The notes below the pieces were generated by a model. The model saw only the letters and a program-made list of their open reading frames with translations. It did not search any database and had not been told where the DNA came from. A stretch of DNA of 64,000 nt from Candidatus Bathyarchaeia archaeon (GTDB taxonomy: Archaea > Thermoproteota > Bathyarchaeia > Bathyarchaeales > Bathycorpusculaceae). Position 1 is the stretch's first letter; each line of letters starts with the position of its first letter. Positions 1 to 64,000 of this stretch are shown one piece after another. The DNA is taken from positions 64,001 to 128,000 of the forward strand of contig JAVZLK010000003.1 in the NCBI GenBank assembly GCA_038883795.1. The letters are read 5' to 3'. The position numbers were made by a program, and so were the translations under genes.

Positions 1-663
1 GCCTATTCTTTGAGCAAAGTTTTGAGGCGATATGGCAAAAGCAAGCAAGGATATCATGGTTATAACAGCAACGGGTAAAACACTTTTAATGAATGAAGAA
101 ATTGCAGGACGCTTTAATGTGATACTAAACACAAATCTAGAATATGCCTCATCGATATATGAATGCTCCATTACATTTGCCTCGAAATCTCCAATCTCCC
201 ACCCTGCCACATTTACAGCTTCGTCGACTGTTGACGTTGGGTCTGTTTCAAAGACTAAGAAAGAGGCGTTAAGATTCTTGTGTTCTATTTCTATTGTAAG
301 CTTGTGGGTTTCATATGGATATCGGGAGAAATCGAAGGTTTTTATAAAATCTCCCCTAACACGATATTCCAAATATCCCAGCGTCTCGTTTACTTTAACT
401 TCATATTTTGTGGGAAATCCGTTAACAAACTCAAACTCCCTTACTTCGTCCAAGCTTATTTCAGAAGAATTGAACCAGAACCATAGATAGAAGTCTAATC
501 GATAACTGCTCGCAGCCAAATCCACTTTTTCCACATTTACAACCAACACTCCAATCATAACATTTGCAGGGTTACCAGACGAATTTACGGTTCTTACATT
601 ATACATTAAAATTGAAAATAGAGCTAACGTTACCAACCATAGGAATATTCGCCAACTTTTCAT
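1..663 (-). CDS. Pentameric ligand-gated ion channel (Pro-loop, GLIC/ELIC-like) subunit, 3'-truncated by window edge
   Basis: Manual translation from ATG at 663 (GGTGG SD-like upstream), open to base 1. Signal peptide MKSWRIFLWLVTLALFSILMY, then VMIGVLVVNVEKVDLAASSYRLDFYLWFW, Pro-loop FDFSRYPYETHKL, AGWEI, YSRFVFSITLKR, M1 helix SVLPVAVITMISLLAF, then QRIG at the start of M2. Not in the ORF track because its stop lies outside the window. Confidence 0.85.
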   Translation of the reverse strand, partial: MKSWRIFLWLVTLALFSILMYNVRTVNSSGNPANVMIGVLVVNVEKVDLAASSYRLDFYLWFWFNSSEISLDEVREFEFVNGFPTKYEVKVNETLGYLEYRVRGDFIKTFDFSRYPYETHKLTIEIEHKNLNASFLVFETDPTSTVDEAVNVAGWEIGDFEANVMEHSYIDEAYSRFVFSITLKRPAISSFIKSVLPVAVITMISLLAFAISPQNFAQRIG

Positions 664-710
664 GAATTCCACCTGCAAAGCAGCAAGGCTGTTCTGCCTC
701 ATAAACCAGT

Positions 711-726
711 TTATTATATAAAAATT
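711..726 (-). promoter_or_regulatory. Probable TATA box of the ion-channel gene
   Basis: Minus strand reads TTTTTATATAATAA about 50-60 nt upstream of the ATG at 663. Confidence 0.45.
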
Positions 727-894
727 TCGAGTATTCTGTGATCCTACAATACATCTACGGTTGGGGGACTCTGCAAAATCAAGAACTTTTGACAATAATA
801 ATCCTTGGGCAGTCGCTGTTTAGGAGTACTATGTTCTGATTTTTCTGGAAAATCTAGAGGGGGAGGTCACTATTGGCTGTTTTCACAACCAAAA

Positions 895-1377
895 TTATGG
901 AGAAACCATTTGCGGTCTGTAAAGTATCAAATATTTCTCGGTTGTTGGGAGTATTGCTTTAACTCTTTCGTGGCGTTTTTTGTTGTTTATGCTATGCTCC
1001 AGCATTGTAAAGCTTCTGGGTGTACTGAAACTTTCTATTTCGCCATTCTCTCTTTTCCGTGTTACCTTTATACAATCATCCACTATGCAGCTTAAGACGC
1101 AGGCGCCACAATATATGCAAAGCTCCTCTATAAGCCCAACCTCCCCAGCCTTCCAGTATAAAGCGTTTGTCGGACAAGCTTTTATGCAAAGTTTGCATTC
1201 GACTCCTTCGCAAATTCTTTTGTTAATGGTTATTTTTCCTTCAACAAAAAACTCTTTTACGCCTAGGGGTGCCAAAAGCGCTTCTCTGCGCTTCTTCTTT
1301 TCTTTTTCAGCAGTTTCCGTCAAAATTTGGAATATGTCAACAGTTGAAGGTTTTTGGGTTTTGGATTTTTTGGGCAT
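895..1377 (-). CDS. 4Fe-4S dicluster (ferredoxin-like) domain protein
   Basis: CEGVECKLCIKACP and CIYCGACVLSC motifs. Confidence 0.85.
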   Translation of the reverse strand: MPKKSKTQKPSTVDIFQILTETAEKEKKKRREALLAPLGVKEFFVEGKITINKRICEGVECKLCIKACPTNALYWKAGEVGLIEELCIYCGACVLSCIVDDCIKVTRKRENGEIESFSTPRSFTMLEHSINNKKRHERVKAILPTTEKYLILYRPQMVSP

Positions 1378-1525
1378 GGGCTTCCTCTTTATTTAACCAA
1401 TTATGGATTTAACTGGTATAATGCTCATGGATTATAATTACTTATCCCAAATATGAATTAAAAATGCTTCAAAACTCCAAATTTATAACTAACCTTTATC
1501 TTACTAGTTTCTGGTTGAAACTGAA

Positions 1526-1711
1526 ATGTGTGAGTTTAACGTAATCCTCGACGGAAAAACAGTCTACAAAGACGTAATTTACGCTAAAACCGAAAGCAAT
1601 AATGTGATAGTCAAAGATGTTCTTGGAAAATCTAAAGAGTTTAGAAACTGTAGAATCGTAGAGGTTGATGTGAACACAACCCGCCTAGTCCTATCAACCA
1701 TAAAGGGTTAA
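1526..1711 (+). CDS. CooT-family small nickel-binding protein
   Basis: 61 aa, N-terminal MCE, beta-rich DVIY...DVLG...IVEVD pattern; TATA-like TTTATAA upstream. Confidence 0.7.
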   Translation: MCEFNVILDGKTVYKDVIYAKTESNNVIVKDVLGKSKEFRNCRIVEVDVNTTRLVLSTIKG

Positions 1712-2532
1712 GCTCTAAACAGTGAAACAATAAAGCCCGCCGTCAAACCAAACAATATCGGGAAGGGCAGTCCAGGAAACATACCCCTCTTTTCTAACAT
1801 TTTAAAAGCTAAAAGGCATCCGGCTAAAATGCCAATCAAAGAGGCTAAACATGGAAGGAAGCCAAAATAGAGGAGCATATGTCCACAAAGCATAGAATAA
1901 AATGTTAAATCGCCAAGCCCCATTTGGATATCCTTAAAAGAGAAGCTTAAACCTCTAAGCTGCTCAAGCCCGCTATGGGCTATTTTTCCAACAGGTCCAT
2001 GATAAACGGCAAAGGCATCATAAACCGCCAAGAAAACTAGAATCAAAAAAGCGCTTAAAGTTGGAACCGTGAACCCTAAGAAGGCACCCAAGCCCCCTCC
2101 TAAACAAAGGATTATCACATTGCAGAGTTTGCTGTTTGTTCTGAAAATTATTAGGTCAGCCACCGCTGTTACTGTTATGGATAAAGTTAAAATCAAAACT
2201 TCTGTGTATGGGATAACAAAAATTGAGAATGCAGCGCTTAAATAGATTATTGAAAGCAGAAAAACAGCCGTCGTCAAGGCAAAACCAATAATCAAATTTA
2301 TTAATCTTCGATTTCTCTTTCTCAAAAGCAAGTATAATAATGAGGCTCCCAAACCAACGAGAATGACGAAATACAGAGCATTGCCAACTGATCCAACTCC
2401 CTCTGAAAACGGGGTTATCTCATAAGCTTCCATGGAGGATGCTGAAATTAAAAAGGCGCAAAAAACTCCGAATGACAAGCTTGCCAAGATAGGCGTTAAA
2501 CGGATAATTCCCAAATCAAGTTTATCCTTCAA
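1708..2532 (-). CDS. Presenilin-like GxGD intramembrane aspartyl protease (A22)
   Basis: Multi-TM; YD (AVYDAFAVYHGP), GLGD (MGLGDLTFYSML) and PAL-equivalent PGLP motifs; TTG start. Confidence 0.9.
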   Translation of the reverse strand: MKDKLDLGIIRLTPILASLSFGVFCAFLISASSMEAYEITPFSEGVGSVGNALYFVILVGLGASLLYLLLRKRNRRLINLIIGFALTTAVFLLSIIYLSAAFSIFVIPYTEVLILTLSITVTAVADLIIFRTNSKLCNVIILCLGGGLGAFLGFTVPTLSAFLILVFLAVYDAFAVYHGPVGKIAHSGLEQLRGLSFSFKDIQMGLGDLTFYSMLCGHMLLYFGFLPCLASLIGILAGCLLAFKMLEKRGMFPGLPFPILFGLTAGFIVSLFRA

Positions 2533-2537
2533 GGCTC

Positions 2538-3089
2538 CTACCCTAATTTTTTAATGGTTATTTCAACTTTCAAGTAGCATTTATTACAGAATAAACTTTG
2601 CTTCCTATCCGTGTCGAATATGGAATTGGAGAAAAACATAACACAAAATGGATTAGAACAATGTCCCAAACCCAAGGTGTGTCCAAGCTCATGCACCGCT
2701 TCCTTTGTGGTTCTCTCCAGAAAAAGCTCCATGTTCGGACGCTCACCATAAAATTCCGGCTTAAGCCTCCACAAAGAAATCAAAGCCACTTTTCCTGGGC
2801 ATTCCGCCTCTCCAAAAACAAAGTTTAACCCTGGAACAAAAATGTCAACATCCACAATTCCCAAAACCCTATTTAAGGCTTCTTCTTTTTCTGCATATTC
2901 TCGAATTTTGCTCAATATGACACTGGAAAAATACTGATTCCGCTTTTTGTCGAAGGTTTCTTCCGGGATTGGCAAATTTTTAGAGATAATGGTGCATGTG
3001 GTTTTTGGAAAAATCATTCTTAAGTTTTCCTGAATTCTTTGGATTAGGTTGGAATTTATTTGTCCGATTTGCAATATTCCAATTTTCAT
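2538..3089 (-). CDS. amzA: Archaemetzincin (M54 Zn metalloprotease)
   Basis: HELGHTLGLGHCxxxxCVM Zn motif, NFVFG, FCNKC. Confidence 0.93.
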   Translation of the reverse strand: MKIGILQIGQINSNLIQRIQENLRMIFPKTTCTIISKNLPIPEETFDKKRNQYFSSVILSKIREYAEKEEALNRVLGIVDVDIFVPGLNFVFGEAECPGKVALISLWRLKPEFYGERPNMELFLERTTKEAVHELGHTLGLGHCSNPFCVMFFSNSIFDTDRKQSLFCNKCYLKVEITIKKLG

Positions 3090-3098
3090 GGTTTCACT

Positions 3099-4364
3099 TT
3101 AAACTTCAAATACATCGCCAGCCCTCGGGGCGAAAGCCTCTAACCCCAATTCATTCCTAACCCATTTTGCAAACAATTCGCAGTTTCCTTCTGCTCCATG
3201 AACCACATAAACCTTAGGCTTTCCACCGAGATTCCTAACCGCATCTTTAAGTTGACTTGCACCACAATGGGACGAAAAATCAAAATGCTCAACCCGAGCC
3301 TTAACCTTCCTAATTTTTCCATCAATAAGACAAACGCCCTTTTCCAACAATTCTCTTCCAGGCGTTCCAGGAATCTGATAACTGACCAAGAATATGGCGT
3401 TATGCGCTTTTTTTCCAATTTTTGAGGTGTAAAAAACTGCTGGACCGCCCTTTAGCATTCCAGCCGGCGAAATTATCACGCCGGGCGTTTTGATGGCTTT
3501 TCTTCGATCCCTCCAACCTTCAACCCAGTCGACGGAGTGCATGGCGTCCATGAAAAGTTTTGGGTCTTTGAGGAAATCCCTATAGTTCATGAGTATTCTG
3601 CTTGCTTCCCGTGCCATCCCATCCATGGTGATGGGATATTCAAAATGATGAGCAGCTAAAACGCAGGCGATTTCTTGGGACCTTCCAACACCAAAGGCTG
3701 GAACTAGAACAGAACCGCCTCTCTCCACAACATCTGTCACTTCGTCCACGAAGCGTTTCTCTAGTTCTAAGCGTTCTGTATGGTCTTCGTCTGCATAGGT
3801 GCTTTCAATTATCACAGCATCTAAATCGCCATACTCCATTTTTGCCCCTTCCAAGAGCCTCGTGTCAACGGTGTTGAAGTCGCCGGTGTAAAGAATCCGT
3901 TTTCCCTCAGCCTCAATCAACACTTGAGCGCTTCCTGGAATATGTCCAGCGCTGAAAAGCTGAAACTTCATATCTCCAATTTTCTCTTCAGCGCCAAAAT
4001 CCACATCCTTGTTGCTTCTCATCATGGATTTCAGTTCAAGATATTCGTAAGGCAAATAGTAACTGGAAAGGTGGATAAAATCAGAAATTAATATTTGTGT
4101 CAGCTCCAAATTCAATCTAGTCGTATATAAGGGCTTTTTTCCGTGAATATAAAAAATCGGGACAGCTCCAGAATGGTCAAGATGGCTATGAGTTAGGATT
4201 AGGGCATCCACATCTTTTGGCGGTACATGTATTGGAAAGCCTGGCTCATGATTTAACATGACGCCATAATCCAATAAAACTTGCGTTTTTTCGGTTTTCA
4301 CTGAAATGGCTATTCTGCCCACTTCTTGGGTTCCGCCTAGAAAGCCAATTTTTAATGAACTCAT
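3099..4364 (-). CDS. Beta-CASP metallo-beta-lactamase ribonuclease (aCPSF2-like, no KH domains)
   Basis: LGGTQEVGR, THSHLDH, AGHIPGS, YTGD, ESTY, FSSH, VHG motifs; start refined to ATG 4364 (MSSLKIGFLGG). Confidence 0.88.
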   Translation of the reverse strand: MSSLKIGFLGGTQEVGRIAISVKTEKTQVLLDYGVMLNHEPGFPIHVPPKDVDALILTHSHLDHSGAVPIFYIHGKKPLYTTRLNLELTQILISDFIHLSSYYLPYEYLELKSMMRSNKDVDFGAEEKIGDMKFQLFSAGHIPGSAQVLIEAEGKRILYTGDFNTVDTRLLEGAKMEYGDLDAVIIESTYADEDHTERLELEKRFVDEVTDVVERGGSVLVPAFGVGRSQEIACVLAAHHFEYPITMDGMAREASRILMNYRDFLKDPKLFMDAMHSVDWVEGWRDRRKAIKTPGVIISPAGMLKGGPAVFYTSKIGKKAHNAIFLVSYQIPGTPGRELLEKGVCLIDGKIRKVKARVEHFDFSSHCGASQLKDAVRNLGGKPKVYVVHGAEGNCELFAKWVRNELGLEAFAPRAGDVFEV

Positions 4365-4404
4365 GTTTTCAACCGCTAACGCAGTAATCATGTTCTCTGC
4401 TATT

Positions 4405-5010
4405 TTAAAAATGTATTGACTTCTCGCTTGGAAAAACCCTAACAAGTCCCTTTTTTATGGCTTTCAAAATTTCATCCACGTCAAATGAAGCCTCAACTTG
4501 TGTGTAAACACTCCACAATTCATTAACATTATGAGCGTCGCTGCCAGCAACCCCTGGCAAACCCATTTCTTTGGCTAGGTTTTCAGCCCTTCTATTAAGT
4601 TGGGTTGGTAAGGCACCGTTTAAAATTTCTATGGCGTCAACATCGTAGTTTTTAGCTGAATCTCCAAGCCCATAAGCCCTGTAAGGATGGGCAACTATGG
4701 CTAGGCTTTGGCTTTCCTTTGCAAAGTCTATCACATTCTCAACGGTCCATGGTTGTGGTGGCAACTCCTCAGCTCCTAAAAGGATTAGGTCGCCTTCAAA
4801 TGTGGCTATTTCAACCCCTGGAATTATGAGAATGTCTGGATAAGCAGAAGCCAATTGCTTTACTCTATGATAGCCTTCAACTCTGTTGTGGTCGGTGATT
4901 GCCACGGCTTTTATGAATGGATGCGCATAAAGCTGTTCAACAATGGTTTTTGGCTGGGTTGAAGAGTCGAAAGAATAGTTTGTGTGCACGTGCAAATCAA
5001 CATTAATCAT
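4405..5010 (-). CDS. PHP-domain phosphoesterase
   Basis: DLHVHT, AITDHN, GVE, AHP, GSDAH motifs. Confidence 0.9.
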   Translation of the reverse strand: MINVDLHVHTNYSFDSSTQPKTIVEQLYAHPFIKAVAITDHNRVEGYHRVKQLASAYPDILIIPGVEIATFEGDLILLGAEELPPQPWTVENVIDFAKESQSLAIVAHPYRAYGLGDSAKNYDVDAIEILNGALPTQLNRRAENLAKEMGLPGVAGSDAHNVNELWSVYTQVEASFDVDEILKAIKKGLVRVFPSEKSIHF

Positions 5011-6635
5011 GGCTTCTCACTTTTGTCCTTCAAAGTTTTCTCCAACTCTATTAAAACTTCTTTCTTCCATTCCTTTTTGATGTCAAAATGCTTAAAATCA
5101 ACATTCTTTTTCGAACAAGCCTTCCTACAACTTTTGAGAACATTTTTATTCCAATTTTCTCGGTCGTTAAGCAGAAAAACCATACTATAATTCCTACGGG
5201 TAACGTATTCAGCCACCTGATTTGCTACATACTCCACGGTCTCTTTGTCGAGGGGGCGAGCTATCTCATGCTGGGAAAGGGGATAAACCTCATCCAACTC
5301 TATTGGAATAACACCAAAGGGAGCTGCATAAAAACACACATGAACCATGTTTAAATGTTCTTTTGGCATATGTCTTAACAATTTTTCAAACTCCTTAAAT
5401 TCTTGGGATTTGTGGAACGGTTTTGTTCGAGTTTGGGGAAAAAGGAAAAGGATTTCTGATTTTTCGGGTGGAGAACATCTTTCCACCATTTTTTTCCTAT
5501 GTCGAACAATTTCCGGGCGCATAAGCCCAACAGAATTGAAAAAGAAGATTCCACTTTTCTTAATTGAGGGACTGTGTTTTTCAATGAAATCCTCATATTT
5601 TTTAAGCCTTTTGAGAGCTTGAAGCAACGCTGGATGCCCATGCGCCCTCAATTCCATATGCTCCCATAATCTGCCATCCCTTATAGCTTGTTTTATGCGT
5701 TTCAACTCTGCAAGGCAAACGTAAAGATTATGCTCTGCAAGAAAAACTTGCCTTTCCTTCTGAGGCATTTCTATGACTTCTTTTGGCGAAGTTTTGGAAC
5801 ATTTTGGGCATATGCACGGAAAATATTCAAGCTCATTAAGCCTAACCGTGCCACATTCTGTCATGTAACGGTTTTCTCTGGCGTATATGGCGTAGGCTGC
5901 AGAATCGAAAAGGTCGCATCCAAGAGCCACAGCCAAAGCGAAAATTAGCGGGTGTCCTGCACCGAAAAGGTGGAGGGGTTTTTCAATTGGCAGATTAGCC
6001 TTAGCAGTCAGTATCATATCCACTAAAACGTCAAAATGATAGGATTCCATAACTTCTGTGGGGCTTCCTAAAGCGTATATTTGAAAGGACAATTTTCCCA
6101 TATCAACGGCTGACTTGGCTATTAAGTCTAAAAATTTGCCGCCTTGAACTGGACCAACCCAAAGAATGTCATCGCGAGATTTAATTTTGAAAAGTTCCCT
6201 TGCCCTCTTTAAAGTTTCATTAACGGTTTGCTCTGCGTGTGTCCTCGAAACTTTCCATCCCGTGGGCCAGTCCAAAATTGTTGCTATGTCAGTGTTTATG
6301 CTTTCTTGATAATGCACAATTTCTGTGGGGGTTATTTCTATATCGCCATAAATGAGGATTTGATACGCACCCGAATCCGTCATTATTACTTTGTCATAAT
6401 CCAAAAATTTGTGTAAACCCTCTTTTACTGGCTGATTTTTGAAACGTTTCTTTAAAATGTAAGCATTTGTTATCAAGGCTTCGCAATCAAAATCCTCTTG
6501 AAGTTTTCTTGGCGGAATAGGCTGGATAACTGGATTTATGACTGGAAAAAGTAGGGGAGTTTCCACGGCGCCGCTTTTTGTTTTAAGCTTGCCGATTCTT
6601 GCAAGCAAATCCTTTTCTTTGACCTCAAAACTCAT
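5007..6635 (-). CDS. tgtA: Archaeosine tRNA-guanine(15) transglycosylase
   Basis: ETP, TNAY, MTDSGAYQ, PVQGG, HLFGAGHP, DLFDSAAY, CxCxxC plus HNL Zn site. Confidence 0.95.
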   Translation of the reverse strand: MSFEVKEKDLLARIGKLKTKSGAVETPLLFPVINPVIQPIPPRKLQEDFDCEALITNAYILKKRFKNQPVKEGLHKFLDYDKVIMTDSGAYQILIYGDIEITPTEIVHYQESINTDIATILDWPTGWKVSRTHAEQTVNETLKRARELFKIKSRDDILWVGPVQGGKFLDLIAKSAVDMGKLSFQIYALGSPTEVMESYHFDVLVDMILTAKANLPIEKPLHLFGAGHPLIFALAVALGCDLFDSAAYAIYARENRYMTECGTVRLNELEYFPCICPKCSKTSPKEVIEMPQKERQVFLAEHNLYVCLAELKRIKQAIRDGRLWEHMELRAHGHPALLQALKRLKKYEDFIEKHSPSIKKSGIFFFNSVGLMRPEIVRHRKKMVERCSPPEKSEILFLFPQTRTKPFHKSQEFKEFEKLLRHMPKEHLNMVHVCFYAAPFGVIPIELDEVYPLSQHEIARPLDKETVEYVANQVAEYVTRRNYSMVFLLNDRENWNKNVLKSCRKACSKKNVDFKHFDIKKEWKKEVLIELEKTLKDKSEKP

Positions 6636-6655
6636 TATTCAAACCTAAACAAAGA

Positions 6656-7921
6656 TTATGAAAGGGGCTTATAAAAAAGTCTATTTTGCTTATTTCTTGT
6701 TTCTTCTAAAAGAAGCGGCAATATAGCAGAAACTCCGATAGCCATAGCAGAAGCATAAAATGGAACCAACTCACCCCACCCTTCCCATAAGATGCCGCTT
6801 AGGGCGTTTCCAATCATTAAGCCAGCCCAGAAAGTTGTCGCTGAAATCCCATTTACGAGACCCCATTTTGAAGACGGTGTGGCTTCCATCATAAGTGTCT
6901 GAAAGGCTGGCCATGATGCGTTTAATATAGCGTTAGAAAGGAACATGAAAATAATCAATTCTATCGTGCTTTGTGAGTAGGCAAATAATAAAAAGAATGG
7001 AGAAGAAGCTACAAAAGTTACAAACATAACTTTTCTTCTATCAAAAAAGTCGCTGAGTTTGCCTCCTGGAACTTGCACAATTATTGAAGCAGCTCCAAAA
7101 CCTATAGCGTACAATATGCCTATAAACGTGTAATCGACAGGAAAGTGGGATTCGACAAAAACGGGAATCACTGGGCTGGTTACGCCTATGCCAATCCCCT
7201 GAACTATGTTAATCAAAGAGAAAATAAGCACCGCAAAGATGTATCCATTGATATTGGCAACCTTTTCATTTTTCTCATCAGAAGCTAAAGCCGTTGCCAG
7301 TGGTTTTCTTCGGGTCTCTTGCATTATAAGTGTTAAAGGAAAAATTGCAAAAATTAGTGCTGAACAGACAAAGAAGGGAAAGCGAATGTCGAAATAGTCA
7401 GCTAAAACTCCGCCTAAGAAAGGCGCCACCGTAGAGCCTACCAACCAAGAAATGTTTGTCCAGCTGTAAGCCGAAGCCATGGTTTCGGTGGAGGAAGCAT
7501 CTGCAACAATAGCCCATCGAATTGGCAGGTACAAACCCATAGCAAAACCAGAAAGCATAACCCAAGGCACCAAATCCACCCAATTTCTGGCTAAAGCATA
7601 CATCAACGGTGGAAAAGCAGCCATCAAAGTGCCCAACGCATGTAAGCCTTTTCTTCCATATCTGTCGGAAAGGAAACCGCTGAGTATTTGCATGACTGCA
7701 GCAATGGCATTTGATATGGAGAATACAAACCCAAGCTCGGTCATGGAAGCATTAAGATAATCTTTTATGTATATGGGCCATATGGGGCTAAAAAGGTTGG
7801 TGGCGAAGGAGCTCGCTAAGAAAACGATGGAAAGGATCAGTATGTTTCTCCCGTAAGCCATAAAGGGTTTCAATTCCTTTGCCCCTCGCCAAACTAACCA
7901 GCCACCACTCGAAAATGGCAA
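6656..7921 (-). CDS. MFS transporter
   Basis: About 12 TM; motif A GFLSDRYGRK and repeat GKLSDFFDRR; true start probably ATG 7861. Confidence 0.9.
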   Translation of the reverse strand: MPFSSGGWLVWRGAKELKPFMAYGRNILILSIVFLASSFATNLFSPIWPIYIKDYLNASMTELGFVFSISNAIAAVMQILSGFLSDRYGRKGLHALGTLMAAFPPLMYALARNWVDLVPWVMLSGFAMGLYLPIRWAIVADASSTETMASAYSWTNISWLVGSTVAPFLGGVLADYFDIRFPFFVCSALIFAIFPLTLIMQETRRKPLATALASDEKNEKVANINGYIFAVLIFSLINIVQGIGIGVTSPVIPVFVESHFPVDYTFIGILYAIGFGAASIIVQVPGGKLSDFFDRRKVMFVTFVASSPFFLLFAYSQSTIELIIFMFLSNAILNASWPAFQTLMMEATPSSKWGLVNGISATTFWAGLMIGNALSGILWEGWGELVPFYASAMAIGVSAILPLLLEETRNKQNRLFYKPLS

Positions 7922-8020
7922 CCGTCTATTTAAGAATTATGAGCGAGACATAATTTTCGTTTTAGCTAAACACACATATATTACATTTTTCTTTAGGTCT
8001 ATGCCGCGAAGGAGCCAAAA

Positions 8021-8773
8021 ATGGTTTGCGCCATACAAATCTATGAAAAACCAAAACTTAACAACCCCATATTAATCGAAGGTTTGCCAGGAATAGGATT
8101 CATAGCCAACATTGCAGCCCTACACTTAATCCACGAATTAAATGCTAAACTTTTCGCGGAAATTTTCTCCGACTCCTTCCAAGACTTGGCGGTCACCACA
8201 GAAACTGGAGGCGCACGTTCTCCGATAAACGAGTTATACTATTACAGAGCCTCAGATAACAAGCGAGACTTAATCATATGGTATGGCAACACCCAAGCCC
8301 TAACAACCTTCGGACAGTATGAGCTTTGTGGGTATGTGTTGGATGTAGCCAAAGAATTGGGTTGCCAATATGTTATAACGCTTGGCGGCTTCAAAAAAGA
8401 TGAGGTAAAAACGCCGCCTGAAATATATTGTGCGGCCTCAGACCCAGAAACATTAAACGAAGCCTTAAGCTTAGGTGCAAAAATGATGGTTGGGCAAATA
8501 TTCGGCGTTGCTGGTCTGTTAATAGGGCTTGGCAAACTTAGAGGATTTAGAGGCTTTTCTCTTTTGGTGGAAACCTTAGGCACTTATCCGGATGCAAATG
8601 CCACAAAATACGCTTTGCAAGCTTTAAACAAGTTTTTGGGTATGAATGTGGACTTGTCAAGGTTAAATGCTGCTGCAGAGAAGACCGAGAAAATATTGGA
8701 ATCCTTCGGTTTGATTAGAACTGTTGAAGAGGAAAAGAAGAAGGAAGAACAAAAGTTCCGCTGGTTCGTTTAG
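8021..8773 (+). CDS. PAC2-family proteasome assembly chaperone-like protein
   Basis: LIEGLPGIGFIA, ITLGG, GVAGLL, ET.G.YPD motifs. Confidence 0.88.
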   Translation: MVCAIQIYEKPKLNNPILIEGLPGIGFIANIAALHLIHELNAKLFAEIFSDSFQDLAVTTETGGARSPINELYYYRASDNKRDLIIWYGNTQALTTFGQYELCGYVLDVAKELGCQYVITLGGFKKDEVKTPPEIYCAASDPETLNEALSLGAKMMVGQIFGVAGLLIGLGKLRGFRGFSLLVETLGTYPDANATKYALQALNKFLGMNVDLSRLNAAAEKTEKILESFGLIRTVEEEKKKEEQKFRWFV

Positions 8774-10878
8774 CCTCCGCATGTGTTATAGAAATTTTCA
8801 ATTCTGCCGAGGATTTTCTCTATCCTCCAGTGGGTTTTCATTTCATGTTTCCATTCCCTTGGAAGTTTATGCTTGAATTTTCCAGCGGCACGTCCATCCA
8901 TGATAATGATTACGCCCTTGTCCTCTGGACTGCGCAAGAGTCTACCAGCAGACTGCGCCAGCGCATTCAAGCATGGAATATCATTTGCATATTCCATTGC
9001 TTTCGCTCCAAACTTTTCCTTGAAATATTCATAAACCGCAGCTTGAAGCTCGGTCTTTTTTGGATACGGCAAGCCAACAACAACCACAGCTGACAGCATG
9101 CTCCTTCCTCCAGCGGACATGTCAACCCCCTCGCTTATTTTGCCTCTAGCAACTCCAAAAACCACACAATGTTTATGGTCTTTCAAGAATTGAAGCACGT
9201 CCAAGATTCCAGTGCCCCTTTGCTCCATGATAAAGGGCAAATCAAACTTTACAATGTTTGCTATTTCCTGCATAACCTCGTAGGAGGGGAAGTAAACGGC
9301 TATTCTCCCATCAATTTTGTTGATTATTTGTTTAAGGTGTTCGGCAATTCTTCTCCATTGGATTTGGTTGCGTTTTTCAAATTTTGTTGTCACTGCCTTA
9401 TCCACTATGATAAGTCTATTTTCTGGTGGGAAGGGGCTTGGAAGTTCCATGGTTTCGCAGCGTTTCCTTTCAATTCCCAAGACGTCCATGTAATAGTTCA
9501 TGTGCCAAAGGGTTCCAGACATGAGGATGGCGGAACGAAGCTTATTAATTATGCTCGCGGCTAAAGCTGGGTCCAAGCAACGAATTCCAATTCTAACGCT
9601 TTTCCTTCCATCCCTATCGATTCCAACGTTCACGTATCGAACATAACTTGAACCAGTTAGGCTAATCCAATCTGAAAGAAAGCTTGCGCATCTTGACAGG
9701 TATGAGATTGGACTTTTGCCAACTTCTGCTCTCTTATGCCTAACAATTTCGCCTTTGTCTGAGAAGTCGGAAATCAGCTCTATTAACTTATCAGCGTCAA
9801 ACTTTAGCTCTTTTAATATTGCATCAACTATAACGTTTTTTCCAATAATATGCTCAGAATCTGCGCCATATTTTTTGTAAACTTTCTTCCCAATTTTAAC
9901 CATCACATTGTATAAAGCATCCAAAAAACCATAATCATCCAAACCAAAAGTTTCAATTTCCTTCAAAGCCCTTCTTACGGAAGTTGCTGAGAGTTCATCT
10001 GAAAATATGCCAGCGGCATAGTAGGGTAGGCTGTGGGCTTCGTCGAAAACGCAGTTAACATCTTTTATGCGCCATCCAGCCTTTCCTAAAATCGACCCTC
10101 GAACAGAATCCACGAGAAGGTAATTGTAATTGCCTATTATGATGTCAGCGTACTTCGCAAGAATTTTTGTAGCCTCATAGGGACAAACTTCTTTATCTCG
10201 GCAAATCGCATAAACCTCCTCTGGCAATAGGGGACCAATTTCTCTAATCTTGTTAATAACAGCGTAAGCATGCCAGCTTGGCTTCCATCCGCTGTAAGTT
10301 CGCTCATAATATTTGCATGTTTTTCCAAAAGTTCCTTCCTTCAAGCCCTTGCAATAATAAAGGAAGTCTCTGTAGCTAATATCCTTCAGTTTTGTGTCTT
10401 CAAAAGCGTAGGGACACATTTCTTTCTTACTCTTAAAAACAGAAGCAACAAAACTAACGTTGCAGTGTTCTTTTATGCTTTGGAGCTCTCTACAATAGAT
10501 TTCAAGCTGATTTTTGGTTCTGGTTAAGGCAAGAAGTCTACCCACAGAATTGTTCCATTCCTTAGCCATGAAGAAAGCTGTTAATACGGAAATGGACTTT
10601 CCAGTGCCACAAGGCGAAGAAAGCAAACCTACCTTTCCATTTCTGATAATGTCAAAGTTAAATTTTATAGCGTCAAGCTGGAAGGGACGAAAGTTTGGGT
10701 AGGGAAAGAATTCTTTAACCAACTTCTTAAAATCAGCTTTTCTCTCCACTTTTGCCTCTGACATTTGAGTAAGCAAAGTTCCACACTTTTCACAAAAATG
10801 GCTTTTCACATAATCTTTCATGGAGTAAGTTTCGCCGCATCGACGGCAAACAAACACCCCTTGAGATTTTTCAGTCAT
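8770..10878 (-). CDS. xpd: XPD/Rad3/DinG-family Fe-S DNA helicase with N-terminal Zn ribbon
   Basis: Q motif FRPFQ, SPCGTGKS, DEAH, SGT, SEGVD, QSAGRLLR; four Fe-S Cys (EMCP, YYCK, TCKY, VCPY); N-terminal CRRC...CEKC. Confidence 0.88.
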   Translation of the reverse strand: MTEKSQGVFVCRRCGETYSMKDYVKSHFCEKCGTLLTQMSEAKVERKADFKKLVKEFFPYPNFRPFQLDAIKFNFDIIRNGKVGLLSSPCGTGKSISVLTAFFMAKEWNNSVGRLLALTRTKNQLEIYCRELQSIKEHCNVSFVASVFKSKKEMCPYAFEDTKLKDISYRDFLYYCKGLKEGTFGKTCKYYERTYSGWKPSWHAYAVINKIREIGPLLPEEVYAICRDKEVCPYEATKILAKYADIIIGNYNYLLVDSVRGSILGKAGWRIKDVNCVFDEAHSLPYYAAGIFSDELSATSVRRALKEIETFGLDDYGFLDALYNVMVKIGKKVYKKYGADSEHIIGKNVIVDAILKELKFDADKLIELISDFSDKGEIVRHKRAEVGKSPISYLSRCASFLSDWISLTGSSYVRYVNVGIDRDGRKSVRIGIRCLDPALAASIINKLRSAILMSGTLWHMNYYMDVLGIERKRCETMELPSPFPPENRLIIVDKAVTTKFEKRNQIQWRRIAEHLKQIINKIDGRIAVYFPSYEVMQEIANIVKFDLPFIMEQRGTGILDVLQFLKDHKHCVVFGVARGKISEGVDMSAGGRSMLSAVVVVGLPYPKKTELQAAVYEYFKEKFGAKAMEYANDIPCLNALAQSAGRLLRSPEDKGVIIIMDGRAAGKFKHKLPREWKHEMKTHWRIEKILGRIENFYNTCGG

Positions 10879-10880
10879 AA

Positions 10881-11609
10881 CTATCCTTTAGCCTCTTTTA
10901 AGATGCTTAGCATTTTTTGCGAATTTGCTAGCATGGCATGATTGTTGTTGAAGAAGACATAAGCTCTTTTAGGCTTAACCGTCCAGATTTTTTCCGCCAC
11001 TTTCCTTAACTCTTCGTCAGTGTAGAAGTGGGCATACCACTCTGTTCTTCCATGCATTCGCTCATAGACCAAACCATTTGTGTTAAAGACTTCTGTGGGA
11101 AAATCTGGGGAATCAACGCTTACCCAAGTTATTCCAAGACGTGAAGACCAATCCACCCATTCTTTATCAAACCATTTTAGATTTCGAACTTCAAGGGCAA
11201 ACCTTTCCTTGAGTTTAGTTTTCTCGAAGAAGTTTTCTATTAATGGAGCAGATTTTGGAGTCATGGATGGCGGAAGCTGAAACAAGAAGAAGTCTATGCT
11301 CTGTTCCATTGGCGCGAAAAGGCTTCTAAACCTATTCCACAACTGAAAAGCCCTATCGTTAAACTTGAAAGTGTGGGTTATCAAACGGTTAACCTTAACG
11401 GACCATCTAAGCCCTTTACCCTTTAAAGCCCAAGACCTAACCATATTCGGAAAAGGAAAACGATAAAAACTTGCATTCAACTCCACAGCATTCAAGCCAG
11501 AGTTCCTCACGTACCAATCGAAATTTCCGTCCTCATTCCAAGAATACGCCCACCCCGAAGTTCCAACGTAAAATTCCAAACCCTTTTCACTAAAGGAATA
11601 CTTTCGCAT
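10881..11609 (-). CDS. DUF72 (YecE-like) TIM-barrel protein
   Basis: VGTSGW, VELNASFYR, LFQLPPS, ALEVR, RMHGR, FNN. Confidence 0.92.
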   Translation of the reverse strand: MRKYSFSEKGLEFYVGTSGWAYSWNEDGNFDWYVRNSGLNAVELNASFYRFPFPNMVRSWALKGKGLRWSVKVNRLITHTFKFNDRAFQLWNRFRSLFAPMEQSIDFFLFQLPPSMTPKSAPLIENFFEKTKLKERFALEVRNLKWFDKEWVDWSSRLGITWVSVDSPDFPTEVFNTNGLVYERMHGRTEWYAHFYTDEELRKVAEKIWTVKPKRAYVFFNNNHAMLANSQKMLSILKEAKG

Positions 11610-11684
11610 AGTAATAAAAGAATTTATTCCTTCTCATCTTTAGATTTAAGTGCAGCCTATCCTTTTTCATTTTAGGGCGAAAAT

Positions 11685-12338
11685 ATGTCTAGAAGTTTTA
11701 AACCCACAGTTTTTGCAGACGCTCGTGAAAGCTTAGACGTTAAAGACCATTTAATAGAGCTTGGCTCTGAAGTTGTGGAAAAGGTTTTGGCGCCTGCAGA
11801 TTACGTGGTTTCAGAGGATTATGCGGTTGAGAGGAAGCAGCTTCACGATTTTTTCCGCTCGATATTTGATGGAAGACTTTTTGAGCAAGCTGAGAGGTTG
11901 GCTGAGGCTTATGAAAATTCTTGTTTGCTTGTAGAGGGCGATGTAATAAAAGCTGTGAAAGCTCTCCGCAATCCTTTGGTCTTTTGGGGCGCTATAGCAA
12001 AAATCATGGCAGATCACCACATTTCCTTAGTATTCACACCAGATGAGCAGCACACAGCCATGTTCCTCCATAGCCTCGCCAAGAAACTCCAAGAAGAAAA
12101 GCGTAGAAAAATATTGGTTAAGCACAAGCCTAAAGCTTACACTCTGAAGCAGATGCAAATTTCAGCCGTTCAAAGCCTACCCCTAATAGGTCCAGAAAGA
12201 GCTGAACTTTTGCTCAAAAAATTTGGAAGCGTAAGACGAGTTTTCCAGGCATCGAAGTGGGAGCTGCTTTCTGTAAAGGGATTGGGCGAAAAAACTGTTA
12301 GGAAAATTTTGGATTTTCTTGATGCCAAATATCAATAA
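11685..12338 (+). CDS. xpf: XPF/ERCC4 structure-specific endonuclease (short form)
   Basis: DARE, ADY, ERKxxxDF, DGRLFEQ, LVEG; tandem HhH (LPLIGP, VKGLGEK). Confidence 0.9.
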   Translation: MSRSFKPTVFADARESLDVKDHLIELGSEVVEKVLAPADYVVSEDYAVERKQLHDFFRSIFDGRLFEQAERLAEAYENSCLLVEGDVIKAVKALRNPLVFWGAIAKIMADHHISLVFTPDEQHTAMFLHSLAKKLQEEKRRKILVKHKPKAYTLKQMQISAVQSLPLIGPERAELLLKKFGSVRRVFQASKWELLSVKGLGEKTVRKILDFLDAKYQ

Positions 12339-12355
12339 AAAGAAGGAAAACATGT

Positions 12356-12778
12356 TTAGCCTTTAACTTCGCTGATAAACTGCTCGTAAACCTTCTGCAC
12401 CCGCTCAGCAGCCGGACCAGAACCTTCTACAACGCCTTTCTCTGTCACTTTAACCTTGTCCATGACCCAAATGAAACCCTTATCCTCATAAAGCTTAACC
12501 ATTGTTGGAAAAACCTTTTCAAGACGGTCTGCCAAAGCCTTAAGGTCAAAGGGTTTCTCCACGCTCAATATTTGCGCTACAACATTGCCATTGAGGAAAA
12601 CTCTGTGCAAAATTTTTCCCTCTTCATCCTTTGCTTCGGCGAGGCATAGGCTTAAAGTGTCAGGGTTAATGCCGACTAAAGTTCCGCTAAAAGTTTTCCC
12701 AGTGGTTGTTGAAACAATCACGCTTTTATCCACTAACGTTGCCACTTCGGTGAAAAACTTCCTCTGCGCCACTGACAA
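12356..12778 (-). CDS. Sm-like archaeal protein with C-terminal domain (SmAP3/Lsm)
   Basis: Sm1/Sm2 fold (GKTFSGTLVG...VFLNGNVV) plus about 65 aa C-terminal domain; TTG start with GGAGG SD. Confidence 0.85.
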   Translation of the reverse strand: MSVAQRKFFTEVATLVDKSVIVSTTTGKTFSGTLVGINPDTLSLCLAEAKDEEGKILHRVFLNGNVVAQILSVEKPFDLKALADRLEKVFPTMVKLYEDKGFIWVMDKVKVTEKGVVEGSGPAAERVQKVYEQFISEVKG

Positions 12779-12823
12779 TTATTTAACCTCCTTTCTACGG
12801 TTAAGAGTTAGGAAAACATGTAT

Positions 12824-14128
12824 TTAGGATTTTAACAAGCCAGACCGAACAGTTATCTTATTTTCTCTTTTCACGTAGCATTTCTTATCCAAAAAAATCA
12901 CTTTATTAGGTTCGAGGTCTTCTTGCAAGCAGACACCAGCCCCAACAATGCTGTTCGGTCCGATTTTCACGCCTGGCAAAAGTGAAGCATTAATGCCCAC
13001 TTTGCAGAAATCACCCACTATGGCGCCAAGTTTGTTAGTGCCAGAATCCACTTTTTCGCCTTCCACCATAACCTTAACGTTTTTCTCGTCGAATCGGAAG
13101 TTTGCGGTTACCGCTCCGGCGCCGAAGAGGCAGTTGTCTGAAATTATGGAGTCACCTATGTAATTCTTGTGGAACCAACAATTGTCGCCTATCAAAGAAT
13201 GCTTAATCTCGCTCGAAAAACCCACAACGCAGTTATCACCAACAGAAGAGTAATCTCGAACCAAAGCATTATCGCCAATAAGGCTGTTTGAACCAATATA
13301 GCAAGGTCCTTTTATAGAGGCTCCGCCAAGAATTTTAGTTCCACGCCTAATCCAAACCTTCCCCTCAACATTCGCCCCTTCAGAAATTTCCACATCATCT
13401 TCGATTATTTTTTCCTTTATTTGCTCATCCATTAAATGCGCATTTATGGTGAAGAGGTCCCAAGGATACTTGTAGCTGGCAAAGAATCCTTCATAGCGGG
13501 CGGCTATAACCATATTTTTGTCTTCGATGAACTTTTGAATGGCATCCTCATATTGGTGGTCTGAAACTGGAATTTTCTTGAAATAGCTGAAAATTCTTTT
13601 AGTCATTAGGTAAACGCCAATAACTGCTAAATTGCTTGGTTCAGTTCCCTTGGGCGGCTTTTCAACTAATTTTGTTACTTTGTTGTTTTTGATCTGGATT
13701 ATGCCAAACTTCCACGTTTCCTTGACGGGTTTACATGAAAGAACTATCTCTGCATTGCCCTTTCTAAATTTTTTAAGCATTTCTTTTATCAGAGAACTCT
13801 CAAAAACATCATCGGCATTGACAACAAAAAAGTTGTCTTCAACCAAATTTTTCGCAGATTCGAGGGCATTCGCCATTCCAAGGGGCTTTTTCTGAGGCGC
13901 ATATTCAATTTTAACCCCAAATTTTTTACCATCACCCAAGTAATCTTTAATCAACTTTCCATTTTCGCCTATCACGACTATGAAGTCTTCTAAGCCAGCC
14001 TCTTTCAAAATTTCAATTACATGCTGGATTAGGGGTTTTCCCAAGATTTTAAACATGGGCTTTGGCTTAACAGCAGCTAATGGGAAAACCCTTCTTCCGC
14101 TTCCACCGGCAAGAATAACTGTTTGCAT
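12824..14128 (-). CDS. Bifunctional sugar-1-phosphate nucleotidylyltransferase/acetyltransferase (GlmU-like)
   Basis: ILAGGSGRR, PKPM, VEKP; C-terminal hexapeptide left-handed beta-helix. Confidence 0.9.
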   Translation of the reverse strand: MQTVILAGGSGRRVFPLAAVKPKPMFKILGKPLIQHVIEILKEAGLEDFIVVIGENGKLIKDYLGDGKKFGVKIEYAPQKKPLGMANALESAKNLVEDNFFVVNADDVFESSLIKEMLKKFRKGNAEIVLSCKPVKETWKFGIIQIKNNKVTKLVEKPPKGTEPSNLAVIGVYLMTKRIFSYFKKIPVSDHQYEDAIQKFIEDKNMVIAARYEGFFASYKYPWDLFTINAHLMDEQIKEKIIEDDVEISEGANVEGKVWIRRGTKILGGASIKGPCYIGSNSLIGDNALVRDYSSVGDNCVVGFSSEIKHSLIGDNCWFHKNYIGDSIISDNCLFGAGAVTANFRFDEKNVKVMVEGEKVDSGTNKLGAIVGDFCKVGINASLLPGVKIGPNSIVGAGVCLQEDLEPNKVIFLDKKCYVKRENKITVRSGLLKS

Positions 14129-15501
14129 TAAAACTCCTCCATAACCTTTTTTAATTCCTTCACAGCAAACTGGTAAAGCCCTTCAAGTTTTTCTTCAGTT
14201 TTTGCTTCAGCGGAAACTCTTATGAGGGGTTCAGTGTTTGAGGGTCTTAAAAGAACCCAACCATCCTTGTCCAACAATTTTATTCCATCCACATCTAAAA
14301 ATTTCAAACCATAATCCCTAAACTTGGCTCCCAATTTTTCGATAACTGCAAATTTTAGTTGGTCGGGACATTCAAAATTCTTCTCGTGAATGGATGGATA
14401 TTTGGGCAAAGAATCCACAATTTCAGAAAGCCTTTCACTCCTTTTAGACAATATTTCAGCCATTTTCAAACTGGCAAAAATTGCATCATCCATTCCATTG
14501 CATTCCAAAAAATAGAAGTGGCTGCTGGTTTCACCGCCCACCAAAGCCTTTTCGCTAATCATTTTATCCATAATAAAAACATGTCCAATTCTTTCAACAA
14601 TGGGAATCCCACCATGCTTTCTTACAAATTCTTCAACAGCCATGGAACAACTTAATTCATAAACTATTTTTCCACCGCTCTCCCTTTTCAGTGCATCCTC
14701 AGCAAAAACCATTAGGGCTAAATCGCCTGGAATTATTCTCCCTTTATCGTCAACGAAAACTGCTCGGTCCCCATCCCCATCATATCCTACGCCAAAATCT
14801 GCCTTAGCCTTAACCACTTTTTGCTTTAATTCACCTAAGGTTTCTTCTTTAGGCTCTGGTAAGTGCGCTGGAAACCTTCCATTAGGCTTCTCGTTTAACG
14901 TTATAATGCTGCAGCCTAACCGCCTAAAGAGGGATGGAACAAGCATGCCACAAACACCGTTGGCAGTATCGGCAACCACGCTTACATTCCTATCAATTCT
15001 AATTTTGTCTAAGACAAAGTCCGTATAATCCTCAAAAACTCTTTCATACTTCATCACTTTTCTTTTTCTTCCCCCAAATTTTTTGAAATCAATGATCTTG
15101 ACAAGTTCTTTTATTTTAGCCATTTCACCGCCGTACACGCACCCGTTCCGCTTAAACAGTTTAAAGCCATTCCATCCTGGAGGATTATGAGAAGCAGTAA
15201 TCATAACCCCAGCATCTTTTTCCAGGTGATTAATTGCGAAATAAACCAAAGGCGTCGGAACAACGCCTACATCAACAACATTACAATTGAAAGACAATCC
15301 AGACACAAGAGCATTTCTAAGAGTTTCACCACTCAATCTAATATCTCTACCAACAACAACCTCCTTACTTTTCCCCCAAAAAACACCCATCGCAGCCCCA
15401 AGAACTGTGGCGATATCCTCTGTTAACTGTTTTCCAAAGATTCCTCTAATATCGTATGCCCTAAAAATGCTTTCAAAATCTGGTCGCTCACTAGCAGCCA
15501 A
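14128..15501 (-). CDS. Phosphohexomutase (PMM/PGM family)
   Basis: FRAYDIRG, TASHNP, DGDGDR, GETSSH, RPSNTEP. Confidence 0.93.
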   Translation of the reverse strand: MAASERPDFESIFRAYDIRGIFGKQLTEDIATVLGAAMGVFWGKSKEVVVGRDIRLSGETLRNALVSGLSFNCNVVDVGVVPTPLVYFAINHLEKDAGVMITASHNPPGWNGFKLFKRNGCVYGGEMAKIKELVKIIDFKKFGGRKRKVMKYERVFEDYTDFVLDKIRIDRNVSVVADTANGVCGMLVPSLFRRLGCSIITLNEKPNGRFPAHLPEPKEETLGELKQKVVKAKADFGVGYDGDGDRAVFVDDKGRIIPGDLALMVFAEDALKRESGGKIVYELSCSMAVEEFVRKHGGIPIVERIGHVFIMDKMISEKALVGGETSSHFYFLECNGMDDAIFASLKMAEILSKRSERLSEIVDSLPKYPSIHEKNFECPDQLKFAVIEKLGAKFRDYGLKFLDVDGIKLLDKDGWVLLRPSNTEPLIRVSAEAKTEEKLEGLYQFAVKELKKVMEEF

Positions 15502-15592
15502 AGTGATATCTCCATTAAATTCTTATTTTATCATTAGTAAATGCTTTGTTAAAAGCATTCAGCAACATACTATTAATTACTTTTGCGTTCCT

Positions 15593-16681
15593 TTAGGGCT
15601 TCATTTTTAATTTATCAAAGAATTTTATCAACTGCTTTCGTGTGGGATGCATTTTGTTAGGATTTGATATGTAATATGCTGCAACAGCATTAGCTAACGC
15701 AAGTCTACAACCATCCGAAAGTCCGTGGGCATCGCCTAAAATATTTCCAGCGTTCCAAGCATCACCCGCTCCAGTCACCCTTCTAACTGGAACTTTGAAG
15801 GCGGGAACGATTGTTTCCCCCTTCTTTGTAAACGTCGCCGAAAAATCTGTTGTGTGCAAATCAACCCTCGCAGACAAATGAGCCGCTAAAATTCTTGCAG
15901 ACTCCTTTGCCAATTCTTCAAAGGATAAACGTTTCGCCAAAGCTTTCATTTCATCACTCCTCAGATAAGATGCATAGCAGACAGCTTCATTCTCATTCAC
16001 ACTCAACACGTCGATTCTTTTGCTCTGCAAAACTTCCTTAATTAACTGGGGAATCTTGCGTTTGTTAGGCGTTGGGTCTGCTGAATCGTAATATGTTTTA
16101 CCTTTACCCCTCGTCTTTACATGAGTGAAAACCGTTTTCGCCAATTCCGTTCCAAAACGCCTTGTCCCCGCCCAATTAAAAACGCAAACATAATCCGCAT
16201 CTTCCATAACACTAAAATCATCCCTATTCAAGTAATGCGGTCCAAAACTTGCGAGGGCACCCACATCCCTAAGCATAACATTAACTTTTTCGCCCTTGAT
16301 TTCGAATTCCATGGCGGTTGTTATGGACAATTTTTTAAAGATTTTCACATGCGAAAAATCAACCTTTTCCGATTTAAGATAAAACTTCAACAAATGCAAT
16401 CCAAGCTCATCGGTGCAAACTATTGGAGTCACTTTCACATTCAAAGCCGCAAGCGCAGAGGCAGTATTAACGGCGTTTCCTCCTCTAAAATCCGCTTGTG
16501 CTATTCCGTCTATACAGCCACCCTTCCTCTGAATTACCTTCCAGAGGTTTTCTGAAAAAGTTTTAATGTTCCATTTTAGGCTAATAAAGCGGTCGAGGAA
16601 AAAATCTGGCATAACAACAACATTAAATTCCTCAATTCGCGCCCTTAAGAACTCTTTCAGTTCCTTGAGAATCTCAAGCAA
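15593..16681 (-). CDS. PfkB-family carbohydrate kinase
   Basis: GGNAVNTA, NENE, TGAGDAW. Confidence 0.85.
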   Translation of the reverse strand: MLEILKELKEFLRARIEEFNVVVMPDFFLDRFISLKWNIKTFSENLWKVIQRKGGCIDGIAQADFRGGNAVNTASALAALNVKVTPIVCTDELGLHLLKFYLKSEKVDFSHVKIFKKLSITTAMEFEIKGEKVNVMLRDVGALASFGPHYLNRDDFSVMEDADYVCVFNWAGTRRFGTELAKTVFTHVKTRGKGKTYYDSADPTPNKRKIPQLIKEVLQSKRIDVLSVNENEAVCYASYLRSDEMKALAKRLSFEELAKESARILAAHLSARVDLHTTDFSATFTKKGETIVPAFKVPVRRVTGAGDAWNAGNILGDAHGLSDGCRLALANAVAAYYISNPNKMHPTRKQLIKFFDKLKMKP

Positions 16682-16826
16682 AACTCTTCACCAAACAATA
16701 AATTGTTGTTAAATGTTGATAACGCTTTTTCATAAAAGTATTTAAAGGTTGGACATTTGAGTTAAACGGGGATGGATAAATTGAAACATAAACTCTATCT
16801 TCGCTTTTTATAGATATTTTTTGGTT

Positions 16827-17642
16827 TTATCCAAGCAGGAAACGAACAAAAATCCACACAATGTCGCCGAAAAATAAGGCAATAATTAAGCCTGCAGTTA
16901 TGAAGATGAGCATGGGCAAGCCCGGAGTCGCCCAAACCATATCTTGAATTTTTCCATCTTCTACTGCTTTAGCTAACCTTTCCACAATAGCGTTTCTTTC
17001 TTCATCTTTCGGTATGAGAACAAGCTTTCTTTTAAATCCATCTTCGGAATCTTCCAAGTCTTCTAATGGGTAGAGGTGCCATTTTTCCTTCAATTTGCCA
17101 ATAGAAACCTTATAACCTGTCATCAAAACCAAAAGTTTTCTCCAAAAAGATTCCTTTTCATGCTCTTCAAAGAGTTTTTTGCCAGTTTTTTTGTGCCAGA
17201 AAATGTTGTGAAAGAGCATGTAGATGGCTGTTGCTGCAGCCATTAAAATGGAGTTGCTGAAAACTGTTATTGGAAAAAATTTTTGGGCTATGGGCGAAAT
17301 TTCAGTTGAAAGAGGCGTAAGCAGATCATTTGGGTGGAAGGGTAGTGCGAGGGCTAAGCACATTAGGGCTTTGGCGTCTGCTCCTCCAAAACCTCCAGAA
17401 TAAAAGAGTATGATGGCGAAGGCTGATGTTAAGCCAAAGCAGATTCCATAAGAAAGCAGTTGTGAAGACTCGTAGACGTATAGTTCCATGAAGGTTAATG
17501 CGAAGGCTGGTGGGGCGAAAAGGATCCATAGGCTGTTGCTTACTTCACGGGTTTTGTAGTCGCTCCATGAAGCGTAGAATAGGAAGGATAATGTTATAGT
17601 TGTTCTTGCTAGTGCAGTCCATGTTTGCAATGGAAACATCAT
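16827..17642 (-). CDS. Prepilin/preflagellin peptidase (A24, PibD/FlaK-like)
   Basis: SWSDYKTREV, GGADAK catalytic Asp motifs; C-terminal VWATPGLPMLIFI. Confidence 0.92.
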   Translation of the reverse strand: MMFPLQTWTALARTTITLSFLFYASWSDYKTREVSNSLWILFAPPAFALTFMELYVYESSQLLSYGICFGLTSAFAIILFYSGGFGGADAKALMCLALALPFHPNDLLTPLSTEISPIAQKFFPITVFSNSILMAAATAIYMLFHNIFWHKKTGKKLFEEHEKESFWRKLLVLMTGYKVSIGKLKEKWHLYPLEDLEDSEDGFKRKLVLIPKDEERNAIVERLAKAVEDGKIQDMVWATPGLPMLIFITAGLIIALFFGDIVWIFVRFLLG

Positions 17643-17734
17643 TCAGCCCAAAGGAAACTGTTTCAGATTTTCCTATTTAAATGGTTTAGATAATATTTTG
17701 GTTTTAAAAAGAGCGATTAAAGGAGAAGATTGTT

Positions 17735-18184
17735 CTAGCTTGTTGGTGCTTGTTCTGGGAATGGACCTAAAGGCTGTTGTCCGGCTAAGGGTATAATCTT
17801 GAAGTAATACGTAGTTCCCGCAGTCCAGTTATACTCCACGGTGAGCCTAACGATTTGGCCTGCTGCAAGTGAAACCGGAAGTGAGGGAGTTGTTGTTTGG
17901 TTTTGTAATGTTGTGGATGAAGTTCCAATGTAAACTTGAATTATTTGGGTGTCTGAAGTTCCAGAGTTACCCACGTCGATGTCTATTTTCTTTGTTACGC
18001 CTTCTGTGTAGAATCTTACGTTTGCTTTGTATAGGATTACACCTGCGTGTGTCCCTGCGCTGCTCATGTATGTCATTATCCAAGCGTATGTGACGACTAT
18101 GGCGGCTACGGCTATAACTATTAGTAAGAGTGTGGCGAGAATTGGAGATATAGCCTTTTTAGTTTTTAACAGACTTTTAGCCAT
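17735..18184 (-). CDS. Archaeal type IV pilin (probable major pilin)
   Basis: Class III signal peptide KKA|ISPILATLLLIVIAVAA; 149 aa with Ig-like head (VGNSG). Confidence 0.9.
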   Translation of the reverse strand: MAKSLLKTKKAISPILATLLLIVIAVAAIVVTYAWIMTYMSSAGTHAGVILYKANVRFYTEGVTKKIDIDVGNSGTSDTQIIQVYIGTSSTTLQNQTTTPSLPVSLAAGQIVRLTVEYNWTAGTTYYFKIIPLAGQQPLGPFPEQAPTS

Positions 18185-18291
18185 ACGGTTTTCACCCTTC
18201 TTGTTGTTTAGGAAATCTGAAGATTACTTATTTAACTTGTATGAACTTTGAATATGCATTTTAGATAAGTGTGCGCAATAGCGAACAGGGT

Positions 18292-20244
18292 TTAGTTTTC
18301 TGTGGTTACCGTTATTGTCGGCGGATACTCAACAAGAATCCATAAGCCAGAGGCGTTGGTGTCTCCACCTCTATAGATTGGCGTGTAACCTGTCCCAAAA
18401 GTTACGACCGCGCCGTACCAGCAAATATCTAGCGCGCTGGTAAAGCCCGTTACAGACGCTAGTGAACTTACTGGAAGAAGTTCGATTGCCCTTTGGGTAG
18501 GATAACTAGAACTTATTGTTCTTAGAGCGCCTGTCGGATTTCCGGTTGTGGTTTTATCATCAAAGTAGTACAACATTTTGTTGGATTCGTCTGAGAACAT
18601 TATTCCAAACCCTGCTGATGAAGAGTTTAGTTGTGCCCAGTGATGCTGCCAAACACCAGACCTGTTATAGAATAAATCATAAGCTGTAGAAACTTTTGGG
18701 TAGCCGTTTGGCAATGTACCATTTTCTGTTAACGAAGAAAAGCTACTTTGTGTGCTGACTCTTAATAGGCGTATTTCTGTTATGCTTCTTGGTTTGTCTG
18801 TTGAGTTAAGGAATATGAGGCGCAGTTGATAGGTGTAGTATGTGGCGTTCGCAGGAAGTGTTATAACAACATGAGCATAAAAGTTATAACATTGCGGATC
18901 GTCAACACCACCTGAAAATTCCGGTTCACCATGCACGATGCTTCTAACCGTACCGTTATATATGGTATACGCCCACTCAGGATCCGTATTGTCAGATTCA
19001 TCATTTATTTGCATAAGGTTTGTCGCGCTTGAAGTGCCTCCGACGGTTGCCGTCACCGTGAAACCAGTACTCGAAAGTGTAATGCTAAGTTTGCCGTTGC
19101 TGAGTGTTCTAGTAGAGGGACTATCTTTGAAGTAACGGTTGACATACGCCCATGGTGTTTGGATTGCGGTATCGCTTCCGTTCCACCATATGGTGACTTT
19201 TGTAACGTTTGGATTTATAAGGAAAACTATCATGTGTCTATTGCCGAAAACGCTTGCGTTGCTCGCTAAACCTAAAGGAATTTTGTAGTCTGAAGCCCAA
19301 TCTTCTATCTGGAATGGTACCTCTTGGTTTATGCCGTTTATGGTCTGATTAATGTGTATTGCTTTTACTGGTATTGGCGGTATTGGTTTTGCTTGTGTTG
19401 TCAATTGCAGGTTTTGTCCAAGCCATCGCATTGTGCCATTCTGCAGCAACTCAACAACTATTGTTGCGTCAGTTGCGCTTTTTAATGTTGAGTAAAACGT
19501 GTCGTTCCATGTTAACGTGCATATGTATCGGCTGAATGATGAAGCCACCACTATTAAGCCTCTTTGGTCTTCCACTTGGATGATGTATGAAGAGGGGTCT
19601 ACTCCGGATGGAATGTCAATGGTGTATGTGCCGTTTGCGTCCACATTCAATGTGCTTGGATTAATTGGTATCCATGTTGAGTTTTCGTAAACATAACGGT
19701 AAAACTTGAAGTTTTGCCTTCCTAAACTTAACAATGGTTCACCTTCATCTTTAGTTATTACTAGCACTGTTTGATTAGTCGGGGTTGTTTCCTTTATTTG
19801 GACTGTTAATTTGCATGAAGTTTCATAGGTCATTCCATACAATCCAAGACCAGTTAAGCTATAATTTACAGCCAGCTTTCCCCTACTCCAACTATTGTTT
19901 GTATACCAGTATGTGCTTAGGTCTACACTGCTTAAATTGAGTGAAGCTCCCAATTCTGGATGCATTCTGGCTATGTTCTCTAATCCGCTACGAGTAAAGT
20001 TTATGGCAAGTTCCCTTGCATATGAAGTGTTTCCAGTAACCTGCAACGCTGAACCATAATAGCCAACTGTAAAGCCTAAAATTTCTTTTAGGGCCATGTT
20101 TGTTTCGTCTATTGCGCTTAATATTTGAGGCTGAACCTGTATTGGACTGGTGCGTATTGTAGAGTAGGTTATTATGACTGTGGCTATGAGGATAACTGCG
20201 ACAAGCAAAGCCGCAATAATAGAATATTGACCCTTACAATTCAT
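18292..20244 (-). CDS. Large minor pilin / pilus-associated adhesin
   Basis: KG|QYSIIAALLVAVIL class III-like N-terminus, 650 aa beta-rich, many N-x-S/T sequons; inside the pilus operon. Confidence 0.7.
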   Translation of the reverse strand: MNCKGQYSIIAALLVAVILIATVIITYSTIRTSPIQVQPQILSAIDETNMALKEILGFTVGYYGSALQVTGNTSYARELAINFTRSGLENIARMHPELGASLNLSSVDLSTYWYTNNSWSRGKLAVNYSLTGLGLYGMTYETSCKLTVQIKETTPTNQTVLVITKDEGEPLLSLGRQNFKFYRYVYENSTWIPINPSTLNVDANGTYTIDIPSGVDPSSYIIQVEDQRGLIVVASSFSRYICTLTWNDTFYSTLKSATDATIVVELLQNGTMRWLGQNLQLTTQAKPIPPIPVKAIHINQTINGINQEVPFQIEDWASDYKIPLGLASNASVFGNRHMIVFLINPNVTKVTIWWNGSDTAIQTPWAYVNRYFKDSPSTRTLSNGKLSITLSSTGFTVTATVGGTSSATNLMQINDESDNTDPEWAYTIYNGTVRSIVHGEPEFSGGVDDPQCYNFYAHVVITLPANATYYTYQLRLIFLNSTDKPRSITEIRLLRVSTQSSFSSLTENGTLPNGYPKVSTAYDLFYNRSGVWQHHWAQLNSSSAGFGIMFSDESNKMLYYFDDKTTTGNPTGALRTISSSYPTQRAIELLPVSSLASVTGFTSALDICWYGAVVTFGTGYTPIYRGGDTNASGLWILVEYPPTITVTTEN

Positions 20245-20247
20245 TCA

Positions 20248-21555
20248 TTACACGCCTCCTACCTGTCCCAACTGCAAAACAACAAGCCTCGTGGCGTTAC
20301 TAGCCGTATACTCAGAACGATAAAGCCTGGGCTTATAATCACATAAAAGTCCCAGCGCAGTAAGCCGGATATCTGGTGTTCTGGTTAAACCCAACGCCAA
20401 AAAAGCGCCGGAAACAGTATGCCTAAAAACTGCTCCAGCAATCCAACCACTTACATTATTAAAAATGTATGTGGTTATTTTCAAGTTATATGTGCCTGTT
20501 ATCCATGAAGGTAACGCTCTAGTGGCGGTATGATAAGTGAATGGGTAAATACCGTAGTAATTGCAATAATACTTTGCTTCTGATGAAAGAGACACACTTG
20601 CCAAACTAGGATTATCGCCAGAATCACCAGTAATCCAACTGTCATCATGCGCGTAATTTTGATTATTCAGTCCCCTTAGAAAAGCGTTCAACCCAGCAGG
20701 TCCAGTTTGGTTCATTCCATAAATGCCCCAACCATTGTGACCATTTGCCAAGTTTACCGTATTCGTCACATAATAGAATGGATAGCCGACGATGCTAGTC
20801 CAAGTCCAATTGTAACGGCGTGTCATGTTCCCCAAAAAGTGACAGTAACGAGCATAATCATTAGAATATGGGGTTGTACAATACATCGACGGTATTGGTA
20901 CGGCTTCCCCGAATGTGTTTATGACTACAGCATTTCGAACAACCTCGCCTTGTAAACTTTGGTTGTTTAGTATTTGCGCTAGTTGTGCCGTGTTTTGCAC
21001 CATTACTGTTGTTTTGAAGTATGGCGATAACAGATTGTACAGGTCTTGAGCCAGGCTGTGCGCCGTATAGCCTGTAATCCACCATCCACGAGCATCACTG
21101 CAATTTAATATGTAAAGGGTTCCGCCGACTCCGCTTTCGCCAATCTTCTCGGGAATAACCTTAAAAGTCACGTTAGAAGAAGCAACAAGATAAGAGGCTG
21201 CATCTGAGCCTATTCCCAAACTTTCAGCATTAGAAATAGAAGTGATGAAACGATAAAGCTGTAAGCTGCTTCCGCCCTGTACTTCATAAACTGTTAAGTT
21301 GTAAATTATGTTGGGCGGCAAACAAGCGGAAAGCGCAACTTGAAGCTCACCCCAAGCCGAATCGCCGGGCGACTTGAACACCATCTCACTTAAACTATAA
21401 TTCACATTCAAAACTTCAAGCGTTGATAACGCCAATCTTCTAAGATTTAAAGGTGAAACCTCTCGTGGCGATGGCAAAACAGCGAAGAAAGCAGCAATTA
21501 GAAAAGCTCCTAAAATTATAACTATTACCAGCAAAACTTCAATTGTCCGCATCAT
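20248..21555 (-). CDS. Minor pilin-like protein with inserted extracellular domain
   Basis: MMRTIEVLLVIVII hydrophobic N-terminal helix with TIE; operon context. Confidence 0.65.
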   Translation of the reverse strand: MMRTIEVLLVIVIILGAFLIAAFFAVLPSPREVSPLNLRRLALSTLEVLNVNYSLSEMVFKSPGDSAWGELQVALSACLPPNIIYNLTVYEVQGGSSLQLYRFITSISNAESLGIGSDAASYLVASSNVTFKVIPEKIGESGVGGTLYILNCSDARGWWITGYTAHSLAQDLYNLLSPYFKTTVMVQNTAQLAQILNNQSLQGEVVRNAVVINTFGEAVPIPSMYCTTPYSNDYARYCHFLGNMTRRYNWTWTSIVGYPFYYVTNTVNLANGHNGWGIYGMNQTGPAGLNAFLRGLNNQNYAHDDSWITGDSGDNPSLASVSLSSEAKYYCNYYGIYPFTYHTATRALPSWITGTYNLKITTYIFNNVSGWIAGAVFRHTVSGAFLALGLTRTPDIRLTALGLLCDYKPRLYRSEYTASNATRLVVLQLGQVGGV

Positions 21556-21556
21556 T

Positions 21557-22783
21557 TTAGCCCACCACCTCGTAACCTTCTAAACTCCACAACGAAAGCT
21601 TAGCTTGATAGGCAATATTGTTAACAACAACTTGGCGCATATCAGTAGCAACCCACTCTTGACCGGTAGGGTCATTGCCAAAAACCACTGGAAAAGCCAT
21701 GGAGCTTATACCCCAAGGCATCAAAACAACACCAGTTTCTTGTGCGCTTTTTCTATAAGTGATGACCAGAATGCCGGGATTGTTTCTTATGTTTTGTGGG
21801 ATTGTGACATAAGCGTAAGGAAATCCTCCTACGCCATAATTAAGTAATCCCGTGGAATTTTCTATTGGTATCTGTCGAAGAGTAAAGTCGTCAGCTAATA
21901 TAACAAAAGTTGCGTTGAACGTGACTGCTGCAGTATCACCCATCTCATGTACATCATAACTGTGGGCAATCAGTATCCTTCCCTCTGCAAAATCATCGAT
22001 AAATGGGATTATATAGTTCGACGTGTATGTTACATGTTCATGATAACCCATACCCATAAGACCACCAAGGTAAGCATACACAATGAAAACGTAAGAGACT
22101 TCTTTTTTAACATTTGTAAATCTTAAAAGAACTGAACCTTGCGCATCAGTGAAATTGTCGCCATATTCTAATGCGTAAGAGGGGTATGGACCGCTACCTC
22201 CTTCAGAGACTGTGAGAAGACAATAGCTTATATGGGCATTTGCAAGCGGGAAGCCTACTCCAGTAACTGTAACACTTAGAATTAAGGGGTCTTTTAGCTG
22301 TACTTCTTCTATCGAAATCGTTACAATCGGAGTCATAGTTAATTGAAATCCATATGTTCCATTTATTCCAAGCAACTTCGCCACAGCTGAGTAGTTAATT
22401 ACCTCAGTATATGGCACTAGTAAGAAATTACCAAATCCCATGGTTATGTTACTATAAGTCAATCCCATCCTTGGGTAATAAACTGGTTCTCCAACTGAAG
22501 ACCGCAATCGCATAAGTGAAAACGGACTAAGTCTGTATTGTGTGAATTCTGGGTCTTGCAATCCAAAACCATAAGGAGTGCAATTGCTTTTACCCCAATC
22601 TGGTGGAATGCCTGGATTTAGGAGCATGTTGTCGAGGAGGTCGCTGCATTTTGTTGCAAGATATCTGTGACGCTGATATAGAATGGCTGTTTGGATTATC
22701 TGATTGAAAAGGCTTATGAAAAGTAATATGGCTCCCAAAAAAATTGTGACGGAAACCAAATGATCTATTGTTGAGCCAGCCAT
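21557..22783 (-). CDS. Minor pilin-like protein
   Basis: MAGSTIDHLVSVTIFL N-terminal helix, PG.P.DW motif; operon context. Confidence 0.65.
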   Translation of the reverse strand: MAGSTIDHLVSVTIFLGAILLFISLFNQIIQTAILYQRHRYLATKCSDLLDNMLLNPGIPPDWGKSNCTPYGFGLQDPEFTQYRLSPFSLMRLRSSVGEPVYYPRMGLTYSNITMGFGNFLLVPYTEVINYSAVAKLLGINGTYGFQLTMTPIVTISIEEVQLKDPLILSVTVTGVGFPLANAHISYCLLTVSEGGSGPYPSYALEYGDNFTDAQGSVLLRFTNVKKEVSYVFIVYAYLGGLMGMGYHEHVTYTSNYIIPFIDDFAEGRILIAHSYDVHEMGDTAAVTFNATFVILADDFTLRQIPIENSTGLLNYGVGGFPYAYVTIPQNIRNNPGILVITYRKSAQETGVVLMPWGISSMAFPVVFGNDPTGQEWVATDMRQVVVNNIAYQAKLSLWSLEGYEVVG

Positions 22784-22789
22784 TCTTGC

Positions 22790-23272
22790 TTAACCTCCAA
22801 AAGAGAGGCATATGGTTCCATTTGCGAACTTTTCAGCCCATATGCATGCGTTTGTAGAATTGCTAATGAAAACGGATTCACGCCAAGTAACATTTTGACC
22901 CAAAATAACCGAAGTCGTTACCGCAGTTCCAACAGTTCTCAGCTTAAGCGTTATCTCCAACACCTTACTTGAATTCAAAGCAGGATCCAAAACGGTCTTT
23001 AATGTTGCATTTCCGGTGTATGGATAATTCTCTATGAATGGTGGGACATCCACTTTTTGCGTAACGGTTCCAGCTGATATAGAATCATGGTTTAAGGCGA
23101 AATACACTTGCTGTATACTGCTTCCTAAATGACTTGCAGCCTCCTGAAGTGCAAGAGTTCTACGCGAATCCACCCAGATATTCATGAGCCAACTTGCCGT
23201 CAACGGAAAGAGGAAAATCTGCAAAATCAAAACTGGAACCATAATCACATACTCGATAGTTACATGCGGCAT
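22790..23272 (-). CDS. Minor pilin-like protein
   Basis: MPHVTIEYVIMVPVLIL; GGAGG SD favours ATG 23272 (alternative start 23293). Confidence 0.65.
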   Translation of the reverse strand: MPHVTIEYVIMVPVLILQIFLFPLTASWLMNIWVDSRRTLALQEAASHLGSSIQQVYFALNHDSISAGTVTQKVDVPPFIENYPYTGNATLKTVLDPALNSSKVLEITLKLRTVGTAVTTSVILGQNVTWRESVFISNSTNACIWAEKFANGTICLSFGG

Positions 23273-23285
23273 CCATAACCCCCTC

Positions 23286-24116
23286 CTATGCATGCAAGCC
23301 TAAAGAAACAACCACCTCACTAGTGTAAAATTCAATGATGGAGCCGCTTGGAACATTTAATGTCTCTTCCATCTCATCAAAATTGAAGAAGCTTTCACCA
23401 AGACCCAAACTACTTTTTGGAAAAGAAACACTTATTTTAACCGAATTAACACTACTATTAGTTTTAACTGAAACATTCCTTCCTGTAAGCGTTACAGACT
23501 GAGAAAGACGAGGATGCGTGCCAGTGGAAAGGATAGGCAAATAAAACTTGAAATAGTTCTTCACCTCTCCACCAGCAGAAATGGTCGAATTCAAAACCCT
23601 AATTATTGGAGCAACAACAACCCTTATGTAATTGCCATCAGCCATAGGTAACTTTTCAATAACATAAACATAGCTTACAGGCGCTGAAGGCCCAACTTGA
23701 AGGAAGGATCTATTGGATGGAAAGATGCTTTCATAATAGTTATTTCCAACCGAATATTTGCTTATAGGCATATTAAACAAAAGAATACCCGTAGTATAAT
23801 TTGCAAAGTAAACAGTTCCATTCACATAAACAGTATAATTCAAAGCTGCACTTTCAAAATTAACCTCTCCATACTTACTTGCGTAACGAACCGTCTGCGT
23901 ACGCCCAACAATCCAAGCCACATCATCAATTTGAAGCCCAATCGTCTGCATAAACTGTTTTACAGCGCTAAACTCGTTCTCAGCCATTCTCGCAGTCAAA
24001 AAGTTGTTGGCAAAAACAACAGCCACAAGAAGAAGCACAACCACAGCGCTTGTTAATATGACAGTAGAAATTGCTGGACTAACCCCTCGCCTATCTTTTC
24101 TAAACTTGAACTTCAC
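23286..24116 (-). CDS. Type IV pilin-like protein
   Basis: Class III signal peptide KDRRG|VSPAISTVIL. Confidence 0.8.
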   Translation of the reverse strand: MKFKFRKDRRGVSPAISTVILTSAVVVLLLVAVVFANNFLTARMAENEFSAVKQFMQTIGLQIDDVAWIVGRTQTVRYASKYGEVNFESAALNYTVYVNGTVYFANYTTGILLFNMPISKYSVGNNYYESIFPSNRSFLQVGPSAPVSYVYVIEKLPMADGNYIRVVVAPIIRVLNSTISAGGEVKNYFKFYLPILSTGTHPRLSQSVTLTGRNVSVKTNSSVNSVKISVSFPKSSLGLGESFFNFDEMEETLNVPSGSIIEFYTSEVVVSLGLHA

Positions 24117-24140
24117 AGTTCTCCTAATCGTTTTTCCCTC

Positions 24141-25841
24141 CTAACCAAAACTTATGAACATGGGCACCAACTTCGCTGCCAAAACAGCAATTATCACCAG
24201 AACAGCCGCATGCTTAAAGCCAGCAGCAACAGATTCCTCGCTGATTTTGCCAGCCACAATACCAATTAAATAGCTGTGGAAGATACATGAGGTAGTAAAC
24301 GTCATTATCAGTGGTGTTAAGTCTTTTTTCTGTCCAGTTTCAGCCACGCCAAGAGTGCCCGATGTGAAGCCTATCATCATTGTTGTTGTTGCCACAAGGA
24401 GAATAGCCGCGAAATAGGGCATCAGAATATATGGGCGAACAGCCATCTTCTTTTCTTTTTCAACCTCCTGCGTTAAATTGTTAAATCTTGCCAATGATTC
24501 TATCATGGCGATTGTTCCGCCGCCCACATCTATTGTTTCGACAAGTAGAAACATGACAATTTGTGCCATCCAGCTTCGCATTCGCTTGACAAAATCCATT
24601 ATAACCTTTCTTACCGGGACTCCCCAACTGATTTCAGAGCTTATTTTTCGCAGTTCTTTGCTGAATTCGCCATAATCTCGGTTGGCAAGACTTTCAATAC
24701 ATTTTTCTGGAGATAAGCCTGTCTTTCTGACCTCTGTTAAGTCTCTAAGGAAGCTGTTTATGCCTTGTTCTATGCTTGCCTTCTTTTTTGAGAGTCTGCT
24801 ATTAACAACTGCTGCTGGCGCTGTGGCAACGAAGAGGGATATGGCGATGGCAACTGGCATATCGATAATGTTTTGGAAGTTGCTGAAGAATGGCACCTCA
24901 ATGAAACCCATAAAGTTTGTCAAAAGCATAAACAATATTACGGCTATGATGCCGCAGATTCCAAAAACCTTGTATGGACGCATTTCCACAACTGGAGTTT
25001 TTGGTTGCATACTATGAGCCAAATAGATGAACATGAAAGAGAGCATGGGTGTGAACAAATAGGTGTACAAGATTATTCCAGAATACATGGATATACCAAC
25101 GCTGTAAATGGATTCTACGCTGAATAGTATGTAGAAGCAAAGGGACATCAAAACCATCACAATAATGAAAGTCTCTAGTAGCATTCCAAGTCTTTCAGCT
25201 GCAGCCTTAACACGCAGGGCTCTCGTTTTGAAAATGTCTTCAGCTTTTCTTTCGAGAAAATGTCCGATGTCACCGCCTATGATTACTGTTGAGGCGTAAC
25301 CAGAGAGGAAATCTTTGAATATGTCAAGGGGATTCTTCTTTGCGGCGTTCTCTATAGCTGAAAGGGGGTCTATGCCAAAAATCTCTACATCTTTTATTAT
25401 TTCCCTTGCCTCACTTCTCATGGCTGGCATTAGTTCGACTTCTGCAAGGCGCTTAAAACTTGTGTATGGTGCTATGCCACCTGAAGCCATGACGCTGATG
25501 TAAGCAGCCGCAAAGGGCATTTCCCTTTCAAGGTTGCTTGCCCTTTCACCAGCCCTTGAGATTGGTATAAGAAGGAAGCCTATCATCACATAAAATGGAA
25601 GGGGCACGAGGAAAATTATTGGGATGAAGCCGTAAAGGTAGAGGATAATTATTGATATTATTGAAATGGGAAGCGTTAAAGCTGCGATGAAAAACATTAG
25701 GGAAACGTAGGTTTGTGGGTAAATTTTGATTTTCGCCCTTTCAAGATAGTCCTTAAACTCGATGACATTTTTTAGAAAGGAAGGCGCAACCTTACCGAAG
25801 ATGCGAAAGGACCAAGCTTCAAGGGTTTCTAGAAACGGCAA
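24141..25841 (-). CDS. Type IV pilus membrane platform protein (TadC/ArlJ/T2SS-F family, two domains)
   Basis: Two T2SSF-like repeats with TM segments; directly downstream of the ATPase. Confidence 0.92.
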   Translation of the reverse strand: MPFLETLEAWSFRIFGKVAPSFLKNVIEFKDYLERAKIKIYPQTYVSLMFFIAALTLPISIISIIILYLYGFIPIIFLVPLPFYVMIGFLLIPISRAGERASNLEREMPFAAAYISVMASGGIAPYTSFKRLAEVELMPAMRSEAREIIKDVEIFGIDPLSAIENAAKKNPLDIFKDFLSGYASTVIIGGDIGHFLERKAEDIFKTRALRVKAAAERLGMLLETFIIVMVLMSLCFYILFSVESIYSVGISMYSGIILYTYLFTPMLSFMFIYLAHSMQPKTPVVEMRPYKVFGICGIIAVILFMLLTNFMGFIEVPFFSNFQNIIDMPVAIAISLFVATAPAAVVNSRLSKKKASIEQGINSFLRDLTEVRKTGLSPEKCIESLANRDYGEFSKELRKISSEISWGVPVRKVIMDFVKRMRSWMAQIVMFLLVETIDVGGGTIAMIESLARFNNLTQEVEKEKKMAVRPYILMPYFAAILLVATTTMMIGFTSGTLGVAETGQKKDLTPLIMTFTTSCIFHSYLIGIVAGKISEESVAAGFKHAAVLVIIAVLAAKLVPMFISFG

Positions 25842-27447
25842 TTGCTTTTACCTCCTCCCCAGCAACAACTTTTTCATAAATCTGTTTTGGTCTGGCGTAA
25901 TATTCTGCAATGATTGCAGCCACATCTTTGTAACTTCTTATGTTACGTTCACGCATCCAGTGGAGAATTTCTTTGCGCCTCTCTATCTCCTCAATTAACT
26001 CCTTTTTGGTTGCGCCTATGCGCTCAGAAATTTGCGACAACATCAAACTTTTGTCGAAGGCGGGTATGTGAGCGTCTTTTGTTGGGTGCCACTTGAAAGC
26101 ACATCTATAATCTTCGTAATCTGCGATTTCGTTGACATTAATTACACGTCTATACGCTTTCCTTTCGGCACCTTTTACCAAGTGAACCCTTTGAATGGAT
26201 AACACGATGTTCATCAATGGGATATAGGCTGGCGAAATGTCCATGGGCTTTGATGTTAACCGCTTAACTGCCGAATCTAAGTTTTCAGCGTGCATTGTGC
26301 ACATGCCACCGTGTCCTGTGGCTAAAGCTTGGAAGAGCACATAGGCTTCTTGCCCCCTCACCTCACCCACAATCAATATGTCTGGTCTATGTCTCATTGA
26401 AGTCTTTACTAAGTCAAAGAGGGTTACTTCGCCTACGCTGCTTCCGCCTAAGCCATAGCTTTGTCTGGCAATGAGCGAAACCCAGTTTTCATGGGGTAGG
26501 TTAAGCTCTGCCGTTTCTTCTATTGTTACTATTTTGCTTCCAGGCTTAATTAGGCAAGCTAAAGCGTTTAGGGCTGTGGTTTTCCCAGCAGCCGTTCCAC
26601 CCAAAACCATAATTGAAGCCCTATTTTCGAGGCAAAGCCAGAAATAGGCTGCCATCTCCTCTGAGAAGGTGCCCAAATTTATTAAGTCAATTATTGAATA
26701 GGGATCTTCTCTAAATTTCCTAATAGTGAAGGCTGTTCCAAAAGGCGTAACCTCACGTCTATAACATACTGCAAGTCTATGCTTGCCCGGCAGTGAAGCG
26801 TCCACTATGGGAAAGGCTGAACTTACATGTTTTCCAGCCATGTGCACAAGCTTTACAACCATGTTGTCGAGTTCTTCATCATTCTCAAATTCCAAATTTG
26901 TTTCAATACTCTCGTAGTTTCGGTGCCAAACATAAACTGGCTTGTTAACTCCATCACATGAAATATCCTCAATATTTGGATCCCGCATTAACGGGTCGAT
27001 TTTGCCAAAACCTACAAGGTCCCTTTCAGCATGATAGAGAATCTTATACCATGAAACGTCAGGGAGCCATCCCAAGCTTATGCGGTATTTGTCAACGATT
27101 TTTTTGGCTTCTTCTGCGAAGAATTTTCTGGGGTCAAGGATTTCCTCTTTTGGTGACTCTATTTCTGCCAATAAAATTTCTAATATGCGGTTGTAAACGC
27201 TTCTTTCAAGGGGGTCAAGCTGCAACTCATCTAAGATGTATTTGTACTCGCCAGTTTTTGGGTACTGAACTATTGCGACATGAGCAAATGGTTCATAGAG
27301 TGGGTACTTCTCAACAACTTTATATCCTCTCGGTATGGGTTTTGGTGGCGGTGGGGGAATAACTACTTTAGGCTTTCGTTTAATGTTAAATTTGACTCTC
27401 ACTCTTTTAAGTTTAGTTAACGTCTCTTTGAGCTTCAGTCGTGCCAT
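25819..27447 (-). CDS. Type IV pilus assembly ATPase (TadA/ArlI/VirB11 family)
   Basis: DPNIEDISCDG, FTIRKF, GGTAAGKTT, TIEE, RHRPDILIVGEVRG, TGHG, TMHA. Confidence 0.95.
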   Translation of the reverse strand: MARLKLKETLTKLKRVRVKFNIKRKPKVVIPPPPPKPIPRGYKVVEKYPLYEPFAHVAIVQYPKTGEYKYILDELQLDPLERSVYNRILEILLAEIESPKEEILDPRKFFAEEAKKIVDKYRISLGWLPDVSWYKILYHAERDLVGFGKIDPLMRDPNIEDISCDGVNKPVYVWHRNYESIETNLEFENDEELDNMVVKLVHMAGKHVSSAFPIVDASLPGKHRLAVCYRREVTPFGTAFTIRKFREDPYSIIDLINLGTFSEEMAAYFWLCLENRASIMVLGGTAAGKTTALNALACLIKPGSKIVTIEETAELNLPHENWVSLIARQSYGLGGSSVGEVTLFDLVKTSMRHRPDILIVGEVRGQEAYVLFQALATGHGGMCTMHAENLDSAVKRLTSKPMDISPAYIPLMNIVLSIQRVHLVKGAERKAYRRVINVNEIADYEDYRCAFKWHPTKDAHIPAFDKSLMLSQISERIGATKKELIEEIERRKEILHWMRERNIRSYKDVAAIIAEYYARPKQIYEKVVAGEEVKAIAVSRNP

Positions 27448-27512
27448 TGCGTTTTCTCCTAATCAATTATTATGATATGTACGGTCTATTAAATATTACG
27501 TCTCACGAAACT

Positions 27513-30179
27513 TTACTCCGACCCCTCTTCTTCACCCGCAGAAATTTCAATAATCTTCAACTTAACGAGCACGATGATCACGACGGCGATGATCAATGGA
27601 ATAAGAATTATTAGAAGCATAGTCATCCAAGGCAAACCTTCACTAGGCTTTGCTTCTGGGCTGACGGTTATTGAAATTTGCTCTTCTTCGCTTAAATATC
27701 CGTACTTTGTAGCGTTGGCAGTAATGTTGACAGTGAGCGATGTTGTTGTTTGAGGAGCAATGTAAACGAAGGTGCAATAGCCATCAGCATCCGTCCAATT
27801 TGTCGTGATAGGAATGCTTCCATCAGTGCATGAGAGAGTAACTGCTGCATTGAAAACTGGAGTTTGGTTGCAAGTGACATGCACACTTACTAAGGTAGAT
27901 TCCTCTGGAGCAATTGCTGACTTGACTATTATTTCGACATTGATTATTCCTGGATTGACGGCTATGTTAAGCCAATTTTCTCCATCAACGTATCCCTCTT
28001 TAGTTGCTTTCGCCAAAAGTGTTATGTTACATGCTTCATCCACTGGGGGCGCCGTGAAAGTGAATGTTGCAGTACCTGCCTCATCACTTAAGACAAAAGC
28101 TGGAATGAAATTTCCTCCACTTTCAGACGTCAATGTTATATTCGCTTCTGCAATTGGGTTTCCTTCGTATGACACCTGAACCGTCACAGCCATTTTTCCC
28201 TCTGAAGTGATGATAGCGGGATCTGCTGTGACTTCAACAAAAAGCACTTTTGGTTCTATAGGTATCGTGCATAAACCTTGTCCCTTTCCATAACCAGTTT
28301 TTGTGGCAATAACCAGAATAGTACTGTTTATTTGAGTTAAGGTTTGAGAGGCTGTAAAACTGAAAATTGCCATACCATTGGCGTCTGTAACGCCTGTTGT
28401 TGCCGAAAGGTCACCATTTTCAGCGGATAGCGTAAGCGAAACATCGGAAACGGGTATTTCAAAACTATCCAACACTTGAACTGTGATTGTTGCTGTTTCT
28501 TCAGATTTAAGCGTAGGTGGGTCAGCGCTCATTTGAACAGTAAGGGGTGGAATAACTTTCAAATAATCGTGGGCTGAACCATCAGTGTAAGAAAGTTTTG
28601 AAGCCCTCGCAATGATTCTAACATCCGTCACTTCAGTGACATTTGGCGCTTTAAACACAGCAGTAAAATAACCTGAGGAATTTGTTAACCCAGAAAATGG
28701 CGTGAAAATTCCACCTTTTACAGAGAAAAATGTTACATTCGCATTTTCTACAGCACTTGTCCCGTAAGAGACATAAGCAGTAACAAAAACCTCATCATTA
28801 TATTCCACCTTATAATTACTAAGAGTAATAGATACCTTTAAAGATGGTAGGTTCATAACGTTTATTTGTGCAGAAACAATATTGCTTGTAACGTTGAAAT
28901 CGTCCCTAACTTTTAATCTCACAGAATAGGTACCTACGGAAGAATAGTTATAGGTGAAGAGGGATAGGGTTGTCCAGTCGCTGCTTTTTCCATCACCGAA
29001 ATCGTAGAAGTAATAGTTAATTCGTCCGTCATCATGGGAGTCAGCACCTACGAAGGTGACTGGTTGATTTGGCGCAACTAAAACCTTATCTGTCCAGAGA
29101 ATTGCCGTTGGAGGAGCATTACTGTAATCTATGGGATGCGTTAAGAAGAAGATGAAGTCAAGATTAATCCCATCACCGCCAACCGGATTTCCTTTTCCAT
29201 GCGGGTTTAATGTTGGATGGTAAGGTCCACTTTCGTTGCCCCAATAATTGTATGTTGCATCCACAGTGGCTCCAGAGGAAACGTCCATGCCTAACTCGTT
29301 GCCAGTTATGTCGTTGAAATGGGCTATATGGCCTGTTCCGCTTTCATACATGATTCCAACATGATTGTTCAAAATGTAATTTCTTGTAATGTTGGTAACA
29401 GCATCGCTTGAAACGCAAAAACCATAATTGTTTTGTGAAACTGTGTTATTCACGATAACAGTGTTGCCATAAGTTTCAGCCTCGCAGAGTATTCCGCTGT
29501 GCTGGTTAAAGGATATTTCGTTTTGAGTTATGCTTACTGATGTTAAAACTCCGTTTAATATTATGCCGTCTCCATTACCGCTTACGAAGTTATTCAACAC
29601 ATAGACTTGGCTGCCACCACTTACGAAAATTCCACCTACACTGTTGTTTAACACCTCACAATCTTCAACATGCACATAGCCACCAAAAATTGCAACTCCA
29701 TTTTCAGAATTGTATCTAACAGTGCTTTCTTGAATATTCACATAACCATTTTCTACGGTTATCCCATTCAAGCCATATTCTATAATACAATTTGAGAGTA
29801 AAGATTCTTGTGCAGAATTAAACCAAAGCGTTCCCCATCCGCCAGCTTTAGGTTCAAGCTCGTTTGAAGTAAACCTTATCGTTTTATCCTCTGTGCCTTC
29901 TGCAATAAGTTTGCCTTCTATGGTTATGTTAAAAAATCCTCCAAAGCGCACTTCAACCCCTGGCTCAATGGTTAAAGTTGCATTGGAACAAACTATAGTT
30001 TCGTTTGAAATTATGAAGGGACTTTCCACAAGAGTCCATGTAGTATCTAATGTAATGTATCCTTCAACATAAGTTGCTCTTACAGGAAGAAATAACATTA
30101 TGTTTGCAAAACTAAAAATGCTAAAAATCAAAGTTAACAGAATAAAGTATGCCCTAAATTGCTTCTTCATGTTTTCCAT
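27513..30179 (-). CDS. Membrane-anchored surface adhesin: beta-helix + PKD + four Ig-like (Big-1-like) repeats
   Basis: Signal peptide; parallel beta-helix (I..N.I..N..GI); PKD (YDFGDG...YSSVGTYSVRLKVRDD); four repeats ending A.K.GY; C-terminal TM. Confidence 0.82.
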   Translation of the reverse strand: MENMKKQFRAYFILLTLIFSIFSFANIMLFLPVRATYVEGYITLDTTWTLVESPFIISNETIVCSNATLTIEPGVEVRFGGFFNITIEGKLIAEGTEDKTIRFTSNELEPKAGGWGTLWFNSAQESLLSNCIIEYGLNGITVENGYVNIQESTVRYNSENGVAIFGGYVHVEDCEVLNNSVGGIFVSGGSQVYVLNNFVSGNGDGIILNGVLTSVSITQNEISFNQHSGILCEAETYGNTVIVNNTVSQNNYGFCVSSDAVTNITRNYILNNHVGIMYESGTGHIAHFNDITGNELGMDVSSGATVDATYNYWGNESGPYHPTLNPHGKGNPVGGDGINLDFIFFLTHPIDYSNAPPTAILWTDKVLVAPNQPVTFVGADSHDDGRINYYFYDFGDGKSSDWTTLSLFTYNYSSVGTYSVRLKVRDDFNVTSNIVSAQINVMNLPSLKVSITLSNYKVEYNDEVFVTAYVSYGTSAVENANVTFFSVKGGIFTPFSGLTNSSGYFTAVFKAPNVTEVTDVRIIARASKLSYTDGSAHDYLKVIPPLTVQMSADPPTLKSEETATITVQVLDSFEIPVSDVSLTLSAENGDLSATTGVTDANGMAIFSFTASQTLTQINSTILVIATKTGYGKGQGLCTIPIEPKVLFVEVTADPAIITSEGKMAVTVQVSYEGNPIAEANITLTSESGGNFIPAFVLSDEAGTATFTFTAPPVDEACNITLLAKATKEGYVDGENWLNIAVNPGIINVEIIVKSAIAPEESTLVSVHVTCNQTPVFNAAVTLSCTDGSIPITTNWTDADGYCTFVYIAPQTTTSLTVNITANATKYGYLSEEEQISITVSPEAKPSEGLPWMTMLLIILIPLIIAVVIIVLVKLKIIEISAGEEEGSE

Positions 30180-30318
30180 CTCTCAGTTATCAAGTATCGC
30201 TATGCCACTAACAGTTTAAGCATTATGAATTCTGAATAAAACTTCAAAATCTGTAATAAGCGTCTTAGCAAGAGATTTAATGCCGTAAGATAACAACCAT
30301 AACAAGAGGAGGAAAAAT

Positions 30319-31092
30319 TTGAAAAGTTTCATAGCCTTCGCTCTAAACGATTTTCCTCTAATAAAACCAGGGGATAACGTAGCAAAGATAATTGTGGAAA
30401 CCGCCGGAAAGAATGGCTTGAAGATTGAGGACGGCGACATAATAGCTGTTGCTCAAAAAATTTTCTCTAAAGCCGAAAAGAGAGTTGTGAAATTGAGGGA
30501 TGTCATCCCTTCAGAGAAAGCCAAAGAAATTGCAAAAATAACAGGTAAAGGACCGAAATTTGTTGAGCTTGTTCTTAAAGAAACAAAGAGAATAGTGAAG
30601 GCTTCCCGTGAGATTTTATTAGTGGAGGACAAACGCGGTTTGGTGTGCATAAACGCTGGGATAGATAAATCAAACGTGGAGGGAATGGAAAACTATGCAT
30701 TACTTCCACAAAATCCCGATGAATCAGCACAAAAATGCCGCAGAGAAATTAAAAGACTAACAGGCAAAAATGTTGCCGTAATAATATGCGACACCTACAG
30801 TCGCCCCTTCAAAAGGGGACAAGTAAACTTCGCCATTGGTTTGGCTGGCATAAAACCCTTCAAAGACTACCGTGGAAAAAGGGACCTTTTCGGACAAATC
30901 TTAAAAGTTAAAAACGTTGCAATTGCCGATGAGATTGCTGCAGCAGCAGAACTTCTCATGGGACAAGCGGATGAGGCAACACCAGTGGTCATTTTCAAAG
31001 GCCTAAACAACATCGTGCAATTTTGTGAAAACTGCAGTGCCAATGAGCTTCAGATTTCAAGGGAAGAGGATCTCTTTAAAGAAGCATTATAA
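30319..31092 (+). CDS. cofE: Coenzyme F420-0:L-glutamate ligase
   Basis: PLIKPGD, KIFSKAE, NAGIDKSN, DTYSRPF, DEIAAAAELLMGQ, PVV. Confidence 0.9.
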   Translation: MKSFIAFALNDFPLIKPGDNVAKIIVETAGKNGLKIEDGDIIAVAQKIFSKAEKRVVKLRDVIPSEKAKEIAKITGKGPKFVELVLKETKRIVKASREILLVEDKRGLVCINAGIDKSNVEGMENYALLPQNPDESAQKCRREIKRLTGKNVAVIICDTYSRPFKRGQVNFAIGLAGIKPFKDYRGKRDLFGQILKVKNVAIADEIAAAAELLMGQADEATPVVIFKGLNNIVQFCENCSANELQISREEDLFKEAL

Positions 31093-31722
31093 ATCTTGCA
31101 AAAAAGGATTGTTAAGCTTCTCTTCACCAATGGTTGTTATAGGTCCATGTCCAGGATAAACAATATAATGGTCAGGCAAAGCTGCCAATTTCTTTAGAGA
31201 CTTCATCATATCTTGCTCAGAGCTTTCCGGAAAATCGGTTCTTCCAATAGAACCCCAAAACAACGTGTCGCCAGTAAAAACTTCCTTATCACCAATAAAC
31301 GCTACCCCTCCACGGCTATGACCAGGCATATGCATAACCTTTAGAGTTATTTTTCCAAATTTGACTAAATCTTCGTCGTGAAGCATTATGTCGGGTTCTG
31401 GCGAGAAACTCCTAAAAACAAAAAAATTAGCAATTGTTTTACCTTTCTTGCCAAGCATAGTGGAGTCGAACTCGTGAATTAGGATGGGCACGTTAAATTT
31501 TTCCTTAACAATTCCGTTTCCACAAGTATGATCGGGATGCCCATGAGTGTTCAAAATAAACTTCAATATTAAAGATTTATCATTAATGTAACTGAAAATT
31601 TTTTCCGCTTCATGGCTGTCGTCAAAACCCGGATCTATTATTACTGCTTCCCTTGTTTGCTCACAGTTTACAACATAACAATTTGTCATCAACTGGCCAA
31701 CAGTAAACAACTGCACTATCAT
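31087..31722 (-). CDS. MBL-fold hydrolase (glyoxalase II-like)
   Basis: TNCY, IDPG, THGHPDH, PGHS, TGDTLF, PGHG. Confidence 0.92.
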   Translation of the reverse strand: MIVQLFTVGQLMTNCYVVNCEQTREAVIIDPGFDDSHEAEKIFSYINDKSLILKFILNTHGHPDHTCGNGIVKEKFNVPILIHEFDSTMLGKKGKTIANFFVFRSFSPEPDIMLHDEDLVKFGKITLKVMHMPGHSRGGVAFIGDKEVFTGDTLFWGSIGRTDFPESSEQDMMKSLKKLAALPDHYIVYPGHGPITTIGEEKLNNPFLQDL

Positions 31723-31819
31723 TAACGTTCACTAATGAAGCCTAATTAATAGCTCTTCTGATTTTGCTGCACAATAAACCTTACCGAAAGCATTAAGTTT
31801 TTAGAAAAAACAATAACTA

Positions 31820-32044
31820 TTGGAGATTGGAGAATCTTTGAAGCTTCAAGAGATTGAAGAAGCATTTAGCCACTTTAAAATATGCCCCAAATGCAAGTCT
31901 ACAAAGGGTTTTTGGCTTGGGATAAAACGTGACATTGGCTATGTTCAATGCAAAGATTGCGGAGCAAAATTTGAACTTCATGAAGTTTACACCTTTGGCG
32001 AAAAGGGCAAAGCTCCGGAAAAGTTCACGTTTTTTAGAAGGTAA
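31820..32044 (+). CDS. Small Zn-ribbon protein
   Basis: CPKC...CKDCG; start may be TTG 31838 after GGAG. Confidence 0.7.
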   Translation: MEIGESLKLQEIEEAFSHFKICPKCKSTKGFWLGIKRDIGYVQCKDCGAKFELHEVYTFGEKGKAPEKFTFFRR

Positions 32045-32130
32045 AATTCGAATTCAGAAACCGAATATTATTCAATTTTTGAAAGAAGATTCATAAACAA
32101 AATTTTTGCAAAGCTACTAAGGGCATTTCA

Positions 32131-32982
32131 TTGAAAAACCAGAAAACACCATTCGTTTCCATAATAATACCCACGTACAACTCAAAAAGAACTCTTCGCC
32201 AATGCCTCCAATCAATAAAAGAACAAACCTACAAAAGAATAGAGACCATAATTGTCGACCGCCACAGCACAGACGAAACCGTGCAAATAGCCAAAAAATT
32301 CAAAGCTAAAATATATCGGGTAACTCAAGAAAGAAGCGTAGCCAAAAATCTGGGAGCCAAGAATGCCCGAGGAAAATATCTTCTATTTATAGACTCAGAC
32401 ATGGGGCTAAGCGCCAAGGTTGTTGAAGAATGCGTAAAATTATGCGAGGAGAAAAACTTCGATGCAGCCGTTGTCCCATTAACAACAATCGCCATCGGAT
32501 TTCTAGCAGAATGCAGAAAATTGGAAGTTGAACTATATTTTTACGATCCAAACTATTTCTTAATGCCGCGATTTTTCAGAAAAACAGCCTTTCTCAAAGA
32601 AGGCGGCTTTGATGAGAGTTTAATTTGCGGTGAGGATTTTGACTTGGCACGGCGATATGAAAGGCGAGGCTATCGTATCGGGATAATAACCCAACCAATA
32701 AGGCATCTAGAAGGGAAACTTTCATTGAAAAAAATTGTTTTGAAAGCACACTATTATGGGAAAAGTTTGCCATCCTTTTTTTCAAAGGAACCAGCCTTAG
32801 CATTGCGTGGCTACTGTCCCACCCGTTTTGCTTGGAACATCAAACGCCTCGCAGAGAAACCGGTCCATCTTATGGGTCTCGTCATAATAAAGTTGATTGA
32901 GTACATTGCCTACTCCATTGGAATTTTTAATGGATTGATTTCGCCAAAAAGGGGAGAAAATGAGGTTCCAAACTTCTACTGA
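32131..32982 (+). CDS. GT2 glycosyltransferase
   Basis: VSIIIPTYN, IVD, STD, FIDSD, GEDFD. Confidence 0.92.
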   Translation: MKNQKTPFVSIIIPTYNSKRTLRQCLQSIKEQTYKRIETIIVDRHSTDETVQIAKKFKAKIYRVTQERSVAKNLGAKNARGKYLLFIDSDMGLSAKVVEECVKLCEEKNFDAAVVPLTTIAIGFLAECRKLEVELYFYDPNYFLMPRFFRKTAFLKEGGFDESLICGEDFDLARRYERRGYRIGIITQPIRHLEGKLSLKKIVLKAHYYGKSLPSFFSKEPALALRGYCPTRFAWNIKRLAEKPVHLMGLVIIKLIEYIAYSIGIFNGLISPKRGENEVPNFY

Positions 32983-33811
32983 GCTTGACGCCATAGTCTC
33001 TGTGATAATTCCCACATGCAACTCTAGCAAAACCTTAGAACGCTGCCTTAGATCGATTAAAAATCAAAACTATAGGAAAATTGAAGTAATCATTGTAGAC
33101 GCCTACAGCAAGGATGAAACACGAAAAATCGCTGAACAACTCGCTGACAAAACATTTCTTCTAGCACAAGAGCGAAGTTATGCTCGAAATTTTGGAGCAA
33201 AACAAGCCAAAGGACGCTTCCTGTTTTTTGTGGACTCGGATATGGAGCTAACGCCAAATGTCATCACAGAATGCGTCACCATCTGCACCTGTAAAAAGGC
33301 AGATGCTGTTATAATTCCTGAAGAAACTTTTGGAGACGGCTTCCTCGTTGAATGTAGGAAACTGGAGAAAAGAATGCGGCTTAAAGGATTTTACGCCGAA
33401 GCCCCCAGATTTTTCAAAAAAGAAGTTTTCCAATTCGTCGGTGGATATGACAATAACCTCGTAACTGGAGAAGACTTCGAACTTACCCAACGCATCTACA
33501 AGGCTGGATTTTTGATAGAACGATGTAACGCCATAATAAGGCATCACGAAGAAAATCTTTCACTAAAACAACTTGTCAACAAAGTTTATTATTATGGGAA
33601 AAAACTCCCAGCTTACATAAAAAAAGAGCCCAGCCTAGCCTTCAAAACTTCATCACCGATTCATTTCTTTAAGCACATTTCACTGTTACGAAAGCATCCC
33701 ATCCATTTTACAGGCCTATGCCTTCTGAAGCTAGTGGAATATTTCGCATATTTCGCTGGCACTTCCGCCTACTTTCTCTCCAAAATGCCAACCAAATATT
33801 GGGTGAAATGA
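32960..33811 (+). CDS. GT2 glycosyltransferase (paralog of upstream gene)
   Basis: VSVIIP, RNFGA, FVDSD, PRFF, GEDFE. Confidence 0.92.
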   Translation: MRFQTSTELDAIVSVIIPTCNSSKTLERCLRSIKNQNYRKIEVIIVDAYSKDETRKIAEQLADKTFLLAQERSYARNFGAKQAKGRFLFFVDSDMELTPNVITECVTICTCKKADAVIIPEETFGDGFLVECRKLEKRMRLKGFYAEAPRFFKKEVFQFVGGYDNNLVTGEDFELTQRIYKAGFLIERCNAIIRHHEENLSLKQLVNKVYYYGKKLPAYIKKEPSLAFKTSSPIHFFKHISLLRKHPIHFTGLCLLKLVEYFAYFAGTSAYFLSKMPTKYWVK

Positions 33812-33814
33812 ACG

Positions 33815-36800
33815 ATGAAGAAGTTATTAACCTATTGGCAAACTTTCATAACAAAAATTAGAAACTGCCAAAAAATTCGAATATTACTTGACTTCTGCAT
33901 AATCACAGCCATAGGCACCATAATCTTTCGAAATTTTCTCTTTACAGACAAGTGGCCTGCTGGAGGAGACGCCCTCGGCATAGTTTCAAGAACATATCTT
34001 CTTGGTAGCGATTTTAAGTGGCTTTATGTTTGGAGACCCCAATCCTTTGGGTTTGTGGAGGTAATTCACGGTTACGATTTTTTCCTAATGATTTTATATT
34101 GGATTCTTAATGATTCTATAGCCACAGCCAAAATTTTCCTTTTCTTAACATTCATTGTTTCTGGCTTTTCCAGTTACACATTAACTTACTGGTATACTAA
34201 AAATTCATTAGCCTCTCTTGCAGCATCTTTTGTTTATATTTTAAATCCTTGGCTTTTCTCCCAATACACAGAAGCACATGGAGACATACTTTTTAGCTAC
34301 TCACTTGCGCCCATTGTCTTCTTGCTCATTTTCAGAGCCTTTGAAACAAAAAGTTTGAAAAACATTTTTCTAGCTGGATTAGCTTTGGGCATTTTGGTTT
34401 CTGCTTTTCATCCTGAATGCGTCGTAATCTATGGTTCAACTTTTCCAATATTCACAGCAATCTATGTGTTAATGCCAACAAAAGGCAATACGAGATTAGC
34501 ACAACTTAAGAGCCTCTTAAAAGTAGCATTGCCATTATTGATTATTTGTCTTTCTTTAGCTGCATTCGTTCTAATTCCTATAATCCTAAATGTGAAGCCG
34601 CGATATTACCTTCCAACATATAGGTATTATGTTGAAGAAACCTACGGTGGAGTTTATAGAAATTTAACAGATGCTTTCACCTTACAAGCCGTTGAAGTAT
34701 GGGGTTACGTCAAGGTGGTGGATGTTGTCACCAGCGTTTCTTTGCAAGATTTTCCAGTAAAAAATCTATCATTAACAATTTTTGCTATTGCCTATGCTAC
34801 AGTCCTATTCAAAAAAGACAAATATAGCATCTTCTTTTTAGCATCAGCACTTTTCACCATGTTCGTTGCGAAAGGGCCGTATCCCCCCTTCGGCGACTTA
34901 TACCTTTGGGTATGGTTCAACCTTCCCCATTTCGCCGTTTTCAGAGCTGCAAGCAGATGGATAATGATGGCTTGCTTGTCTCACGCCTTCTTTATGGCTA
35001 CTCTTGTAGATATATTAACAAAATATATTAAAGAGAAAAAGTTCCGCTTACTTAATCATTCTTTTGCACAATTTAGTACCAAAATTACCAAGTATTTAGG
35101 AAAAGGCGGATCTGAACTTCCCATAAAAGTTACAAGAAACTTCTTTGTTTATCTTCACAAATTTTTGTATTATGCAAGCATAGTTTTGATAATTGCAATT
35201 TTTCTAAATGGATTTCTTTCCGTGTGGTACTTCTTCCAAGAAGGCTTACAAGTTTATTCGCTACCACAAAACTATGTAGAGCCATATCAATGGATAAGTT
35301 CGCAAAATGGAGATTTTAAAGTTGTGAGCGTCAACCGAGACTGTGCAAGATGGATGGGCTATAGTTATGGATTTGATTTCGCTTTCAGCGCAATGCTCAC
35401 GGAAATAGGTTGGGCGCATGATATAGGCTATGAAAGTTCTTTCATCCATAACAAGCCTGTAATGCAGGATGGAGGATGGGATGTAAACACTAGAAATTTC
35501 GTAGACTATTTGAGATCACGTCTTGTAGGGCAACAAAAAACTCTCGATTTTCTAAAATTAATTGGAACATTCAACTATAAGTATATCGTTTTACCCGCTT
35601 ACCTTGACGACGATGTAAAGGAATTTTTCCTACAACAAGAAGGAGCTTTAGAAAACGTCATTTACGATAAAGACGAAGCCATAATAATAGAAAATCCTTA
35701 TTATGTTCCACGATTTTTTGGCTTTTATGAAAGCGTAAATATTCTGAGCGGATTTAAGTCATTTCAATCTCTTTTCAACCTAAACACTTTTAATCTGAAC
35801 GGAACTGTTCTTTTATTTCTCGATGAGCCTAACTACAAATGCTTAGATGAACTTCAAGGAAATAGTAAAGCGTTGATATTTGTTAATGCTAACCTCCTAG
35901 ATCTTGCAATGTTAAGGTTACAGGACAAAGCAAAGATAATAAATGCTGCAGATTTTGGAGTATGTAGTTATAACACAAACAAATATTGGATACAAACCTC
36001 TTCTTGGAGAGATGTTGGCGCCTTTGTTTTTGGTGGAAAAACTTTAACCACTTACGGAAACAATAGTTTGGATATTCCATTCGAAGTCCCTGAAAAAGGG
36101 ATTTACGAAATATGGGTAAGAATTGGTTTTCTTTCAAATAGGGGAACACTATTGGTTTTTGTTGATTCCAATTTTGTTGGCGAAATTAAGCCTGAAGCCG
36201 ATTATTGGTGTGGGCTTTTATGGATTAAATTGAACACTTTAGAACTTAACCAAGGAGCGCATATTATAAGGCTAAGTAATGAAGGAAATGGCTTTAATGA
36301 CGTTGATGCAATTGCGATAGTTCAACCAAGTTTGTTCCAATCAACATACAATGAATTATTGGAATCCATTGAAGATTTTCAAGGCAGAATCATCGATATC
36401 ATAGGAGCAGCTAACCTCTTCGCTTATAATGGTCTCCCAGACGGATGGGCAATTCACATTCAAAAATACGAGGATGACTTGTTAAAGGCAGAAAATACAC
36501 TAATGCCCATAGAAGAAAGTGCTCAAGCCTCAGCAAGCTCCATTCAAGATGAGCATATTCCACAAAATGCTGTTGATGGCTTAGCTGGAACAAGATGGGC
36601 TTCAAATCCAACTCAAGAAACTCCACAATGGCTTCAAATCGAATACGCCAGTGTCCAAGAGGTGGCTGGTGTAAAGATTCTTTTTGAAAACGCCTACGCG
36701 AGCAATTATATAATTCAAACGTGGGATGGGAGTCAATGGATTACACAAGTAGAAGTTAAAAATAATACTTCGCTTTTGCCGGTGCACATGTTCAAGGAAC

Positions 36801-37567
36801 CAGTTAAAACCAATAAGTTGTTACTTAATGTAACCGCCTATGGCACACTCCATCATTTAGTAAGTGTTTTCGAGTTTCAGCCTTGTAAACTCTCTTCAGC
36901 CAAAGCAAACCATTTCATACCCCGACGAGATAGCTACATGATTGCTCTGCGTCTTGCCTCGGGTCAAGACTATGGAATTTTAAACCTCAAAATAGGTAAC
37001 TATTCTTTCCAGTTCAACTGCTCTAGTGATGAAGAAAAGCTTCGGTGGTATGAAGTTGGGCCAGTAGAGTTAGAGAAGGGAGAAACCGAGGTTTTGGCAA
37101 GTGCTTACGGCAAAATAATATTTGACCAAATAATTCTTTACACCGTAAAAGAAAACGAGGAAGGCATTAGCCTCCAGAGCCTCTTCAGCTCCGAGAATTC
37201 CCCACCAACTATTAGCTACGAAAAACTGAATCCCACAACTTATAAACTCCATGTAAAAACCGAGCAGCCTTTCTTTCTGCTTTTCTCTGAAGCTTATAAT
37301 CCTCTTTGGAAGGCAAAAATTGACGGCGCTTCCCAAACAGTTCAGTCAATTATTGCTTATTCGCTAATTAACTGCTTTTACATAAACAAGACTGGAGAGT
37401 TCGAGGTAGAAGTTTACTTTGAGGGACAAACTTGTGCCGATATCGGATTAAAAATTTCATTTTTATCCTTGAGTTTTGTTGTGGCAGTTGTGCTAATTCC
37501 ACAGCGCTATCTTAAACGGTTAAAGGGTTGGTTAATTGAAGGGGGAGGAAACTGCAATGGTTCCTAG
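33815..37567 (+). CDS. Large GT-C-type membrane glycosyltransferase-like protein (AftD/YfhO-like) with carbohydrate-binding modules
   Basis: About 470 aa polytopic N-terminus with PAGGD after TM1; F5/8 type C motif ASASS...NAVDG...TRW...QWLQI; two CBM-like beta-sandwiches; SEAYNPLWKA; C-terminal TM. Confidence 0.72.
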   Translation: MKKLLTYWQTFITKIRNCQKIRILLDFCIITAIGTIIFRNFLFTDKWPAGGDALGIVSRTYLLGSDFKWLYVWRPQSFGFVEVIHGYDFFLMILYWILNDSIATAKIFLFLTFIVSGFSSYTLTYWYTKNSLASLAASFVYILNPWLFSQYTEAHGDILFSYSLAPIVFLLIFRAFETKSLKNIFLAGLALGILVSAFHPECVVIYGSTFPIFTAIYVLMPTKGNTRLAQLKSLLKVALPLLIICLSLAAFVLIPIILNVKPRYYLPTYRYYVEETYGGVYRNLTDAFTLQAVEVWGYVKVVDVVTSVSLQDFPVKNLSLTIFAIAYATVLFKKDKYSIFFLASALFTMFVAKGPYPPFGDLYLWVWFNLPHFAVFRAASRWIMMACLSHAFFMATLVDILTKYIKEKKFRLLNHSFAQFSTKITKYLGKGGSELPIKVTRNFFVYLHKFLYYASIVLIIAIFLNGFLSVWYFFQEGLQVYSLPQNYVEPYQWISSQNGDFKVVSVNRDCARWMGYSYGFDFAFSAMLTEIGWAHDIGYESSFIHNKPVMQDGGWDVNTRNFVDYLRSRLVGQQKTLDFLKLIGTFNYKYIVLPAYLDDDVKEFFLQQEGALENVIYDKDEAIIIENPYYVPRFFGFYESVNILSGFKSFQSLFNLNTFNLNGTVLLFLDEPNYKCLDELQGNSKALIFVNANLLDLAMLRLQDKAKIINAADFGVCSYNTNKYWIQTSSWRDVGAFVFGGKTLTTYGNNSLDIPFEVPEKGIYEIWVRIGFLSNRGTLLVFVDSNFVGEIKPEADYWCGLLWIKLNTLELNQGAHIIRLSNEGNGFNDVDAIAIVQPSLFQSTYNELLESIEDFQGRIIDIIGAANLFAYNGLPDGWAIHIQKYEDDLLKAENTLMPIEESAQASASSIQDEHIPQNAVDGLAGTRWASNPTQETPQWLQIEYASVQEVAGVKILFENAYASNYIIQTWDGSQWITQVEVKNNTSLLPVHMFKEPVKTNKLLLNVTAYGTLHHLVSVFEFQPCKLSSAKANHFIPRRDSYMIALRLASGQDYGILNLKIGNYSFQFNCSSDEEKLRWYEVGPVELEKGETEVLASAYGKIIFDQIILYTVKENEEGISLQSLFSSENSPPTISYEKLNPTTYKLHVKTEQPFFLLFSEAYNPLWKAKIDGASQTVQSIIAYSLINCFYINKTGEFEVEVYFEGQTCADIGLKISFLSLSFVVAVVLIPQRYLKRLKGWLIEGGGNCNGS

Positions 37568-38441
37568 TGCACAAGAGGAAGAGTATTGGAATAAAGTAGC
37601 CATTGAAGCAGAGAAAGAAGAGCTACAAAAAAGAGTGGAAAAATGGCATAAAGCCGCAAAAAATTGGCTTGCACATTACAGCGATAAAAAGACACGGGAC
37701 TTTATTGTCCAAACGATTAAGAATCATGTAAAGCTAAAAAATGGCGCAAGAATTTTAGATGTGGGATGTGGAGCTGGAAAATGGGTAAATCTTTTTGCTG
37801 AAATGGGATTTGAAACCGTTGGGATAGATTCCAGCCCGTGGATGATTAGGTTAGCAAAGAGCAGAGTGAAAACAACTCTTCAGAGCAGAATTAAATTTTA
37901 TGTGATGAACGTTGCAGAGTTAAAGTTTCCAGATGATTCTTACGACATGACAAATTGCGTCACCGTTCTCCAGCACATTTTCGATGATACTCGCTGGAAA
38001 AGGGCAGTGTACGAGATGGTTAGAGTTACAAAACCTTGCGGCTACATACTCATTTTTGAAGCTGCCCCTTCATTTATTTTGAAAAGGCGTACGCCACGTT
38101 TACGGTTTAGGAGTATGAAAGAGTACATAAGCGAGTTTAAAAGTGCCGGAGCACGTCTCACCTATTGGAGAGCAACCGACCTCTCATTTCCAATAACCTT
38201 TTTAGGTTTAAGAAAATACGCAGCTTCTTTCAGCAAAAGAGTTTATTACTATTTTGCAGGCGAGCTTCCAATGTTTCCGCCAAGTTTTTTGTCTGCCCTT
38301 TCAAGAGCCGCCGCAATTTTGGCTGAACCAATAGATTACCGTCTTAGCGAATCTCCTTTAAGTGTTCTTTCCGTTGGAAAGATTTTGTTATTTAGAAAAT
38401 TGCAATATGATATTCGGCTTCGGAAACTGAAGACTGCTTAA
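37557..38441 (+). CDS. Class I SAM-dependent methyltransferase
   Basis: ILDVGCGAG, GIDSS, VLQHI, RVTKP; start refined to ATG 37557 after GGAGG. Confidence 0.88.
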   Translation: MVPSAQEEEYWNKVAIEAEKEELQKRVEKWHKAAKNWLAHYSDKKTRDFIVQTIKNHVKLKNGARILDVGCGAGKWVNLFAEMGFETVGIDSSPWMIRLAKSRVKTTLQSRIKFYVMNVAELKFPDDSYDMTNCVTVLQHIFDDTRWKRAVYEMVRVTKPCGYILIFEAAPSFILKRRTPRLRFRSMKEYISEFKSAGARLTYWRATDLSFPITFLGLRKYAASFSKRVYYYFAGELPMFPPSFLSALSRAAAILAEPIDYRLSESPLSVLSVGKILLFRKLQYDIRLRKLKTA

Positions 38442-38490
38442 AGCTCTTTTCTTCAGCCCAGAATTTATCAGAAAGACGGAAGGAAACTGC

Positions 38491-39237
38491 ATGAAATGCT
38501 TCATAATTTTGCCGTGCTTCAATGAGGAAAATAACATTAAGCCACTTATTCACTCTATAGACGAAGCCTTAAAGCCTCACATTCCCTATAAGATTATTGC
38601 AGTGAACGATGGAAGCTATGACAGGACAGGTGAAGTTCTTAAAGACCTTTCCGCCAACTATCCAATCGAAATTCTTGGACATGAAACTAACATGGGTTTA
38701 GGCGCTGCTCTCAAAACTGGCTTGCTTGCAGTAGCCAATGAAGCCTTAAATGAAGATTTTGTTGTTATCATGGATTCAGACAACACCCATGATCCAAAGC
38801 ATGTCTTAGAAATGTTGGCCGCTGCAGAAGACGCTGATATTGTAGTAGGTTCTCGTTATATAAAAGGAGGAGTACAGCTACATGTTCCCTTACATCGAGT
38901 AATTCTTAGTAAAACCGTGAACTTTCTAGTTAAAAAACTGTTTCATTTATCCATTAAAGATGCCACGAGTGGTTTTCGGTGTTTTAGAGCTCGATTGTTT
39001 AAGATTTTACATGATACTTTTGGCGACAGGATTCTTGAGTCAAGGGGCTTTGTTGCCTCCCTTGAGCTTCTGCTAAAGGCTGCTCATTTTGGAACCACCG
39101 TCAAGGAAGTTCCTATTCTTCTGGATTATGGGAAGAAGGGGGGTGTTAGTAAAATGCGGTTATTTTCAACAATTTTTAGCTATCTTTCGTTAATTTTGAA
39201 ATTCAAGTTTTTGAATAGTTCGAAACATTTTAATTAA
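38491..39237 (+). CDS. Polyprenol/dolichol-phosphate glycosyltransferase (DPM1-like GT2)
   Basis: LPCFNEE, VNDGSYD, MDSD..H, VVGSRY, DATSGFR, SKM. Confidence 0.88.
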   Translation: MKCFIILPCFNEENNIKPLIHSIDEALKPHIPYKIIAVNDGSYDRTGEVLKDLSANYPIEILGHETNMGLGAALKTGLLAVANEALNEDFVVIMDSDNTHDPKHVLEMLAAAEDADIVVGSRYIKGGVQLHVPLHRVILSKTVNFLVKKLFHLSIKDATSGFRCFRARLFKILHDTFGDRILESRGFVASLELLLKAAHFGTTVKEVPILLDYGKKGGVSKMRLFSTIFSYLSLILKFKFLNSSKHFN

Positions 39238-39295
39238 TTTAGTTTTTTGTTTGAGTGATTTTCGGCTTTTATTCTAATTCTGAGTCAGAACCTCT

Positions 39296-39312
39296 AAAAA
39301 ATTTTTAATAAA
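39296..39312 (+). promoter_or_regulatory. Probable BRE/TATA of the S-layer-like gene
   Basis: AAAAAATTTTTAATAAA about 20-35 nt before ATG 39331. Confidence 0.4.
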
Positions 39313-39330
39313 CGCTTCACGCCATCATAC

Positions 39331-42300
39331 ATGACCCAAAGAGGAATGAAAATGGAAAAGAAAAACAAACTTAAAGCAGCAACTCTCTCAATAATAATTC
39401 TCTGTTCTATCATAGCCCTAATCTATCTAGAATCGTTCAACGTAAAAGCTTCCAAATCCAGTTACGATCCAGATTATCTGACAGTTTCCGGAGTTTTATC
39501 CACAGATTACTATGTGCTATTTCCCTTCGAAAAGAAAAACTTAACCATAGGCTTTTCCAAATACGGTGAGATGATAGACTACGAAACAAAGGTTGGATTA
39601 GATTATAATGATGAAACCGATCCATTTGCAACGGACCCAAGTCAAGTGTATGAGTATGAGTGGGTAAACGGTTGGGTAATCAATATAACTTATGTTCATG
39701 GAGGAGACTACTACAACAGATGGGCTTTTGCTCTTTACAGCGACTACTACAATGAAAATAGCATAGCTGGAGACTGGAGAGAAGGCGTAATAGGTGCAAC
39801 AAACACAACCTATCTGGGTGGAAGGAAAACAAATGGAGGAGCAGTAACCCAGCCGATAAAAGTTCTTTACAATGGACCAAGAAGGTTTGTCGCTTTACTA
39901 AACACAACAATCTACGAAGATACTGCCCATAATATTCCACTTGTAAGAATAACATTCACCATAGTCTTCAATAAAGCGGAAAAACAAGTGATTGTATTCA
40001 AGGATATAAAGAGAGTGGACAACAGAAAGGGAACAGGAGTAATGCAGATAGAGTTCAGCGAAAGAGGCCAGTGGGACCTTGGAGCAGGGAAACCGCCAAT
40101 GTCTTATGTATATATCCATACGCAGCAATCAACACTCTATAATGAAGAGTATCAAAGCTGGTATAACGGAAGCACCTCTGCCTACAAAGGAAAATATGAT
40201 GTGGTTCAAATAATCGATGATGACCTAAGCCATGTGGCTTGGGCGGCTTGGTGGCCAAGACCCTTGGTCAGTTATGTTAAAGCCATAAGCGCAATTGGAA
40301 GGGATAAGATTTTAACGACTTTCAGCACGAAAGTAGAGAACTTCACCGGCGACGGATCAACTACGGGTTTCACGTTAACTGGAGATCCTGATCCATACCC
40401 GAGAAACAAAACCAGCAATGGTTGGGATGATAGCCCCATGGTTTTTGTAGGTAACATTTACCAGATCGAAGGAATTGATTACACTTGGAATTCCGAAGCT
40501 AACAGAGTAATCTTTGCAAGCGCTCCGTCTAGTGGCGCCGCAATAAAAGTCATCTACAAAACTGATGCAGATAGCTTATACGACCCGGGTCCCGAACCTT
40601 GCGTTCCATTTGTTGTTGCCGAATGGTGCTGGGACACAGACGATGCCACCGACATGTTCAGAGCAGTAACAGTCTACGGAATAACTGATCTCCATGACGG
40701 AAGCGACGCAGACATCACTGGGGGATCAAACACTATTGATTCTGAAGTAGACTATTATTTGGACAGAGTCTTTAACCCCTATGACCTTTACAGCGCAGTT
40801 CATAAAGGAACAAGAAGATGGGTGGACTTCCACAACGTAACAAGCGCAGAAGTTACAGCACAAAGAGTCAGCTTTAACCTGACCCATAAACCAGTGATAT
40901 ACACAAGCGATTGGACGGACTATTGTCAATTTTCCGAAAAGGTTGAGTGGGATGGAGAACTAAAAACTCCGTATAGAGCAAGAAATACCTTCGGAGGATA
41001 CAATTACACATTCTACTATGATGAGAGCGACGGAACAGGCAACATAACCATAACCGGCGACAACGTTCCAGCAGCGGGAACCGTAATAAAAGTGCTCTAC
41101 TCAACAAACGCAACATGGGAACAAGCAAAAACAGATTTGGGAACTTTCGGAAACGCAAGCTTAACAGAGGATCTTTCGCTATCTTGGACAACGGTGACCC
41201 TCGTCCCGAATAATGCAATCAATAGCACCACGTGGACAGACCCGTTTGGCACAACCTATAACATCACAGTACTCTATGATTGCATGTCTGCTTTACCCTA
41301 CACCGCAAGTAGCACCGATGAAATCCGCTTGACACTGGACATAAAAGTCAGGCCCGAGTCAAGCTACGTCAAGGTTCACAATTCCACCTACTACGGATGC
41401 TGGATTAACGGTTCATTGACGCAACTTGTCTTCTACGGCAATATGAGTGTAATGTTCAAGGTAACTTCAAGTAACACCGTACAGACATACCGATTCAATT
41501 ACACAGAGCACTTGCACATTACGGGAGACATACTATTAAGAGTAAACCATACAACGGTATCTGGTGAGACTGACTATGAGATAGCCAACTATACAGTAGT
41601 CTACGCTAATCTAACAACGAGTATTGGCGGAAGCTACGAATGGATAATTGTTGGCAAAGATGCAGCCACTATAGACTCTTTAGGAGCAGCCTACGTAACA
41701 GAAGCCTTCGACTCAATAAAAGAGATTAAAGTCTGCGCGGCTGGAATGGATGTAAACGACACTTCCTTCGGTCCCTACAGTCCCTTTGTTATGGGCGGGG
41801 CATCAAGTGGTTCGAGAGCCGATTATAGGGATTCTTTTGGAAGATCAAGTTTGCAAGATGACTGGTGTAGGCGCATTTACGTATCCGGTGGAACACAATA
41901 TGTTTATCCGGGCTATCCAATTTCAACAAGCAACATGATCTTTGAAGGTGGACCCATCGCTCAGCTTGGAACAGAATACTTCAACGAATTTACAGACGCA
42001 TTCTTCGCATTCAGCACCTACGTTGTCAATGACACAGGGCACTCTAACAAGATTTTAGCACTTTCATGTTGGGCTCGAAATGCCACAGGAGGAGGCTACG
42101 CTGTAATAGCTGTCTATAAAGACTTGAATGGAACAATAGGCCTCGTAATATGGGGCTACAATGGAGATGACACATACTATGCAAGCAAGTGGTTCTGGGA
42201 TGGATTAGGCGGAACACCAGGAATAGTGTATCTGCAAAGCGAAAACCGTGGAGTTACGGCAATAGTTCTAAAAATAACCTATTCCAGTGCAGACCCAATT

Positions 42301-42366
42301 CATCCAACGGTAACTATTGTGGAACGCTTAGGAACGATAAGTGAAAAAGACCAACATGACCCATAA
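39331..42366 (+). CDS. Large secreted glycoprotein, probable S-layer protein
   Basis: Signal peptide; about 26 N-x-S/T sequons (hand count); C-terminal IIVGKDAATIDSLGAA / NMIFEGGP / LVIWGYNGDDTYYA motifs resembling archaeal S-layer alpha/beta domain. Confidence 0.65.
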   Translation: MTQRGMKMEKKNKLKAATLSIIILCSIIALIYLESFNVKASKSSYDPDYLTVSGVLSTDYYVLFPFEKKNLTIGFSKYGEMIDYETKVGLDYNDETDPFATDPSQVYEYEWVNGWVINITYVHGGDYYNRWAFALYSDYYNENSIAGDWREGVIGATNTTYLGGRKTNGGAVTQPIKVLYNGPRRFVALLNTTIYEDTAHNIPLVRITFTIVFNKAEKQVIVFKDIKRVDNRKGTGVMQIEFSERGQWDLGAGKPPMSYVYIHTQQSTLYNEEYQSWYNGSTSAYKGKYDVVQIIDDDLSHVAWAAWWPRPLVSYVKAISAIGRDKILTTFSTKVENFTGDGSTTGFTLTGDPDPYPRNKTSNGWDDSPMVFVGNIYQIEGIDYTWNSEANRVIFASAPSSGAAIKVIYKTDADSLYDPGPEPCVPFVVAEWCWDTDDATDMFRAVTVYGITDLHDGSDADITGGSNTIDSEVDYYLDRVFNPYDLYSAVHKGTRRWVDFHNVTSAEVTAQRVSFNLTHKPVIYTSDWTDYCQFSEKVEWDGELKTPYRARNTFGGYNYTFYYDESDGTGNITITGDNVPAAGTVIKVLYSTNATWEQAKTDLGTFGNASLTEDLSLSWTTVTLVPNNAINSTTWTDPFGTTYNITVLYDCMSALPYTASSTDEIRLTLDIKVRPESSYVKVHNSTYYGCWINGSLTQLVFYGNMSVMFKVTSSNTVQTYRFNYTEHLHITGDILLRVNHTTVSGETDYEIANYTVVYANLTTSIGGSYEWIIVGKDAATIDSLGAAYVTEAFDSIKEIKVCAAGMDVNDTSFGPYSPFVMGGASSGSRADYRDSFGRSSLQDDWCRRIYVSGGTQYVYPGYPISTSNMIFEGGPIAQLGTEYFNEFTDAFFAFSTYVVNDTGHSNKILALSCWARNATGGGYAVIAVYKDLNGTIGLVIWGYNGDDTYYASKWFWDGLGGTPGIVYLQSENRGVTAIVLKITYSSADPIHPTVTIVERLGTISEKDQHDP

Positions 42367-42378
42367 TTTTCAACAAAT

Positions 42379-42403
42379 CCCTCTTTTCTTTTTATATTTC
42401 CCC
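42379..42403 (+). terminator. Pyrimidine/oligo-T archaeal terminator
   Basis: CCCTCTTTTCTTTTTATATTTCCCC right after the stop, between convergent genes. Confidence 0.55.
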
Positions 42404-43657
42404 TCAAAATAGGCTTTTAAGCACCTCTAAATCTTTTTTGGCAACCTTTTCCCAACTAAATCTTTCAGAGTAAACCTTCGCATAACTGCTTAACCTATAC
42501 CACTCATCCTCATCGAGCTTTAAAACCTCCAAAACTTTTGAAACCATATTTTCAATGTTCTTTACTGGAACAGGGAAAACGCCTTTGCATCCTCCAAAAA
42601 CTTCCCTTAACGCAGGAATGTCATAGGCAACCACAGGTAATCCACAAGCCAAAGCCTCTGCAACAGCAATACCCCAACCTTCAAAAAGGCTTGGAAATAT
42701 GAAAACCTTGCTTGATTTTAACAAACTATAGAGTTCCTTGTCGCTGCAACGCCTCATCAAAAAAACATTTTTCTCCAAACCAAGCTTAACAACAGCTTCC
42801 TTAACCGCTTGAATTTCAAGTCCACTTCCAACAATCAAAAGTTTCGCGTCATTTCTTTTTTCAACAATTTTTTTCCATAAATTTAAAAGGTCAAATACTC
42901 CTTTTTCTTTGGCTATTCTGCCAACAAAAACTCCATCATAACGCTTCTCGCCATTAAAGGATGCGATTTTATTAATAAAGTTAACATCTACAGCGTTGCC
43001 ACTTACAAAAATTTTAACAGCAGAAACGCCATTTACCCTCAAAGCTTTAGCAGTAAAATTTGAAACAGCAATTATTGCCTTCGTTCTTTTTAAAAAAGAA
43101 AGTGTCACATAAAAAGTAAAAGTTTTAATTAAAGAAACAAGCCTGCTGTACTTTATGGTTCTATAACAATTATAAAGTGAAAAATTTCGTTTTGCGCCAG
43201 AAAATGGAATGTCAATATGGTGAACAACAACAACTAAAGGCAAACGCCAAACAGAAGAAACAACGTAACCTAAAAAAAGATTTGGCAAAGTATTATTCGG
43301 AACAAAAAAAAGATTTGGCTTTTCACGGCAAAGAAGAGAAAAACTTTTGAAGATAGCTTTTGCAACCCAAAAACCCCATCCAACATAATTGCTCAACCAC
43401 CCTTTTCCACAAAAAATAGAAGATAACAGATATTTTTGGCATCTGAGTTCAAATGCTCCCAAAAGAGTTGGCGCAGACTCTAAAACAGTAATTTTGAAAC
43501 GTTCACTTTTACAAAAAATTTTCATAGTTTCAACAAATCTTTTTTCAGCCCCTCCTAAGGCAGTTACTGAAACGCCAGGGTGAAAAAATATGACGAAAAC
43601 CCTTGAAATTGAAGCTTTATTCTTCCATGACTTAAAATTCTCGGCGTGATAAGCCAT
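42404..43657 (-). CDS. GT4 glycosyltransferase
   Basis: GGAE, VSNFT, FVGRIAKEKG, EGWGIAVAEALACGLPVV. Confidence 0.92.
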   Translation of the reverse strand: MAYHAENFKSWKNKASISRVFVIFFHPGVSVTALGGAEKRFVETMKIFCKSERFKITVLESAPTLLGAFELRCQKYLLSSIFCGKGWLSNYVGWGFWVAKAIFKSFSLLCREKPNLFFVPNNTLPNLFLGYVVSSVWRLPLVVVVHHIDIPFSGAKRNFSLYNCYRTIKYSRLVSLIKTFTFYVTLSFLKRTKAIIAVSNFTAKALRVNGVSAVKIFVSGNAVDVNFINKIASFNGEKRYDGVFVGRIAKEKGVFDLLNLWKKIVEKRNDAKLLIVGSGLEIQAVKEAVVKLGLEKNVFLMRRCSDKELYSLLKSSKVFIFPSLFEGWGIAVAEALACGLPVVAYDIPALREVFGGCKGVFPVPVKNIENMVSKVLEVLKLDEDEWYRLSSYAKVYSERFSWEKVAKKDLEVLKSLF

Positions 43658-43666
43658 TTCTATTCC

Positions 43667-44968
43667 TTAAAATTGGCTTTTCCATACTAGTTCACGAATG
43701 GTTTCCTCTAAAATTTTCATGTGTCTTTGACAGGAAAAATTTTCTTCCACAAAGCTTCGTGTCGTCTTAGAGGTTTCAGCCTTATCCATATCCGCGGCCT
43801 TCATGGTTTTCTCTGCAAAATCTTCAATATCATAAGGCTTGGCCCGAAAACCAGTCTTACCATCAATTACGGTTTCACATGGACCGCCACCATCATCCCA
43901 AACCACGGATGGGGTTCCACAAGCCATGGCTTCTACAGGGCCTAACCCAAAATCTTCTCTTGGAACAGAATAAACGTAAACATCTGCCGCATTGTAAAGT
44001 TTTACAAGTTCCTCTTGAGATTTAAATCCCAAAAACTTTACCCTTCCTTCTATCTTAAGTTTCTTGGCGAGCCTTAAGAGCGTCTTTATGTATTTGGCGT
44101 TTTCTTCGGAAATTTTCCCTGTCACAGCCAACATTGCCGAGGGAAAATCCTTCACTATAAAGCTCATTATCTCTAAAAGCCATTCCCAACGCTTCACCGC
44201 AACTATCCTTCCAGTGGAAAGGATAAAAGGCCAACCAAAATCCCTACGAACTTCTTTAACGATTTTTTCATCAAGAATTTTGAAAGTTTCAATGTCAACT
44301 GGCGGGTAACAAACTTTTGCTGATACCCCATAAATAGTTTTAATCCTTTTAGCCGTGAAATAACTGTTTGCCAAAACAACATCAGAATTCACAACGCCCA
44401 AGTAGTCTAACTCCTTCAATAATGGACTAGCAACTTTACTTAACCTAAAAATTATTTCACGAACATCATTAAATCTCCATAAAGCTCTTTCCTTATGGTT
44501 TAAATAGAGAAACCTTGGAGGCGAATGAATATAACTAACATATTTTAATCCTCTAAATTTTTTGTTTAAATACCCTATCCAAGGAGCAGGACCATAACCA
44601 TGACAAATTAAAACATCCTCCTTTCTAAATGTTGGCAGGGTTAATGGCGCAAAAGGCATTGACAATATTATTCTTATCGCTGGATTGTTGGGAATTAATG
44701 GAGAAAAGAAACTTTTAGTATAACAATGGGGGTTTGACGACTCTTTATGCATGCTCTTATCCACATACGCAAAAAAGCATTCAGCATCGTAACCTCTTTT
44801 ATGGAATAAGTCAACTTGCTTCAGAATTACTCTTTCAGCACCTCCAAACTCTTTCAAGTGACTATAAAGTATCGCTATTTTCAAGGAAGCCCCATCCCTT
44901 ACACAGCCGAATTTTGCGGCGGCTTTGTTTTTCCATTTATTTTGCCATGTTTGTGTCTTTTTCAGCAC
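43667..44968 (-). CDS. GT4 glycosyltransferase
   Basis: GGAERV, ANSYFT, YPPVD, EDFGLGPVEAMACGTP; exact start uncertain. Confidence 0.92.
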   Translation of the reverse strand: MLKKTQTWQNKWKNKAAAKFGCVRDGASLKIAILYSHLKEFGGAERVILKQVDLFHKRGYDAECFFAYVDKSMHKESSNPHCYTKSFFSPLIPNNPAIRIILSMPFAPLTLPTFRKEDVLICHGYGPAPWIGYLNKKFRGLKYVSYIHSPPRFLYLNHKERALWRFNDVREIIFRLSKVASPLLKELDYLGVVNSDVVLANSYFTAKRIKTIYGVSAKVCYPPVDIETFKILDEKIVKEVRRDFGWPFILSTGRIVAVKRWEWLLEIMSFIVKDFPSAMLAVTGKISEENAKYIKTLLRLAKKLKIEGRVKFLGFKSQEELVKLYNAADVYVYSVPREDFGLGPVEAMACGTPSVVWDDGGGPCETVIDGKTGFRAKPYDIEDFAEKTMKAADMDKAETSKTTRSFVEENFSCQRHMKILEETIRELVWKSQF

Positions 44969-45106
44969 GGTAGGGTTTTTTGTCTTTAAACGATTATTAA
45001 AAAGTTTTTAGGAGTTCAGACTCCGAACTCGAAACAAAAGAGAATCCAATAAACTTTTTTACTTCCATGCATCCTAATACAGCAAAAACCCCGAAAGGAA
45101 ATAAAC

Positions 45107-46234
45107 ATGAGCGAAACACCCACTGAAGGCGAAACCCAAATAACCCAAACAAACTTCGAAGAAATAACCAAACTTGTTTCCACAGAGTTCCAAATAGAAG
45201 AAGCTTTAATGGAACATAACATTCCAACATATTATCTGAAACAGCCGCAAGAAACAAAACAAGCTTTTCTAAGGCTGCTGAAAAATCTAGAACCAATAAA
45301 TTTTTTAGCAATCCTAAGGAAGAGGGACGGACGGATAGTTCTAAAAATTATTCCAAAACCCCATGTGAAGCCTAGTAACATTATGGTGAATTGGATACTA
45401 TTTTTTGCAACCATAGCAACAACCTTTGTCACAGGGTACATGTTTTCAGAAAACCTAATAAACCCAATAATTGGTGGAGCCACATTCACTATAGCTATAA
45501 TGGCAATACTGGGTATGCATGAAATGGGACATAAATTAACAGCTAACAAAAGCGGAATAGAGGCAACACCACCATACTTCATTCCTGGACCACCGCCAAT
45601 GGGCTTTTTTAGTATAGGAACCTTCGGAGCGGTTATAATGCAAAGATCTCTTGCACCAAACAAGGATTCACTCTTTGACATAGGCGCAAGTGGACCCATA
45701 ATAAGTTTTATTTTGGCTATGATTGCAACAATAATAGGTTTACCATTATCCCATCCAGGATGGGAACCCCGAGGCACACCAACTTTACCCGTTCCGCTTA
45801 TATTTGATCTTCTTGAGCTGGCGTTCCCATTTTTGACCCCACCTCATCAAACGGAACCTCCAGGACCAGGCTATATCCCCGTTATCTACTTGCATCCGAT
45901 AGCTATAGCCGGATGGGCTGGGCTCATTGTTACTTCGCTTAATCTTTTTCCTGCAGCAATGCTTGATGGAGGACATGTTTCAAGGGCATTGTTTGGCGAA
46001 AAAACTCGGACGGTGCTAACTTTTTTGTCTGTTATTGCGTTGATTTATGTGAGTTTTCCGATGGCTATTTTTGTTCTTTTCATGTCGATGTATAGACATC
46101 CGGGACCATTAGATGATGTCTCCAGCTTATCAAAAAGTAGAAAACTTTTGACAGTATTTTTGGTGGTTATTCTTGTGCTTTCTTCTTTCTTTCATTATTT
46201 GGTATATGCTTTGATTAGACTTCTGGGGCTTTAA
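45107..46234 (+). CDS. Site-2 protease (M50 intramembrane metalloprotease)
   Basis: HEMGH, GTFGAVI, DIGASGP, NLFPAAMLDGG. Confidence 0.92.
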   Translation: MSETPTEGETQITQTNFEEITKLVSTEFQIEEALMEHNIPTYYLKQPQETKQAFLRLLKNLEPINFLAILRKRDGRIVLKIIPKPHVKPSNIMVNWILFFATIATTFVTGYMFSENLINPIIGGATFTIAIMAILGMHEMGHKLTANKSGIEATPPYFIPGPPPMGFFSIGTFGAVIMQRSLAPNKDSLFDIGASGPIISFILAMIATIIGLPLSHPGWEPRGTPTLPVPLIFDLLELAFPFLTPPHQTEPPGPGYIPVIYLHPIAIAGWAGLIVTSLNLFPAAMLDGGHVSRALFGEKTRTVLTFLSVIALIYVSFPMAIFVLFMSMYRHPGPLDDVSSLSKSRKLLTVFLVVILVLSSFFHYLVYALIRLLGL

Positions 46235-46347
46235 GAGATGATTTGTATTCTTGTTGTGCGTTTAGACAGTAACGTTTATTAAATATTGCTATACTCGATA
46301 TCTTCTTGAAGAGACCTATCCAAACCAAAACATAAAAGGTGAACTGA

Positions 46348-46569
46348 GTGAAGGGATTAGCAATCTTAATAGCTTTCTTCTTACTTTTCACATCAGCCTC
46401 TCTGCTTATTCCTTCACCAATGTTTCCAGGAAACTTTTTCTGCGCATTAATAGGAGAAAGCGCAACTGAATATTCAGAATATTTAAGCGCCGTTTTTAAT
46501 GGAATCTTTTATGGTGTTATTTTGTGGTTGGTTTTTGTTCTTATAAGCAGAAGATTCGAAGAAAAATAA
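46348..46569 (+). CDS. Small two-TM membrane protein
   Basis: GTG start with AGGTGA SD; two hydrophobic helices; fills the intergenic gap. Confidence 0.65.
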   Translation: MKGLAILIAFFLLFTSASLLIPSPMFPGNFFCALIGESATEYSEYLSAVFNGIFYGVILWLVFVLISRRFEEK

Positions 46570-46579
46570 TCGCTTCAAT

Positions 46580-46828
46580 TTAGATTTCTGGTTGTGATAG
46601 GAAGCCTACAAGCCTAATGGTGCTTTTACACTTATTGCACATTAAAATCAATTCCGCCAGCTCATCACCCTTAACTTTGGTTTCAAGGATTTGATAAACC
46701 TCATCGGTCTCATCGTCTGGAGATATTATAGTTCCACATTTTGGACAGGGGAAAGCTCCATCTCCATCAATCTTTGTCAAATCAACTGTGTAAATCATGC
46801 CTTTTTTGGCTGTTGTTTTCTTCATCAT
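46580..46828 (-). CDS. Small Zn-finger protein
   Basis: FPCPKCG...CNKC; start refined to ATG 46828 after AGGTG. Confidence 0.72.
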   Translation of the reverse strand: MMKKTTAKKGMIYTVDLTKIDGDGAFPCPKCGTIISPDDETDEVYQILETKVKGDELAELILMCNKCKSTIRLVGFLSQPEI

Positions 46829-46940
46829 TTTGATGCACCTTTTCCTTTGAAGGGCATGGTTAGCCAAGAATATAATTAACAATTATGAATTAGTAATATG
46901 AATGCAAAATTCATTTACTGCATTTACGTATCAAGCACGC

Positions 46941-47933
46941 TTACAAGTCATAAACTAAGCCTGGAATTCTTGGAAAAGGCTGCGTTTCTCCTATATGTCT
47001 TGCTCCTACTATCCATGAAACCAGCCTTTCCACTCCTATCCCTGCACCAGCAGATGGTTGCAGTCTTCCTTCTTTAGCCAGTTGCAGTAATATCCTATAA
47101 TTTTCTTTTTTGATTTTGTCCCTTTCCATTTTCTTGAGTATTTTCTCGTATTCCCACTCTCTTCTTCCGCCAGATAATACTTCGCCGTATTTTGGAAGAA
47201 GCAAATCATAGTTGTCCCAAACGCCGCTTTCGAAGTCTTCGAAGTCATAAAACTCTCTCGGAATGTTTGTTATCCAAACTGGGTACTTGATTTCTTTTAG
47301 AAGCCATTTTTCCCAAAAATGCCCATGGCTTTTTTCAAGTTCTTTTCTGTCATAAATTTTGAAGGGTGTTTCTAGTGTGGTTAAGTTGTCGTATTTGCCT
47401 AAATATGTTAATTCTTCCCGCATGTTAGCCCGTAAATGGCGTAGTAATCCAACCAATATTTTTTCAACAAGGCTTCTAACATCTTCTGATTTAGCCTCTT
47501 TCATTTCAAAGTCTAATTGTGTAAATTCGTATGCGTGGATTCCAGTGTTTGCCCTTTCCGCCCTTTCTATTCTTATGTTCGGAGATAGCGTAAACAATTT
47601 GGGATAGATTAGAGAGGATGCAACCATTTTCTGAACTATCATGCTTAAATTTGCCCTAACGGTTTCTCCATAAATTTCCACTTCAACCCGTTTATCAATT
47701 GAAGCGTCAAGGTCTGGCCAAAGAGGGTCTGTTGATTTGGAAAATATTACTGGCAAAAGCCATTCAAAACCCTCTTTGACAAATTCTTCTGTAAGATATT
47801 TTAAAACACGAGTCATTACTTTACCAATACATTGTTTTCTCTGCAATTCGCTTTTAGAAAGTTGCTCCAAAGGCTTTGGAATCTCCATAAGCCTTTCTTT
47901 CGCAACTGAGAGAAGCTTCTGTCTTTTCTCCAT
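46941..47933 (-). CDS. asnA: Archaeal asparagine synthetase A (AsnRS-like catalytic domain, no anticodon-binding domain)
   Basis: TDPLWPD, SPNIRIE, HAYEFTQLDFE, GEVLSGGRRE, SAGAGIGVERL; no OB domain; ATG 47933 with AGGTGAG SD. Confidence 0.88.
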   Translation of the reverse strand: MEKRQKLLSVAKERLMEIPKPLEQLSKSELQRKQCIGKVMTRVLKYLTEEFVKEGFEWLLPVIFSKSTDPLWPDLDASIDKRVEVEIYGETVRANLSMIVQKMVASSLIYPKLFTLSPNIRIERAERANTGIHAYEFTQLDFEMKEAKSEDVRSLVEKILVGLLRHLRANMREELTYLGKYDNLTTLETPFKIYDRKELEKSHGHFWEKWLLKEIKYPVWITNIPREFYDFEDFESGVWDNYDLLLPKYGEVLSGGRREWEYEKILKKMERDKIKKENYRILLQLAKEGRLQPSAGAGIGVERLVSWIVGARHIGETQPFPRIPGLVYDL

Positions 47934-48046
47934 GTGCTCACCTTTGAACTCGAATGTTATCTGTTTCAAATGTGAAGTCGTTATTATAAACTTTTTATAA
48001 AAAATGCTGCAATTTTTCCAAAAAAGTAAACTTTTATATTAGATTT

Positions 48047-48061
48047 TTGTAATAATTACAA
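48047..48061. promoter_or_regulatory. 15-bp inverted repeat, candidate Lrp/AsnC operator
   Basis: TTGTAAT-A-ATTACAA, perfect 7-1-7 repeat ending 2 nt before the Lrp ATG and downstream of a TTTTATAT TATA-like box. Confidence 0.55.
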
Positions 48062-48063
48062 TT

Positions 48064-48600
48064 ATGGAAGCGAAACTCGACGAGAAGGATTTGGCTATTC
48101 TCTCTCTAATTCAAAGCAATTGTAAGCTTACCGCCCGAGAAATTGCAAGAAAAATAGATTCGCCCATTACGACTGTTTTCGCAAAAATAAAGCGCATGGA
48201 AGAGGTGGGCATAATAAAGGATTATAGGGCAATTTTGGATTCGCAGAAACTTAACAGTGGAACAACGGCCTTCATTCTCGCCTCGGTCTCCTACAGAACA
48301 AAAGACAATGCTACATTGATTTCACAGAGAGAAATCGCCAAAGAAATAGCAAAGTTTCCCGAAGTTCAAGAAGTGCACATTATAACGGGGGATTGGGATT
48401 TGTTGATAAAGCTTAAGGCTGAAAATGTTGATGTTATAGGGAAGTTTGTTATTGACAAGTTAAGACTTGTTAGAGGTATAGAGAAAACTTTGACGTGTAT
48501 GGTTTTCGAAACCTGCAAAGAAACAACAGAGATACCAATCATGTTAAGAAAGAAAACAAGTAAAAATCATATATTAGAAGGAATAAAACAGCGTAAATAA
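48064..48600 (+). CDS. Lrp/AsnC-family transcriptional regulator
   Basis: LDEKDLAIL...REIARK...GIIK HTH; RAM domain EVHIITGDWDL. Confidence 0.93.
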   Translation: MEAKLDEKDLAILSLIQSNCKLTAREIARKIDSPITTVFAKIKRMEEVGIIKDYRAILDSQKLNSGTTAFILASVSYRTKDNATLISQREIAKEIAKFPEVQEVHIITGDWDLLIKLKAENVDVIGKFVIDKLRLVRGIEKTLTCMVFETCKETTEIPIMLRKKTSKNHILEGIKQRK

Positions 48601-48713
48601 AAAGGGAAAGCGGGTTTCGGTCATTTTTGGGATGGCTTAATTTAGGATTTATAAAGGTTTATACAACAAAATATAGAAAATATATCTAATTCAAGGAGGA
48701 GAAACGCAAAACC

Positions 48714-50075
48714 TTGGAAAAATTTGATGCAGTTGTAGTGGGAGCCGGAACAGGCGGCTGTTTAGCTGCGAAAACATTGGCTGAAGCTGGCTTAAAAGTT
48801 TGTTTGGTGGAGAGAAAAAGAAGAGAAGAGATTGGAGAGAAGATATGTGGAGACGCCCTTGGAGAGCATCACCTAAAAAGTGTGGGTTTAGAAAAACCGC
48901 AGAGCGGCGAACTTGAGAAGAGAATAGAGGGCATTAAAATTTATTCGCCAGATTTGGAAACAATTTTTACCGTAAAGCATGAGGATTTTGTTGGTTACCT
49001 GTTGAATAGGCGGCTTTTTGGGCAATGGCTTTTGAGAAAAGCTCTTGATAAAGGCGTTGTTCTTCTAGATTCAGCGCAATGTTTGGAACCGATAATTGAA
49101 AGGCATTTTGTGGCAGGAGTTTTAGCCAAAGATTTGAAGACTAAAAAGAGAATCGAGTTGAAAGGTAAAGTGGTTGTTGATGCCAGCGGTTTTGTGGGGG
49201 TAATTAGGCGAAAACTTCCGAAAGAGATGGGCATCGAAAATGAAGTAGCAAACGAAGATGTGGAAGCCTGCTATAGAGAAATAAGACAACTCAAACAAGA
49301 AACCAATGAAATGAATTACTGCGAAATCTACTTGAACCAGAAAGTAACTCCAGGCGGTTACACATGGATTTTCTACAAAAGCAGCGCAAAAGTTAATGCT
49401 GGTCTTGGAGTTTGTATGAGAGGTAAGTTTCCAAACCCAAAAAACCAGTTCTATAAGCACATCCTAACAAAACCACTTTTTGAAGGCTCCCTCCTTCTAA
49501 ACGGGGGTGCATGGTATGATCCAACACGCAGACCATTAAACAACATGGTTGGAAATGGAGTTGCCATAATAGGCGATGCAGCATGCCTTGTAAACCCAAT
49601 TCACGGGGGTGGAATAGGTCCCTCAATGCTAAGCGGCTACCTAGCCGGGCAAGCCATTATCAAAGCTTTGGAAAAGGGTGATGTAAGCCAAAAGTCTTTG
49701 TGGTTGTATAATGTTGAGTATATGAAGAATTATGGGACGAAACAGGCGGGACTTGATGTTTTTCGCATATTGCTTTTGACTTGTCATGATGAAGATTTAA
49801 ACTATGGAATGAAATATAAGCTGTTGACTGAAGAGGATGTTTTAAAGGCTGGTTTAGGCGAAGAATTCCACCTTAAAATAACTGAAACTGCCAAGCGAGT
49901 TTTCAGAGGATTGAAGAGGATACGCTTTCTTAACAAGCTTAGGCTTACGGTTAATCTAATGAATCAAGTTAAAGAGCATTATCGAAACTATCCAGAAACG
50001 CCCGAAAATTTCAAAGAATGGCAGATGAAAACAGAAGCTTTATTCAAGGAAGCCAAGTCTAAACTTATGGAGTAA
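48714..50075 (+). CDS. Geranylgeranyl reductase family (digeranylgeranylglycerophospholipid reductase-like)
   Basis: VVGAGTGG, KICGDA, PGGYTWIF, GDAA..VNPIHGGGI. Confidence 0.88.
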   Translation: MEKFDAVVVGAGTGGCLAAKTLAEAGLKVCLVERKRREEIGEKICGDALGEHHLKSVGLEKPQSGELEKRIEGIKIYSPDLETIFTVKHEDFVGYLLNRRLFGQWLLRKALDKGVVLLDSAQCLEPIIERHFVAGVLAKDLKTKKRIELKGKVVVDASGFVGVIRRKLPKEMGIENEVANEDVEACYREIRQLKQETNEMNYCEIYLNQKVTPGGYTWIFYKSSAKVNAGLGVCMRGKFPNPKNQFYKHILTKPLFEGSLLLNGGAWYDPTRRPLNNMVGNGVAIIGDAACLVNPIHGGGIGPSMLSGYLAGQAIIKALEKGDVSQKSLWLYNVEYMKNYGTKQAGLDVFRILLLTCHDEDLNYGMKYKLLTEEDVLKAGLGEEFHLKITETAKRVFRGLKRIRFLNKLRLTVNLMNQVKEHYRNYPETPENFKEWQMKTEALFKEAKSKLME

Positions 50076-50758
50076 TGCTGGCTTTTATGCGAGTTGCAGT
50101 TTTAGCCACAGGCGGAAAAGACTCCACCTTAGCGCTTAAAAAAGTATTAGATCAAGGTTATGAAGTGAAGTATTTAGTGAGCATGATTCCTTTAAGGGAA
50201 GACAGCTGGATGTTCCATTACCCAAACATCCGCCTAGTAGACCTATTTTCAAAAGCGGTGGAAATCCCCCTAGTAAAGGCTGAAACTTTAGGGATTAAGG
50301 AAAAAGAGGTTGAAGACCTCAAGCGGGTTATTGAAAAACTTGACGTTGACGCCATAGTTTCAGGAGCCATAGCCTCCAACTACCAAAAAACAAGGGTTGA
50401 AAAAATCTGCGAACAGTTAAACCTGAAATGTTTAACGCCCCTTTGGCAAAAAAATCCCATAGAAATTTTAGAAGAAATCGTGAACCTTAAATTTCATGTT
50501 ATCATAACTGGAGTTTACGCTTATGGCTTTAACAGAGAATGGCTTGGAAAGAAAATTAACGAAAAAACAATAGAAGCCCTAAAGGAATTGAGCAGACAAT
50601 ATGGCGTTTCAGTTGTTGGTGAGGGAGGAGAATACGAAACCCTAGTGCTTGACGCTCCATTCTTCAAAAAAAGAATAAAAATTGTTGAAGTGGAAAAAGT
50701 TTGGAAAAACCAAAGCGGCTATTTGCTGGTTAAAAAAGCGGAGCTTGAAAACAAATGA
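50075..50758 (+). CDS. dph6: Diphthine--ammonia ligase (Dph6)
   Basis: PP-loop TGGKDS, SWMFH, GAIASNYQ, PLW, GEGGEYETLVLDAP. Confidence 0.9.
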   Translation: MLAFMRVAVLATGGKDSTLALKKVLDQGYEVKYLVSMIPLREDSWMFHYPNIRLVDLFSKAVEIPLVKAETLGIKEKEVEDLKRVIEKLDVDAIVSGAIASNYQKTRVEKICEQLNLKCLTPLWQKNPIEILEEIVNLKFHVIITGVYAYGFNREWLGKKINEKTIEALKELSRQYGVSVVGEGGEYETLVLDAPFFKKRIKIVEVEKVWKNQSGYLLVKKAELENK

Positions 50759-50818
50759 ATTAGGTATTAAAAGCGTGAGCTTTATAGTTTTCAAATTGCA
50801 TTTATTTTTGGGAGTCTT

Positions 50819-52057
50819 ATGGTTGAAGAAAGCGATATAATAGAATTTCTCAAGGTTCATGATGGTAAGGCCTCCTTAAACGATGTTGCCACGGGTTTGG
50901 GAATACCAAAATATGGACCAAACTCTGCCTATGCTCTTTTACAATCCCTAAAAAATAAGGGTGTTGTGGAACGCCGTGGCGAACTCTGGACACTTATTAT
51001 GGAGGAGGTTAAGCCCAAAGAAAAAGCGACAGTAGCGCCTGCTCCAGCACCACCATCAACAGTGGAAAAAGAGGCCGTTATGCCTGATGTTGAAAAACTT
51101 ATGAAGGCTATGGCAAAAACCATCGCGGAAGCAATGAAAGGCGCTCAAGTTCCACCAGATGAGTGGGAACTGGCGACAAAACCGATGACAACAAAAATTG
51201 AAAGAAAAGAGGAAAAGTTAAGCGCTCTTGTATTAAAGCCAGATGAGGCTGTTGAAGCCAAAAAACCCTTAATAGGATTTCCAACAGGCACGTATTTAGA
51301 CTATTTCTTCTTAACGCCGGAAGGAAAACCCCTAAACGGATTGCCAATATGTGGACAATTCGCCATAACAGGCTTGCCGGGCGCTGGAAAATCGATTCTT
51401 GTTGAAGAAATAGCCGTAAGAGTGGCAGCTTCTGGAAGAAAAGTGCTTTACGCAACAGCAGAAGACACATGGAAAAGCGCCACTCCACGCTTTGACTTGC
51501 AATCTCGCTTAAAACAGAAGGCTGAAATCTTGGGTTTAGACTGGAATAAAATCCGTGAAAACCTTTTTGTGCTTGACACAGTGGCCTATCCTGAACTCCG
51601 CGACTGGAGCACCTTCGCAGAAACATATCGTTACGTTGCAGAAAAGGAGAAAATAGAATTAGCCATAATCGATTCTGTGACCGTTCTTGAAGCCTACCGT
51701 GGAGCCCTAAAATATCGTGTCATGGAAATAGCCAGATACAACCAAGTCCACGGTATAACCGCCCTCTACGTCAATCAGCGAAGTTCAGAAGTTTGGGACA
51801 GCTATGACATGGCAGGCGGAATAGGCCTAGCCCATAATCTCGATGGGACAATAATAGTGGATTATGGGCGTGTTTATTGGCAAGACCAGCAAGTGGATTT
51901 AGCCGTTAACAGAGGTGAATTCGTCCGCATATCAAGAGTTTTAGATTGCAGAATGTGCAATTTTGAGAGGAGAAGAATAAGGGTTGACATAACACCAGAC
52001 GGCTTTCTGAGAGCCATGGAACCCATACCAAAGGTGGAAGGAACAAAATCCCAGTGA
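50819..52057 (+). CDS. RecA/KaiC-superfamily ATPase (AF_0795-like) with N-terminal winged helix
   Basis: Walker A GLPGAGKS, Walker B AIIDS, AGG..LAH..DG, VR..R..DCRMC; N-terminal wHTH plus Pro/Ala/Glu linker. Confidence 0.8.
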   Translation: MVEESDIIEFLKVHDGKASLNDVATGLGIPKYGPNSAYALLQSLKNKGVVERRGELWTLIMEEVKPKEKATVAPAPAPPSTVEKEAVMPDVEKLMKAMAKTIAEAMKGAQVPPDEWELATKPMTTKIERKEEKLSALVLKPDEAVEAKKPLIGFPTGTYLDYFFLTPEGKPLNGLPICGQFAITGLPGAGKSILVEEIAVRVAASGRKVLYATAEDTWKSATPRFDLQSRLKQKAEILGLDWNKIRENLFVLDTVAYPELRDWSTFAETYRYVAEKEKIELAIIDSVTVLEAYRGALKYRVMEIARYNQVHGITALYVNQRSSEVWDSYDMAGGIGLAHNLDGTIIVDYGRVYWQDQQVDLAVNRGEFVRISRVLDCRMCNFERRRIRVDITPDGFLRAMEPIPKVEGTKSQ

Positions 52058-52066
52058 AAAGGCAAC

Positions 52067-53863
52067 ATGTCAATAGTTAAACCGCCTTCCTTCGAAGAAC
52101 TTGTTAAGGCATATGGTTCGCCAAAAAAAGCGGTGCTTCACCTACTAGAAGCTGGATTTTCACCAGAACAGATAACATGGAAAATTGGAATTCCATATCA
52201 CCGCTTACGCCTTTACATGGAAGGAATAGAACCAAAAATAGAGATGTCGTTCTCAAAAATAGTTGAGGTTTATGAGCGCCTCGCAGTCTTACGTGGAAAA
52301 AAGGGGAAAGAAACTGAACTTACAAAATTCTTCCAAAATGAAGATTTACCGTTAGAAATTAAAGCCCGCTTCGCCATTGGAACAATAACAGAAGAGAACC
52401 TAAAAATTGGACCTGGCTTAATTGAGAGAAGCATAAGCCTAGCCACAGACACCCCGTTAAGCGATGTTAGAAAATTTTTGATAGATTATGGAGAGCACGG
52501 CGAAGTTGCTTACTTGCTAAAAAAGCCTAAAAATCCAGAATTGACCGTTGGAGAAGTCTATGAAGCCATTAAATTTTTGCCAAAATTGGGAAGGATTATG
52601 GAAAGGGAACTTTACATTTCAAGCCTTCTGCGAATAAGCACACCAACAGAGGCAAAATATGTTGTCAGACTTCTGCTTGGAGATTTAAAACTTGGCTACT
52701 ACGCCAGCACAGTCGTTAGAGCAGTAGCAAGAGCATATGGAGTGCCGCCCCAACTAGTTGAAAATGCCTCAGCCATACTGGGCTTACCAGAAGCTATGAC
52801 ACTCGCCTCAGAAGGAGCGCTTAAACTTTCAGAGGTTAAAATGCGCCCAGGCCAGTTTATCAAACCTCAACTTGCCCACCTTTACGAGCCAGACAAAGTT
52901 GTTTATCCAGCTAGAGCAGAATATAAACTGGATGGAAGTAGACTCCAAATCCATAAGTGGGGCACCCAAATTTGGCTTTACTCGAGAAGAGGCGTTGAAA
53001 AATCCCAAACGTTGCCTGAAATAGTGCAAATAGCTGAAAATTTCAAGGCGCAAAGCTGTATTGTGGACAGCGAAGTCATAGCCACGGACGATTCTGGAAA
53101 CCCGTTACCTTTTCAAACATTGCTTGAGAGAACAGTTCCAAGAGAACTCACACCTGAAGAACTAGAAGAGAGAAAAAGAAAAGTTAAGGTTACCGTTAAA
53201 GCCTTTGACATACTATTCCTAAACGGTCAAGAACTCGTGAACTTACCCCTTTCGACTAGGCGAAAATACCTATTAGAAGTTGTTCCAACAGAATACATTG
53301 TGGGAGGAGTTGACTGCCAAAGCGAAGTTGAGCTTATGCGCTTTTACGAAGAAGCCTTAAATAAAAAATTTGAAGGAATAGTTGTAAAGAACTTGAATTC
53401 GCCATACGAAATCGGACAACGCACATACACATGGCTTAAACTTAAACCAGAACGAGACACGATAGACTGCACAATAGTAAAAGCCCTATACGGAAAGGGC
53501 AGAAGGGCAGGCCTATACTCGTCATTCCTACTCGCAGTCCGCGACCCCACAGAAAAGAAGCTTTACACAATTGGCAAAGTCTCAAACTTGCCGGAAGAAA
53601 CCATGGACGCCCTAAGAACAATGGTTGAAAACACAAAAACAGGCGAAGATGAAGAAGGCGTATTCGTTAAACCTTCATTGGTGGCGGAAGTTACATATCA
53701 AGAAATTCAAGAAACAGATGAATACACAAGCGGTTTCGCCCTAAGAGTGCCAAAAATTGTTAGGTTTAGAACAGATAAAACCGTTAATGAAATGGACAGC
53801 GTTGAAAAATTGAAAAAACTTTACGAATTGCAATATGAAAGATACCCAGCTCAAACAATTTAG
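52067..53863 (+). CDS. lig: ATP-dependent DNA ligase with extra N-terminal HTH-like segment
   Basis: EYKLDGSR (motif I), YSRR, DSE, FDIL, EGIVVK, WLKLK, ALRVPK..RTDK; DNA-binding domain begins near residue 59. Confidence 0.9.
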   Translation: MSIVKPPSFEELVKAYGSPKKAVLHLLEAGFSPEQITWKIGIPYHRLRLYMEGIEPKIEMSFSKIVEVYERLAVLRGKKGKETELTKFFQNEDLPLEIKARFAIGTITEENLKIGPGLIERSISLATDTPLSDVRKFLIDYGEHGEVAYLLKKPKNPELTVGEVYEAIKFLPKLGRIMERELYISSLLRISTPTEAKYVVRLLLGDLKLGYYASTVVRAVARAYGVPPQLVENASAILGLPEAMTLASEGALKLSEVKMRPGQFIKPQLAHLYEPDKVVYPARAEYKLDGSRLQIHKWGTQIWLYSRRGVEKSQTLPEIVQIAENFKAQSCIVDSEVIATDDSGNPLPFQTLLERTVPRELTPEELEERKRKVKVTVKAFDILFLNGQELVNLPLSTRRKYLLEVVPTEYIVGGVDCQSEVELMRFYEEALNKKFEGIVVKNLNSPYEIGQRTYTWLKLKPERDTIDCTIVKALYGKGRRAGLYSSFLLAVRDPTEKKLYTIGKVSNLPEETMDALRTMVENTKTGEDEEGVFVKPSLVAEVTYQEIQETDEYTSGFALRVPKIVRFRTDKTVNEMDSVEKLKKLYELQYERYPAQTI

Positions 53864-53901
53864 TTTTACTGTGGATGAACTTTGACTATTTCTCAAAATG
53901 G

Positions 53902-54432
53902 CTAGTATAAGCTTCTTCTGCTTAGAACTCTAAATCCAGCGTAAGGTTGGAGAAAAGGAATATCTGCTGTTGTTTTGTATTGTTGGTTTCGGAGTCCCAA
54001 GGAGATTTCAATGAACTCTTTTATGGTAGAGGTGGCAAATTCCCATGTAGGCCTTCCATAAGTAAGTCCATTACATGTGGAATCAGCATATATGAAAAGC
54101 GTTTTTCCACCAAACTCATAAGCGGCTTCTTTTGCGTATCCAAAATCTGGTTTGCCTAAAATTTTGAAGGGCCAGAGCTTGCATGCTTTTGGTTTCATGT
54201 GTTGAAGCCCACATAGGTATATGTTTGAGAGGCTGTATAGGAAAATGCATGAGCCATCGCTTCTTCTTTTTATAAACAGCTTATTTAAGCCTGAGACCGT
54301 TTTGTCTACGCCATAATTGTTCACAATTTTTAACCATTCTTGAAAGTTTAGAACGACACTGTAAGCTTTGCAACATAAACCACATGCTTTGCATTTCCAG
54401 TCAGCGATGTACCGCCATGGAACGAACAGCAT
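53902..54432 (-). CDS. YkgJ-family (CxxCxxCC) Fe-S/Zn cluster protein
   Basis: CKACGLCC, CIFL, C.....KPKACKLWPF. Confidence 0.88.
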   Translation of the reverse strand: MLFVPWRYIADWKCKACGLCCKAYSVVLNFQEWLKIVNNYGVDKTVSGLNKLFIKRRSDGSCIFLYSLSNIYLCGLQHMKPKACKLWPFKILGKPDFGYAKEAAYEFGGKTLFIYADSTCNGLTYGRPTWEFATSTIKEFIEISLGLRNQQYKTTADIPFLQPYAGFRVLSRRSLY

Positions 54433-54486
54433 TTCTGATCTACTCGCCCTTTTCCAATAAATTTCAGAATTATTTTTCTATTAAAA

Positions 54487-54903
54487 TTATTTTGCAAAAT
54501 TTCTCAGTTTTTCAGCAAATTCTATGGGAAACTGGGTGGCTTTCCACGTTTTCTTATCTAAGGCTACTATGACCACATAACCATTAGCTAACAAAGCTCC
54601 AGACTCCTTATTGAACACTTTAAAACCATACTTCACAGATTTCTCCCTCAAATCGTCCACCGTTAACTCCACTTCAATGAGATCATTAAATCTTGCTGGT
54701 CTTTTATATTGACAAAAGGCTTCAACCCTAGGAAATAATAGTCCTTTTTCTTCTGCGTCGTTGAAGCTGAAGCCCAGATGTCTATAAAATTCTTCTTCTG
54801 TTCTTTCAAAAAATCTGAAATAATTGGAATAGTGCACAATTTGGGCGGAATCCGTGTCCACCCAGGTGACTCTAAAAGAAGTTTTAAAAGCTGAAGGCAC
54901 CAT
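54487..54903 (-). CDS. Acyl-CoA thioesterase (YbgC/4HBT hotdog fold)
   Basis: VTWVDTDSAQIVHYSNYFRFFE, YKRPARFND. Confidence 0.9.
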   Translation of the reverse strand: MVPSAFKTSFRVTWVDTDSAQIVHYSNYFRFFERTEEEFYRHLGFSFNDAEEKGLLFPRVEAFCQYKRPARFNDLIEVELTVDDLREKSVKYGFKVFNKESGALLANGYVVIVALDKKTWKATQFPIEFAEKLRNFAK

Positions 54904-54929
54904 AAGGTTTCACTTATTAGCGTGAAAAT

Positions 54930-55406
54930 CTAAACTTTCTTGTACAAATAAATTGTGTGAGAAGGATATCCCAAAGTTTGATTCTCACAAAAGTTTACAA
55001 CTTTGACTGGTTTCCACCCAACAATTTCATAATCGTGAGAAACAACTCGGGCTCCGGGTCTAAGTTCAGACTCGAGTTTTGGCTTAATCTTCTCATTTGC
55101 ACTTGTTGTTAAATAAAGGAAAACCACATCAGCTGATGTTAGGTCAACGTGGAACATGTCGCCGTTCACTATTGTGACTTTGTCTTGAAGCCCTTGCTCA
55201 TAAACAGCGCTTAAAGCCTTTTTCACAAGGTCTTCTCTTAATTCTACGCCTACCGCTCTTGCGCCAAAGTCTTTTGCAGCCATTATTACCGCTCTGCCGT
55301 CTCCAGCGCCTAAGTCGAAGAAAACTTCTCTTGGTTTTAATTCAGCCAATATAAGCATTTGACGAATTACTTGCGGCGGGCTTGGAACGTAAGGGGCTAT
55401 ATACAT
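54930..55406 (-). CDS. Protein-lysine methyltransferase (archaeal aKMT / FAM173-like)
   Basis: PYVPSP, DLGAGDGR, GVEL, ADVVFLYL, KPKLE.EL.PG.RVVSHDY. Confidence 0.8.
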   Translation of the reverse strand: MYIAPYVPSPPQVIRQMLILAELKPREVFFDLGAGDGRAVIMAAKDFGARAVGVELREDLVKKALSAVYEQGLQDKVTIVNGDMFHVDLTSADVVFLYLTTSANEKIKPKLESELRPGARVVSHDYEIVGWKPVKVVNFCENQTLGYPSHTIYLYKKV

Positions 55407-55486
55407 TTATGAAACCTCTTTTTATGCTTGATTTAGCGTTTTCTGTTTAATCAAAATGTTTTGGCTCTTTTAAAGACTTTTGCATC

Positions 55487-55813
55487 TCAAGCAACGTAAG
55501 TGGCTTTTTTTGGGGTTGGTCTTCTGGCTTCTCCACATTTCATGCAACTTTGAGTACATAATTCCAAGTATTTTCCTTCATCTCCAGAGCCAACGCTTTC
55601 TGCAGCCTTGCGGCATAGTGCACTTGCCTCCTCACATCCACGTTCCTCACAGAGTTTTGAAACGGAATGGCAGATTTCCTGCACATCTTTTGGCTCCAAT
55701 ACCGCTCTGTTTGTGCGGACAAGTAGGCAGATTTCTCTGGCTAAAACGCATGTTTGAATGTATTTAATTCTCTCAAGAACTTCTTCCCGCAATCGTTTAC
55801 GGCTTATTTCCAA
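55487..55813 (-). CDS. Small Cys-rich helical protein
   Basis: Nine Cys in helical spacing (CTQSCMKC etc.); TTG 55813 after AGGAG. Confidence 0.65.
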   Translation of the reverse strand: MEISRKRLREEVLERIKYIQTCVLAREICLLVRTNRAVLEPKDVQEICHSVSKLCEERGCEEASALCRKAAESVGSGDEGKYLELCTQSCMKCGEARRPTPKKATYVA

Positions 55814-55899
55814 ATCTTCATTTCTCCTGAACAATTGATAAGCGATGTTTAGGCACAATAAAGCAGCCCTTCATTTAAAAGTTGCTATGCCCTTTTGAG

Positions 55900-58779
55900 T
55901 TACCAGAACCTTTTGGTAAGGGCTTTCCGTTCTGCTTCCAAAACAAGTTCATAGAATTTGTCGCTAAGCTTTTTCTCTTCTTCAAGAACTTCTTTAACAT
56001 CTGATGGTTGAACTTTTCTTGCACAAAGTGCAATCGCAGCGGCTTTTCCATATTTTGTTATTAACTGAGCTGTTTGCAATGCTTGTTTTCGTAGTTTCTC
56101 CTCGCTTTTTGTCAGTTTTTCACCCTTCTTTTCAATGAGCGGAAGCGCCTTCTCCTCTTCCACCTTCAGAAGCCCTATTGCTTGGGAGCCGCATCTTGGA
56201 CATTTTGGTTTGTCCGGTAAATCCTTGGCTCGTATCATTTCCATGTAGCCCCAGCAGTTTGTGCATATGAAATTGCATGTTTCATTAAGTAATCGGGCTT
56301 TAACAGATTCTATAAGCACAGCGCGCATCCTTTCGGGAGGAATTAAATCAGTTTTCATGCTCACCCTTTCAATTCCAACACGAGCCACTGGTGTTGCATT
56401 TCCGCCAGTTTCAACTTTTTGCAGTTGAATTTCGCCTTCCCGAACTTTCTTAAGCACAAAAACAAGCTTTTCCAAATCCAAATCTTTAGTGAAAACTTCT
56501 TTCAGTGCCTCTTCAAAAATTGGTGTGCCTTCAAAACTTTTTATCAGCCTTTGGAGGCTTACATTGCTGAAGTCAGCCCACTTCTGGAGGGCTCCGAAAC
56601 GTCTTGCCACATGAATCATTCTTCTTTTGAAAAGGCCAGTTTTCACAGTTGCCCTTCTCAGAGTGTCCCTAATTGTTTGGTCTGGCATGGCTCGTATTTC
56701 ATCGAAAAGCGCTATGAGTTGGTCAGCGTTTGCGGCGCCCATTGTTTGCACAAATATGCGGTACGGGTCATGTTGGACAACCACGGCGTAGCCTATCTTT
56801 TCAGACAATAACTGGCCAATTAGTTGGGCGAGGGCTCTGTTCGTAAGGGAACCGAAGTTTGCGTGGATTATAACGAATTCTTCCCAATCTTCGATTATTA
56901 TTCGTTTATCTGTTGGAACCAGAATTCCAGCATTTACTTGTTCTATTGTTTCTGCTAAAGCCCGCAAGATTGTATCCTTGTCTGATGGATAATTTTCGCT
57001 TAATTTGGTTGCTGTTTCTTCTGGAGAAAGCCCCTTTAGCATTTGTTCTTCAACAAAACCCCTAATTGCGCCAACTTCTTGCGCCACTTCAAAGGGCACT
57101 GGGATTTCTTCGCCTATCCAGCTTGGTATGGCGCCAGTTGGGTCGTCAACTGGTCTAACATAAACGCGTTCTTCTGATATGTGGAGGATGCGCCATGGGC
57201 TTCCTCTGATGATGAATTTTGTTCCAGGCTTGCCATACTCTGCCATGAAGGCTTCGTCTAAGACGCCTATGGCTGTGTCGCTGGATTCGTCAACAACCAA
57301 GAATTGTTTTTCTTCTGGTATCATTGATAAATTGTCAAAGTAATATTCAAAGAGGGCTTTTGTTCTTCTTGGTTTTAGGACAACTTTGTCTTCAAAGGAA
57401 ACCCATGCCAAACGGGGAAAACGCTGATGCATATACAGAAGAATTTTTTCTATGTCTTCTAATGTTAAATCTTGGTAGGGGTAGGCGTTTCTGAACATTT
57501 CCAAAATCTCGTCGAATTCAAGCCGCCTATTTTTTAGAAGCAAACCAGCTATCTGATGAGCGAGGGCATCGTAAGGCTTTGGTGGAATGTCCACTGGCTC
57601 TAAATCTTCCTTTAGGGCTCTTCTTGCTATGGCTAAAGCCTCAAGTGTATCATCAGAATCCATGGCAACAATTAACCCTTCAGCTATGCGCCCAATTCTG
57701 TGGCCGCTTCTGCCAACCCGCTGAATAAGCCTTGTCACTTGTCTTGGGCTCATGTATTGGATGACCAGGTCTATTCTGCCCACATCTATGCCTAATTCCA
57801 GACTGCTTGTGCACACAAGCCCTTTTAGTTCGCCTGATTTTAAGCCTCTTTCTGCTGCTATGCGGGATGGTTTGGCAAGGGAGCCATGGTGTATGGAAAC
57901 TGGGAAGTCTATGTCCCAAACTTTGAATCTGCTAGCCAAAACTTCTGATATGGCTCTGGTGTTTGTGAACAAAAGCACAGACTTATGCTTGCTCATGTAT
58001 TCACGGATTATTCGCAGTCTTGCTGCAACCTCTGGATGCGTATAGAGCTGTTCAGCAAGTTTGAAGTCTAAATCTTCTGGCTTTGGAAAAACAATTTTCA
58101 ACCGCATCATTCTGGCAACTGGAACACGAACAATTTCGATGCTCCTGCCATTGCCAACAAGAAACTGCCCCACCTTCTCTGGACTGCCAATGGTGGCTGA
58201 TAAACCAATTATTTGAAAGTCTCTGCCAATCATAGCTCTAAGCCTTTCTAAGGCTAGAGAAAGCTGACTTCCGCGTTTGCTGTCAGCCATCTCATGAACT
58301 TCGTCAATTATCACCCACCGCACTTGTTGCAGATGCTGGCGCATAATCCAGCCGGACAATATAGCCTGCAAGGTTTCTGGGGTTGTTATTAGAATGTCTG
58401 GGGGGCTTCTGGCTTGTCTTGTCCGCTCCTTTGTTTCCGTATCACCATGCCTAACAGCCAATTTTATGTCTAAATTGTTACACCACCACTCAAGCCTCTC
58501 CAGCATGTCACGGTTTAAAGCCCGCAAAGGCGTAATATATAAGACCTTAATGCCTGGAGTTCCCTGCTGTCCTTGCAAAAGCATGCTTAAGACCGGAAGA
58601 AAGGCAGCTTCAGTTTTGCCGGTAGCCGTTGGCGATATAAGCAAGACATTTTTGCCCTCAAGAATTTTTGGTATGGTTTTTTCTTGGGGTTCTGTTGGTT
58701 TAGAGAATCCCCTCTGCTCAATGAGCCTTCGAATGGGCTTAACAAGCAAGTTAAAAGCGTTTTTCGGCTGGTCTTTCAA
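55900..58779 (-). CDS. lhr: Lhr-family SF2 helicase with C-terminal Zn finger
   Basis: PTATGKT, PLRALNRD, TTPE, DEVH, SAT, HHGSL, SLELGID, QRVGRSGH, WIGE; CTNC...CPRC. Confidence 0.93.
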   Translation of the reverse strand: MKDQPKNAFNLLVKPIRRLIEQRGFSKPTEPQEKTIPKILEGKNVLLISPTATGKTEAAFLPVLSMLLQGQQGTPGIKVLYITPLRALNRDMLERLEWWCNNLDIKLAVRHGDTETKERTRQARSPPDILITTPETLQAILSGWIMRQHLQQVRWVIIDEVHEMADSKRGSQLSLALERLRAMIGRDFQIIGLSATIGSPEKVGQFLVGNGRSIEIVRVPVARMMRLKIVFPKPEDLDFKLAEQLYTHPEVAARLRIIREYMSKHKSVLLFTNTRAISEVLASRFKVWDIDFPVSIHHGSLAKPSRIAAERGLKSGELKGLVCTSSLELGIDVGRIDLVIQYMSPRQVTRLIQRVGRSGHRIGRIAEGLIVAMDSDDTLEALAIARRALKEDLEPVDIPPKPYDALAHQIAGLLLKNRRLEFDEILEMFRNAYPYQDLTLEDIEKILLYMHQRFPRLAWVSFEDKVVLKPRRTKALFEYYFDNLSMIPEEKQFLVVDESSDTAIGVLDEAFMAEYGKPGTKFIIRGSPWRILHISEERVYVRPVDDPTGAIPSWIGEEIPVPFEVAQEVGAIRGFVEEQMLKGLSPEETATKLSENYPSDKDTILRALAETIEQVNAGILVPTDKRIIIEDWEEFVIIHANFGSLTNRALAQLIGQLLSEKIGYAVVVQHDPYRIFVQTMGAANADQLIALFDEIRAMPDQTIRDTLRRATVKTGLFKRRMIHVARRFGALQKWADFSNVSLQRLIKSFEGTPIFEEALKEVFTKDLDLEKLVFVLKKVREGEIQLQKVETGGNATPVARVGIERVSMKTDLIPPERMRAVLIESVKARLLNETCNFICTNCWGYMEMIRAKDLPDKPKCPRCGSQAIGLLKVEEEKALPLIEKKGEKLTKSEEKLRKQALQTAQLITKYGKAAAIALCARKVQPSDVKEVLEEEKKLSDKFYELVLEAERKALTKRFW

Positions 58780-58893
58780 GCTTGGTTAAACCTCGAATGC
58801 TAAAGAATAAGCATGAAACCACAAGTAAAAGCATTTTGGAAAACCCTTCAAATAGCTTATATCCGCTTACTATAATGATAAAGAAAGAGAGAA

Positions 58894-59409
58894 ATGTCGT
58901 CAACTAAAAAGAAGAGAAAAAGAAGAAAAAGAGTTCGAAAAAGAAAGGCGCAAATCGAGATAAGACAGATGACGCTGGAAGACCTTTCAGAGGTTTGGCA
59001 TTTAGGCGAGAAAATATTCACACCGTCAAGCTTACAATTCACATATAGGACATGGAACATTGACGAGCTATTATCCTACTTCTACAGCGACCAAGAACTA
59101 TGCCTAGTAGCCGAAAACACTTTCACCAAAAAAATTGTAGGATTCGCCCTAGGAACCATACTGAAACGACCCTTCAGCCCATGGACATATGGCTATTTCG
59201 TTTGGGCTGGAGTGCAAAAAATGAGGCAAAAAAGCGGAGTTGGAAGAAGGTTGTATAAGGAGTTGGAGAAGCGGTTCAAGGATAAGGGCGCCCGTATTGT
59301 AATAGTTGATGTGGAAAGCAGCAATCAAGCAGGCATACATTATATTAAGAAATTAGGATTTAAGGAAGCCCAATCTTATATATGGTACTCAAAGAACATA
59401 GAACAGTAA
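58894..59409 (+). CDS. GNAT acetyltransferase with polybasic N-terminal tail
   Basis: IRQMTLED, RQKSGVGRRL acetyl-CoA motif, N..GI..YxKLGF. Confidence 0.85.
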   Translation: MSSTKKKRKRRKRVRKRKAQIEIRQMTLEDLSEVWHLGEKIFTPSSLQFTYRTWNIDELLSYFYSDQELCLVAENTFTKKIVGFALGTILKRPFSPWTYGYFVWAGVQKMRQKSGVGRRLYKELEKRFKDKGARIVIVDVESSNQAGIHYIKKLGFKEAQSYIWYSKNIEQ

Positions 59410-59861
59410 AAAATGATAGATCAGTAGGATATCCTTTCACATAATGTTTTAGGTATTATATGTGTTTGTTGGATGATTTTGCATTTTTGATGTAATTTGT
59501 GAAACTTGTTTAATGTTGTTTCTCATTAAATCTGCTATTGAAGCAAATTCATGCGTCACTAAAAAATAATCTTTATGCCCATCTTAAACGTGTCATCAAT
59601 AGCTTTTTCCTTGAACTTTGTCATCAGCATTTGTTAAAAGCTTATTTTAATGTCTGTTAAATCCCATGTTAACATGGTTTGTGCCAAATTTAGAAGAATA
59701 TTCACACAAATTAAGTCAAATTTTCCTTCATTAAGCACGTTCTTCAAATCACATACGCATTTTTAGGTTTTAACTTGAAAGCTTTTGCAAAATATTTTCC
59801 ATGATTTGTAAGGAAGATGTTTAAACTTGATGTCTAATCTGGGGTTTTCTATTCGAAAACA

Positions 59862-59880
59862 ATGGAAAGTTTTTTATGTA
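59862..59880 (+). promoter_or_regulatory. BRE/TATA of the Cren7-like genes
   Basis: GGAAAG-TTTTTTATGTA about 45-60 nt upstream of ATG 59926; GGAGG SD at 59914-59918. Confidence 0.5.
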
Positions 59881-59925
59881 TCATCATACGAAACCATGGT
59901 AATCGAGGATATTGGAGGAAATTAA

Positions 59926-60096
59926 ATGGCTAAATGTCCAAAATGTGGAACCGTTGTTAACACGCCTAAGAAGAAATGGACGATGGCTGGACGCCCAGAC
60001 AAATCCGGAAAAAGAATGCAATTAGAAATCGGACTCTTCGACTGTCCCAAATGCAAGAAGCCATTCCGAGAAGTCCTAAGCAAGAAGAAAGTTTAA
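59926..60096 (+). CDS. Cren7-like Zn-ribbon chromatin protein (56 aa, missed by ORF track)
   Basis: Manual translation MAKCPKCGTVVNTPKKKWTMAGRPDKSGKRMQLEIGLFDCPKCKKPFREVLSKKKV; matches the Cren7 pattern P.K.W.L...G....IGLF..P...K.FR; strong SD. Confidence 0.8.
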   Translation: MAKCPKCGTVVNTPKKKWTMAGRPDKSGKRMQLEIGLFDCPKCKKPFREVLSKKKV

Positions 60097-60112
60097 AATA
60101 GCCTAAAAGCAA

Positions 60113-60340
60113 ATGGCGACCTCAATGCCTAAAAGTCAAACAAAAGAACACATCTGCCCAGAATGTGGAACACTTGCAAAGGAACCATACAAAACATGGG
60201 AGCTTATCGCTCCGTTTCCAGACAAAAAGATGAGGATAACCCTAACAATCTTCGGCATGTACGAATGTCCAAAATGTGGCAAAAAATTCAAAGACATAGT
60301 GAGTAAAGCCAAGCTGGGCGCAGAAGGCATAGAACTTTAG
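60113..60340 (+). CDS. Cren7-like Zn-ribbon protein (second paralog)
   Basis: CPECG...P.KTWELIAPFPDK...IFGMYECPKCGKKF. Confidence 0.75.
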   Translation: MATSMPKSQTKEHICPECGTLAKEPYKTWELIAPFPDKKMRITLTIFGMYECPKCGKKFKDIVSKAKLGAEGIEL

Positions 60341-60350
60341 GCTTACACTT

Positions 60351-60381
60351 ATCCCCTCTTCCCCTATTTTTCCTGTTTTTC
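60351..60381 (+). terminator. Pyrimidine/oligo-T terminator after the Cren7-like pair
   Basis: CCCCTCTTCCCCTATTTTTCCTGTTTTT. Confidence 0.5.
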
Positions 60382-60448
60382 ACCGTTAAGTTTTAAAACA
60401 TGGATGCTTAAATCAACAAGAACTCTTTAGCAAAGGAAGCGTAAATAA

Positions 60449-61390
60449 TTGGCATTAGAAACTCTAAAAAAACTTTGGAAAAACGAATATTTCCAAACAA
60501 TTATAACACTTATCTTGCTCGTTGTACTTGTTTTCGGCTTCTGGTATATCACTCAAACAGCATTAAGAACAGAATACCCCGCGTTGGCGGTGGCTTCTCA
60601 AAGCATGCTGCCAACATTAAATGTAGGCGACCTCATAATAGTTCAAGGGGTCCCTCCGGAAGAAATAAACGCAGCTCCGATGACTGGCGACATTATTGTC
60701 TTCAAAAAAGCAGGTAATGACCTTGTGGTCCATAGGGCAATTGAAAAAATAAGCGGCCGAAATGGTTATTTATTCGTAACGAAGGGAGATAACAACCCAA
60801 GTCCAGACCCTGAAAAGGTTGATGGAAAAGCAATTGTAGGGAGGGTTGTGGCAAGAATTCCCTGGATAGGCAATTTTGCTTTACTATTGCATTCGCAACA
60901 AAACATTTTTCTTTTTACAATTTTCATTCTAATCTTAATTGCCATTTTTCTCTTTTTCCCTTTTGAAACTAAAGAAGAAAAGGAAAGTGAAGAGACGTTA
61001 CTTTTTGGAAAAATACCGCTTAAAATGATTTATCTTGTAACTCTAAACATTTTTCTTATAGGTCTAATCATTTTTGGTCTTTGGGGGGCTTTTACTTTTT
61101 GGAACCCTGGCGCTGGTTCGAATAGTCAAGGCATGTATGTCACGATTTACGGAATGTTTTCTGACGTTAACTTTCATGAAACGCATTCCCTCGAAGCTTT
61201 TCTATATCAAGGTTTTCTCACATATACAATTAATTGTCAATTAAGCGATGGGCTGCGAACCGGCGTTCCAACATTTTCATGGAGCCAAGCTGCAATAATC
61301 CTTCTTATGCTGTTGGATGCTTGGACTTTGATAAAGATTTTAAGAAAAAAGGGGAAATTGAAGCTTAAACGAGGGCGAGAGGGCATTTAA
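60449..61390 (+). CDS. Signal peptidase I (archaeal Sec11 type) with C-terminal membrane extension
   Basis: SQSMLPTL..GD, GDIIVF, VHR, TKGDNN..D. Confidence 0.9.
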   Translation: MALETLKKLWKNEYFQTIITLILLVVLVFGFWYITQTALRTEYPALAVASQSMLPTLNVGDLIIVQGVPPEEINAAPMTGDIIVFKKAGNDLVVHRAIEKISGRNGYLFVTKGDNNPSPDPEKVDGKAIVGRVVARIPWIGNFALLLHSQQNIFLFTIFILILIAIFLFFPFETKEEKESEETLLFGKIPLKMIYLVTLNIFLIGLIIFGLWGAFTFWNPGAGSNSQGMYVTIYGMFSDVNFHETHSLEAFLYQGFLTYTINCQLSDGLRTGVPTFSWSQAAIILLMLLDAWTLIKILRKKGKLKLKRGREGI

Positions 61391-61486
61391 ATACACGCCA
61401 TTCTTCAATTTTATGGTGTGGGAAAGGTTTTTGAGACCTAAGGCTTTATAAAGGTATTTAAGCATTCAATATGAAAAGTGATACTT

Positions 61487-62047
61487 ATGCCAAAAGTTAA
61501 AGCTATAATAAATATCGAAAACGTTGTTGCTTCTGCAACATTAAACCAGAAAGTTGATTTAAACGCTGTTGTTAAGGGTTATCCAGGCGTAGAATACCGT
61601 CCAGAACAGTTTCCAGGGCTTGTTTTTAGGCTTAAAAGACCAAAAACAGCCACTTTGATTTTCAATTCTGGGAAAATGGTTTGCACAGGCGCAAAATCAG
61701 AGAAAGAAGCACGAAGGGCAGTTATGAAGGTGATTAAGGAGTTAAAAAAGGGTGGAATAATAATCATTAGCAAGCCGGAACTAAAAATACAAAATATTGT
61801 GGCTTCTGCGGGCTTGGGTGGAATGATAGACTTAGAAAAAGCAGCGTCCACCCTTGGAAAAACAATGTATGAGCCAGAGCAGTTTCCAGGTTTGATTTAT
61901 AGAATGGATGAGCCAAAAGTGGTTATACTATTGTTTGCAAGCGGAAAACTTGTCTGCACCGGAGCCAAAAGGGAGCAAGACGTTTACGATGCTGTCCACA
62001 AACTTCATAAAATATTGGAAGACCAAGAACTAATATTCTACGAGTAA
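61487..62047 (+). CDS. tbp: TATA-box binding protein
   Basis: Two repeats NVVAS/NIVAS, Y.PEQFPGL, LIF.SGK.VCTGAK; start refined to ATG 61487. Confidence 0.97.
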   Translation: MPKVKAIINIENVVASATLNQKVDLNAVVKGYPGVEYRPEQFPGLVFRLKRPKTATLIFNSGKMVCTGAKSEKEARRAVMKVIKELKKGGIIIISKPELKIQNIVASAGLGGMIDLEKAASTLGKTMYEPEQFPGLIYRMDEPKVVILLFASGKLVCTGAKREQDVYDAVHKLHKILEDQELIFYE

Positions 62048-62068
62048 AGCCTTGAGCCTTATCCTATT

Positions 62069-62689
62069 TTACCTCTTTTTAATCTGCCTCAAAATAGTTT
62101 TTAATTGTTCCTCATCTATTGCTCCAATCTCATATAGCTTAGTCGCTATCTCGCTAACCTTGAGCAAAGCATGAACCTTTATCCCACTTTTTTCAAGTTT
62201 TTCTTTTCCGCCTTCTTCACGGTCTAAAAGCACGACAGCATCATTTACAACTCCACCCTCAGTTCTTATGGCTTTCGCTGCCCTTTCCAAAGATAAACCA
62301 GTTGTAATTAAATCGTCAATTAATAGGATGCGGTCTCCAGGCGCAATTATCCCTTCTATTCTTCTTTGTCTTCCATGAAGGCGGATGTCTTTGCGAATGT
62401 AGAGGAAGGGTTTCCTTAAATGGTATGCAACTAAAGATGCAAAGGGCATGCCTGCTATGGGAATTCCAGCTATTCTTTCAAAGTTTTCTGTGCCAATTTC
62501 CGCTTTTATGAAGTTTACATAAAAATCGCAAATTCTATGAAATGCGTCTGAAAAACTTGGTATTACCCTTAAGTCTATGTAGTAGGGGCTTATTTTCCCG
62601 CTTGTAAGTCTAAAAGCTCCAAACTGAAGCGCATCTATCTTTTTTAATATTTTGCATATTTCAACCTTAACTGCTTTGTTTTCTTCCAT
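62069..62689 (-). CDS. pyrE: Orotate phosphoribosyltransferase
   Basis: FRLTSGKISPYYID, RK...HG, LLIDDLITTG, DRE; start refined to ATG 62689. Confidence 0.93.
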   Translation of the reverse strand: MEENKAVKVEICKILKKIDALQFGAFRLTSGKISPYYIDLRVIPSFSDAFHRICDFYVNFIKAEIGTENFERIAGIPIAGMPFASLVAYHLRKPFLYIRKDIRLHGRQRRIEGIIAPGDRILLIDDLITTGLSLERAAKAIRTEGGVVNDAVVLLDREEGGKEKLEKSGIKVHALLKVSEIATKLYEIGAIDEEQLKTILRQIKKR

Positions 62690-62699
62690 GGACAAAATT

Positions 62700-63392
62700 T
62701 CACGTCCGCTTGGAAATCTGGTATATTTTGCCAACTTCTGGAACCAAACAGGTGATTTTTGGCATTTCCCTCTTCAAAATTTCAGCAAACTTCTTTTGAT
62801 CCGATGCTGAACCTGTATGATATGGAACAGCAACTTTAGGCCTGGTTAACCTTGCAATCTCAGCGCCTGTTTCTGGAGAAGTCCCAGGGGCAATTCCAAC
62901 CGTGCAGAAAACTAAATCAAACTTTTCTTTCTCGCCTATAGTTGCCATTTCTGGAAATGGTAGGCTGTCTGCTGTGTGAAAGATTTTAACTCCATCCTCG
63001 CTTGTGATTATGAAGGATACAGGCGTGGCTGCTGGAGGATGATTACATTTTTCACCCTTTATTGAAACTGCACCAAGTTTCACTTCTGCACCCGGTTGAA
63101 TTTCTTGCAATTTTTCTGGGGCAACAACATTTCGCAATCTTTTTGCGGATGTGGGGTCAGCCACAACCACACATAATGTGTTTTTGTGGATTTCTGAAAT
63201 TAGCGATTGGTCTAAATGGTCATAGTGTTCGTGGCTGATTAAAATGGCATCTACACTTTTGAAAGTGCGCGGCTTAACTTCTACAGGGTCTATCACAAGG
63301 GTTTTTGTTGGAGTTTTTATGGTTACTCCAGCATAGCGATTAAACCACGCAAACAATATTTCATTTTTGGCAGGAGTCTTCTCAATAGCCAT
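62700..63392 (-). CDS. MBL-fold metallo-hydrolase (UlaG/UPF0173-like)
   Basis: IDP, SHEHYDH, FHTADS, VPYH. Confidence 0.85.
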   Translation of the reverse strand: MAIEKTPAKNEILFAWFNRYAGVTIKTPTKTLVIDPVEVKPRTFKSVDAILISHEHYDHLDQSLISEIHKNTLCVVVADPTSAKRLRNVVAPEKLQEIQPGAEVKLGAVSIKGEKCNHPPAATPVSFIITSEDGVKIFHTADSLPFPEMATIGEKEKFDLVFCTVGIAPGTSPETGAEIARLTRPKVAVPYHTGSASDQKKFAEILKREMPKITCLVPEVGKIYQISKRT

Positions 63393-63532
63393 ACTTGATT
63401 CCTCCAGCTAATAATTATGCGCTTTAGTTTTTAAAGAACTTGTGCTGCTCTATGCAAATTTTTACGAATACTATTTTGGTAAGGCTTAATAGTTGCTGTT
63501 TACGTGTTTTCATATTTAAAAAGTGATGTCTG

Positions 63533-64000
63533 ATGGTTGACGTTTGGCTTCCGTATGGAAAAACTGAAGTGTGCGCTAGAATTCCCACAAGAAACTTTCT
63601 AGGCACAATTGAGCCAAGGGAAAAGCCGGGCGTGCCAGACGCTAAGGCAGAGATTGAAAGGGCTTTGAAAGAACCTATTGGCTCTAAAAGGTTAAGCGAA
63701 ATCGTTAAGCCAGAAAATAAGGTGGCTATCGTTGTTGATGATGCAACTAGACCCGCGCCAAGCCATCTTATGGTTCCGCCGTTGTTGGATGAGTTGAATA
63801 TGGCTGGTGTTAAAGACGAAAATATAACAATCATTTTTGGCTGTGGAGGACATAGGGCTGTTACGCGGGAAGAGGCAGTTAGTCTATTAGGCGAAGTTAT
63901 TCTTAATCGTGTAAAAACTGTAAGCCACAACTCTAAGGCTCAAGACCTTGTTTATGTTGGCACAACACAGAAGTATGGAACAAAAGTTTATTTAAATCGC
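63533..64000 (+). CDS. larA: LarA-family nickel-pincer racemase/epimerase, 3'-truncated by window edge
   Basis: Manual translation MVDVWLPYGK...ALKEPIGS..L...VAIVVDDATRP...GCGGHR...HN; open to the window end; not in ORF track. Confidence 0.85.
   Translation, partial: MVDVWLPYGKTEVCARIPTRNFLGTIEPREKPGVPDAKAEIERALKEPIGSKRLSEIVKPENKVAIVVDDATRPAPSHLMVPPLLDELNMAGVKDENITIIFGCGGHRAVTREEAVSLLGEVILNRVKTVSHNSKAQDLVYVGTTQKYGTKVYLNR

Follow-up and report, generated by a model that had tools for sequence, protein, structure and literature searches.

Does a divergent DNA ligase encoded close behind a KaiC/RecA-type ATPase in a hot-spring archaeon form a module with that ATPase, and what might such a module do? 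Archaea are usually described with one replicative, PCNA-tethered ATP-dependent ligase, and the rejoining of broken DNA in archaea without Ku is poorly understood. The locus lies in a 64,000-nucleotide stretch of DNA (the window) from a member of the Bathyarchaeia whose genome is 87% complete. The sequence-only reading of the window had described two adjoining genes separated by 9 nt, and both ORFs and the gap were found on the + strand (Table 1); we call the ligase gene ligX. Because the spacer leaves no space for a separate promoter, the ATPase and ligX are probably co-transcribed, and the TATA-like box upstream of the ATPase may be the promoter of the operon. At orthologous loci the spacer ranges from -1 to ~60 nt. 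The chromosomal surroundings of the pair are ordinary housekeeping genes that are syntenic across families, and no integrase or other viral genes were seen in the window around it. A convergent gene for an Lhr-family helicase (TIGR04121, 391 bits, cut-off 850) lies 2 kb downstream; since it stays in place at loci where ligX has been lost, we place it outside the unit.

Table 1. Features of the ATPase-ligX locus (positions in the window).
Feature	Position	Strand	Basis
Putative TATA-like box TTTATAG	50781..50787	+	~32 nt 5' of ATPase start codon; sequence read only
ATPase gene (wHTH-KaiC/RecA-type, 412 aa)	50819..52057	+	ORF; Pfam KaiC; AF2; Foldseek; dN/dS
Winged helix-turn-helix (wHTH), aa 1-60 of ATPase	50819..50998	+	HTH_IclR, TrmB, AF2
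Disordered Pro/Ala/Glu-rich linker, aa 63-88	51005..51082	+	pLDDT <50
Conserved helical pre-domain with DEWELATKP motif, aa 89-136	51083..51226	+	AF2, invariant columns
KaiC/RecA-like ATPase domain, aa ~150-400	51266..52018	+	Pfam, invariant columns, fold matches
Walker A GLPGAGKS, aa 185-192	51371-51394	+	invariant columns
Intergenic spacer, 9 nt	52058..52066	+	read from sequence
ligX, divergent second ATP-dependent DNA ligase (598 aa)	52067..53863	+	three ligase domains, TIGR00574
N-terminal extension, aa 1-60 of ligX, four-helix HTH-like bundle	52067..52246	+	alignment, AF2
DNA-binding domain (DBD), aa 61-221 of ligX	52247..52729	+	PF04675
PIP-loop deletion site in ligX DBD, between K155 and N156	about 52531/52532	+	alignment
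Adenylation domain, aa 282-460 of ligX	52910..53446	+	PF01068, E 1.1e-42
OB-fold domain, aa 480-571 of ligX	53504..53779	+	PF04679, invariant columns

A profile search of the genome returned two PF01068 matches. One is a canonical ligase on another contig (G000:C5, 564 aa; 525 bits against the P. furiosus ligase 2cfm) and the other is ligX, which is 36% identical to it; against 2cfm, 3rr5 and 4eq5, ligX reaches 246-252 bits vs. 498-525 bits for G000:C5. Since a canonical ligase is also present in the genome, ligX is a divergent second ligase, as had been surmised. It scores well above the cut-offs of the Pfam models PF04675, PF01068 and PF04679 (58.5, 146.4 and 49.3 bits vs. 24.6, 26.2 and 27.5) and of the NCBIfam superfamily model TIGR00574 (290.1 bits vs. 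217.8), and from these domains and its motifs it is predicted to be a three-domain ATP-dependent DNA ligase of the Lig1/archaeal type. Among 49 ligX sequences, the residues that we take to be nucleotidyl-transferase motifs I (K287-x-D289-G290), III (D334/E336), IV (E436-G437..K441) and V (W456-L-K458-x-K460) are invariant, as are R560, K563, R566, R568 and K571 of the presumed motif VI (L559-R-V-P-K563..R566.R568..K571). Two deviations at conserved motifs had been noted in ligX: LRVPK is indeed invariant in the 49 sequences, but DSE is not fixed, with DGE in 2 of 9 aligned relatives and the catalytic E retained in either form. The retained motifs predict a catalytically intact enzyme, and dN/dS for ligX is ~0.06.

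ligX also differs from canonical ligases at two sites outside the catalytic core. Solved archaeal ligases align with it only from residue 60-62 on, which bears out the extra N-terminal residues of the sequence-only reading. This extension is conserved in 50 orthologues (P6, P7, L26 and G30 invariant), is modeled with helices at residues 9-16, 19-28, 33-40 and 44-51 (AF2, pLDDT 82.7) and gives weak fold matches (best Z 4.3) to HTH DNA-binding domains. It is also present in viral ligX-type ligases, and the bundle is specific to the ligX family. The second site is in the DBD, where all 9 aligned ligX sequences have a 9-residue gap relative to canonical Bathyarchaeia ligases at the position of the PIP loop; when the Thermococcus ligase is aligned to ligX, its loop likewise falls in insert states. 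In P. furiosus Lig this loop holds the PCNA-binding motif 103-QKSFF-107 (PMC6212441). ligX lacks the DBD loop with which canonical archaeal ligases bind PCNA; it may be PCNA-independent, or may bind PCNA elsewhere. We rejected ligX as the canonical PCNA-dependent replicative ligase on its score, about half that of G000:C5, and its absent PIP loop.

Pfam and AF2 agree with the proposed composition of the ATPase, a wHTH, a linker and a single KaiC domain. In the AF2 model (pLDDT 87) the wHTH spans residues 1-60 and is followed by a disordered stretch (63-88), a set of helices (89-136) and the RecA-like domain (~150-400). The wHTH is confidently modeled (pLDDT 96-98, topology H-E-H-H-E-E) and matches HTH_IclR over residues 6-53 (E 1.4e-4, 22 bits, exactly at the Pfam cut-off) and TrmB (E 2.8e-3). 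Together with the bundle on ligX, this agrees with the suggestion that each gene carries an extra N-terminal DNA-binding-like domain, both of them predicted. The linker varies in length and sequence among orthologues. The pre-domain, with helices at residues 89-107, 115-124 and 131-136 (AF2), has P112, W116, A119 and P122 invariant in 49 orthologues and is kept in viral relatives without a wHTH; across the family, conservation lies in the ATPase core and in these helices rather than in the wHTH.

The core matches Pfam KaiC (PF06745) over residues 173-395 (E 3.6e-20, 72.8 bits vs. a cut-off of 26.6), and G185-S192, E215/D216 and the Walker B residue D285 are invariant among orthologues. C377 and R378 of the CRMC motif, which had been singled out from the sequence, are invariant in all 49. 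The top Foldseek matches are PH0284 (2dr3, E 4.7e-15), the KaiC CI domain and PH0186, while a phmmer search against the PDB gave no match at E<=0.01. With the Pfam model matched and a RecA-like fold carrying Walker A, Walker B and the catalytic acidic residue, the ATPase is a member of the KaiC/RecA superfamily; its dN/dS is 0.04-0.05. Assignment as a RadA/RadB recombinase was rejected (RadB, 16.8 vs. 172.4 bits; RadA, 15.3 vs. 259; Sms, 21.4 vs. 403), as was membership in thermo_KaiC_2 (TIGR03878, 117.7 bits vs. 232.2; true members from other Bathyarchaeia score 389), so the earlier label ‘AF_0795-like’ fits only loosely. The sole PADLOC-DB 2.0 match of the ATPase is a partial P-loop match to mad8 (E 1.5e-5, no stretch passing alone), and ligX has no defense-system match in that database. 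PHROG returned weak matches to the P-loop region of primases/helicases (E 1.9e-5). The neighbors of the ATPase in the Atlas are viral KaiC/DnaB_C clusters (score 0.89-0.91), which we record as a lead only.

The two genes travel together. The ATPase is present at 80 species-representative loci, 3 of which lack downstream sequence; ligX starts directly 3' of the ATPase in 66 of the 77 informative loci, a strong conservation of the adjacency. A full-length, same-strand ligX is present in 59 of the 77 (within 60 nt in 56 of these), while ligX is cut by a contig end in 7, reduced to broken copies or remnants in 5 and missing in 6. All genomes are metagenome bins, many of them close kin, and these counts are not independent events. 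All ligX-type matches in a 201-genome sample of the class adjoin the ATPase, with none apart from it, and ligX is downstream in 70 of 72 informative Bathyarchaeia-type metagenome loci, whose lineages overlap with the genome set. The distribution is patchy: 25/201 class genomes have a match at E<=1e-10 (a full-length ATPase, >=57% identity, in 14 of the 25) and 15/401 phylum genomes at E<=1e-15. The flanks vary from family to family, without a conserved third gene beside the pair, which argues that the pair is the unit under selection. Its presence in several families amid different neighbors goes far beyond chance, and both genes are under strong purifying selection (dN/dS 0.04-0.06 for unsaturated pairs). 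The operon is vertically inherited in Bathyarchaeia and frequently lost, through independent losses, with one copy in another class of the same phylum (G203), where an ATPase without a wHTH overlaps a ligX gene that has the N-extension.

The ATPase outlasts its partner. At least 11 of the 77 genome loci and the three f4 genera keep an intact ATPase without ligX (dN/dS 0.05-0.11); since it is kept under selection there, it must have a ligase-independent role, and the idea that it serves the ligase solely does not hold. f2, a fast-evolving offshoot of the wHTH-ATPase (36-40% identical), has no ligase, and in 2 of 3 loci its gene sits in an NTPase-RNase HII operon. The winged helix, for its part, is dispensable for the pairing, since G203 and the viral copies pair without it.

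The viral copies come from five contigs (UViGs, 93-128 kb) that encode winged-helix-less relatives of the ATPase; 4 of the 5 carry terminal repeats and are rated 100% complete by CheckV, and 3 of the 5 have Terminase_6N matches. The viral ATPase and ligX-type homologues are on the same strand and near each other. In G543 a ligX-type ligase with the N-extension lies 1 kb downstream of the ATPase (34% identity to ligX over 588 aa from residue 1; 335 bits vs. ligX, 142 bits vs. the canonical ligase), in G544 another such ligase lies ~6 kb downstream, and in G545 a minimal ligase of 229 aa is encoded 750 nt upstream; in the other 2 of the 5 genomes no ligase is encoded close to the ATPase. Trees of the two proteins, both midpoint-rooted only, agree: each places the viral copies as the sister group of the cellular clade, with G203, G001 and G003 at the base of that clade. 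Since large dsDNA viral genomes carry the ATPase together with ligX, the module must at one time have passed between virus and host, in one direction or the other.

Our preferred reading, to which we give about an even chance, is that the pair is a PCNA-independent DNA repair or recombination module common to Bathyarchaeia and their viruses. The ATPase, a RecA-superfamily protein of the KaiC/RadA-paralogue kind to which a winged helix was added, would probably act on DNA as an oligomer, where it would bind or remodel DNA with breaks or nicks (by annealing, synapsis or loading). ligX, a paralogue that has given up the PIP loop and gained a small N-terminal HTH-like domain instead, would then seal the DNA so prepared, and this domain may take over from the loop as a recruitment handle that binds the ATPase or DNA. 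The coupling of the two proteins, physical or functional, and their role in repair or recombination are predictions from sequence. A bolder version, which we think unlikely, makes the ATPase a ring-forming DNA-loading platform that replaces PCNA, in a virus-derived, clamp-independent ‘recombinase-ligase’ machine domesticated by Bathyarchaeia. Here a KaiC-like oligomer would assemble on broken or nicked DNA, capture ligX through its N-terminal helical domain and spend ATP on aligning or annealing the strands that are then sealed, serving genome maintenance at high temperature.

It is unlikely that the ATPase is instead mainly a KaiC-like signaling regulator that binds DNA through its winged helix and controls transcription of ligX and other genes, for example upon DNA damage or heat; ligX would then be the first of its targets but no physical partner. 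In favor of a regulator, the wHTH matches domains of IclR/TrmB-type regulators, the ATPase outlives the loss of ligX, and thermo_KaiC_2, the curated family nearest to it, has a ‘probable regulatory domain’ protein (TIGR03879) as its partner; one paper also reportedly proposed archaeal KaiC-like ATPases as signal-transduction hubs. However, pairing with ligX persists in the copies without a winged helix (G203 and viral G543 and G544), the wHTH is not among the parts that the family conserves, and regulators are not typically found 9 nt from their target in one operon, although such cases exist.

There is a smaller chance that the pair is a domesticated or virus-serving replication/recombination module, a viral recombinase-, annealase- or helicase-like ATPase with a viral ligase, whose chromosomal copy matters mainly in virus-host conflict or in recombination with viral DNA rather than in host repair. 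Such an origin is consistent with the closely spaced, same-strand viral homologues of both genes, the sister position of the viral clade in both trees, the patchy host distribution, the weak PHROG matches and, as a lead only, the Atlas neighbors. Yet the syntenic housekeeping context free of visible viral genes in the window, the strong purifying selection and the vertical inheritance with independent losses all speak against it, PADLOC yields only the one partial P-loop match, and midpoint rooting of both trees leaves either direction of transfer.

That the two genes are operon neighbors without a joint function, with ligX sealing nicks as a back-up and the ATPase a KaiC-like protein unconnected with it, we hold to be very unlikely. 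The interaction of the two is a conjecture from their genes, the ATPase survives alone and close relatives among the genomes contribute much of the adjacency signal; but no ligX in the 201-genome sample lies away from the ATPase, the pair stays linked amid differing flanks and is found again, at 34-50% identity, in another class and in viruses, and the two trees are congruent. Least probable is a shift of ligX to other substrates, for example to RNA-splinted or RNA-strand joining or to modified ends, which would make the module one for RNA or hybrid repair. No part of ligX has diverged more than the DBD, which aligns poorly with the canonical paralogue in BLAST, a weak precomputed PF09414 RNA_ligase label falls on a few orthologues, PF09414 also matches the viral ligases (E 7e-9 to 4e-10), and the f2 ATPase homologues adjoin RNase HII, but the full three-domain DNA-ligase architecture and all six nucleotidyl-transferase motifs are retained, and PF09414 overlaps the shared adenylation fold and is far weaker than PF01068.

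We found no published description of the ATPase-ligX pair. Its occurrence in an archaeon and in large archaeal viruses suggests an undescribed DNA-joining pathway, built on a second ligase family that lost the PCNA-binding loop, gained an N-terminal domain and is encoded with a RecA/KaiC-type ATPase. The locus is a concrete, testable candidate for clamp-independent joining, an example of a replication/repair module common to uncultivated archaea and their viruses, and a function-linked foothold on the large, uncharacterized families of archaeal KaiC-like ATPases. With both proteins of hot-spring origin, they may be practical as a thermostable ligase and accessory factor.

Among known systems, the canonical archaeal ligase (P. 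furiosus/Thermococcus; 2cfm, 3rr5, 4eq5) has the DBD-AdD-OBD architecture and catalytic motifs I-VI in common with ligX but not the ~60-aa N-terminal helical domain, whereas ligX has this domain, no PIP loop and an adjoining ATPase gene. For the ATPase core the closest curated family is thermo_KaiC_2, the AF_0795 type (a viral relative scores 91 bits), whose genes lie just upstream of a partner with a small HTH (near_KaiC_dom), as the ATPase gene precedes ligX. However, true members form a long separate branch in the ATPase tree, their partner is near_KaiC_dom and not a DNA ligase, and the window ATPase adds the wHTH and pre-domain; the ligX N-extension gave no match to TIGR03879 at E<=10 (hhalign probability 0.3). 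The best fold matches of the ATPase domain, PH0284/PH0186 and KaiC CI (Foldseek E 5e-15 to 6e-14, TM ~0.75-0.82 normalized to the target), are merely 15-22% identical and have no wHTH, pre-domain or ligase partner. The RadA paralogues RadB and aRadC resemble the ATPase in their RecA-superfamily KaiC-like core and plausible DNA-repair context (presumably so for aRadC), but RadB and RadA models score 15-17 bits on it vs. cut-offs of 172-278, so it is not a member, and we know of no ligase linkage of these paralogues. Ku-LigD non-homologous end joining is ruled against, with no PF02735 (Ku) match in the 87% complete genome or in the operon. The partner of ligX is a KaiC/RecA-type ATPase and not Ku, XRCC4 or a helicase, yet the pair follows the same logic as bacterial LigD-Ku, eukaryotic Lig4-XRCC4 and Lig3-XRCC1 and the bacterial operons of an Lhr-type helicase and a ligase, known as the ‘ligase-associated DNA damage response’: each joins an accessory paralogue of the ATP-dependent ligases, equipped with an additional domain for targeting, to a partner gene dedicated to it.

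Nine nucleotides downstream of the gene for a KaiC/RecA-type ATPase with an N-terminal winged helix (wHTH), and on the same strand, lies ligX, which encodes a complete three-domain ATP-dependent DNA ligase (Pfam DNA_ligase_A_N, residues 61-221; A_M, 282-460; A_C, 480-571) scoring 290 bits on TIGR00574 (cut-off 217.8). The source assembly (2.18 Mb, 81 contigs, 87% complete) holds two PF01068 matches; the second is a separate canonical ligase of 564 aa on contig C5, so that ligX is indeed an additional ligase, as had been supposed from the sequence alone. Against Pyrococcus/Thermococcus ligase structures the canonical enzyme scores 498-525 bits and ligX 246-252 bits; the two paralogues share 36% identity over 455 aa, and their DNA-binding domains (DBDs) scarcely align. 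Every catalytic motif is kept in ligX, and the residues K287-x-D289-G290, D334/E336, E436-G437..K441, W456-L-K458-x-K460 and L559-R-V-P-K563..R566.R568..K571 are strictly conserved across 49 ligX sequences. Of two motif deviations picked out by the sequence-only reading, LRVPK is fixed in ligX, but DSE in place of DGE is not, since DGE occurs in 2 of 9 relatives. Ku was not found in the source genome (87% complete).

Coordinates of the ATPase-ligX pair and of other features of the window
Feature	Position	Strand	Length	Content
XPD-type helicase	8773-10887	-		
DUF72 protein	10884-11633	-		
XPF/ERCC4-HhH nuclease	11676-12335	+		
Cluster of the three preceding genes	8773-12335			
Type IV pilus or archaellum-like locus	16830-30182	-		prepilin peptidase, T2SSF-like platform protein, T2SSE ATPase
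Six consecutive ORFs in the pilus-like locus	17738-24140			no Pfam match at E ≤ 1e-6
Very large ORF	33812-37564	+	1251 aa	F5/8 type C domain only
Very large ORF	39298-42363	+	1022 aa	no Pfam match at E ≤ 1e-6
ATPase	50819-52057	+	412 aa	winged helix, KaiC/RecA-type domain
ligX	52067-53863	+	598 aa	N-extension, three-domain ligase
Lhr-family helicase	55900-58779	-	959 aa	DEAD, Helicase_C, WH_Lhr, DEAD_assoc domains

Two features set ligX apart. Its DBD carries a 9-residue deletion in all 9 sequences aligned to canonical Bathyarchaeia ligases, and the missing residues are insert states in the alignment with the Thermococcus ligase. A passage of PMC6212441 assigns the PCNA-binding motif 103-QKSFF-107 of the P. 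furiosus ligase to this same loop, which is termed the PIP-loop in a passage of PMC13136779 on other archaeal ligases; the canonical ligase of the source genome has Q-A-T-L-F at the PIP-loop position. The second feature is an N-terminal extension (residues 1-60). Solved archaeal ligases align only from ligX residue 60-62 onward, and the extra domain of about 60 residues noted earlier is therefore genuine. It is conserved across 50 ligX orthologues (P6, P7, L26 and G30 invariant), and its predicted structure consists of four short helices (pLDDT 82.7). A Foldseek search of the PDB gave no match at E ≤ 0.001; in a wide VIA-align search the best Z was 4.3, to HTH domains of KorB/ParB, Tc3, IstA and sigma region 4, and nearly all of these weak matches are to small HTH DNA-binding domains, with which an 'HTH-like' N-extension is consistent.

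The ATPase matches Pfam KaiC (PF06745, E 3.6e-20) over residues 173-395 and, at borderline significance, an IclR/TrmB-type winged helix over residues 6-53. An AlphaFold2 model (64-row alignment, pLDDT 87) has a confidently predicted winged helix (residues 1-60), a disordered linker (63-88), three helices (89-136) and a RecA-like domain (approximately 150-400). The top Foldseek match is the hexameric RecA-superfamily ATPase PH0284 (2dr3, E 4.7e-15), with the KaiC CI domain and PH0186 also among the best, while phmmer gave no match to PDB sequences at E ≤ 0.01. Walker A (residues 185-192), E215/D216, the Walker B D285 and a C377-R378 motif do not vary across 49 orthologues. Searching 1.84 billion cluster representatives recovered only 97 clusters at E ≤ 1e-3 (29 at E ≤ 1e-30), and the family is accordingly considered narrow.

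The names carried by close homologues assign the source organism to Bathyarchaeia. Among 201 genomes sampled evenly from this class, the ATPase was matched in 25 (E ≤ 1e-10) and a ligase of any kind in 196. All ligX-type matches (≥53% identity, N-extension included) directly follow the ATPase gene on the same strand, which bears out the two-gene module proposed from this one locus. Intact ligX is present in the source genome (G000) and in G190, G163, G008, G145, G130, G029, G001 and G003; in G082 both genes sit at contig ends, in G031 ligX is broken into two frames and in G053 only a fragment is left. A species-level scan (one genome per species, ATPase at ≥64% identity) gave 80 loci, all labelled Bathyarchaeia or Bathyarchaeota save one 'uncultured archaeon'. 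Full-length ligX follows the ATPase on the same strand in 59 of the 80, starting within 60 nt in 56 of these and after one unrelated gene in the other 3. A further 7 loci have ligX truncated by a contig end, 5 have a broken copy or remnant (in two of them an ORF for the N-extension is the sole trace), 6 have no ligX downstream, and 3 are uninformative, with nothing sequenced beyond the ATPase. On metagenome contigs ligX is downstream in 70 of 72 informative Bathyarchaeia-type loci; their lineages overlap with those of the genomes, and the two sets are not independent. Decayed modules were seen at L023 (in G136) and L028 (in G053), where deletions have fused part of the ATPase to the C-terminal end of the ligase; at L114, L138 and L234 an intact ATPase is followed only by the first 45-87 ligX codons, i.e., the N-extension. 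Both genes are under strong purifying selection (dN/dS 0.04-0.05 for the ATPase and ~0.06 for ligX, where synonymous sites are unsaturated).

Closer families are syntenic around the pair, with GGR and diphthamide synthase typically upstream and a convergent block downstream (a CxxCxxCC protein, a thioesterase, a methyltransferase and an Lhr helicase); in distant families the flanks are quite different and consist of varied housekeeping genes. A conserved third gene was rejected, as distant neighbours vary and the Lhr block is syntenic among closer families only and stays in place where ligX is lost. The window's Lhr-family helicase, encoded 2 kb beyond ligX and convergent with it, falls short of the cut-offs of both TIGR04121 ('ligase-associated DNA damage response DEXH box helicase'; 391 bits, cut-off 850) and NF010338 (532 bits, cut-off 849).

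The ATPase also occurs intact without ligX in three genera of family f4 (G062, G124, G110) and in several other lineages; in G062 a ligX fragment persists 4 kb away. Between such ligX-less copies dN/dS is 0.05-0.11. On the ATPase tree (quick IQ-TREE, SH-aLRT support, midpoint root) the ligX-less lineages are interspersed with ligX-bearing ones, a pattern indicating that ligX was lost several times independently. Dependence therefore runs one way only: ligX is tied to the company of the ATPase, and the ATPase can do without ligX. A long-branch offshoot, family f2, is nested in the Bathyarchaeia clade (36-40% identity) and has kept the winged helix with no ligase; at 2 of 3 loci its ATPase belongs to an operon with an NTPase and RNase HII. 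In these two (L024 in G056, L026 in G106) a THEP1-like NTPase, RNase HII and the diverged wHTH-ATPase follow one another on the same strand, another tie of the ATPase family to a nucleic-acid enzyme, and at L025 (G196) a TnpB-like fragment adjoins the f2-type ATPase instead. Across the phylum the ATPase was matched in 15 of 401 genomes (E ≤ 1e-15), one of them (G203) outside the class. There the ATPase has no winged helix, and its gene overlaps the beginning of a ligX that has kept the N-extension and of which 358 codons precede the contig end. That the ATPase is a regulator is a reading kept alive by its survival independently of ligX; ATPase-ligX pairs lacking the winged helix weaken it, and we consider it unlikely.

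Scanning IMG/VR with winged-helix-less relatives of the ATPase revealed five viral contigs of 93-128 kb that encode such proteins. CheckV rates four of the five, each with direct terminal repeats, as 100% complete; three of the five match Terminase_6N, and the layout is one of many small co-directional ORFs, most without a Pfam match. A 582-aa ligX-type ligase lies ~1 kb downstream of the ATPase relative in G543 (same strand, three small ORFs between) and one of 547 aa ~6 kb downstream in G544; G545 has a 229-aa minimal ligase 750 nt upstream, and G542 and G546 have no ligase nearby. The G543 ligase aligns to ligX residues 1-587, N-extension included, at 34% identity (335 bits, vs. 142 bits to a canonical Bathyarchaeia ligase). 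On the ATPase tree both ligX-linked viruses belong to a clade of viral and metagenomic sequences (SH-aLRT 98), and this clade and the cellular one (SH-aLRT 90) are sisters (joint node 93). In the ligase tree (FastTree) all 14 cellular ligX form one clade (support 0.91) with the two viral ligases as sister, and 13 canonical ligases fall across the midpoint root. This concordant placement argues that the two genes have moved together between viruses and cells, in a direction that midpoint-rooted trees do not give. Near the ATPase at two viral loci (L241, L243) and two metagenomic ones (L161, L162) are PAPS-reductase-like (PF01507) and ThiF/E1-like (PF00899) genes, a combination reminiscent of DNA-modification or conflict modules.

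Taken together, a catalytically intact second ligase that has lost the PIP-loop and gained a family-specific N-terminal domain, its position almost always behind a member of one narrow ATPase family even as the genomic context changes, and also in viruses, and strong purifying selection on both genes point to a RecA/KaiC-type ATPase functionally coupled to a ligase that gave up its usual PCNA handle. The most likely role, to which we give about an even chance, is a PCNA-independent joining step in repair or recombination, in which the ATPase would act on DNA and the N-extension may serve as a recruitment or DNA-contact module. A complex prediction for ATPase residues 1-400 with ligX 1-598 (49-row alignments, without controls) returned ipSAE values of 0.01 and 0.07, below the mark of 0.32, which speaks neither for nor against binding. 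Among public runs, none from RNA is listed for window 50700-53900; two labelled metatranscriptomic were flagged 'probably DNA', and the four compared consist of contigs only. One 325-nt contig spans the ATPase-ligX junction, which is not evidence of a transcript. In a comparison with known defence systems PADLOC gave one partial mad8 P-loop match only, and PHROGs matches of the ATPase were to primase/helicase at the P-loop level only.

The window is otherwise ordinary chromosome, with XPD, XPF, a type IV pilus-like locus, glycosyltransferases and TBP, and no sign of an integrated element was seen within it. The pilus-like locus also encodes a large beta-helix/PKD/Big_1 surface protein, and the two very large ORFs lie among the glycosyltransferase genes. 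The two public runs with at least half of the operon's sampled words are labelled hot springs metagenome, and many related MAGs are, judging by their titles, apparently also from hot springs. Like the 'thermo_KaiC' families, for which such a link is claimed, the ATPase-ligX module may go with a thermophilic way of life.

Full-text literature searches found no paper on the ATPase-ligX pairing, although a mention in comparisons of archaeal KaiC-like ATPases or their supplements is possible. The nearest curated family to the ATPase is thermo_KaiC_2 (TIGR03878), on which it scores 117.7 bits (cut-off 232.2), whereas true members in other Bathyarchaeia score 389 bits. The latter genes lie upstream of a ~200-aa protein with TIGR03879 near_KaiC_dom ('probable regulatory domain', 110-118 bits). 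Homology of this partner to the ligX N-extension could not be demonstrated (no HMMER match at E ≤ 10 and no profile similarity by hhalign). At L027, L029, L030, L032 and L033 each thermo_KaiC_2 has such a partner, in which a sigma-4-like HTH is present, making this the second conserved pairing of a KaiC-like ATPase with an HTH partner in the class. The ATPase and ligX both come from known superfamilies, and their pair falls under a known kind, that of accessory ligases having a dedicated partner. The novelty lies in ligX as a family, marked by the N-extension and the lost loop, in the ATPase partner dedicated to it, and in the sharing of the pair by viruses and hosts.
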